NCBI RefSeq assembly: GCF_042660085.1
Contig: NZ_JBHSTI010000015.1
Location: 1-24,414 of the forward strand
Length of the DNA: 24,414 nucleotides
DNA from: Longivirga aurantiaca
Lineage (GTDB): Bacteria > Actinomycetota > Actinomycetes > S36-B12 > CAIYMF01
Reading direction: 5' to 3'
Shown: positions 1 to 24,414 of the stretch, one piece after another
Position numbering within the stretch: the first letter of the stretch is position 1
Layout of the letters: each line of letters opens with the position of its first letter
Notes under the pieces: generated by a model
Told to the model about the DNA's origin: nothing
What the model saw: the letters and a program-made list of their open reading frames with translations, nothing else
The model's database searches: none
Translations under genes and position numbers: made by a program

Positions 1-168
1 ACGCGCGGATCCATCCACCAGACATCCGAGCAGCTATTCATCCACCGCAACACCTTGCGGCAGCGCCTCACCAAGATCTCGACGCTCATGGAGCAGCCGA
101 TCGAGCGGGTGGAGGACTGGGTCCCGGTGGCGCTCGCGATCCGCGTGCTTCGCTCCCGCACGCCCTGA
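1..168 (+). CDS. PucR-family transcriptional regulator, C-terminal HTH end only (5' part lies outside the window)
   Basis: Frame 1 from nt 1 reads TRGSIHQTSEQLFIHRNTLRQRLTKISTLMEQPIERVEDWVPVALAIRVLRSRTP, then TGA at 166-168. The IHRNTLRQRL and EDW.P..LA.R pattern is the PucR C-terminal HTH. It recurs in the full-length regulator at 5674-7500. Confidence 0.7.
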   Translation, partial: TRGSIHQTSEQLFIHRNTLRQRLTKISTLMEQPIERVEDWVPVALAIRVLRSRTP

Positions 169-392
169 GCCCGCCACCGGATCGCTTGTCGCCGACGTCC
201 CCGGCTGTCGTCGGGACGGGCGGGGGCACGTCCCGGTCCGGGGGCCCCGCGCAGGTGATTCTGCACTGGTACCCGTGCCGAGAGTCGACATCCTGCCCAT
301 CGTCGCCTCGGTCGCCTGCCGGAAGAGTGGAGCCTGTCGCACCGCCTTTCGGAGCGCGGGGGAGTGTCGCGTCGGACCCCGTCGGCGGGGGG

Positions 393-1317
393 TGTCAATG
401 GCCATCTCATGGTCCCCGCTGGTGGCCAGTGAAAGTCCCCACCTCGCGTCATGGGTTAGCGGCTCGTGGGGCGGCCTCCTGTGTGGGTTCTCGCTTCGCG
501 CATGCGGTAGCTCTCGCCGTCGGTGGCGACGATGTTGTTGTGGTGCAGGGGCCGGTCGAGGAGGCTGACGGCGGTGGAGTGGTCGGGTAGGAATCGGCCC
601 CATTCCTCGAAGGGCCAGTGGCTGGCGAGGGCGAGGCTGCGGCGTTCGTAGGCGGCGGCGACGAACCGGAACAGAAGTTGGCTCCCGGTCGCGTCCAGGG
701 GTGCGAACCCGACCTCGTCGCAGATGATGAGGTCGTTGCGGAGCAGGGTCTCGATGACTTTGCCGACGCTGTTGTCCGCGAGGCCGCGGTAGAGGTTCTC
801 GACGAGTTCGGCGGCGGTGAAGTAGCGGACCCGCTGGCCCTGTTCGACGGCGGCGTGTCCGAGGGCGATCAGGGTGTGACTCTTCCCGGTGCCGGCTGGT
901 CCGATCAGGGTCAGGTTCTCCCGCGCGCTGATCCACTCGAGCGAGGTGAGGTAGGCCCAGGTCGGGGCGCTGATGCTGGAGGCCGCGAGGTCGAACCCCT
1001 CGATGGTCTTGATCGTTGGGAAGCATGCCTGTTTGCCGCGCAGCTGGGTGTTGCTGGCGTCGCGGGCGGTGATCTCGACCTCGACCAGTGCGCGGAGGAG
1101 TTCCTCGGGGGTCCATCGTTGCGTCTTGGCGGTGACCAGCAGTTCGGGGGCGACCGCGGGCATGCTGGCGAGCTTGAGGCGGCGTAGCCCGTGCTCGAGG
1201 TCCGCGGCCAACGGTGCCGATGTGGTGGCGGCCGTCGACGCACCGGGAGCGGAGGGCTTGGTCTCTCGACCACATGGTGTTTCTTCGCACGCAAGTATTG
1301 GCCACCCTGGTCAGACA
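393..1317 (-). mobile_element. IS21-family remnant keeping istB and both TG..CA-type ends but lacking istA
   Basis: The plus strand at 393 starts TGTCAATGGCCATCTCATGGTCCCCGCTGGTGGCCAGTGA. The reverse complement at 1317 starts TGTCTGACCAGGGTGGCCAATAC. Both ends share the TGTC tip and repeated (G)GTGGCCA/TGGCCA subterminal motifs. Only about 105 bp separate the upstream end from istB, too little for an istA of more than 1.1 kb. No target-site duplication is visible. Confidence 0.5.
456..1211 (-). CDS. istB: IstB-like IS21 helper ATPase (intact)
   Basis: 251-aa ORF with Walker A GPAGTGKS and Walker B LIICDEVG, plus typical IstB stretches (FPTIKTIEGFD, LLFRFVAAAYERRSL, LLDRPLHH). The start codon in the track is TTG. 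Confidence 0.9.
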   Translation of the reverse strand: MAADLEHGLRRLKLASMPAVAPELLVTAKTQRWTPEELLRALVEVEITARDASNTQLRGKQACFPTIKTIEGFDLAASSISAPTWAYLTSLEWISARENLTLIGPAGTGKSHTLIALGHAAVEQGQRVRYFTAAELVENLYRGLADNSVGKVIETLLRNDLIICDEVGFAPLDATGSQLLFRFVAAAYERRSLALASHWPFEEWGRFLPDHSTAVSLLDRPLHHNNIVATDGESYRMREARTHTGGRPTSR

Positions 1318-1779
1318 ATCTCGAGTGTCAAGGACGCCCGTGGGGTAGGGGCTCTCGGTGCCGAGCGGCCGTGGTGTCCAACCATGACGGGCGACAGCTT
1401 GGCCGGGCTCCGCCCCAGCTCGCGGCGATCCCGATCCCGAGGGCTGTCTGCGCGGTGACCGGGCTTGGCCCAAGACGGGGGTGTTGACGCCGGGGTCGAC
1501 GCCCGGCCAGTGAGGGAGCGAATACGGATAAGCGGGGACTTTGTGAACCTGGAACCGTCGCTACCGAGCTCATCGTGGTCTACGGGCCGGTCATCATGGA
1601 GTTCACTTGTCTGCGGCGTGACGACCATGCGCGTATTCCGATCGCGTTTCGTGGCTCGCCCGCTCATTCACCAAATGTTGTGGGAGCCTCGTTGGGATAC
1701 CGGTCACGAGCGGGCGACGCGGATCCGGCCACCCGAACAGTGCCCGTCCCATATCCGCAAGCGGGCGCCGGCAGCGGGG

Positions 1780-2493
1780 TCAACACCACTCGAACGAGGT
1801 CGTTGTCGCGCGGCGGGCCGCCATGACCAGCGCGGCAACGATCGTGCTGCTTTGATCCGGTTCCGGGTGCCACTGAACCCCAACAACGAATTCAAGCTGT
1901 GAGTGCTCGATAGCCCTGGCGATTCCATCGCGTACCGAAACTCCGGAGACCCTGAGCCCGTCGGCAAGGACTCCTACTTCCTGATCAGCATGATAATTCA
2001 CCACGAGATGGAGCTCTCCGGTGCTCGCCGCCAACCGTGAACCCGCCTCGAGACGTATCCGGTGTTCGGCACTGACTGCTCCGCGATGCGCCTGACCTAC
2101 CGTTCCACCGAGCGCAACGTTCAGGACTTGCATCCCCCGACCTATCCCAAGGAGAGGAATGTTGCGATCCAGCGCCGCACGGACGAGAGCAAGTTCGTAC
2201 TCCTGGACTGGAACGTCGAACCCTCCGGCAAGACTGCCTGAGGTCTCCCCGTAGGTCGTCGGGTGAAGGTCGGGTCCACCCGTCACGATGACCCCGTTAA
2301 CGATGTCCAAGACTTCGTTAACGCGAATCGGCGTGCTCGTGCTTTGGGGGAGCAAGACACAGATTCCGTCGGCCGCATCTACCGCGCTTGTGTAGGCCGC
2401 AGGGAGGAAGTCGACCGGCGGATCACCCTCAGTCCCCTGGAAGCGGCCCCTCGCGGCGCAGATACCGATGACCGGTGTCGTGCTCCACTTCAT
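1780..2493 (-). CDS. PuuD-like gamma-glutamyl-gamma-aminobutyrate hydrolase / peptidase C26 (class I glutamine amidotransferase-like), nucleophile Cys replaced by Gly
   Basis: Motifs VTGGPDL, LLGIGRGMQVLNVALGG and VGVQWHPE match the family. The likely start is ATG at 2491-2493 (MKWSTTPVIG) with GGGAG about 12 nt upstream; the ORF stays open to 2538. The usual G-I-C-R-G nucleophile elbow reads G-I-G-R-G (GGT at 2140-2142). Confidence 0.8.
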   Translation of the reverse strand: MKWSTTPVIGICAARGRFQGTEGDPPVDFLPAAYTSAVDAADGICVLLPQSTSTPIRVNEVLDIVNGVIVTGGPDLHPTTYGETSGSLAGGFDVPVQEYELALVRAALDRNIPLLGIGRGMQVLNVALGGTVGQAHRGAVSAEHRIRLEAGSRLAASTGELHLVVNYHADQEVGVLADGLRVSGVSVRDGIARAIEHSQLEFVVGVQWHPEPDQSSTIVAALVMAARRATTTSFEWC

Positions 2494-2688
2494 AGCCGGT
2501 CCCATCTCCCGTTGCCGGGCAAGTTGCGCGCGTCGCACGGTTCTGAGTGGCGTAGCAGCCTAGGCCGAACGGGGAGGTCGAATGCGCGCCGCAAACGGAC
2601 CTCAGACTTCCACAACTCACCGTACGGAAGGCGGCGCCCGGCCAGATGTCGCGCCCGCTACTGGTTTGCGTCAAAGGTGTAGGGATAT

Positions 2689-2730
2689 TGGGTCAAAGAT
2701 GCAGGGACATCGACCCGTGGGTCAAGATGC
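2689..2730. repeat. Tandem direct repeat GGGTCAAAGATGCA / GGGTCAAGATGCA
   Basis: Copies at 2689-2702 and 2718-2730 differ by one A. GGGTC (2689-2693) also pairs with GACCC (2711-2715). A third GGGTCAAA lies at 4616-4623 on the other side of the IS1380 insertion, just upstream of gntR. Confidence 0.5.
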
Positions 2731-2810
2731 AAACGTGACAGAACTTCTTGAGGAAGCGCTGGCCCGGAGTGTGGTCGTTAGTCTCGGGGTTGGTTGACGG
2801 GCTGGCTCGT

Positions 2811-4480
2811 CTAGCCTCGATGTTTCGAGTGGCTGTCGGCCGAGGTGCTCGCGGGGTCGTCGGGTGCGGTGTTGGCGGGTGGTCGTGCGTGGTCGCCGGC
2901 GTTCTTCTCGCCGGTTCTCCGGGCGGCGCTCTGGGTGTCGCGTTGCGCTGGTTCAAGGGCTTCGGAGTGCGCGCCAGCCGGTGTCGATGAGGTGGTTCCA
3001 GGGCCAGTCTCTGGGTAGTCGGAGTCGTCGGCGGCGACCGGTTCGCACGATGCGGCCTGCGACGGCGAGCAAGCGGAAGCGGATGCGTTTGGGTTCCCAC
3101 CTGCGGGCTGGTTCGTGGGCGTCGAAGGCGAGGGTCTGCATCCAGGCGATCAGGTCTGCGGCCAGTGCGACGACTTCGACCCAGATCCTGTTCTGGTCAT
3201 AGCCGTGGAAGGGCAGGTTCCGCAGTCCGGTGTCCTTCAGGGCGCGGATGCGGTCCTCGCAGCGGGCGCGTTGGCGGTGCCGGACCTCGAGCGCGGGCAG
3301 CGTCCAGCACGGGCCCGCGGTGTTGGTCGCGAAGCAGGTGATCCGCTACCCCTGGTGGTCGGTCAGGCGCAGCTGCGCGCCGGGATGGGGACGTTCGCGA
3401 CGGGCGATGACCCGCATCCCCTCGGGCCAGTCCTTCGGCCCGGGCCGTGACGCCCGCTGCTGGGTGACCGGGATCGGCATCCACCCGGTGAGCCCCGCGA
3501 CCTGCGCGCCCTCGCGGGGTTCGCCATCACCATCGAGCGCGGCGCGCCAAGCCTGTTCGGGGATCGCCTCGACCGCTGCTTTGACGGTGTCCTGGGCCTG
3601 AAACCCGATCGAGTACTCCAACCCGGCGTCGGTGATCTTGTGCAGGAACACCTTCGAGCAGGCACCGGTATCGGCTCGGACCAGGACCTGGGCGCGTTCG
3701 TGCTCGGGGAGCTGGGCCAGCGCGGTGTCCAAGGTCGTGAGGTGGTCGGCACTGTTCCACGGGGAGGCCTTCCCCGGCCGCAACTCCACCACCAGGGTCT
3801 CTCCGGTGCCGTGCTCGCCGTGGTCGACGAACGCGCACATCGGCGCGAACCCATAACCCCGTTTGAAGGTGGGCTCGGCGCCCTCCTTGTCCGAGTGCGC
3901 CGTCACCAAGGTGGCGTCGATGTCCACGATCACCTGACCGCCGTTGCGGTCCCCAGGTGCGCCGGCCAGCGGTCGACGACGTGCCCACACCACAGCCCGC
4001 GCCGCGGGCCGCCCGGATCGCCGCGACCGCAGCATCGGGATCGGCGGCCAGCGCAGCGAAGACCCGCGAGACCGTCGGGTCGGAGGCGACCGGCCCGAAC
4101 ACCGCCGGTTGCGCCCGGACCGCGGCAAGGTCGGCCAGGCAGCCACCACCGAACGCGATCGCGGTCGCGACATCGAGGAGCACCTTGCCGGGGTCGTGCA
4201 TGCCACGATCGCGCCGCCACGGCGACAACCCGGCCGACAGGCCGCGGTCCAGGCCAGCGGCAGCGATCGTCTCCCGCAGCAGCAACGCCCCCGAGGACGA
4301 CACCAGCGACTCGCGGCCGGAGTCCAGAACCAACGACGGGACCTGGTTAGACTTCACCTACGGAGTGCCTTCCGCTCGGCAAACTTTGGACCTTCGCAAG
4401 CCCAAGTTTCCCAAGCAGGACAGGCACTTCCGTACTTTCACACCCCGTGTCGAGCTCCAATCATGAAACCTCGAGGCTAG
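2811..4480 (-). mobile_element. IS1380-family insertion sequence (about 1.67 kb) with imperfect terminal inverted repeats
   Basis: The left end is CTAGCCTCGATGTTTCGAG (2811-). The reverse complement of the right end is CTAGCCTCGAGGTTTCATG (-4480); 15 of the first 16 nt are identical. The ends enclose the IS1380-type transposase reading frames. No clear target duplication was seen. Confidence 0.7.
2953..4357 (-). pseudogene. IS1380-family transposase, disrupted by one frameshift and one in-frame TAG
   Basis: The N-terminal frame (VKSNQVPSLVLDSGRESLVSSSGALLLRE...FGPVASDPTVSRVF...AAIRAAR) switches frame near 4000-4006 into ...RAVVWARRRPLAG..GGQVIVDIDATLVTAHSDKEGAEPTFKRGYGF... That frame hits TAG at 3346-3348 (DHQG*RITCFATNT, where family members have Trp, TGG). 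It then continues in frame to ...WMQTLAFDAHEPARRWEPKRIRFRLLAVAGRIVRTGRRRRLRLPRDWPW and stops at 2953. Confidence 0.85.
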
Positions 4481-4660
4481 GTGGCAGTTCGGCTAAAGGG
4501 ATCTGGCAGGCGGATCAGTCGTCGGTGCCTCGGTCCGTCCAGGACATGATCGTTCGATCTTGACTCGATCATCTGATCTAAGTCATTGTATGTCCTAATC
4601 AGGCATGGAAACACTGGGTCAAACTCGGAGGCTGGCATTCCACACGTCACGGGTATCCAG

Positions 4661-5605
4661 GTGAGTCAACACTCAGATCTTCCGATCTATCGGCAGATAG
4701 TGACACAGCTGACGTTCATGATCGAGATGGGGCAACTCAAGGACGGAGAGCGACTGCCAAGTATGCGGCTGCTCGCCGATAATCTGCACATCAACCGCAA
4801 CACGGTTGCGCATGCCTACGCCGAACTCCGAGATCAAGGTTTGGTTGAGTCGAGGAGGCGCAACGGGATGGTGGTCGTCGGGGGCGAACGGGCGAGATCC
4901 TCCTCGGCGACACGCGTTCGTGCCCGTGCGCTGCTAGAGGAAGCAGTCCGCGAGAGCATCGGTCTTGGCCTCAGCACCTCCGAAGTCCATTCCCTTGTGA
5001 TGAGCTTCGCTATGCGTGCTCAGGCCGAGCGGCTTCAGATCGCGTTCGTCGAGTGCAACGCAGATCGTTCCCAATACTTCGCGGGCGAGATCGAGACACA
5101 CGTCGGGCTGCCGGTGCGTCCCCTGGTCCTGGGTGACTTCGATCCCAAGAGCGAGAATCCTGACCTGGTGCTCACAACGTTCTTTCACCTCGCCGAGGTG
5201 AGGAAGCTGATGCGACAGCCGAAGACAGAAGTAGTAGCTATTGTTGTCGCCCCGCACGTACAGACGCTCGTTCAGATTGCGCAGGTGCCCAAGCGAAGGA
5301 CGGTAGGTATCTACTATTCGACCAAGGACCAGGCTGCCAACATAAGAGACTCTCTCATGCAGTCAGGCATCACGAACATCGCCGTTCTCGGTGGTACGAC
5401 GGACGAGGACCTGCAAGGAGTCGACCTCGTCGTAATCCCGAGCGAGACTCCGGCGCTCAAGGAGCGGCTGGAGGGCCGAGTACGAGTCATTGAGTTCGGC
5501 AATATCCTTGACGAGGCGTCCATTCGCATGGTCACAGAGGTGGTCCGGGACTTGCAGGCGGCCAAGGTTGATAGGACCGCAGAGCCGATCGCTGCTCGAC
5601 ATTGA
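4661..5605 (+). CDS. GntR-family transcriptional regulator with a non-classical alpha/beta-looking C-terminal effector domain
   Basis: The N-terminal winged HTH is PIYRQIVTQLTFMIEMGQLKDGERLPSMRLLADNLHINRNTVAHAYAELRDQGLV. GTG at 4661 gives the usual short N-terminal lead; the ORF is open from TTG 4586, so the start is uncertain. The C-terminal roughly 230 aa alternate hydrophobic strands and helices (IAFVECN, LVLTTFF, VVAIVVAPH, VGIYYS, IAVLGG, DLVVIPS). Confidence 0.8.
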   Translation: MSQHSDLPIYRQIVTQLTFMIEMGQLKDGERLPSMRLLADNLHINRNTVAHAYAELRDQGLVESRRRNGMVVVGGERARSSSATRVRARALLEEAVRESIGLGLSTSEVHSLVMSFAMRAQAERLQIAFVECNADRSQYFAGEIETHVGLPVRPLVLGDFDPKSENPDLVLTTFFHLAEVRKLMRQPKTEVVAIVVAPHVQTLVQIAQVPKRRTVGIYYSTKDQAANIRDSLMQSGITNIAVLGGTTDEDLQGVDLVVIPSETPALKERLEGRVRVIEFGNILDEASIRMVTEVVRDLQAAKVDRTAEPIAARH

Positions 5606-5673
5606 CTCGCACGGAAGGCGGCTTCATGGCGCCAGAACCATGAGCCAACAGCCCAGTCTGCTCCCGGCGCGGT

Positions 5674-7500
5674 CTACGAGGGGCGCGATGCGTTACGGAT
5701 GGTGACGATTCGCACTGCAAGCTGCAGAGGAAGCCAGTCTTCCGCGGAGTCCAGGTCGAGCCCAGTCACGACCGTGATTCGCTCAAGGCGCTGTCGCAGC
5801 GTGTTTCGGTGAATGCCGAGTTCGTCGGCGGCGTGGCTTCCGTTGCCGCGGGATGAGAGATACACGTCGAGGGTGCTGAGGAGCTGGGACCCGCGACGCC
5901 GATCATATTCGAGCAGCTGGTGGAGCCGCATGACCGTCGGGTCGTGATCGAACGCGGGGTCCACCGCAACTCGGTAGAGGTGCATCTCGCCGGCCAGGTC
6001 GTCGTAGTGATTCACTGGAGAGTCGCCCACCTTTGCGCCGATCTCGAGTGCTTCGCTTGCCTCGCGAAGTGCTGTCGGAAGATCCGTGACCCGCAGGACC
6101 ATTCGACTTATCCCTGCTTCAAGCCGCACGCCCCACTTTTGCGCTAGATCGTCTGCGAGTTGTTGGATGTGTCCCTGCAGCCTGCGATCGCCGTCTGGCT
6201 TGGCTACCTCGACCAGCCCGTAGATCTGATTCAGCGTGACGTGAGTGATCGAACCCGGGTTGAATCCTCGAATCATGGTGACCGCTGATGCCGTCGCACG
6301 GCTGACGTCCGACGGCTGGGTCTTGTCGCCCTGCTTTGCAGAAACAACGACGCGGGCGCGGAGCAGCACCAGTGGTCTGGTGAGGTTCGCGCCTAGCGCA
6401 GTGGCTATCGACGCTGTCTGATCATCGACCAGGTTCCGGCCGAGGCGTTCGAATACGACCCGGCTCGACTGCTCTGTGCCGCCCCAACGACTGGACGGAT
6501 CTGTGAGGGCAAGGCCGAGCTGACGGCCGATGATGGACATCAGGTCATGGTCTTCGTCTGAGAATCGGTGACGTCGGTAGCAACTCAAGAAACCGAGGCT
6601 GTCGTCGCCGACGACGAGCGGAACAGACGCGACGTTGCCCAGCCGCTCGGGTAGTTCCGAGTTCAAGTACCGCAGAAGTCGCGTTGACGCAGGGCTTGCG
6701 TCAACGGCGGTGCCCGCCTGCCCGGACGTCAGCGTCGCGACATCGTCTAGCACATCGGAACGGAATGGCGCGATCGCCCTGACGATCGGCTCCCCGGTCT
6801 CGGGGTCCGCAAGCACCAACACGCATAGGTCTGCCTCAAGTACTGCGACAGCCGCGTTGGCTACCGTGCCGAGGACTTCGAACGCCGGTCGGAGGGAGCA
6901 CAAGGTGGTGCTCAACTCGGACAGCGTATCGAGCATGTGCGCCCTTCGGGCGACTGCGCCACCGTTCGACGCGTTGCTGATTACTCCAGCGAGGAGGGCA
7001 GCCAGCTCCTTTGCTACCGCAAGATGAGAGTCTTCGAAGCGGTTCGGGGTCCTCGCATTTAGAGAGAGAACCCCAATGAGAACTTGGCCGCCGCGAAGAA
7101 GCGGGATCTTGGCTGTGGATTCGTAGTTCTCCTCGTTCAGTTCAGGAAAGAGTTGGAAGTGCGGGTCCTTCGCTGGCGCCCTGTTTACGACAACCGCTCG
7201 TTGCCGAAGTGCGGCGAGCCCGCTGAGACCTTGCCCGAGGTGCACTTCCACTCGATGAAGGTAACTCTTCTCGACCCCCTCGGTAGCCGCCGTCAGGACC
7301 AGCGTCTCCCGTTGCGAATCCCAAAGATGTAGGAAGGCCCCATCGGCATCGGTTGCGTCACGAACGATCTCCACGACACGTCCGAAGAAGTCGGCGAGCT
7401 CCAGGTTCATCCCCACTGCAAAGACGATCTGCGACAACGCGACGCGCAGGCGTTCCGCGCGATCTAGAGCCCGACGAATGTCACCGACGTCGGTGACCAC
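5674..7500 (-). CDS. GAF-GAF-PucR-type transcriptional regulator
   Basis: Two GAF-like segments are present (...DADGAFLHLWDSQRETLVLTAA...GQGLSGLAALRQRAVVVNRAPAKDPHF...VLIGVLSLNARTPNRFED; and ...LEADLCVLVLADPETGEPIV...SLGFLSCYRRHRFSDEDHDLM). The C-terminal PucR HTH is AADELGIHRNTLRQRLERITVVTGLDLDSAEDWLPLQLAVRIV. The start is uncertain. GTG 7500 is preceded by GGAG; GTG 7548 is also possible; the ORF stays open to GTG 7809. Confidence 0.8.
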   Translation of the reverse strand: MVTDVGDIRRALDRAERLRVALSQIVFAVGMNLELADFFGRVVEIVRDATDADGAFLHLWDSQRETLVLTAATEGVEKSYLHRVEVHLGQGLSGLAALRQRAVVVNRAPAKDPHFQLFPELNEENYESTAKIPLLRGGQVLIGVLSLNARTPNRFEDSHLAVAKELAALLAGVISNASNGGAVARRAHMLDTLSELSTTLCSLRPAFEVLGTVANAAVAVLEADLCVLVLADPETGEPIVRAIAPFRSDVLDDVATLTSGQAGTAVDASPASTRLLRYLNSELPERLGNVASVPLVVGDDSLGFLSCYRRHRFSDEDHDLMSIIGRQLGLALTDPSSRWGGTEQSSRVVFERLGRNLVDDQTASIATALGANLTRPLVLLRARVVVSAKQGDKTQPSDVSRATASAVTMIRGFNPGSITHVTLNQIYGLVEVAKPDGDRRLQGHIQQLADDLAQKWGVRLEAGISRMVLRVTDLPTALREASEALEIGAKVGDSPVNHYDDLAGEMHLYRVAVDPAFDHDPTVMRLHQLLEYDRRRGSQLLSTLDVYLSSRGNGSHAADELGIHRNTLRQRLERITVVTGLDLDSAEDWLPLQLAVRIVTIRNASRPS

Positions 7501-8135
7501 GGGCTCCGTGGCCTGACCGCTTTCAACATCAGAGTTCAGTGCACCCACCTCACAAACATCGGGGAGACAGCACCATGTCCTCGCGGGAGTATGGAAGTCA
7601 ACACGAGTGCCGAGTTCCACAGTTGATGGGCGCACGGCGGTCCCCGGGTCTATCCGATTCTGAACCGTTTCGGCTCCTCCGCCGGCATTAGCATTCGAGA
7701 ACGGACCGACGTAGGTGAACACTTCGCCGGTCAGCGTCGCTCGATGGACCCCGCCCTTCAGTTGCGACGATGACCACGGCCTTCGTGATCGGACCCGGCT
7801 GCGGCACACGCTCCGGGACCATTCGCGCAGTGCGGTCCTTCACTTCACGATCGATCGCGGATTGGCCTCGACTGCTGCAGTGTCCCTATACGAGCCGCCA
7901 GCTATTGCAAGCTCGCCTCGAATGCTCAGTCAATCTGCGGTTGCGCTCGACGACTCGCACGGTGACGCGAGAAAGTAGTTGACCGCCTAATCGCGATCTC
8001 AATGGTCCCGGAAGTCGACGACTGTTGTCCCGCGTTGCTGATGCCCGGCAGTAGCGCTTCCACTGAAACTAGGCATCGCTAATCGCGCGTCCCACAAGCC
8101 GCCGCGGCCACCGCGGGTGACGCGTTCCAACAGCT

Positions 8136-9494
8136 TCAGCCGTCTGTCGAGATGAAGATGTTCTTTAGTTCGGTGTATCCGTCGAGGGCCGTCATTCCGA
8201 GCTCCCGTCCCATGCCCGACTGCTTGAACCCACCGAATGGAGCCTGTAGGCGGACTGAGGTACTGGAATTCACCGAAATCGAGCCAGTCTCGAGTCCGCG
8301 CGAGACGCGGATCGCTCTGCCCACGTCACGGGTCCAGACCGATCCCGACAAGCCGAATATCGTGTCGTTGGCGAGAGTGATTGCATCGGCCTCGTCATCG
8401 AACGGGATGATGGTCACGATGGGTCCAAAGATCTCTTCTCGCACAACTCGATGATCGCGAGGCGGATTCAGGACGATGTGGGGTGACATCCAATGGCCGG
8501 GCCCCGTGGGTGCCTCCGTCGGCGCGACCACATCGAGCTCGATATCGAGAAATGACTCGACCTTGTCAAGGTGGTTCCCCGAGACCAAAGGGCCCATCGT
8601 TGTGGCCGCATCGAGCGGATCTCCCACCACCATGGATCCCGTAGCCGACGTGAACAGTTTGACGAACTCGTCGTATGCCCCGCGTTCGACAAGAATTCGA
8701 CTTCGGGCACAGCAGTCTTGACCCGAGTTGCCGAACACTGCGCCTGTGCTCTCGACCGCCACCCTTTCCAGGTCGGCGTCCTCGAAAATGACCGCCGCGG
8801 ACTTCCCACCCAGCTCGAGGGTGACGCGCTTCATGGTACCTGCCGCAGAGCGCATGATCGTCTGACCAGTCTCGGTTGAACCAGTGAAGCTGATCTTACC
8901 TATCCCGGGGTGCTCCGTTAGTGCAGTGCCGACGATGGGGCCCTTTCCGAGGACAACCTGGAATAACCCGTCGGGAAGGTCAGCATTTGAGATCAGTTCC
9001 CCGAACTTGCAGATGGATAGCGGGGTTATTTCTGCCGGCTTTACAATCACAGAATTGCCGCAGGCAATGGCGGCTGCCACATTCCAGGCGGCAATCGCCA
9101 ACGGAAAGTTCCACGGTGCGATGACGGCTACCACTCCTATCGGCTCATGCACAGTGAAGTCCATGCCGCCGTCCACTGGGATGGTCTGGCCGAAGAACTT
9201 GTCGATGGCGCCGGCGTAGTAATCGAATGTGTCGGCCACCATGGACACCTCGGCTCGACTGGCTCCGATCGGTTTGCCGACATTCGACGTCTCAATGCGG
9301 GCAAGCTCTTCCGAGTTTGCCCGCACTAGTTCGGCGATACGTCGCAGCCCATCGATGCGGCTGCGTTGAGGCAGTCGGGCCCACGTCCGCTGGGCACGCT
9401 GGGCGCGTTCGACAACATCGTCAACCAACGCAAGCGGCGTGTCCCGAAGCTCAGCGATCACGGCGAGGGTGGAAGGGTTGACGATCAGACTCAT
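8136..9494 (-). CDS. NAD(P)+-dependent aldehyde dehydrogenase
   Basis: 452-aa ORF with the Glu motif VTLELGGKSA, the catalytic Cys motif FGNSGQDCCARSR, plus FTGSTETG, EEIFGPIV and PFGGFKQSGMGRE. ATG at 9492-9494 has a GAGG-like sequence upstream. Confidence 0.9.
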   Translation of the reverse strand: MSLIVNPSTLAVIAELRDTPLALVDDVVERAQRAQRTWARLPQRSRIDGLRRIAELVRANSEELARIETSNVGKPIGASRAEVSMVADTFDYYAGAIDKFFGQTIPVDGGMDFTVHEPIGVVAVIAPWNFPLAIAAWNVAAAIACGNSVIVKPAEITPLSICKFGELISNADLPDGLFQVVLGKGPIVGTALTEHPGIGKISFTGSTETGQTIMRSAAGTMKRVTLELGGKSAAVIFEDADLERVAVESTGAVFGNSGQDCCARSRILVERGAYDEFVKLFTSATGSMVVGDPLDAATTMGPLVSGNHLDKVESFLDIELDVVAPTEAPTGPGHWMSPHIVLNPPRDHRVVREEIFGPIVTIIPFDDEADAITLANDTIFGLSGSVWTRDVGRAIRVSRGLETGSISVNSSTSVRLQAPFGGFKQSGMGRELGMTALDGYTELKNIFISTDG

Positions 9495-10118
9495 AGGGGA
9501 ACCTCGGCGCTAGTGGGGCGTTCGGCAGTGTCGAGAGCAAACCTGTCATTCGCGATCGCACGTGCAGACCGTCTGTTCGCCCCGCGACTTGGCGTTGACG
9601 CTGGATACCCTCCACGGCTCGGAGGTCAGGAACAATGTTCGGACTGCACATTGCGACGACCGACAGACGCCACCTCGCCCACTGAACCGGCGTTGGCTGA
9701 GCGGTTGAATAGGCTCAATCAGCGTGCCGAACGAGTTCGGTGGTGGCGTCCCTGGCATTGCTTGTAGGTTTCGTGTCCGGCAAGCCGATGGTCGGCGGTC
9801 TCGCATGAGTTTCGCACGCTCGTGGCGCAAACTCCCGAATAGCCCGACCATAGACCGGCCTCACACGGCAGCTGCACAGGTCCCGCGATCGAGACGCGGC
9901 ACCGTGCCCATCGTCTTGGTCGGGAATCGTCTGGAGACTCGATGCCAGTGGCATTCGGACTGGACGGGTCGTGACGAGCCAGGGAGCCATGACCAGGCGC
10001 CGTTCCTTGGGGAGTGGGTTGTCCACTTCGTGACCAACATCGGGCGACAGGACAACGCCACGCACGCCAGCGTTCCGCGTTCACCGCGTCGCCCCAATGA
10101 ATGCCGGTGCCGAGTGAG

Positions 10119-10172
10119 CCTACAAAACTAGGCCATGAATGACCCTTGTAGTCAGGCCATAATATGCCCTAC
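10119..10172 (+). promoter_or_regulatory. Candidate promoter/operator of the mutase operon
   Basis: This is the only AT-rich patch in the 738-bp divergent intergenic region. TAATAT (10160-10165) fits an actinobacterial TANNNT -10 box. It is flanked by the inverted half-sites CCTACAA (10119-10125), CTTGTAG (10145-10151) and CCTAC (10168-10172), and by the direct repeat AGGCCAT (10130- and 10154-). A strong RBS GAGGAGGAG (10219-10227) precedes GTG 10233. No -35 box is convincing. Confidence 0.3.
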
Positions 10173-10232
10173 TGTTCCATCCACATTGGATCCGACCCGA
10201 GGCATCCAAGGTTCGGCTGAGGAGGAGCGAGC

Positions 10233-10634
10233 GTGTTTGACGTCAGGACCACAGGTGACGAGGCCTTGATCCGTCTTCGGCTCGCACCCAGCGACGCTCG
10301 GTACGCGGGCAACCTCGTCGCCGGCTCCAAAGCGCTGGAGATCTTTGCCGATCTCGAGACCGAGTTGTCACTGCGCGAAGGCGGCGATGAGGGACTTTGC
10401 GTCTCATACAGCTCGGTCAACTTCGCTGCCCCCCTGCGCGTTGGGGACTTCGTCGAAGGCATCGCGAGGGTCGTGGAGCGCGGCAACACCAGCCGCAAGG
10501 TCGAGGCTCGCCTCTACAAAGTGCTGAGCGTGGACGAGAAGGGCCTGTTGATCGATCAGGACGGTCCGGTGTTGGCCGTCTCCGCGGTGGCGACGATCGT
10601 CGTCGGCCGAGGAACTGCTGCGCAGGAGTCCTGA
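10233..10634 (+). CDS. Hot-dog fold protein resembling 3-aminobutyryl-CoA ammonia-lyase (Kal) / beta-alanyl-CoA ammonia-lyase
   Basis: The 133-aa product contains ...RLRLAPSDARYAGNLVAGSKALEIFADLETELSLREGGDEGLCVSYSSVNFAAPLRVGDFVEGIARVVERGNTSRKVEARLYKV... The Y-x-G-x-LV-x-G, GDEGL, F-x-AP-(L/V)-x-x-GD-(F/Y) and GNTSRK stretches match my recollection of Kal-family proteins. GTG start with a strong RBS. The stop is 1 nt before the ligase start. Confidence 0.65.
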   Translation: MFDVRTTGDEALIRLRLAPSDARYAGNLVAGSKALEIFADLETELSLREGGDEGLCVSYSSVNFAAPLRVGDFVEGIARVVERGNTSRKVEARLYKVLSVDEKGLLIDQDGPVLAVSAVATIVVGRGTAAQES

Positions 10635-10635
10635 C

Positions 10636-12126
10636 GTGTCAACTTTCGGGAGCACCCTCGTTTCGTGGATCGGGGCGGTTGCGCGGGCACACCCGAACGA
10701 TCCGGCCTTGATCTTCGAAGGTGACACGTGGACATACAAGGACCTCTGGCATCGTTCAGCCTCGATCTCCCGCGAGCTATTGGCGAAAGGCCTTCGCCGC
10801 GGAGAATCCGTTGGGCTCGTCGGAGCAAACGAAGCGGTGTACGTCGCGACCTACTTCGGGATCATGCGTGCCGGCGCAACGGCGGTTCCCCTGAACGCCA
10901 TGCTCGACGTCAAGTCGCTCCGCGAACAACTTGAGCTCGTCGAAGCCACCAGCGTCTTCGTCGGTCACGTCGCCGAGGGTGTTCGAGACGAGCTCGCTGA
11001 GTCCTTTCGAGTTCTCCCCATGCATGGCTCAGGCGCCGCTGTCAGCCGTTCCCAGCTACCGGCCGTTAGAACGAACACTCCGTGTTCGATCATGCTCACG
11101 AGCGGCTCCACCGGGAAGCCCAAGGGAGCTGTCCACACGCAAGGAACGATGCTGCACGCTGCGCTTCAACTGGGCTCCATGTTCCCATTCGGCCCTGGTC
11201 AGCGAGGTGTGGTCTTTCTCCCGCTGTACGCCTGTATCCCGGAGCAGGTCTTGCCGATGCTGTGCATGGGCGGCGCGTTGGAGATCCTGCCGCGATTCGA
11301 CATCGAGAGAATCGCGGACGCCTGCCTCCAGGCGACGACGTTTGATGCCGTTCCCACCGTGATGGGCCGGCTCATCGAGCACGCTCCCTTGGACAAGCTC
11401 GCTCACCTCGAATGGGTTCTGTTCGCATCTGAAGCGATGCCGACCGCCTTGATCAACCGGTGGTGGGAGGAACTCCCCAACGTGGAGACACATCAGTTCT
11501 ATGGGATGACCGAGATCCTCCCGCTCACGGCCGCAAGTCATCGAATGCTTCGTGCCGAACCGACGACCGTGGGTCGGGCTTTCCCGACCACCTCGATCCG
11601 AGTTCAAGCGACTGACGGCTTCGAGTCTCTCGATGGCAGCGGTGAATTGGTCGGGATGAGCCCCGCCCGAATGCTGGGCTACTACAACGACGATCCAGCG
11701 ACTGCTCGCGCGGTATCAACCACTGGGGGAATGCACACAGGCGACATCGGACGTATCGACGAGAACGGGTTCGTGTATCTCACGGGACGCCTGAAGGACA
11801 TCATCATCACGGGCGGCATCAATGTCTCGCCCGGCGAGATCGAGCACGTCGCTTGCCACCACCCGGACGTTCTCTCAGCGATCGTTGTCGGGCTCCAGAG
11901 TCAGCGGTGGGGCGAAACGCCCGTCGTCGTTGCCGTGGCGAAGCCTGGCCGTGACCTCTCAGCGGATGAACTTCTCCGATACTGCCGGAGCAATCTCGCT
12001 AGTTACAAGCGCCCGTCCGGAGCCGCTGTCGTAACGAGCCTCCCGACGACCGGCATTGGCAAGGCTGCAAAGGAATCAGTCAAGCAGATGATCATGGACG
12101 GGGTGATCCTGCTTGTTCACGCGTGA
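10636..12126 (+). CDS. AMP-forming acyl-CoA ligase (adenylate-forming superfamily)
   Basis: 496 aa with the AMP-binding motifs MLTSGSTGKPKGAVHT, FYGMTE, HTGDIGRIDENGFVYLTGRLKDII and the C-terminal YKRP. GGAG lies 7 nt before GTG 10636. Confidence 0.9.
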   Translation: MSTFGSTLVSWIGAVARAHPNDPALIFEGDTWTYKDLWHRSASISRELLAKGLRRGESVGLVGANEAVYVATYFGIMRAGATAVPLNAMLDVKSLREQLELVEATSVFVGHVAEGVRDELAESFRVLPMHGSGAAVSRSQLPAVRTNTPCSIMLTSGSTGKPKGAVHTQGTMLHAALQLGSMFPFGPGQRGVVFLPLYACIPEQVLPMLCMGGALEILPRFDIERIADACLQATTFDAVPTVMGRLIEHAPLDKLAHLEWVLFASEAMPTALINRWWEELPNVETHQFYGMTEILPLTAASHRMLRAEPTTVGRAFPTTSIRVQATDGFESLDGSGELVGMSPARMLGYYNDDPATARAVSTTGGMHTGDIGRIDENGFVYLTGRLKDIIITGGINVSPGEIEHVACHHPDVLSAIVVGLQSQRWGETPVVVAVAKPGRDLSADELLRYCRSNLASYKRPSGAAVVTSLPTTGIGKAAKESVKQMIMDGVILLVHA

Positions 12127-13042
12127 GAGCCTCGAGACCGTACTGTCGGATGGTCGAGCAGGACTGTGGGGGCCGCTCGCCCGGGCGATCACTCGTGTCG
12201 AAAACACTCCGCCCTGGGAGGTTTCGATCTCCCGAGGGCCTACTCCGACGCACATCGTCGGCATCACTGGCCCGCCCGGTGCCGGCAAGTCCACCCTGAC
12301 CGGTCGGCTCATCGCGGCCTATGCAGACGCGGGCCAGCGCGTCGCGGTTCTCGCGATCGACCCATCAAGCCCCCTGAGCGGTGGAGCCGTACTGGGGGAT
12401 CGCCTGCGGATGGAGACGCACCTCAATGGGCGACCCAACGTCTTCGTGCGCAGTCTCGCGAGCCGAGGGTCACATGGCGCGGTGGCCGGTGCGACCCGAA
12501 ACATCGCGCGACTCCTAGAATTGTCAGGTCTGTTCGACGTCATCTTGATCGAGACGGTGGGTGCTGGACAGACCGAGGTCGCGATCGTAGAGGTGGCCGA
12601 CACCGTCGTGTTAGTGACAGTGCCGGGCTTGGGTGACGCAGTGCAAACGATCAAGGCAGGCCTGATGGAGGTCGCTGACATGTTCATTGTGAACATGGCT
12701 GACCGACCGGGGGCAGCCGAAACTGCTCGCCACCTCCGTCTAGCGGCTGGCCGAGCAGGACTCGTCCTCCAAACCACGGCCCGTGATGGGATCGGTGTAG
12801 ATGAAGTTCGCACAGCCCTACAGAACCGATGGGCGGAGCTGGCGAACGAGGGGCGGTTGGACGAACTGAGGGCCCACAAGTGGGGCTCGGACGCGGCGTT
12901 GATCGCCGAGGCCTGGGTAGGTGCCTGCGCTCGGGAGATGCCGGTCGCTATCCGCGAGACGATGGTAGGAGCCGTCGAAGAGATCTTGATCGACGCGTCA
13001 AAGCGTTGGCAGTTACAACGGCAGGAGCACCGAAATGAGTGA
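12113..13042 (+). CDS. MeaB/ArgK-type G3E GTPase chaperone for a B12 mutase
   Basis: Walker A GITGPPGAGKST, then AIDPSSPLSGGAVLGDRLRM and IETVGAGQTE. The base-specificity motif reads NMAD (12692-12703) instead of NKxD. The TTG start overlaps the ligase by 14 nt; the stop overlaps the mutase ATG by 8 nt. Confidence 0.9.
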   Translation: MFTRESLETVLSDGRAGLWGPLARAITRVENTPPWEVSISRGPTPTHIVGITGPPGAGKSTLTGRLIAAYADAGQRVAVLAIDPSSPLSGGAVLGDRLRMETHLNGRPNVFVRSLASRGSHGAVAGATRNIARLLELSGLFDVILIETVGAGQTEVAIVEVADTVVLVTVPGLGDAVQTIKAGLMEVADMFIVNMADRPGAAETARHLRLAAGRAGLVLQTTARDGIGVDEVRTALQNRWAELANEGRLDELRAHKWGSDAALIAEAWVGACAREMPVAIRETMVGAVEEILIDASKRWQLQRQEHRNE

Positions 13043-14714
13043 CACCACATCCGCCAGCGATGCAAGCGTCGAGGCGTGGAAAAGGGAAACCCTAGCCGCT
13101 GACTACGAGCGCGTGCGCCCGCGTCGGGATCAGTACCAGACGCTGTCTGGAGCGGCGATCAATGACGTCTACACCCCTGGAGACCTTGGTGGCTTTGACC
13201 ACGACCGTGACCTAGGCCTTCCGGGCCAGTACCCGTACACGCGAGGCGTCCACGCAAGCATGTTCCGCGGCCGGCCCTGGACAATTCGTCAGGTTGCAGG
13301 CTTCGGTCAGGCCGAAGACACCAACAACCGATACAAGTATCTGCTCAAGACAGGACAGACGGGCTTGTCTACGGACTTCGACCTGCCGACCCTGTTGGGC
13401 TACGACTCGGATCACGAGGTCTTCCGTCGTGAGGTCGGGAAGATCGGTGTCGCGATTGACACGGTTGTGGACATGCACGCTCTGTTCGATGAGATCCCTC
13501 TGGACCAGATCTCGACGTCCATGACCATCAACCCGACCGCGGCGATCTTGCTAGCGATGTATCGCGTTGTCGGCGACGAACGCGGCTTCTCCGGGGACGC
13601 ACTCACTGGGACGACGCAGAACGACATCCTCAAGGAGTACACGGCGCAGAACGAGTTCATCTTCCCCCCTCTTCCGGCGGTTGAGCTAGTTGTGGACACG
13701 ATGGAGTACGGCGCCCAAGTGATGCCTCGCTTCAATCCTCTCAATGCCTGCGGATACCACATCAGAGAAGCGGGCGCGACCGCGGTGGAAGAGGTTGGGC
13801 TGACAATCAGCGCGGCGCTGTGCTACCTGGAGCACGCAGTGGCGCGCGGCATCGACGTTGATCGGCTTGCACCGCGCGTGTCGTTCTTCTGGGACGTCCA
13901 CAACAACTTCTTCGAGGAGGCGGCCAAGCTGCGCGCAGCCCGTCGGCTTTGGGCACGGCTCATGCGCGAGCGGCTGAATTGCAAGAATCCCAAGTCGTGG
14001 CTCATGCGGGCCCATTGTCAGACCGCGGGGGTGTCGTTGACGGCGCAGCAGCCGTACAACAACGTGGCACGCACAGCTTTGCAGGCCATGGCAGCCGTAC
14101 TCGGAGGCACACAGTCTCTGCACACCAACTCACTCGACGAGGCTCTGTCGATCCCTTCGGAGAGTGCCATCAAGATTGCGGTGAGGACGCAGCAGATCAT
14201 CCTGCACGAGACGGGTGTGGCAGACGTGGTGGATCCCTTGGGCGGCTCCTACTACGTGGAGGCCCTGACCACTCAGATCGAACAGGACGCCATGGCGCTG
14301 ATCGAGCGGATCGATGCCATGGGAGGCATGATCAACGCTGTCGAGTCCGGGTATGCCGGCCAGCTGATCGCCGACTCCGCCTGGGAGCAGCAGGTCAAGT
14401 TGGAGAGCAACGATTCGATTCAGGTCGGGGTGAACGACTTCGTCGACGAGACGGAGGGTCAGCAGATCGAGATTGACCGCCCTGTCCCCGGCGTCATGGA
14501 ACGTCAGATGCAGCGGCTCTCGGACGTGAAGCGCACACGTGAGCAGAGGCGCGTATCGGAGACACTCCGCGCTATCGAGACTGCCGCGCCGAACCTGCAC
14601 AACAACCTGATGCCCCTCATCGAGGACGCGGTGCGCGCGCGCGCCTCGGTGGGTGAGATCTCTGACGTCCTGCGTGGCACCTGGGGCCAGTACCAGCCCT
14701 CCACCGTCTTCTAG
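13035..14714 (+). CDS. B12-dependent acyl-CoA mutase, substrate-binding (TIM-barrel) large subunit, HcmA/IcmA-like
   Basis: 559 aa with PGQYPYTRGVHASMFRGRPWTIRQVAGFG, GLSTDFDLPTLLGYDSD, GTTQNDILKEYTAQNEFIFPP and ACGYHIREAGATAVEE. There is no fused B12 domain, as in the split ICM/HCM enzymes. Confidence 0.9.
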   Translation: MSDTTSASDASVEAWKRETLAADYERVRPRRDQYQTLSGAAINDVYTPGDLGGFDHDRDLGLPGQYPYTRGVHASMFRGRPWTIRQVAGFGQAEDTNNRYKYLLKTGQTGLSTDFDLPTLLGYDSDHEVFRREVGKIGVAIDTVVDMHALFDEIPLDQISTSMTINPTAAILLAMYRVVGDERGFSGDALTGTTQNDILKEYTAQNEFIFPPLPAVELVVDTMEYGAQVMPRFNPLNACGYHIREAGATAVEEVGLTISAALCYLEHAVARGIDVDRLAPRVSFFWDVHNNFFEEAAKLRAARRLWARLMRERLNCKNPKSWLMRAHCQTAGVSLTAQQPYNNVARTALQAMAAVLGGTQSLHTNSLDEALSIPSESAIKIAVRTQQIILHETGVADVVDPLGGSYYVEALTTQIEQDAMALIERIDAMGGMINAVESGYAGQLIADSAWEQQVKLESNDSIQVGVNDFVDETEGQQIEIDRPVPGVMERQMQRLSDVKRTREQRRVSETLRAIETAAPNLHNNLMPLIEDAVRARASVGEISDVLRGTWGQYQPSTVF

Positions 14715-14737
14715 AATGGAACGAGGAGATCACAGTC

Positions 14738-15175
14738 ATGGCTAATTCCCCCGCAACGAACTCTGCACCCCTCAAGGTCGTGGTGGCCAAACCTGGGCTC
14801 GATGGTCACGACCGTGGGGCCAAGGTCGTGGCACGCGCGCTGCGTGACTCAGGCATGGAAGTCGTCTACACGGGCATCTACCAGACCCCGGAGTCGATCA
14901 TGCGCGCCGTCATCCAGGAGGACGCCGACGTCCTTGGTCTGTCCAGCCTCTCCGGTGCCCATCTGGATTATGCGGAGGAGCTCGGTCAGCTACTGCGGGC
15001 CAACGACAGAGCTGACGTGCTGTTCGTTGCGGGCGGAACCATTCCTCCAGAGGATGCAGTCAAGTTGAAGGAGTACGGAGTGCACGAGGTCTTCGGCCCC
15101 GGAACGCCGACGACTGTTCTGGTCGAGTACGTCACCACTTACGCAAGGAATGTGTCTGCCATCCCAGTTCAGTAG
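14738..15175 (+). CDS. Acyl-CoA mutase small subunit, cobalamin-binding domain
   Basis: 145 aa with KVVVAKPGLDGHDRGAKVVARAL (DxHxxG), LSSLSG (SxL) and VAGGTIP (GG). RBS GAGGAG at 14723-14728. Confidence 0.9.
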   Translation: MANSPATNSAPLKVVVAKPGLDGHDRGAKVVARALRDSGMEVVYTGIYQTPESIMRAVIQEDADVLGLSSLSGAHLDYAEELGQLLRANDRADVLFVAGGTIPPEDAVKLKEYGVHEVFGPGTPTTVLVEYVTTYARNVSAIPVQ

Positions 15176-15320
15176 CACCCCAGTTCTCGCAGGCCTACAC
15201 ACGATCCTCGCCGGGCGCTCTCATTGTGCGGATGTAATCGCCAGATTCGACGCGTATTCAAGCGAAGCCAAGTCGTCCAATGAGTTCACCTGCGCGGCAG
15301 GTTGGAGACGGAGCAGTAAA

Positions 15321-15899
15321 GTGGTCCACTTGACGCGCATATACACGCGCACTGGGGATGGCGGGCAAACCAGCCTCGGTGACATGAGCAAGACCAGCAA
15401 GTTGGATACCCGACTCCTTGCATACGCTGACGTTGACGAGGCGAACAGCCAAATCGGATTTGCGATCGCGTTGGGCGGGCTCGACGCGGACGTCGTGGAT
15501 GTACTGCGACAGGTCCAGAACGAGATGTTCGACGTCGGGGCTGACCTTTGCTGCCCCGTCGCAAAAGACCCGGCTCATCCGCCATTGAGAATCGAACCTG
15601 ACTACATCCGCAGACTGGAGCGCTGGTGCGATCACTACAACGCCCAGCTGCCAGATCTACGCTCCTTCATCTTGAGGGGGGGAGCTCCTTCTGCCGCCGC
15701 CGTGCACATCGCCTGTACCGTGACGCGACGCGCAGAGCGCTCGGCGTGGGCGGCCATCCAGGATCACGGCCCCACGATGAATGTTCTGACTGCGAAGTAC
15801 CTGAACCGCCTCAGTGATCTACTTTTCGTCCTGGCGCGGTATGCCAACCGAGACCTAGGGGATGTCCTCTGGGAGCCGGGGGGAGAGCGATCTACGTGA
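15321..15899 (+). CDS. PduO-type ATP:cob(I)alamin adenosyltransferase
   Basis: VVHLTRIYTRTGDGGQTSLGD...LLAYADVDEANSQIG...FILRGG...HIACTVTRRAERS...YLNRLSDLLFVLAR. GTG 15321 has GGAG 7 nt upstream. The frame is open from ATG 15150, but that 57-aa extension shows no family similarity. Confidence 0.85.
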   Translation: MVHLTRIYTRTGDGGQTSLGDMSKTSKLDTRLLAYADVDEANSQIGFAIALGGLDADVVDVLRQVQNEMFDVGADLCCPVAKDPAHPPLRIEPDYIRRLERWCDHYNAQLPDLRSFILRGGAPSAAAVHIACTVTRRAERSAWAAIQDHGPTMNVLTAKYLNRLSDLLFVLARYANRDLGDVLWEPGGERST

Positions 15900-16070
15900 A
15901 GGCCGGTCGCGGGTCCTTCGACGTCCCGCTTGTCTGTGGCTCGCCGGGCAACGGGGCGTTGAATGGGTTGGCCTCTGAGAGCCACAGCCAGGTCGGCGAG
16001 ATGGTCAGGTGTACCGCTACCGCTGCCTGGACGAGGCATTCTCCTTCGGGCCGCCACCCAGGTGGCTTTC

Positions 16071-16949
16071 GTGCTTGACGGGGCGGAGGGCATCCGACGC
16101 GTCGGCGTCGTCGGCAGCGGAATGATGGGATCCGGCATCGCTGAGGTCTGCGCCCGTGCCGGATACAAGGTCAGCGTGTACGACCTCACGCCCGAGTCCG
16201 CCGAGGCTGGTCTCGAGCGAATCCAGCGGTCGCTCCTCCGGGCCGAGAGAGCAGGAAAGGTCACCACCGAAGCTCGGATGTCAGCTCTGGGCCGGATCAA
16301 TGTGCATACGGACCTATGGCGCCTCGAGGGCAGTGACCTTGTCATCGAGGCGGCGACCGAGAACGAGCAGCTGAAGCTGGAGATTTTTCGGAAGCTAGAC
16401 GAGGTCGTCACGTCCACCGATGCCATTCTCGCCAGCAACACGTCCTCGATTCCGATCATGAACATCGCCATGGCGACAAGCCGTCCTGAGCACGTTATCG
16501 GAGTTCACTTCTTCAATCCGGCGACGATTCTCGATCTGGTTGAGATCGTGCCCTCACTCCTCACGGCTCCAAAGGTGATCGACCGAGCGAGCATTTTCGT
16601 GACTGCTGCCCTGAGCAAGACCGTCATCCGGGCGCCGGATCGCGCTGGGTTCATTGTGAACTTCCTTATCGTCCCCTACCTGCTTGCAGCCATACGCATG
16701 TACGAATCGGGCTTCGCCGCAGCAGAGGATGTTGACCGCGGAATGGTGTTGGGTTGCGGTCATCCGATGGGCCCGCTTCGGCTGGCGGATCTCATCGGCC
16801 TCGACACCGTAAGCGCCATTGCGCATGCGATGTACCTGGAGCACAAGGAGCCGTTGTACTCGTCGCCGCCTCTGCTTCAGCGCATGGTTTCTGCCGGTCT
16901 GGTCGGACGGAAGGTTGGTCGCGGCTTCTATGCCTACCCAGAGCCTTAG
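16071..16949 (+). CDS. 3-hydroxybutyryl-CoA / 3-hydroxyacyl-CoA dehydrogenase (NAD-dependent, Hbd/PaaH type)
   Basis: RRVGVVGSGMMGSGIAEVCARAG (Rossmann fold), EAATENEQLKLEIF, ASNTSS, GVHFFNP, DRAGFIVN, GHPMGPLRLADLIGLD, GRKVGRGFY. The start is uncertain: GTG 16071 or 16062 give a normal N-terminus, and the ORF is open from ATG 15963. Confidence 0.85.
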   Translation: MLDGAEGIRRVGVVGSGMMGSGIAEVCARAGYKVSVYDLTPESAEAGLERIQRSLLRAERAGKVTTEARMSALGRINVHTDLWRLEGSDLVIEAATENEQLKLEIFRKLDEVVTSTDAILASNTSSIPIMNIAMATSRPEHVIGVHFFNPATILDLVEIVPSLLTAPKVIDRASIFVTAALSKTVIRAPDRAGFIVNFLIVPYLLAAIRMYESGFAAAEDVDRGMVLGCGHPMGPLRLADLIGLDTVSAIAHAMYLEHKEPLYSSPPLLQRMVSAGLVGRKVGRGFYAYPEP

Positions 16950-16974
16950 CCAACTGGGCGCGCTCGAGTGAGTT

Positions 16975-17000
16975 CGAAGGGGAAGTTCTCGGCTCCTTCG
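16975..17000 (+). terminator. Possible stem-loop terminator after hbd (no U-tract)
   Basis: CGAAGGGG (16975-16982), a 10-nt loop, then CTCCTTCG (16993-17000). This gives 8 bp including one G-U pair, 25 nt after the hbd stop. It lacks a T-run, so it is weak. Confidence 0.3.
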
Positions 17001-17753
17001 ACCTCGGAGTGATCCTCGGTAGCAGTCTCGACAACGATGCCGGCGTAGACCGAAGACGATGGTGAACCGACACTTGACCCTGAGCATCGCTGACCGGGCC
17101 GACGAGATTGAATACACGCTCATGGCGATGGGTCGAGGCGCTCTACTGTCGTGGTGACCAAGAGCTCTTCTATCCGCGATGTCCGGCGAGCAATGGCGTG
17201 GTCAATGCTGATGAGTTGCCCCCGGTGTTCGTCGTCCCGTCCAGCCAGGTTGCGCCGGTTGCACCGCTGCGGTAAGCGGCTTGGGGCGATGGGTTGAAGC
17301 CTCACCCACGCTTGTCGCGCGCAGGGCTGCATCCCAGCCTCGGTGTAAGCGACCACGACGGGGGGCGTAGCTTCGCCTTGATCGCCGCCAAGCCTTCAAG
17401 TGAGGAACCCACGTCCGTGTCGTAGGAGTGTCGCCGACCCGAACCTGACTTCGACAGCGGTTACGAGGTCACTTGGAGCACCGTGCACGACCGCCCGGTT
17501 CGCGAACAGCGCGATCAACACCGCGGTCTGCCCCCGGATCCAACCGGCGGCCGCCGATCGCTTCGGTAATCGCGGTGCCGAAGGCTAGGGGCGCGGTCCC
17601 ACGTCTGGCTTCACAAACACGCCGCGCACAGCGACCGCGACCCCAGCAACCGCCGGGGACTCCCCAATTCCGCCACCTGGGTCCGTCGCCGTGCGCAGGG
17701 GTCGCGGCACCGAAATCAGCGCCATCCAGATCAGCCCACGGTACTGACCGGAT

Positions 17754-17978
17754 TCAACCGATCGTCGCACCACCGGCTTCTTGCAGCGACTGTAGAAGTT
17801 CTTCGAAGGCCTCGGCGGGTGTCTTCCATCCGAGGATCTTGCGAGGCTTGCCGTTGATGGCGGCGGCGACAGCCTGGATCTCCTCGTTGCTCCAGCGCGA
17901 TAGGTCGGTGCCCTTGGGGAAGTACTGGCGCAGCAGCCCGTTGGTGTTCTCATTGTCGGCGACGGGCGAAAGCTGGTC
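17754..17978 (-). pseudogene. IS30-family transposase, C-terminal fragment
   Basis: The minus strand reads ...SPVADNENTNGLLRQYFPKGTDLSRWSNEEIQAVAAAINGKPRKILGWKTPAEAFEELLQSLQEAGGATIG*. NENTNGLLRQYFPKGTDLS is the conserved IS30 C-terminal signature. Stop at 17754-17756. Confidence 0.8.
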
Positions 17979-18016
17979 ACTATCGACGCTCGAAAAGTGA
18001 ACAGGTGCGGGGCAGT

Positions 18017-18848
18017 CTAGGTCGGGTTGTCGTCGGTGGTGATGCGGGTGCTGGGGAGGCTGTCGAGGTCTCGTCCGCGCACGCGGTAGCTGGCGCCTTT
18101 GAGGGTCAGGACGTCGGCGTGGTGGACGAGGCGGTCGATCATGGCTGCGGCGACGACGTCATTCGCCGAACACCTCGCCCCACCGTCCGAAGGGCTTGTC
18201 GCTGGTCACCGATCAGCGAGGCTCGTTCGTAGCGGGACGAGACGAGCTGGAAGAAAACAGGTTCGCAGCTTCGGGCTCGAACGGGATGTAGCCGACCTCG
18301 TCGACGATCAGCAGCGGGTAGCGGCCCAGGCGTCGCAGTTCGTCCTGCAGGCGGCCGGCGTGGTGGGCGTCGGCGAGGCGGGCGACCCTTTCCGCGGCGG
18401 TCGCGAACAGGACCCGGTGCCCGGCCTGGCAGGCCCGGATCCCGAGGCCGATCGCGAGGTGGGTCTTCCCGGTCCCGGGCGGTCCGAGGAACACGACGTT
18501 CTCCCGTGCGGCGACGAAGTCCAGGGTCCCGAGGTGGGCGATCTGGTCGCGTTTGGGGGACCGGGCATGGTCGAAGTCGAACTCCTCGAGGGCCTTCCGT
18601 GACGGGAACCTCGCAGCTCTCACCCTGCCTTCGCCGCCGTGGGATTCCCGGGCGGAGACCTCGCGTTGCAGGCAGGCGGCGAGGAACTCCTCATGGGTCC
18701 AGGACTCCGCCCGTGCCCGCTCGGCGAGCCGGTCGACTGCTTCACGCAGCGACGGGGCCTTGAGCGCGCGGGTCAGGAACACCAGCTCAGCGCTGACATC
18801 ACGCCCGGTCCGAGGTGTCGCCGCGGTGGCGGTTCGCGCGGCCATCAC
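18017..18848 (-). pseudogene. istB: IstB-like ATPase with multiple frameshifts
   Basis: The 211-aa ORF carries Walker A GPPGTGKT and Walker B LLIVDEVG but ends prematurely (..ANLFSSSSSRPATNEPR*). The expected continuation is found only by changing frame three times: LFFQLVSSRYERASLI, then VTSDKPFGRWGEVFG, then DVVAAAMIDRLVHHADVLTLKGASYRVRGRDLDSLPSTRITTDDNPT*. Shifts lie near 18240, 18215 and 18165; the original stop is at 18017-18019. Confidence 0.85.
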
Positions 18849-20083
18849 GCGACCGCCTCGGTCAGCCCGAACACGGTGTCGTAGCCGGACAGGGGCCGCT
18901 GCTCGACCTCACCGGTGACCTACGGGACAGCGACCCGGGACCGGGTCTGGCGCATCACGGCCGCCGCGGCGGCGTGCTCGGGGTCGGTGATGGACTGGTG
19001 GTCCGCCCAAGCGCGGGCATGGTCCGCGACGACCTTCCCACCGCAGGTCACCACCACCCGGTCCAGGTCAGCGATGACCTCGACGCGGCGACCGATCACC
19101 GAGGGGTGCACGGAGTAGTCGTTGGAGTCGATGCGGACGTAGTGGTCGCGCGGCAGCCGCACCGAAGCCCACCACCCGATCACCGGCGCCACCGGTGGCA
19201 GGGCGAGCATCGCGGCACGGTCCGCTTCCCACCGTTGCACCGGGCGGCAGCCCAGAGCCCGATGCCGGCGCTGGTTGGCGCGGGTGGTCAGCCAGGAGCT
19301 GAACTGCTCGTTGAAGTCCTGTGGCGAGGTGAACGACCGCCCGGGCAGGAACGACGTCTCGTAGTAGCCGTTGCCCCGTTCGACCAGGCCCTTGGCCTCG
19401 GGGTCGTTCGGCTTGCACTGGTGCACCGCGATGCCCAGCACCCCGCGGAACACCTCGATGTCCTCCGCGAGCTTGGGCTTCCCCGAGCGCCACGACCCGA
19501 CCGCGCCCTCGTTGTCCCAGACCAGCTCGCGCGGGACAGCGCCGATCCGCTCGAGCAGCTCCCAGTGCCCCGCGATCAGGTCCGGGGCCTGCCGCGCGGG
19601 GATCATCAACCCGTGCGACATCCGCGAGTAACCCGCGACTGTCACCAGCACCGGCAGACGACCGACCTGGCCATGCCCGAGCGGGATGTCCACCGGCGGG
19701 AACCACAGGTCGCACTGCATCCGATGCCCGGGCTCATACGAGGTCCGCGACGCCGGGTCCGGCGGCAGATAGAACGGGCGCAGCACCCAGACCCGGTCCT
19801 TGAGGATCGTGATCGAGTGCGACCAGCCGATCCGCTCCGCGATCACCGTCGCCGGCATCGTCGGAGTCGCCGCCAGCAGCTCCCGGATCCGCGGCTCGAC
19901 CGCATCGACCAGCGACCCCCGCGGAGGACGTTCGTACTTCGGCGGCGCGTCCCGCCGCAACGCCGCCCTCACCGTGTTCTTCGAGCACCCCAACCTCGAA
20001 GCGATCACCTTGATCGGCATCCCCTCGCTGCGGTGCAACCGACGAATCTCGGCCCAGTCCTCCATGCTCTTCACACTCCACAC
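18845..20083 (-). pseudogene. istA: IstA IS21 transposase with an in-frame premature TAG
   Basis: The 387-aa ORF has an N-terminal HTH (MEDWAEIRRLHRSEGMPIKVIASRLGCSKNTVRAAL) and a DDE core (QCDLW..., VWDNEGAV..., KPNDPEAKGLVERGNGY). It stops at TAG 18920-18922. The same frame continues 24 codons (VTGEVEQRPLSGYDTVFGLTEAVA) to TGA 18845-18847, which overlaps the istB ATG. Confidence 0.85.
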
Positions 20084-20092
20084 GATCTCGGA

Positions 20093-20131
20093 GGGGGTCA
20101 GTTTTCGGACGACGCCAGGGGGTCAGTTTTC
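20093..20131. repeat. Subterminal direct repeats of the IS21 left end (putative IstA binding sites)
   Basis: GGGGGTCAGTTTTC occurs twice, at 20093-20106 and 20118-20131, between the istA start and the element tip. This is typical of the multi-repeat ends of IS21-family elements. Confidence 0.6.
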
Positions 20132-20147
20132 ACCCGTCGTCGACACA

Positions 20148-20615
20148 GCTTGCTGTTGGCGACCATCTTCGCGACCTTAGGACGGCGCGCTCGACGCTCG
20201 GCGTGCCACTGCGCCACCGTCGCCCGATACTCCGCCTGCGACGAGCGGCTCGACGCGCCCCGACGCAGCTCTCGCGAGATCGTCGACGGATCACGACCCA
20301 GACGCCGAGCGACTCGCGAGCGCTGACCTTCTGGGCATGCCAGATCGCGATGTCCTCCCGCTCAGCGAACGACAGGTAACGGCCCGACACCTCGACAGGC
20401 AGACAAGGATTCACCCCGCCAGCGTGACGAAACCAGCGATAGCCGACCGGCTCGGACACGCCAGCCTCACTCGCAGCCACGTCGGTCTTCACGCCGCGAG
20501 CAACAGCCGCCCAGAACCTGACCCGATCCTCCCGCCACGCCACCGACGGGCGGCCCGGTGACGCGATCTGCCCTCGATAGGCACGCACCCGCTTCTGACG
20601 CGGGGTTGTTCCCAT
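20148..20615 (-). pseudogene. IS30-family transposase, N-terminal fragment with a frameshift
   Basis: From ATG 20613-20615: MGTTPRQKRVRAYRGQIASPGRPSVAWREDRVRFWAAVARGVKTDVAASEAGVSEPVGYRWFRHAGGVNP...YLSFAEREDIAIWHAQKVSARE. The expected (I)ARRLGRDPSTISRELRRGASSRSSQAEYRATVAQWHAERRARRPKVAKMVANSKL is read only after a -1 slip near 20325. The fragment ends at the IS21 tip. About 200 aa of the catalytic core are absent between this fragment and the C-terminal one. Confidence 0.75.
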
Positions 20616-20937
20616 CGCCCCACCGCTCCATCGAGGTGTTGCGACGACGAGTTGAATCCACCCTGAATACCTGGCTGATTGTGCACGACTGCACCTGTTC
20701 GCGTCGTGTAGGCAGGCACAGTTGTCCATTGATCCGCGGTCCAGGCTCGCGAATGATCTGAGGGCAGCCACGTGCTGGGTGCCGCCGGTTGGCGAACGCG
20801 GTCTGGGAAGCGTCACGCGAAGGAGTCCTTCCCAGTGTCACGGAGCCACAGCCACGCTGTCGAACTACGAAGGCAATGCAGCAGTCCGCGCGCAAGCGAT
20901 ATGAACACGCTCAGGACGATTCGGACCAAGGAGTCTC

Positions 20938-21726
20938 ATGCCAGCCCTCGCACTCACGTCGCGTCTCGCAGACCGCACTGCCGTAGTGACGGGAGCCGCT
21001 TCCGGTAACGGTCTCGGGATCGCTCAGAGGCTCCTCGCGGAAGGTGCGTCGGTCGTCTTCGTCGATCGTGACGCCGCGACGCTCAGCGAGGTTGTCCCGA
21101 ACGGAGATCAGAAGGCACTGGCTGTCGTCGCTGACGTCACCGATGCCGACAGCCTTCACGACATGGTCGAGTCCGTGATCGAGGCGTTTGGGTCTCTGGA
21201 CGTTCTCGTCAACAACGCCGGCATCGTGCGCTTCTCCGACTTCGACGACCTCGGTCTCGCTGAGTGGGAAGAGGTATTTCGGGTGAATTCAACCGGAGCA
21301 TTCCTGGCGGCGAAGGCCGCCGTCCCGGCGATGAAGAAGTCCCTCGCCAGCCGTGCCGGCACCGGCGCGATCGTGAACATCACGTCAACGGAAGCCCATG
21401 TAGTTCTCGCAAGCTCCGGCCACCCTCAGGTTCACTACAACGCCTCCAAGGGTGCCCTACACATGCTCAACCAAGGGCTCGCCATTGAACTGGGCTCAGA
21501 CCGAATTCGCGTGAACGCTGTTGCACCAGGCATCGTCGAGACGCCTTTCACGGCTCGAGCGATGCAGAACGAGAAGCTGCTGAACTGGTATCTCGAACGA
21601 ATCCCGCTAGGCCGCGTGGCGAAGCCCCAGGACGTAGCTGCAGCGGTCGCCTACCTTGCCTCGGAGGATGCCTCCTACGTCACTGGTACGACGATCTTCG
21701 TCGATGGGGGATGGACCGCACAGTAA
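20938..21726 (+). CDS. Short-chain dehydrogenase/reductase (classical SDR)
   Basis: VVTGAASGNGLG (TGxxxGxG), NNAG, the ITSTEA serine, YNASK (YxxxK) and PGIVETP. AAGGAG RBS before ATG 20938. Confidence 0.9.
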   Translation: MPALALTSRLADRTAVVTGAASGNGLGIAQRLLAEGASVVFVDRDAATLSEVVPNGDQKALAVVADVTDADSLHDMVESVIEAFGSLDVLVNNAGIVRFSDFDDLGLAEWEEVFRVNSTGAFLAAKAAVPAMKKSLASRAGTGAIVNITSTEAHVVLASSGHPQVHYNASKGALHMLNQGLAIELGSDRIRVNAVAPGIVETPFTARAMQNEKLLNWYLERIPLGRVAKPQDVAAAVAYLASEDASYVTGTTIFVDGGWTAQ

Positions 21727-21817
21727 GCCCCGTGGCCGAGATGAAGTCACCGCGCCGGGTATCACGCCAGTTTGGGAGTTCCCACCCGACGGCGAGTAAC
21801 GGACTTGAGGAGTTGGC

Positions 21818-22594
21818 ATGAGGTTGGCGCCCCCGCGTCGGCCGCGAGTCGGCATCACCGCCGAGGAGCGGCGGGTCGATCTAAGCGTACTGGTCGAAGA
21901 TTGTGTCGTCGTTGCGCAGCAGTACGCACACGCGGTGTGGGACGCGGGCGGTATGCCCGTCATTCTCCCTGTTCTCACGCCCGACGACGCGGATGAGATC
22001 GTGGCTGAGCTCGATGGATTGCTCTTGACAGGCGGCGGCGACGTTGAGCCAGGCATCTACGGCGAACAGTGGCACGACGCGACCTACGGAGTAGTGGGTG
22101 AGCGAGACGCATTCGAGATCGCACTGGTGCGCGCGGTCGTCCGTCTACAACGACCAGCCCTGGGCATCTGCCGTGGGCTGCAGCTGCTCAACGTCGCACA
22201 CGGCGGTACTCTCGACCGGCACGTCTCGACCGACCAGATCGAACACTGGCAACCTGGTTTTGCCCCCGCCCATGCGGTGACAATTGCCGAAGGGTCTCGC
22301 TTGGGCGAGATCTATGGCGCTGGTGAACGACTCGTGAACTCGTTCCACCACCAGGCGGCCCAGACTCTGGGTGAGCGACTCTGCGTTACCGCTGTCTCAA
22401 CCGATGGCACTATCGAAGCTCTCGAGGCGACCAACGTCGACAGCTGGCTTGTAGGCGTACAGTGGCACCCTGAACGGCCGTGGCGGAAGACATCAGCGGA
22501 TCTTCCGCTGTTCGAGGCACTTGTCGCCGAAGCGCGACGCAGTCGACAGGACAGTCACCGCGACGGAACAGACGACGGCCGACGGACAGCCTGA
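21818..22594 (+). CDS. PuuD-like gamma-glutamyl-gamma-aminobutyrate hydrolase / peptidase C26, catalytic triad motifs intact
   Basis: LLLTGGGDVEP, ERDAFEIALV, ALGICRGLQLLNVAHGG (nucleophile Cys present) and VGVQWHPE. GAGGAG RBS before ATG 21818. It lies 91 bp downstream of the SDR on the same strand. Confidence 0.85.
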   Translation: MRLAPPRRPRVGITAEERRVDLSVLVEDCVVVAQQYAHAVWDAGGMPVILPVLTPDDADEIVAELDGLLLTGGGDVEPGIYGEQWHDATYGVVGERDAFEIALVRAVVRLQRPALGICRGLQLLNVAHGGTLDRHVSTDQIEHWQPGFAPAHAVTIAEGSRLGEIYGAGERLVNSFHHQAAQTLGERLCVTAVSTDGTIEALEATNVDSWLVGVQWHPERPWRKTSADLPLFEALVAEARRSRQDSHRDGTDDGRRTA

Positions 22595-22845
22595 GCGCGT
22601 GCGGTTCCTGGGGGTCATGCGACTGTTCGGCAAGAAAGTCCTGAGTCCGTCATCACCGCCACCCGTGCCATGCGCGGCCTGCCCCGTTACTTGACGGCCC
22701 ATCATGACCCCTTCCTCGGGTGCATCACGCAAGTTCAGGGTGTCCACCGAAGGGGATCAACAGCACACCCACGATGAAGCGCGCGATCGGGGCTGTGGGC
22801 GAGAACCGGGTCGGGTGCGCCTCCGAGCCGACCGGGCCCCGCGGC

Positions 22846-23373
22846 TCACAGGTCCAGGGCTCGTCCCGGTTCCCACAGCACATCTCCGAGGTGCCGGTTC
22901 GTGTACCGGGCCAGGACGAACACCAGATCGCTGACGCGGTTCAGGTAGTTCGCGGCAAGCACGTTCACACCTGATCCGTGCTCGTCGATCGCCGCCCATG
23001 TCGAGCGTTCGGCTCGCCGGGTCACGGTGCAGGCGACGTGGATCGCGGCTCCGGCCGGCGTGCCGCCTCGCAGGACGAAGGAGCTCAGCTCCGGCAAGGG
23101 CGCGTTGAACGTGTCGCACAACCGTTCGAGCCGCTGGATGCAGGCGGGCTCGATCCTGAGGTGCGACGTCGTGTCCGCCTCGTCGACGGGCCGGCACAGG
23201 TCCGCCCCGACATCGAACAGCTCGTTCTGAATCTGGCGCAGCACATCGGCGACGTCCGGTTCGATGCCGCCGAAGCCCCCCAGGGAGATCGCAAGCCCGA
23301 TGTGGCTGTTGGCCTCGTCCACATCGGCGTAGGCCTGAAGACGCGAGTCCAGCTTGGAAGGCCTGGAATCGGA
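22846..23373 (-). pseudogene. Second PduO-type adenosyltransferase copy, N-terminally decayed
   Basis: Roughly 70% identical by eye to the 15321-15899 product from LQAYADVDEANSHIG to DVLWEPG. Upstream of SRPSKLDSRLQAY there is an in-frame TAG (23374-23376). The region that should encode the ATP-binding IYTRTGDGGQT motif is recognisable at DNA level but no longer translates. Confidence 0.75.
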
Positions 23374-23666
23374 CTATCCGCAAGTACCCAATAGTGCCTC
23401 TGACCTGCGGTTATGCAATGTGATCTTGACCGTGACAACTCGCGACTGTCCCTACGTTTCCGTGGCTACGGACACGATAGGGACACCAGAGACACGTTTC
23501 GATGGGGCCGCGGGGGGTCATCGAGGCCGAGCCAGCCAGGCCGGATGCGGCGCGGGGGTGTCCCCGTTGACGCGGATGGCTGGTCCGTCGCTTCCTTCTC
23601 GTCACTGCCGGCCGAGCCCGCTAACGCGCCTCGTCACGTGACGGGGTTGCTCAGGTGCGTAGGGAC

Positions 23667-23930
23667 TCAGCGGTCGTAGACCTCGCGGCGATGTGCGACT
23701 CGCAGGACGAGGACCAGGAGTCGGTCGTCCTCGATCGCGTAGACGATGCGGTAGTCGCCGACCCGAACGCGCCACCGTCCCTGCTGGCCACCGCGGAGCA
23801 TCTTCGCCCCCGGAGGTCGGGGATCGACGCTGAGCAGTTCGATCGCGCCTGCGATGCGTAGCCGGTTCGCCTTCTCCAGCTTGGCGAGGGCCTTGGCAGC
23901 GGACGTGGAGATCTCGATCGTGTAGGTCAT
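23667..23930 (-). CDS. RelE/ParE-family type II toxin
   Basis: 87 aa: MTYTIEISTSAAKALAKLEKANRLRIAGAIELLSVDPRPPGAKMLRGGQQGRWRVRVGDYRIVYAIEDDRLLVLVLRVAHRREVY. The WR.RVGDYR..Y.I.D....V..V.HRREVY pattern is typical of the family. The ATG overlaps the antitoxin stop (ATGA at 23927-23930). Confidence 0.85.
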   Translation of the reverse strand: MTYTIEISTSAAKALAKLEKANRLRIAGAIELLSVDPRPPGAKMLRGGQQGRWRVRVGDYRIVYAIEDDRLLVLVLRVAHRREVYDR

Positions 23931-24187
23931 GCGAGGCCGAGGTCGGCCTTGACCTGGGCCCAGGGGATCGTCGGGGCGCCGGCCATGATGACGGCCATCA
24001 CGGCGTCCGACGCAGCGAGGTCCTGGGCGTCCTCGTCGGCGTCCAGCAGGCGCTCGTACTCGGCTGTGCTGATCACGACGGCCTGGCGGTGGCCGCGCTT
24101 GGTCAGGAACACCGGCTCGTGCGCCGATGTCTCCACGAGCTCGCTGAAGCGCTCGCGCGCCTCGGTGACGGGCATGTCGGTGGCCAT
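23927..24187 (-). CDS. Phd/YefM-family type II antitoxin
   Basis: 86 aa: MATDMPVTEARERFSELVETSAHEPVFLTKRGHRQAVVISTAEYERLLDADEDAQD... The N-terminal pattern is typical Phd/YefM. It lies upstream of, and overlaps, the toxin gene. Confidence 0.85.
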   Translation of the reverse strand: MATDMPVTEARERFSELVETSAHEPVFLTKRGHRQAVVISTAEYERLLDADEDAQDLAASDAVMAVIMAGAPTIPWAQVKADLGLA

Positions 24188-24190
24188 ACG

Positions 24191-24222
24191 TCAAATGTAC
24201 AACGCAGGAGTCAAACTGTACA
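24191..24222 (-). promoter_or_regulatory. Candidate TA operator: two TGTACA cores
   Basis: TCAAATGTACA (24191-24201) and TCAAACTGTACA (24211-24222) lie immediately upstream of the antitoxin start. The TGTACA cores at 24196-24201 and 24217-24222 are 21 bp apart. A TGTACA core is the known YefM operator motif in E. coli. Confidence 0.5.
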
Positions 24223-24224
24223 TC

Positions 24225-24413
24225 TCAACCTATGAGCCGAGTGCACTTGGCCCGGTCGCTGTTGCACTCGACGAAGACGAGCTCCAGGTTGCCCGCCTGC
24301 TCCCGGGCAGCGAAGGACACCGCGAGCGAGTGCACCTCCGCGGCGGTCAGTCCGAGCGCCATGCTCTCCGCCACCGCCGACTCCAGCAGGGCTGCCGCGC
24401 GGTCGCCGTCGAC
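24225..24413 (-). pseudogene. Truncated paralogue of the GntR-type regulator (internal fragment; 5' part outside the window)
   Basis: The minus strand reads VDGDRAAALLESAVAESMALGLTAAEVHSLAVSFAAREQAGNLELVFVECNSDRAKCTRLIG*. It aligns with residues ALLEEAVRESIGLGLSTSEVHSLVMSFAMRAQAERLQIAFVECNADRS of the 4661-5605 protein. Similarity is lost after ECNSDRA, and a stop follows at 24225-24227, inside the TA operator region. Confidence 0.65.
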
Positions 24414-24414
24414 C

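Follow-up and report, generated by a model that had tools for sequence, protein, structure and literature searches.

To our knowledge, no acyl-CoA mutase accepts an amino-substituted substrate, which speaks against the route proposed below for 2-aminoisobutyrate (Aib), and all known substrates of the Kal/Acl family of ammonia lyases are β-aminoacyl-CoAs. In a 2010 review, the substituents of acyl-CoA mutase substrates are H, CH3, OH and COOH only (PMC2847961), again a point against Aib. Precedent comes from β-valine, which carries its amine on a tertiary carbon and is handled by a CoA ligase and a CoA-dependent ammonia lyase (PMC4619459). The canonical loci of 2-hydroxyisobutyryl-CoA mutase (HCM), in Methylibium PM1, Xanthobacter Py2 and Mycobacterium ELW1, use a PaaK-like ligase (HCL) and contain no hot-dog gene, whereas the operon described here, from Longivirga aurantiaca, has a hot-dog gene, a FadD/MenE-like ligase and a different gene order.

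Gene junctions in the Longivirga operon

The window analysed is one entire L. aurantiaca contig (24,414 nt). Seven intact ORFs occupy positions 10233–16949, all on the + strand, exactly where the earlier reading of the sequence alone had placed seven co-directional genes, and direct reading of the junctions bears out the translational couplings it claimed for the first of them. The gene for a Kal/Acl-family hot-dog protein (10233–10634; 133 aa) has a GTG start preceded by the Shine-Dalgarno sequence GAGGAGG and is coupled to the gene for an AMP-forming acyl-CoA ligase (10636–12126; 496 aa) through TGA-c-GTG at 10632–10638. The TTG start of the MeaB-type G-protein chaperone gene (12113–13042; 309 aa) lies within the ligase gene (14-nt overlap), and its end overlaps by 8 nt the gene for the large, substrate-barrel subunit of an acyl-CoA mutase (13035–14714; 559 aa) at ATGAGTGA (13035–13042). 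GAGGAG precedes the start of the B12-binding small subunit (14738–15175; 145 aa).

In the last two genes, encoding a PduO-type ATP:cob(I)alamin adenosyltransferase (15321–15899; ORF open from 15150) and a 3-hydroxybutyryl-CoA dehydrogenase (Hbd; 16062–16949; ORF open from 15963), homology begins downstream of the first possible start codon; the TIGR00636 domain, for instance, begins at residue 64 of the long adenosyltransferase ORF. The start codons are probably GTG 15321 and GTG 16062 or 16071, respectively, which leaves gaps of ~145 and ~165 nt, so that tight packing is confined to the first five genes. These five form a core that recurs in ~20 independent loci, and their arrangement is therefore no chance juxtaposition.

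Families of the encoded proteins

The hot-dog protein (Pfam: the 4HBT thioesterase superfamily alone) had been claimed as a Kal-like lyase rather than a thioesterase, and the family searches agree. Lys_ferment_KAL is the NCBIfam model that it matches best (E 8.6e-30; 103.6 bits, under the NCBI equivalog cutoff of 160 for Kal), as compared to E 0.009 for the YciA thioesterase model; its top PDB match is 4mtu, a β-alanyl-CoA:ammonia lyase (1.9e-11), and it is 49% identical to a Fusobacterium Kal whose gene adjoins Kce, Kdd and KamA in a verified lysine-fermentation operon. It shares the core motifs of the Kal/Acl family, and we predict it to be a 3-aminobutyryl-CoA ammonia-lyase. Besides the score under cutoff, two features count against this role in an Aib route: the C-terminal third is divergent, and the mutase-linked clade has Arg (R23, nt 10299–10301, in DARY) in place of the His of the DAHY motif, which is kept in Kal, Acl2, pTC1 and R. 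koreensis. Mutase-free Kal-like genes, e.g., in pTC1 and R. koreensis, also adjoin a CoA ligase gene in amine-catabolic clusters. If the lyase acts on β-aminoacyl-CoAs, a mutase feeding it would, from established mutase chemistry, need an α-branched α-aminoacyl-CoA.

The ligase (Pfam AMP-binding and AMP-binding_C) is predicted to be a 2-aminoisobutyrate-CoA ligase. It is 61–78% identical to the ligases of sister operons and 17–23% to the HCLs of PM1, Py2 and ELW1, and no HCL is found among its PDB matches at E ≤ 1e-30; identity with HCL is ruled out at the subfamily level. On the same grounds, together with the gene order and the hot-dog gene, we rejected a canonical locus for 2-hydroxyisobutyrate (2-HIBA).

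The mutase large subunit (MM_CoA_mutase, 674 bits; TIGR00641, 690 bits) scores 627 bits against the MCM equivalog, under the cutoff of 876. Its top PDB match is HcmA (4r3u, 562 bits), and it is 47–50% identical to HcmA, Xaut_5021 and IbcP, 51–57% to the nearest representative clusters by score, which are ICM-like with Phe/Ala/Gln at the specificity positions, and 74–91% to members of its own clade; HCM is thus no nearer than ICM-like sequences. Its own signature, Val87 (nt 13293–13295), Asp114 (13374–13376) and Gln205 (13647–13649), is invariant in the 20 clade sequences and occurs in none of the best 150 family representatives. The sole change with respect to the Ile/Asp/Gln of HCM is Ile to Val, for which reason 2-hydroxyisobutyryl-CoA is a possible substrate of this mutase. 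Bootstrapping (200 replicates) recovers the clade as monophyletic in 100% of cases and as the sister group of HCM in just 14%; by its sequence, the mutase is a separate clade, new among B12-dependent acyl-CoA mutases.

The remaining assignments are conventional. The chaperone matches Pfam MeaB (226 bits) and falls slightly below the cutoff of TIGR00750 (237.7 versus 240.75 bits). The small subunit (Pfam B12-binding, 91.6 bits; TIGR00640, 151 bits, cutoff 57) has in translation the DxHxxG motif as DGHDRG (D22–G27, nt 14801–14818). The adenosyltransferase reaches 158 bits with TIGR00636 (cutoff 108), and Hbd (3HCDH_N and 3HCDH) 433 bits with NF005875 (cutoff 319).

Genomic neighbours of the core

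The sequence-only reading had asked whether the Kal-like gene accompanies this mutase clade in other genomes. It does: of the 16 genome loci to which the mutase led as a query, 14 contain the core with its Kal-like gene, as do all those retrieved through Kal-like homologues. Eight related loci encode a near-orthologue of the classical Aib enzyme, 2,2-dialkylglycine decarboxylase (DGD), which scores 577 bits with 1dgd, as against 230 bits for the next family, and conserves the motifs that we take to hold Gln52, Trp138, Lys272 and Arg406. In five loci, an S58 D-/β-aminopeptidase gene, nearest to a D-aminopeptidase and DmpA, lies immediately 3′ of the small subunit gene, together with Opp binding proteins. 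Genes for a GS-like synthetase, a C26 peptidase, an ALDH and an SDR stand immediately upstream of the core in L041/L042 and L024/L026, all four of which have the SDR-C26-ALDH arrangement, and a paralogous Longivirga operon is flanked by P450-Fdx-FdR and amino-acid permease genes. These neighbours support a nitrogen-related context for the core, specifically one of α,α-dialkylglycines.

Seven related loci speak against Aib, as they encode proteins closely homologous to the 2-hydroxyisobutyryl-CoA lyase of actinobacteria (7pt1, 461 bits). These HACL-like proteins are 43–48% identical to the ThDP proteins of the PM1 and ELW1 HCM loci, and in L013 the gene lies between those for the small subunit and the ligase. 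DGD and HACL-like genes each occur in a minority of loci and together only in L013 and L022. ECH genes are found beside few related loci only, while ECH_2 (HIBCH-type) genes flank some.

Within the window, a GntR-family regulator gene (4586–5605, +; Pfam GntR) is a conserved companion of the operon family: homologues adjoin the core in actinomycete loci (63–77% identity; e.g., L003, L007, L013–L015, L018–L020, L028) and in Solirubrobacterales loci (44–49%). A PucR-type regulator (5674–7809, −; GAF_2, GAF, HTH_30) has a 63%-identical homologue beside the paralogous operon in L003. Divergent from the operon lies an aminoaldehyde-type aldehyde dehydrogenase gene (8136–9494, −; Aldedh, 519 bits), whose top NCBIfam models, under their cutoffs, are aminobutyraldehyde and betaine-aldehyde dehydrogenases; its product is 76% identical to the ALDH adjoining the paralogous operon in L003. 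Two Peptidase_C26 γ-glutamyl-amide hydrolase homologues are encoded: a PuuD-like one at 21818–22594 (+; 214.9 bits; NF008471 γ-glutamyl-GABA hydrolase, E 1e-31, under cutoff) and a second at 1780–2538 (−; 149.8 bits; NF008471, E 5.9e-22). An SDR (20938–21726, +; adh_short_C2, 219 bits) is a candidate for the amino-alcohol oxidation step of a γ-glutamylation module. An IS21-family element (18213–20083, −; istB 18213–18848, istA 18920–20083; IstB_IS21, Mu-transpos_C_2, rve) stands between the operon and the SDR/C26 genes, and the window encodes no DGD, GS-like synthetase, P450 or transporter; both observations weigh against Aib.

A putative Aib route and its alternatives

What was observed directly is the identity of the genes, the families they belong to, the structure of the clade and the conservation of synteny; from these we infer all substrates and reactions of the following route, and consider it fairly probable that the operon serves Aib catabolism. 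The ligase would make 2-aminoisobutyryl-CoA; the AdoCbl-dependent mutase, loaded and repaired by MeaB and the adenosyltransferase, would shift the thioester carbon onto a methyl carbon, with Asp114 binding the amino group in the manner of HcmA Asp117, which binds the hydroxyl, to yield 3-aminobutyryl-CoA. The Kal-like lyase would release ammonia to give crotonyl-CoA, to be hydrated by a housekeeping crotonase, and Hbd would oxidise (S)-3-hydroxybutyryl-CoA to acetoacetyl-CoA. Related α-methyl α-amino acids are probably also substrates. In Longivirga, Aib could be supplied by a γ-glutamylation pathway (C26 hydrolases, SDR, ALDH, and the P450 of the paralogous locus) that oxidises amines of the tert-butylamine or 2-amino-2-methylpropanol type; peptidases of other genera may free it from Aib-rich peptides. 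The sequence-only reading had put forward such a B12 route with a Kal-like lyase, and comparative genomics supports it through family membership, synteny and the nitrogen-related neighbours.

Its caveat that the operon lacks an enoyl-CoA hydratase stands, as none is encoded in the window: ligase, mutase and Hbd are a complete set for 2-HIBA and an incomplete one for Aib, and free α-aminoacyl-CoA thioesters are chemically reactive. The conservative alternative, rather unlikely in our estimate but the chief competitor of the Aib route, is a second-lineage HCM whose product, (S)-3-hydroxybutyryl-CoA, goes directly to Hbd, with the hot-dog protein as an accessory thioesterase or dehydratase. The ligase would form its substrate from 2-HIBA, or a HACL-type lyase would form it from formyl-CoA and acetone, the latter possibly made from Aib by DGD; Desulfococcus has been proposed to use a mutase together with a lyase for acetone (PMC7176365). 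The kinship to HcmA, the single Ile to Val change with Asp and Gln kept, the 2-HIB-CoA lyase homologues and the dispensable hydratase all sustain this alternative. It is weakened in that the Kal-family gene, the most invariant and translationally coupled partner, is left without a role, the ligase lacks subfamily-level kinship to HCL, and the mutase is as near to ICM-like sequences as to HCM. Nor does it account for the γ-glutamyl, aminopeptidase and permease neighbours or offer an evident source of formyl-CoA, and both DGD and the HACL-like gene, rarely found jointly, are missing from the window.

A mutase for isobutyryl-, pivalyl- or another non-polar acyl-CoA, with a proof-reading thioesterase, would suit the ICM-like sequences nearest by score, the 4HBT assignment and the annotation of the paralogue P0005 as a PaaI family thioesterase by one source. 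It is very improbable: the invariant Asp, where MCM and ICM-like sequences have Ala, indicates a polar substituent, the E value of the Kal model is 27 orders of magnitude below those of thioesterase models, a thioesterase coupled ahead of the ligase would create a futile cycle, and the nitrogen-related context is not accounted for. We give equally little credence to a pathway for alanyl-CoA formed from alanine or D-alanine that the S58 D-aminopeptidase sets free; the same 1,2-shift could turn it into β-alanyl-CoA, which the Kal-like protein, as an Acl-type lyase, would split into acrylyl-CoA and ammonia. The 4mtu match, the S58 affinities and the ECH_2 genes, from a family with activity on 3-hydroxypropionyl-CoA as well, fit alanine, but the DGD orthologue and the 3-hydroxybutyryl-CoA subfamily of Hbd indicate C4 tertiary substrates. 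Alanine is easily transaminated, so that a B12 route brings no obvious benefit, and acrylyl-CoA is toxic.

We found no earlier description of an Aib pathway of this kind, in keeping with the claim that it is new. If true, soil bacteria would have a means, so far undescribed, of degrading 2-aminoisobutyrate, an unusual amino acid, by pairing a B12 mutase with an ammonia-releasing lyase.

Organisation of the operon and its surroundings

The seven plus-strand genes of the operon (10233-16949) are intact and lie where the sequence-only reading had placed them, and the seven family assignments made there are upheld by Pfam and NCBIfam models: a 4HBT hot-dog protein, an AMP-binding ligase, a MeaB chaperone, an MM_CoA_mutase large subunit, a B12-binding small subunit, a PduO-type adenosyltransferase and a 3-hydroxybutyryl-CoA dehydrogenase (Hbd). 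The translational couplings could be read directly: the first junction is TGA-c-GTG (10632-10638), the second is an overlap of 14 nt (12113-12126) and the third one of 8 nt (ATGAGTGA, 13035-13042). Both the first gene and the gene for the mutase small subunit have a good Shine-Dalgarno sequence in front of them. The adenosyltransferase probably starts at 15321 and Hbd at about 16062-16071, instead of at the earliest start codons, and because of these later starts the tight packing is limited to the first five genes.

The large subunit matches PF01642 over its full length (674.5 bits) and TIGR00641 with 690.5 bits (cutoff 303.8), which identifies it as an adenosylcobalamin (AdoCbl)-dependent acyl-CoA mutase barrel. 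The small subunit scores 91.6 bits with PF02310 and 151.3 bits with TIGR00640 (cutoff 57.45), and its residues 22-27, DGHDRG, represent the DxHxxG base-off/His-on motif. For the remaining products, we found 226 bits with PF03308 and 237.7 bits with TIGR00750 (cutoff 240.75) for MeaB, 158.1 bits with TIGR00636 PduO_Nterm (cutoff 108.45) for the adenosyltransferase, and 3HCDH_N and 3HCDH domains with 433 bits to NF005875 (cutoff 319) for Hbd.

A scan with Rfam returned neither a cobalamin riboswitch nor another RNA family, and a promoter/terminator scan yielded no signal exceeding that of shuffled sequence. The 738-bp intergenic region (9495-10232) between the divergent aldehyde dehydrogenase (ALDH) gene and the first gene of the operon has no recognisable sigma-70 promoter or riboswitch. 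Mobile-element genes occur at 456-1211, 3346-4357, 18213-20083, 20130-20816 and 23667-24194, all on the minus strand; they comprise two IS21 IstB copies, one IstA, an HTH_38 protein and a ParE toxin, and a DDE transposase broken across two frames is probably a pseudogene. The catabolic genes look like a piece of a rearranged plasmid or island; near-identical DNA was not found among PLSDB plasmids. A second PduO-type adenosyltransferase-like frame (22846-23367, minus strand) is 69% identical to the operon enzyme, and the homology begins some 15 codons before the earliest usable start codon; the frame is possibly the truncated leftover of another operon copy.

The mutase clade and the 2-hydroxyisobutyrate loci

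The best PDB match of the large subunit is HcmA of 2-hydroxyisobutyryl-CoA mutase (HCM), with 562 bits, against 481 bits for human methylmalonyl-CoA mutase (MCM). Its active-site signature is Val87/Asp114/Gln205, which agrees at two of three positions with that of HcmA; from the HcmA literature (Yaneva 2012; Kurteva-Yaneva 2015), we take the latter, and the roles of its residues, to be Ile90/Asp117/Gln208. The large subunits from Methylibium PM1, Xanthobacter Py2 and Mycobacterium ELW1, which served as HCM references, confirm Ile/Asp/Gln (n = 3), the Ile being invariant. In the alignment, all 20 members of the clade around the window protein carry Val/Asp/Gln, the HCM references Ile/Asp/Gln, the MCMs Tyr/Ala/Arg, and sequences from Deinococcus and Planctomycetales Phe/Ala/Gln, similar to isobutyryl-CoA mutase (ICM). 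We rejected an identity as MCM, as Val and Gln replace Tyr89 and Arg207 and the NF006944 score (627 bits) is below the cutoff of 876, and likewise as ICM or IcmF, given Val/Asp/Gln instead of Phe/Ala/Gln, an NF045497 score of 280 bits (cutoff 1500) and subunits that are not fused.

A scan of one genome per species identified 16 loci with a large subunit at 74-90% identity, in Nocardioides, Haloechinothrix, Jiangella, Sphaerisporangium, Dactylosporangium, Streptomyces, Nonomuraea and Solirubrobacterales MAGs. Among the 150 best of 1.84 billion cluster representatives, searched exhaustively with HMMER, none has Val/Asp/Gln and two have Ile/Asp/Gln, with Phe/Ala/Gln and Tyr/Ala/Arg types scoring at the top; this library is clustered at 50%, so that the clade is collapsed into more distant representatives. 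Our only tree is a neighbour-joining one (200 bootstraps), in which the clade is monophyletic at 100%, as is HCM (100%), while the two are sisters at 14%. A grouping with HcmA was not borne out: identity with the three HCM large subunits is 47-50%, compared with 62-80% among these three, and the polar Asp is common to the clade and HCM, yet shared descent is unsupported, because the sister grouping reaches only that 14%. By alignment and tree, the large subunit belongs to a distinct, conserved mutase clade. Nocardioides locus L013 contains a second Val/Asp/Gln large subunit (18115-19767, 80% identical), followed by an S58 peptidase gene, and L023, from a Solirubrobacterales MAG, a much more divergent Val/Asp/Gln mutase (18121-21633, 47% identical) that is accompanied by a small subunit of its own and by a distant ligase; from these copies, the signature may reach past the tight clade.

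HCM loci (Aquincola tertiaricarbonis; PM1; ELW1, recently analysed as ibc cluster 2, PMC13188929) resemble the window operon in that one locus encodes a split AdoCbl mutase and a ligase dedicated to it, together with a MeaB-like chaperone, Hbd, a PduO-type adenosyltransferase and a regulator of the GntR family; the Asp and Gln at specificity positions are common to both, and the predicted product is in either case a 3-substituted butyryl-CoA. They differ in the mutase clade, with Val for Ile, and in the gene order, which is small subunit, hcl, meaH, large subunit in all three reference loci, none with a hot-dog gene, but hot-dog, ligase, MeaB, large subunit, small subunit in the window, where the Kal-family gene is extra. 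The neighbours in the window family are amine and amino-acid genes, whereas those of HCM serve the oxidation of MTBE or isobutene.

An operonic hcl gene is a hallmark of 2-hydroxyisobutyryl-CoA mutase clusters (PMC7176365). The window ligase was considered as a PaaK-like HCL and rejected: it is 17-23% identical to those of PM1, Py2 and ELW1, HCL is absent from its PDB matches at E ≤ 1e-30, and it falls in another ANL subfamily. A stretch of the ligase reading FDAV was tried as the Asp motif of NRPS A4; aligned with PheA, it corresponds to the region before A5 instead, and an amino-binding residue is not assignable. Judged on these comparisons, the window operon is not a canonical 2-hydroxyisobutyrate (2-HIBA) locus. 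The ordinary 2-HIBA pathway, which had been put forward as the conservative alternative, has lost ground accordingly, with HCL-type ligase, HCM gene order, HCM clade and the signature Ile all missing; we keep it as an unlikely rival.

The Kal-family protein and the conserved neighbourhood

The NCBIfam model NF052388 for Kal (3-aminobutyryl-CoA ammonia-lyase) matches residues 10-124 of the hot-dog protein with E 8.6e-30, against 0.0088 for the YciA thioesterase model; Pfam assigns the protein to the thioesterase superfamily only. The best solved relative in a PDB search is 4mtu, the beta-alanyl-CoA:ammonia lyase Acl2 of Clostridium propionicum. Over residues 10-93, identity is 49% with a Fusobacterium Kal, whose operon verifies it (the gene adjoins those of Kce, Kdd and lysine 2,3-aminomutase, all over their equivalog cutoffs). 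The score of 103.6 bits does not reach the Kal equivalog cutoff of 160 (196.6 for the Fusobacterium protein), and the C-terminal third is divergent from Kal. What stands of the proposed Kal-like identity is therefore family membership, well ahead of a thioesterase, and not equivalence: by these matches, the hot-dog protein is a member of the Kal/Acl family. In common with Kal and Acl2, it has the hot-dog fold and the motifs DA.Y.G.L.G, TEL, GDEGL, F.AP and GDF.E. The window differs from the Kal system by its aerobic actinomycetotal host and by the absence of kce, kdd and kamA, and its lyase substrate is predicted from the mutase instead of from 3-keto-5-aminohexanoate cleavage.

The family motif residues are mostly conserved, except that Arg takes the place of the DAHY His in at least 90% of 107 close homologues linked to a mutase (Arg23, nt 10299-10301, in the window protein, hence DARY). 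Kal, Acl2 and two mutase-free actinobacterial homologues, from plasmid pTC1 and R. koreensis, share the His. The change is specific to the clade and sits at a probable active-site position, and it might be linked to the stereochemistry of the mutase product; a literature search on the catalytic mechanism of Kal and Acl yielded nothing useful.

On pTC1 of Paenarthrobacter aurescens TC1 (comparison locus L001, 9001-10985), the Kal-family gene is labelled "putative Acyl-CoA hydrolase" and scores 127.9 bits with the Kal model; it is overlapped by a CoA ligase gene, and the cluster has P450, C26 hydrolase and ALDH genes and no mutase. TC1 is an atrazine degrader and the cluster alkylamine-catabolic, and the gene content suggests that it holds an unrecognised aminoacyl-CoA deamination step. 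The mutase-free homologue of R. koreensis likewise belongs to an amine-catabolic cluster, beside genes for a CoA ligase, flavin amine oxidases, ADH, ALDH and ECH.

The co-occurrence of the Kal-like gene with the mutase clade was confirmed. Kal-like gene, ligase, MeaB and both mutase subunits are present in 14 of the 16 genome loci, in identical order in 13 and rearranged in Nocardioides, and every locus reached independently from Kal-like homologues has this core as far as its contig extends, one with a RidA-Kal fusion included. Fusions of the Kal-like domain to RidA/YjgF (PF01042) occur in the metagenomic homologues P0071, P0074, P0078, P0079, P0085, P0094 and P0110, and at L039 (10001-10696) such a fusion heads the ligase-MeaB-mutase core; since RidA proteins hydrolyse enamines and imines, this is a further hint of amino chemistry. 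In the two exceptions, L016 (Sphaerisporangium) and L017 (Dactylosporangium), an orphan Val/Asp/Gln large subunit (~9990-11680, 82% identical) sits between a gene for a ThDP enzyme resembling 2-hydroxyisobutyryl-CoA lyase, a GntR regulator and S9/DPP-IV peptidases, and within 10 kb of it there is no gene for a small subunit, a MeaB protein, a ligase or a Kal-like protein; masked sequence is not the cause, as N runs are not present.

A second operon copy, 79% (Kal-like protein) to 91% (large subunit) identical, occurs in Longivirga (L003, 6531-12058) and on related metagenome contigs (L004, L005), without Hbd. Immediately 5′ of it are P450, ferredoxin and ferredoxin reductase genes and one for a PucR regulator; genes for ADH, ALDH and a C26 hydrolase also lie on this side, and a gene for an amino-acid permease lies on the 3′ side.

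Three neighbour modules recur in the related loci, all of which are predicted to act on amino compounds. A class-III aminotransferase gene is found in eight loci (L007, 6525-7835; L013, L019, L021, L022, L024, L026 and L027). The L007 protein matches 2,2-dialkylglycine decarboxylase (DGD, 1dgd) over its full length with 577 bits (E 2.7e-172), the next family in the PDB search being at 230 bits; the others are 58-82% identical to it, and the motifs that hold the DGD residues Gln52, Trp138, Lys272 and Arg406 are conserved in the L007 protein. NCBIfam returned generic class-III matches only for this aminotransferase, which, on the PDB search, we regard as an orthologue-grade DGD. DGD is the classical enzyme degrading 2-aminoisobutyrate (Aib). 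Gamma-glutamylation modules, with genes for a glutamine synthetase (GS)-like synthetase, a C26 hydrolase, an ALDH and an SDR, immediately precede the core on the same strand in L041/L042 and L024/L026; the window has an SDR, an ALDH of aminoaldehyde type and two C26 hydrolases, with an IS21 element between the SDR/C26 pair and the operon. In the third kind of module, which concerns peptides, an S58 peptidase gene, best matching D-aminopeptidase (360 bits), DmpA and BapA, lies immediately 3′ of the small subunit gene in five loci, accompanied by Opp-type binding proteins and S9 and M19 peptidases.

Seven related loci encode the ThDP enzyme (L013, 12181-13884; L015, 13350-15035; L020, 13284-14939; L016/L017, ~7900-9700, minus strand; L022, 1020-2696, minus; L025, 4143-5822, minus); in Jiangella, a second ligase paralogue comes after it. 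The enzyme scores 461 bits with the 2-hydroxyisobutyryl-CoA lyase of Actinomycetospora (7pt1; next family, 205 bits) and is 43-48% identical to ThDP proteins of the PM1 and ELW1 HCM loci. As in 2-HIBA systems, it may provide a branch for the same acyl-CoA that does not depend on B12, or else be the link from acetone to the mutase.

A candidate route for 2-aminoisobutyrate

Gene identities, clade, signature and synteny are established directly; all substrates we infer. The amino reading of the operon, a B12 mutase and a Kal-type lyase forming a catabolic route for Aib, is in our judgement the probable one. In acyl-CoA mutase reactions, the carbon of the thioester and a vicinal hydrogen change places (PMC2847961). 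The mutase would convert 2-aminoisobutyryl-CoA into 3-aminobutyryl-CoA via an alpha-amino-stabilised product radical, which we infer by analogy with the alpha-hydroxyalkyl radical of HCM, Asp114 binding the ammonium group of the substrate. The Kal-like lyase would then form crotonyl-CoA and NH3, a crotonase encoded outside the window would hydrate crotonyl-CoA, and Hbd would yield acetoacetyl-CoA. The route would thus be the nitrogen analogue of that from tert-butanol via 2-methylpropane-1,2-diol and 2-HIBA to HCM. The caveat raised beforehand, that a hydratase is missing, holds, as none is encoded in the window. Crotonase-superfamily genes of ECH_2 (HIBCH-like) type (L021, 4656-5717; L022, 11419-12840; L026, 14748-15974) may supply this step or act as 3-hydroxyacyl-CoA hydrolases; they flank only a few loci, of Solirubrobacterales and related MAGs, and the gap therefore persists for the window.

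No hydratase is necessary if Aib is instead turned into acetone by DGD, acetone into 2-hydroxyisobutyryl-CoA by the ThDP lyase running in reverse with formyl-CoA, and the latter into 3-hydroxybutyryl-CoA by the mutase, for oxidation by Hbd. The near-HCM signature and the presence of the lyase homologue in seven related loci agree with such a sequence of reactions, but it has no role for the Kal-family gene, which is invariant and translationally coupled; DGD and lyase are each confined to a minority of loci, coincide only in L013 and L022, and are both absent from the window. We hold it to be unlikely for these reasons. An alanine reading is highly improbable, and a reading with a non-polar acyl-CoA as substrate has just as slight a claim.

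For the Aib route that we favour, parts of the logic have precedents. In beta-valine degradation by Pseudomonas sp. SBV1 (BvaA/BvaB1/BvaB2), a ligase and a CoA-dependent ammonia lyase are established (PMC4619459): the amine on a tertiary carbon is not transaminable and is therefore activated with CoA, then deaminated by the lyase. The BvaB lyases are crotonase-superfamily enzymes without the hot-dog fold, BvaA is PaaK-like, and, as beta-valine already carries its amine in the beta position, the pathway can do without a mutase. DGD (characterised from Burkholderia cepacia), with the same predicted substrate as the operon, is a PLP enzyme giving acetone, CO2 and alanine, whereas the proposed route would keep four carbons as acetoacetyl-CoA and free NH3; where DGD adjoins the operon, two differing Aib-consuming routes would be encoded side by side. 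The C26 hydrolases, SDR and ALDH of the window, with the GS-like synthetase or P450-ferredoxin-ferredoxin reductase genes of sister loci, recall, in their putative roles, the gamma-glutamylation pathways Puu of E. coli and Ipu for isopropylamine, and the alkylamine cluster of pTC1, with its Kal-like gene and ligase. Known pathways of this kind end in ordinary amino acids (GABA, alanine), whereas here the module is joined to a mutase-lyase operon.

Aib has no alpha-hydrogen and therefore resists ordinary transaminases, dehydrogenases and oxidases; to our knowledge, two routes for it are known, decarboxylation-dependent transamination by DGD, which loses carbon and gives acetone, and a Rhodococcus hydroxylase route. 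Full-text searches of open-access papers and bioRxiv found no description of 2-aminoisobutyryl-CoA or of a mutase tied to 3-aminobutyryl-CoA, and no relevant prior account of the degradation of tert-butylamine and aminoisobutyrate. According to a 2010 review, the substituents handled by the mutase family are H, CH3, OH and COOH only (PMC2847961). Each component is of a known kind; what appears undescribed is the clade, the class of substrate predicted for it and the pairing of mutase with lyase. We lean slightly towards the view that, among carbon-skeleton acyl-CoA mutases, this one is the first to act on a substrate with an amino substituent (2-aminoisobutyryl-CoA ⇌ 3-aminobutyryl-CoA), and that with the Kal-type lyase it would constitute an unrecognised pathway, widespread in Actinomycetota and Solirubrobacterales, that fully assimilates alpha,alpha-dialkyl amino acids from peptaibol-type peptides, tert-alkylamines or 2-amino-2-methylpropanol; in some loci, the ThDP enzyme may add a B12-independent branch by cleaving this aminoacyl-CoA. 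As the reaction is reversible, the mutase could also serve to obtain Aib or chiral beta-aminobutyrate enzymatically, with central metabolites as the starting point; HCM has likewise been exploited for 2-HIBA.

If true, the substituent range of the acyl-CoA mutases would grow to include NH2, and the route would mirror that from MTBE via 2-HIBA to HCM atom for atom. It would explain the use of fungal Aib-rich peptaibols by soil actinobacteria, and that of tertiary-carbon amines such as tert-butylamine, which herbicides of the terbuthylazine type release, and 2-amino-2-methylpropanol, an industrial solvent.

Follow-up and report, generated by a model that had tools for sequence, protein, structure and literature searches.

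The large, substrate-binding subunit of an acyl-CoA mutase is encoded at positions 13035 to 14714 (forward strand, 559 residues) of the window, a stretch of 24,414 nucleotides from Longivirga aurantiaca, and carries valine, aspartate and glutamine (V/D/Q) at its three specificity positions. The V/D/Q pattern marks a large, unstudied B12 enzyme family of soil actinobacteria, and the neighbour genes of its members suggest a rearrangement of 2-aminoisobutyryl-CoA (Aib-CoA). We propose, with a probability of roughly 55%, that 2-aminoisobutyrate (Aib) is activated to Aib-CoA, which the mutase would convert to (S)-3-aminobutyryl-CoA. A lyase resembling 3-aminobutyryl-CoA ammonia lyase (Kal) would then form crotonyl-CoA, leading on to 3-hydroxybutyryl-CoA dehydrogenase. 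The physiological substrate of the mutase is most likely Aib-CoA, possibly along with other alpha,alpha-dialkyl-aminoacyl-CoAs, e.g. isovalyl-type esters, and the enzyme may accept 2-hydroxyisobutyryl-CoA as well. The amino substrate is supported by the neighbourhood, since a Kal/Acl-type gene opens the core operon, 2,2-dialkylglycine decarboxylase (DGD) genes occur in the operons elsewhere, and modules for the degradation of peptides or of gamma-glutamylated amines accompany them.

The start codon of the mutase gene overlaps the stop codon of the preceding MeaB gene by 8 nt. Codons of the triad were read directly and with a script. Codon 87 is GTT (13293–13295), encoding Val in the context RPWTIRQ-V-AGF. 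Codon 114, 27 residues further on, is GAC (13374–13376), Asp in GLST-D-FDLPT, and codon 205 is CAG (13647–13649), Gln in EYTA-Q-NEFIFPP. The protein matches TIGR00641 (acid_CoA_mut_N) over its full length with 690.5 bits (cut-off 303.8). Its best PDB match with phmmer is 4r3u_A, HcmA of the 2-hydroxyisobutyryl-CoA mutase (HCM), with E 1e-167, and this end-to-end alignment has a single gap of one residue, upstream of the triad. It pairs V87 with the Ile in RQIAGFG, D114 with the Asp in STDFD and Q205 with the Gln in AQKE; once the 11-residue tag offset of 4r3u_A is subtracted, the three partners are Ile90, Asp117 and Gln208 of HcmA. The alignment to structures of methylmalonyl-CoA mutase (MCM) is also end-to-end, with Tyr/Ala/Arg in the triad columns of both human and bacterial enzymes. 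The triad thus lies where the preliminary description had placed it.

That description had given Tyr89 and Arg207 with Ala at +27 for MCM, and Phe80 and Gln198 for isobutyryl-CoA mutase (ICM); ICM likewise has Ala at +27. These residues hold, since 72 of 150 family representatives are Y/A/R and 15 are F/A/Q; many of the other triads are uncharacterised. The window enzyme has Val, Asp and Gln in place of the three MCM residues and shares with ICM the Gln alone, so it was rightly called neither MCM nor ICM. Asp114 and Gln205 retain Asp117 and Gln208 of HcmA, also as claimed, and Val87 replaces Ile90. The further suggestion of an amino substrate fared unevenly: neighbouring genes favour it, and the triad itself is unable to tell OH from NH3+, because the change from Ile to Val is conservative and the I90V variant of HcmA, from the 2015 work of Kurteva-Yaneva and colleagues, is said to be still active on hydroxy substrates.

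V/D/Q is a clade signature. It is invariant in the 120 closest database homologues (120/120, 73–91% identity, Actinobacteria), hence beyond chance, and is found in five further loci. The I/D/Q pattern is invariant in its turn among 120/120 homologues of the PM1-type HcmA and in the proteins of ELW1, PM1 and Py2, so that Val occurs in 0/123 canonical HcmA sequences and is no common variant among them. A rough neighbour-joining tree makes the V/D/Q clade the sister of the I/D/Q HcmA clade, at 47–50% identity. The set of family representatives, clustered at 50%, is too coarse and contains no V/D/Q member; it served only to show the range of triads and to build this tree. The two clades are separated by 89 clade-specific fixed differences, several of them beside active-site motifs, and among these 89 positions there is no obvious extra acidic ligand.

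The mutase belongs to a core of five genes in the order hotdog-ligase-MeaB-large-small, all on the forward strand. This core is kept in 14 of 16 V/D/Q genome loci (from Nocardioides, Haloechinothrix, Jiangella, Streptomyces, Nonomuraea and Solirubrobacterales), and likewise in further V/D/Q loci outside this set; a megablast search of the operon against plasmids gave no match. The small subunit (14738–15175, 145 residues; TIGR00640 acid_CoA_mut_C, 151 bits) has in its translation the B12-binding motif DxHxxG as D22-G-H24-D-R-G27 (DGHDRG, codons from 14801). The MeaB-type G-protein chaperone (12113–13042; TIGR00750, E 1.5e-70) adjoins the mutase in related loci too. Downstream follows a PduO-type ATP:cob(I)alamin adenosyltransferase (15150–15899, forward; TIGR00636 PduO_Nterm, E 1.6e-46). 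Its domain begins at residue 65 and identical contigs annotate 171 or 249 residues; the gene start probably lies downstream of 15150. With these partners, the enzyme has the full equipment of a B12 acyl-CoA mutase. An NAD-dependent (S)-3-hydroxybutyryl-CoA dehydrogenase (15963–16949, forward; NF005875, 433 bits, cut-off 319) lies directly 3' in the window and in five other loci. It is annotated with 292–295 residues in three other contigs, and the true start probably lies some 100 nt beyond 15963. This dehydrogenase is compatible with a hydroxy route and an amino route alike. A crotonase gene is absent from the window.

The ligase of the core (10636–12126) is an AMP-forming, FadD/MenE-type acyl-CoA ligase, and its position is kept across related loci. 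We propose that it is a 2-aminoisobutyrate-CoA ligase. Its NCBIfam and PDB matches are generic to the ANL family and give no specificity clue, and a signature for amino-acid binding cannot be recognised in it. It is not an orthologue of HCL, the PaaK-type 2-hydroxyisobutyrate-CoA ligase: with HCL of PM1 there is no significant similarity past the AMP motifs.

The core opens with a hotdog-fold protein of 133 residues (10233–10634), which is a homologue of Kal and of the beta-alanyl-CoA ammonia lyase Acl2 by profile, by sequence and by predicted fold. It matches NF052388 (Lys_ferment_KAL) with E 8.6e-30 over positions 2–119 of 120. The score of 103.6 bits is below the equivalog cut-off of 160, and for this reason we call the gene Kal-like and not Kal. 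No other family comes close to this score, and the YciA thioesterase model gives only 15.9 bits. The top PDB match with phmmer is 4mtu (E 1.9e-11, others at best 4.7e-6), the structure of Acl2. The same structure leads the Foldseek matches (E 3.9e-9, TM 0.79, 28% identity), where thioesterases reach E 4e-7 or weaker at 18–24% identity; the predicted fold is thus nearer to aminoacyl-CoA ammonia lyases than to thioesterases. NCBI, JGI or UniRef give several homologues the name 3-aminobutyryl-CoA ammonia-lyase, and in Solirubrobacterales the protein carries a fused RidA (imine/enamine deaminase) domain. By its sequence relatives, we propose that it is the lyase releasing ammonia from the mutase product.

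Related loci show two kinds of surroundings. In the one, the core is accompanied by peptidases of families S58 (D-aminopeptidase/DmpA/BapA), S9 and M19, beta-lactamase-like hydrolases and Opp-type peptide binding proteins. In the other, it is accompanied by a Gln-synthetase-like protein, a short-chain dehydrogenase (SDR), a C26 hydrolase and an aldehyde dehydrogenase (ALDH), in some cases with a P450 system, and also by an amino-acid permease and a YbaK-type aminoacyl-tRNA deacylase. In four loci (L004, L010, L015 and L017/L028) the operon contains a DGD orthologue or has one next to it. These orthologues match 1DGD/1D7R, structures of the B. cepacia 2,2-dialkylglycine decarboxylase, over the full length with 528–600 bits (E 1e-157 to 1e-179), and the next family reaches about 230 bits. 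Their mutual identity is 60–75%; an aminotransferase of another locus (L014) is rejected as DGD at 32% identity. The substrate of DGD is Aib (PMC7782822). There is no DGD gene in the window. A TPP enzyme in seven related loci scores 637 bits against the NCBIfam equivalog of actinobacterial 2-hydroxyacyl-CoA lyases (cut-off 600) and is 44–49% identical to the TPP proteins of the hcm clusters of ELW1 and PM1; in L004 its gene is inside the operon. The presence of this lyase points to 2-hydroxyisobutyryl-CoA in at least some V/D/Q pathways. Neither the lyase nor DGD occurs in the window or in the Streptomyces, Amycolatopsis and Mycobacteriales loci. They are thus accessory, whereas the Kal-like gene belongs to the invariant core.

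In the window the core is flanked by regulators and by a putative feeder module. A GntR-family regulator with a YmtS_Ross-type C-terminal domain (4586–5605, forward; PF00392) is found with the V/D/Q core in 16 loci (protein cluster 2). A PucR-type regulator (5674–7809, reverse) has GAF domains, a GGDEF-like domain and a C-terminal HTH (Pfam GAF_2, GGDEF_2, HTH_30) and is present also in the paralogous locus L025. Divergent from the mutase operon is an ALDH gene (8136–9494, reverse; PF00171, E 1e-155), whose nearest families are the aminobutyraldehyde and betaine-aldehyde dehydrogenases and which is also co-located with the core in Solirubrobacterales and in a second Longivirga-type locus. We propose that this ALDH serves a feeder pathway from an amine or amino alcohol to the amino acid. 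The module is completed by an SDR (20938–21726, forward; NCBIfam SDR models) and a PuuD-like Peptidase C26, a gamma-glutamyl-amide hydrolase (21818–22594, forward; NF008471 gamma-glutamyl-GABA hydrolase, E 1e-31). This pair recurs in L025, L028, L015 and L017. A second C26 copy is located at 1780–2538 (reverse; PF07722) and a second cobalamin adenosyltransferase at 22846–23322 (reverse; PF01923, E 1e-38). A gamma-glutamyl synthetase gene is absent from the window, as are riboswitches or other Rfam RNAs and long repeats. As a guess, the amine fed into the pathway would be tert-butylamine or 2-amino-2-methylpropanol.

From these genes we infer which substrate is used, what Asp114 does, the stereochemistry and the following sequence of steps. 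In the first step the linked peptidases would free Aib from peptides rich in it. In loci of the window type it would instead derive from a tert-alkyl amine or amino alcohol by gamma-glutamylation, oxidation by SDR and ALDH, and hydrolysis by the C26 enzyme. In the second step the FadD-type ligase would yield Aib-CoA. In the third step the mutase (13035–15175), its cofactor loaded by MeaB and the adenosyltransferase, would move the thioester group from C2 to a methyl carbon. Asp114 would grip the amino group as Asp117 of HcmA grips the hydroxyl, and the product would be (S)-3-aminobutyryl-CoA. In the fourth step the Kal-like lyase would remove ammonia with the formation of crotonyl-CoA. In the fifth step a crotonase and the 3-hydroxybutyryl-CoA dehydrogenase would produce acetoacetyl-CoA. 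Direct elimination of ammonia from Aib-CoA is rejected on chemical grounds, there being no acidic beta-hydrogen. 2-Aminobutyrate and beta-aminoisobutyrate are likewise rejected as substrates, as neither makes a mutase necessary. Alpha-aminoacyl-CoA thioesters are unusual metabolites, which speaks against an Aib-CoA intermediate. Aib can be neither transaminated nor dehydrogenated. Only DGD and the AibH hydroxylase were known as routes for it as of 2021 (PMC7782822). The literature that we searched holds no account of an aminoisobutyryl-CoA mutase reaction or of such a route of Aib breakdown.

An ordinary 2-hydroxyisobutyryl-CoA mutase is the alternative that deserves the closest attention, though we regard it as unlikely. 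Here the ligase would activate 2-hydroxyisobutyrate (2-HIBA), or the lyase would make 2-HIBA-CoA from formyl-CoA and acetone, the latter formed from Aib by DGD. The mutase product would pass straight to the adjacent dehydrogenase, and the hotdog protein would be a proofreading thioesterase or stand outside the pathway. The sequence of DGD, lyase, mutase and dehydrogenase is a coherent route from Aib through acetone to 2-HIBA-CoA, resembling an acetone pathway proposed for Desulfococcus, and the lyase homologous to the TPP proteins of hcm clusters would fit it. So would the sister position to HcmA, a hydroxyacyl-CoA mutase and the nearest characterised relative, the retained Asp and Gln, the reported activity of I90V, and the dehydrogenase directly downstream in the window and in five other loci. 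Against this stand the accessory nature of lyase and DGD beside an invariant Kal-like gene, the far stronger match of the hotdog protein to ammonia lyases than to thioesterases, and a ligase unrelated to HCL. The operon order and the regulator type are unlike those of all canonical HCM loci, and the peptidase, peptide-transporter and gamma-glutamyl contexts supply amino acids, not 2-HIBA.

It is rather improbable that the polar group on Asp114 belongs to another branched acyl-CoA, such as isovaline-CoA, a 2-methylserine-type ester or another dialkyl or beta-amino acyl-CoA, with Aib as a side substrate. Val in place of Ile slightly enlarges the pocket, DGD accepts isovaline and other dialkylglycines besides Aib, and the many uncharacterised triads show how diverse the specificities of the family are. 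A gene of the 3-hydroxyisobutyryl-CoA hydrolase type nearby in Solirubrobacterales loci would agree with this as well. However, the dehydrogenase and the Kal-type (C4) lyase suit a C4 skeleton, beta-amino acyl-CoAs can be deaminated without a mutase, and no other dialkyl amino acid is nearly as common in nature as Aib, which is found in peptaibols (PMC7782822). An ordinary MCM or ICM misread through an alignment error is scarcely credible. Generic NCBIfam models and database names do say methylmalonyl-CoA mutase family, but the alignment is unambiguous at the motifs RQxAGFG, SxxFD and KEYxAQ, both carboxylate ligands of MCM and the Phe of ICM are missing, and the 627 bits to the MCM equivalog NF006944 fall below its cut-off of 876.

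Acyl-CoA mutases are known for only a few substrates, namely methylmalonyl-, isobutyryl-, ethylmalonyl-, 2-hydroxyisobutyryl- and pivalyl-CoA. We see about even odds that the V/D/Q clade is the first B12 carbon-skeleton mutase acting on an aminoacyl-CoA and that, with the ligase and the Kal-like lyase, it forms a third, new route for Aib. This route would be widespread in soil Actinobacteria and wired either to peptidases and peptide transporters, for the breakdown of Aib-rich peptaibols from fungi, or to gamma-glutamylation genes, for tert-alkyl amines or amino alcohols. If so, an amino-substituted substrate would be a new type of B12 radical reaction with an alpha-amino radical intermediate, and the use of Aib by many soil actinobacteria would be accounted for. 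The genes would offer a handle on how bacteria degrade peptaibol antibiotics and, possibly, hindered amines from industry, e.g. 2-amino-2-methylpropanol and tert-butylamine. Biocatalysis would also gain an enzyme that converts alpha,alpha-dialkyl amino acids and beta-amino acids into each other. The V/D/Q triad with a linked Kal-like gene gives a rule for re-annotation of hundreds of genes now named 'methylmalonyl-CoA mutase family' or 'thioesterase'.

Last, we compare the locus with known systems. With HcmAB (Aquincola tertiaricarbonis L108, M. petroleiphilum PM1; 4R3U) the enzyme shares the fold, the two-subunit architecture, the Asp and Gln of the pocket, the MeaB-type chaperone and adenosyltransferase genes alongside and the linked 3-hydroxybutyryl-CoA dehydrogenase. 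It differs in the Val where HcmA has its invariant Ile90. HCM operons, whose layout is described in PMC7176365, have the order hcmB-hcl-meaH-hcmA with a PaaK-type hcl, as do five canonical I/D/Q loci taken as a control, and a GntR-FCD regulator; none of this is found in the window. In contrast to V/D/Q loci, HCM loci are without Kal-like lyase, DGD, peptidase and gamma-glutamyl genes; the Kal-like, peptidase and DGD genes are absent from all five controls.

RcmAB (Kyrpidia tusciae, B. massiliosenegalensis) is likewise a B12 acyl-CoA mutase for a C4 tertiary skeleton. However, RcmA, the (R)-specific 2-hydroxyisobutyryl-CoA mutase of the 2015 work of Weichler and colleagues, reportedly has Val at the position of Asp117, where the window enzyme keeps Asp. 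The V92I change of an evolved B. massiliosenegalensis enzyme is reported not to point at the active site and is uninformative on the Ile90 position.

The proposed reaction of the Kal-like protein, from 3-aminobutyryl-CoA to crotonyl-CoA and ammonia, would be identical to that of Kal in lysine fermentation. Unlike Kal, it occurs in aerobic actinobacteria without lysine-fermentation genes, always beside a B12 mutase and sometimes fused to RidA. Gamma-glutamylation pathways for amines include the Ipu isopropylamine pathway of Pseudomonas KIE171, Puu and the Streptomyces GlnA-like systems. The C26 hydrolases, SDR, ALDH and amino-acid permease of the window and its relatives are similar to them, joined in related loci by the Gln-synthetase-like enzyme and the P450 system. 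We know of no description of such a pathway linked to a B12 mutase.

The BvaA/BvaB pathway for beta-valine of Pseudomonas sp. SBV1 is a precedent: there, too, CoA activation comes first and a CoA-dependent ammonia lyase then removes the amine from a fully substituted carbon (PMC4619459). In that pathway the lyases have the crotonase fold and the ligase belongs to the PaaK type, whereas the window has a hotdog lyase and a FadD-type ligase, and Bva needs no mutase, because its amine is already beta. Known Aib catabolism by DGD or by AibH of Rhodococcus wratislaviensis (PMC7782822) shares the presumed substrate, and four loci link a DGD orthologue physically to the V/D/Q mutase. These routes proceed by PLP-dependent decarboxylation to acetone or by diiron hydroxylation to methylserine, whereas the route proposed here would combine CoA activation, a B12 carbon-skeleton rearrangement and the elimination of ammonia.

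The window has a G+C content of 64%, and its ORF at 13035-14714 (+) codes for the large subunit, 559 aa long, of an acyl-CoA mutase. Compared by phmmer with all sequences in the PDB, this subunit is closest to HcmA, the large subunit of 2-hydroxyisobutyryl-CoA mutase (HCM), of Aquincola tertiaricarbonis (4r3u_A, E 1e-167); methylmalonyl-CoA mutases (MCM) of human and bacterial origin come next. The preliminary description identified three specificity residues, and the translation agrees with it: Val87 (GTT, 13293-13295), Asp114 (GAC, 13374-13376), which lies 27 residues past Val87, and Gln205 (CAG, 13647-13649). Their placement also stands. In the phmmer alignment to 4r3u_A they pair with the Ile of RQIAGFG, the Asp of STDFD and the Gln of AQKE, which are Ile90, Asp117 and Gln208 once the tag offset is subtracted. 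MCM have Tyr, Ala and Arg in these columns. Hence, the enzyme retains the Asp and Gln of HCM with Val in place of Ile, as had been proposed. Of the defining features of HCM, Ile90 and an hcl-type operon are absent from the enzyme and its locus, while Asp and Gln are kept. Within the acyl-CoA mutase family, the most fitting description of the enzyme is a variant with a new specificity.

The Val/Asp/Gln triad (V/D/Q) is present in all 120 closest database proteins, within strictly conserved motifs and at 73-91% identity. These proteins come from Longivirga, Nocardioides, Streptomyces, Jiangella, Nonomuraea, Amycolatopsis, Haloechinothrix and many Solirubrobacterales MAGs. The mutases of M. petroleiphilum PM1, Xanthobacter Py2 and Mycolicibacterium sp. 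ELW1, the last implicated in isobutylene and 2-hydroxyisobutyrate (2-HIBA) catabolism (PMC13188929), have Ile/Asp/Gln (I/D/Q), as do 120 further PM1-type homologues, so Val is not usual in HCM and the preliminary description was right to call it non-canonical. The commonest triads in 150 family-wide representatives are Y/A/R (n=72) and F/A/Q (n=15). In a rough neighbour-joining tree the V/D/Q and the I/D/Q (HCM) clades are sisters. The two share 47-50% identity and are fixed differently at 89 positions, including T194, N196, N206, C239, R244, W286, H289 and G332-S334 beside the active-site motifs. By sequence comparison, this divergence marks Val87 as the signature of a separate mutase family's clade and not as a point variant of HCM.

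A Nocardioides MAG (comparison locus L004:17040-18770) has a second large-subunit gene with V/D/Q, 80% identical, and a Peptidase S58 gene follows it. Val and Asp recur (RQVVGLG, SNDFD) in a more distant mutase of a Solirubrobacterales MAG (L014:17515-19173; 47% identical). Unexplored triads are frequent in deep mutase lineages, for example P0248 VVG, P0252 VVV, P0262 VVR, P0264 IVL, P0269 VDM and P0271 QDH. Acyl-CoA mutases probably act, as a family, on far more substrates than the five or six known reactions cover.

The mutase gene belongs to an operon of genes for a hotdog protein (10233-10634), an AMP-forming ligase (10636-12126), a MeaB-type chaperone (12113-13042), the large subunit, a B12-binding small subunit with a DGHDRG motif (14738-15175), a PduO-type adenosyltransferase (15150-15899) and a 3-hydroxybutyryl-CoA dehydrogenase (15963-16949). 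For the last two, the longest-ORF starts probably lie too far upstream: their conserved domains start at residues 65 and 42, respectively, and the gene calls on identical contigs are 171 or 249 aa long for the adenosyltransferase and 292-295 aa for the dehydrogenase. Upstream of the operon lie a divergent aldehyde dehydrogenase (ALDH) gene (8136-9494) and genes for PucR-type (5674-7809) and GntR-type (4586-5605) regulators. Downstream are genes for an SDR (20938-21726), a C26 gamma-glutamyl hydrolase (21818-22594; second copy at 1780-2538) and a second adenosyltransferase.

The order hotdog-ligase-MeaB-large-small is kept in 14 of the 16 V/D/Q genome loci, usually accompanied by the same unusual GntR regulator, and also in further loci reached through individual proteins. 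The canonical HCM loci (PM1, Py2, ELW1 and two further) differ: their gene order is hcmB, hcl, meaH, hcmA, their 2-HIBA-CoA ligase (HCL) is of the PaaK type and their regulator is a GntR-FCD protein, whereas the V/D/Q loci have another ligase and another GntR type. We found no hotdog gene in these five loci, and no similarity of the window ligase to the PM1 HCL outside the AMP-binding motifs. Two Longivirga-type metagenome contigs (L025/L026) carry a paralogous core, with a mutase protein 91% identical to that of the window and core DNA, from the hotdog gene through the small subunit, 78% identical.

In Pfam, the sole assignment of the hotdog protein is a weak 4HBT 'thioesterase' match. In NCBIfam it aligns over its full length to NF052388, the 3-aminobutyryl-CoA ammonia lyase (Kal) of lysine fermentation, with E 8.6e-30 and 103.6 bits, which is short of the equivalog threshold of 160 bits. 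The next independent family is YciA thioesterase at 15.9 bits; the intermediate match, NF052389 (79.1 bits), is a fusion protein with a Kal domain of its own. The closest PDB sequence is beta-alanyl-CoA:ammonia lyase 2 (4mtu, E 1.9e-11). This is also the top Foldseek hit of the AlphaFold model (pLDDT 81; E 3.9e-9, TM 0.79), about a hundred-fold better than any thioesterase, and several homologues are named 3-aminobutyryl-CoA ammonia-lyase by NCBI, JGI or UniRef. Profile, sequence and predicted fold therefore mark the gene most tightly coupled to the V/D/Q mutase as a homologue of the aminoacyl-CoA ammonia lyases. In Solirubrobacterales the Kal-like domain is fused to an N-terminal RidA domain (Ribonuc_L-PSP; imine/enamine deaminase) at L028:6835-7620, L016:5811-6590 and L015:5751-6572, and a YbaK-type Cys-tRNA(Pro) deacylase homologue adjoins the fusion at L028:6227-6748. 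The fusion and its neighbour give a hint of reactive imines, and of a non-protein amino acid being mischarged onto tRNA.

The accessory genes of related loci point to 2-aminoisobutyrate (Aib). A class-III aminotransferase in or beside the operon in the Nocardioides MAG (L004), Nonomuraea (L010) and two Solirubrobacterales MAGs (L015, L017/L028) is an orthologue of 2,2-dialkylglycine decarboxylase (DGD), scoring 528-600 bits to 1DGD/1D7R versus about 230 bits for the next family. Until 2021 DGD was the only enzyme known to act on Aib (PMC7782822). In Streptomyces, Jiangella, Nonomuraea, Amycolatopsis and a Mycobacteriales MAG the core has genes of peptide degradation beside it: Peptidase S58 (D-aminopeptidase/DmpA/BapA family), S9 and M19 peptidases, beta-lactamase-like hydrolases and Opp-type peptide-binding proteins. 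In the window lineage and Solirubrobacterales the flank comprises a glutamine-synthetase-like enzyme, SDR, C26 hydrolase and ALDH, together with an amino-acid permease and a YbaK-type aminoacyl-tRNA deacylase, a context reminiscent of the gamma-glutamylation pathways that process isopropylamine (Ipu) and ethanolamine. Either context would deliver an amino acid, not a hydroxy acid, to the ligase. The paralogous L025/L026 cores are flanked by ALDH, a P450 with ferredoxin and ferredoxin reductase, two PucR regulators, an amino-acid permease, SDR, two C26 hydrolases and a glutamine-synthetase-like gene; by analogy with the Ipu pathway, this set suggests a tert-alkylamine as the starting substrate.

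A TPP enzyme is linked to the V/D/Q mutase in seven loci (L004:11187-12941, between the small subunit and ligase genes; L006:12296-14074; L007:6899-8653 (-); L008:6958-8697 (-); L011; L013:990-2699 (-); L016:3089-4867 (-)). It scores 637 bits against the equivalog cut-off of 600 for the NCBIfam actinobacterial 2-hydroxyacyl-CoA lyase and is 44-49% identical to TPP proteins of the ELW1 and PM1 hcm clusters; in Jiangella a second ligase paralogue accompanies it. Its candidate roles are 2-HIBA-CoA cleavage, acetone re-assimilation or Aib-CoA cleavage to an imine.

The function of the V/D/Q mutase and of the pathway around it we infer as follows. Aib has no alpha-hydrogen and can be neither transaminated nor dehydrogenated. 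We suggest that the enzyme is most likely a 2-aminoisobutyryl-CoA mutase (probability about 0.55). The ligase would convert Aib to Aib-CoA, the mutase would rearrange it to 3-aminobutyryl-CoA, and the Kal-like lyase would release NH3 to give crotonyl-CoA. A crotonase would then form (S)-3-hydroxybutyryl-CoA, which the adjoining dehydrogenase would oxidize to acetoacetyl-CoA. Asp114 would hold the ammonium group as HcmA Asp117 holds the hydroxyl. Kurteva-Yaneva et al. are said to have found in 2015 that Asp117 sets the (S) stereochemistry of the HcmA product. With the same geometry we infer (S)-, that is L-3-aminobutyryl-CoA. Kal acts on this isomer. The beta-valine pathway sets a precedent for treating an amine on a tertiary carbon in this way, with activation by a CoA ligase and then a CoA-dependent ammonia lyase (PMC4619459). 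The searched literature makes no mention of aminoisobutyryl-CoA, or of Aib tied to a mutase.

The preliminary description saw in the triad a fit to an amino substrate. The idea gains support mainly from gene context; the triad alone cannot tell a hydroxyl from an ammonium group, since Ile to Val is conservative and the I90V variant of HcmA reportedly stays active (Kurteva-Yaneva and colleagues, 2015). The main rival is plain HCM activity, in which DGD would convert Aib to acetone, the lyase would join acetone and formyl-CoA to 2-HIBA-CoA, and the mutase would yield 3-hydroxybutyryl-CoA. The lyase equivalog in the seven loci, and its position in L004, speak for this route. However, we consider it rather unlikely and rate it below the Aib-CoA mutase, because lyase and DGD are accessory, being absent from the window and most loci, whereas the Kal-like gene belongs to the invariant core, and because it explains neither this gene nor the non-HCL ligase. 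The enzyme may well accept both Aib-CoA and 2-HIBA-CoA. Another dialkyl-amino or other polar branched substrate is improbable, and an MCM or isobutyryl-CoA mutase is hardly credible, with Val, Asp and Gln where MCM has Tyr, Ala and Arg.

Many IS elements are scattered through the region, and the cluster has the look of a catabolic island that is mobile and mosaic. An IS21-family element (transposase and IstB ATPase; about 17750-20661, with istB-like 18213-18848 (-) and istA-like 18920-20083 (-)) is inserted between the dehydrogenase and SDR genes. Three metagenome contigs (L030-L032), 99.4% identical to the remaining window, lack this copy of about 2.9 kb and run on into an amino-acid permease gene. 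The left window end carries a second, non-identical IS21 IstB gene and a DDE (DDE_Tnp_1_4) transposase (34-1473 and 456-1211 (-), 3346-4206 (-)); no long repeats joining the two IS21 copies were found in the window. A ParE toxin/Phd-YefM antitoxin pair beside the cluster (23667-24194 (-); also L030:17714-18234) would fit a location on a plasmid or a genomic island.

The aminoacyl-CoA ammonia lyase homologue of the V/D/Q core thus has no counterpart in the canonical HCM operons. The metabolic problem is shared: 2-HIBA poses the same obstacle to alcohol oxidation as Aib does to transamination and dehydrogenation, and the answer of HCM is the 1,2-shift of the thioester group.
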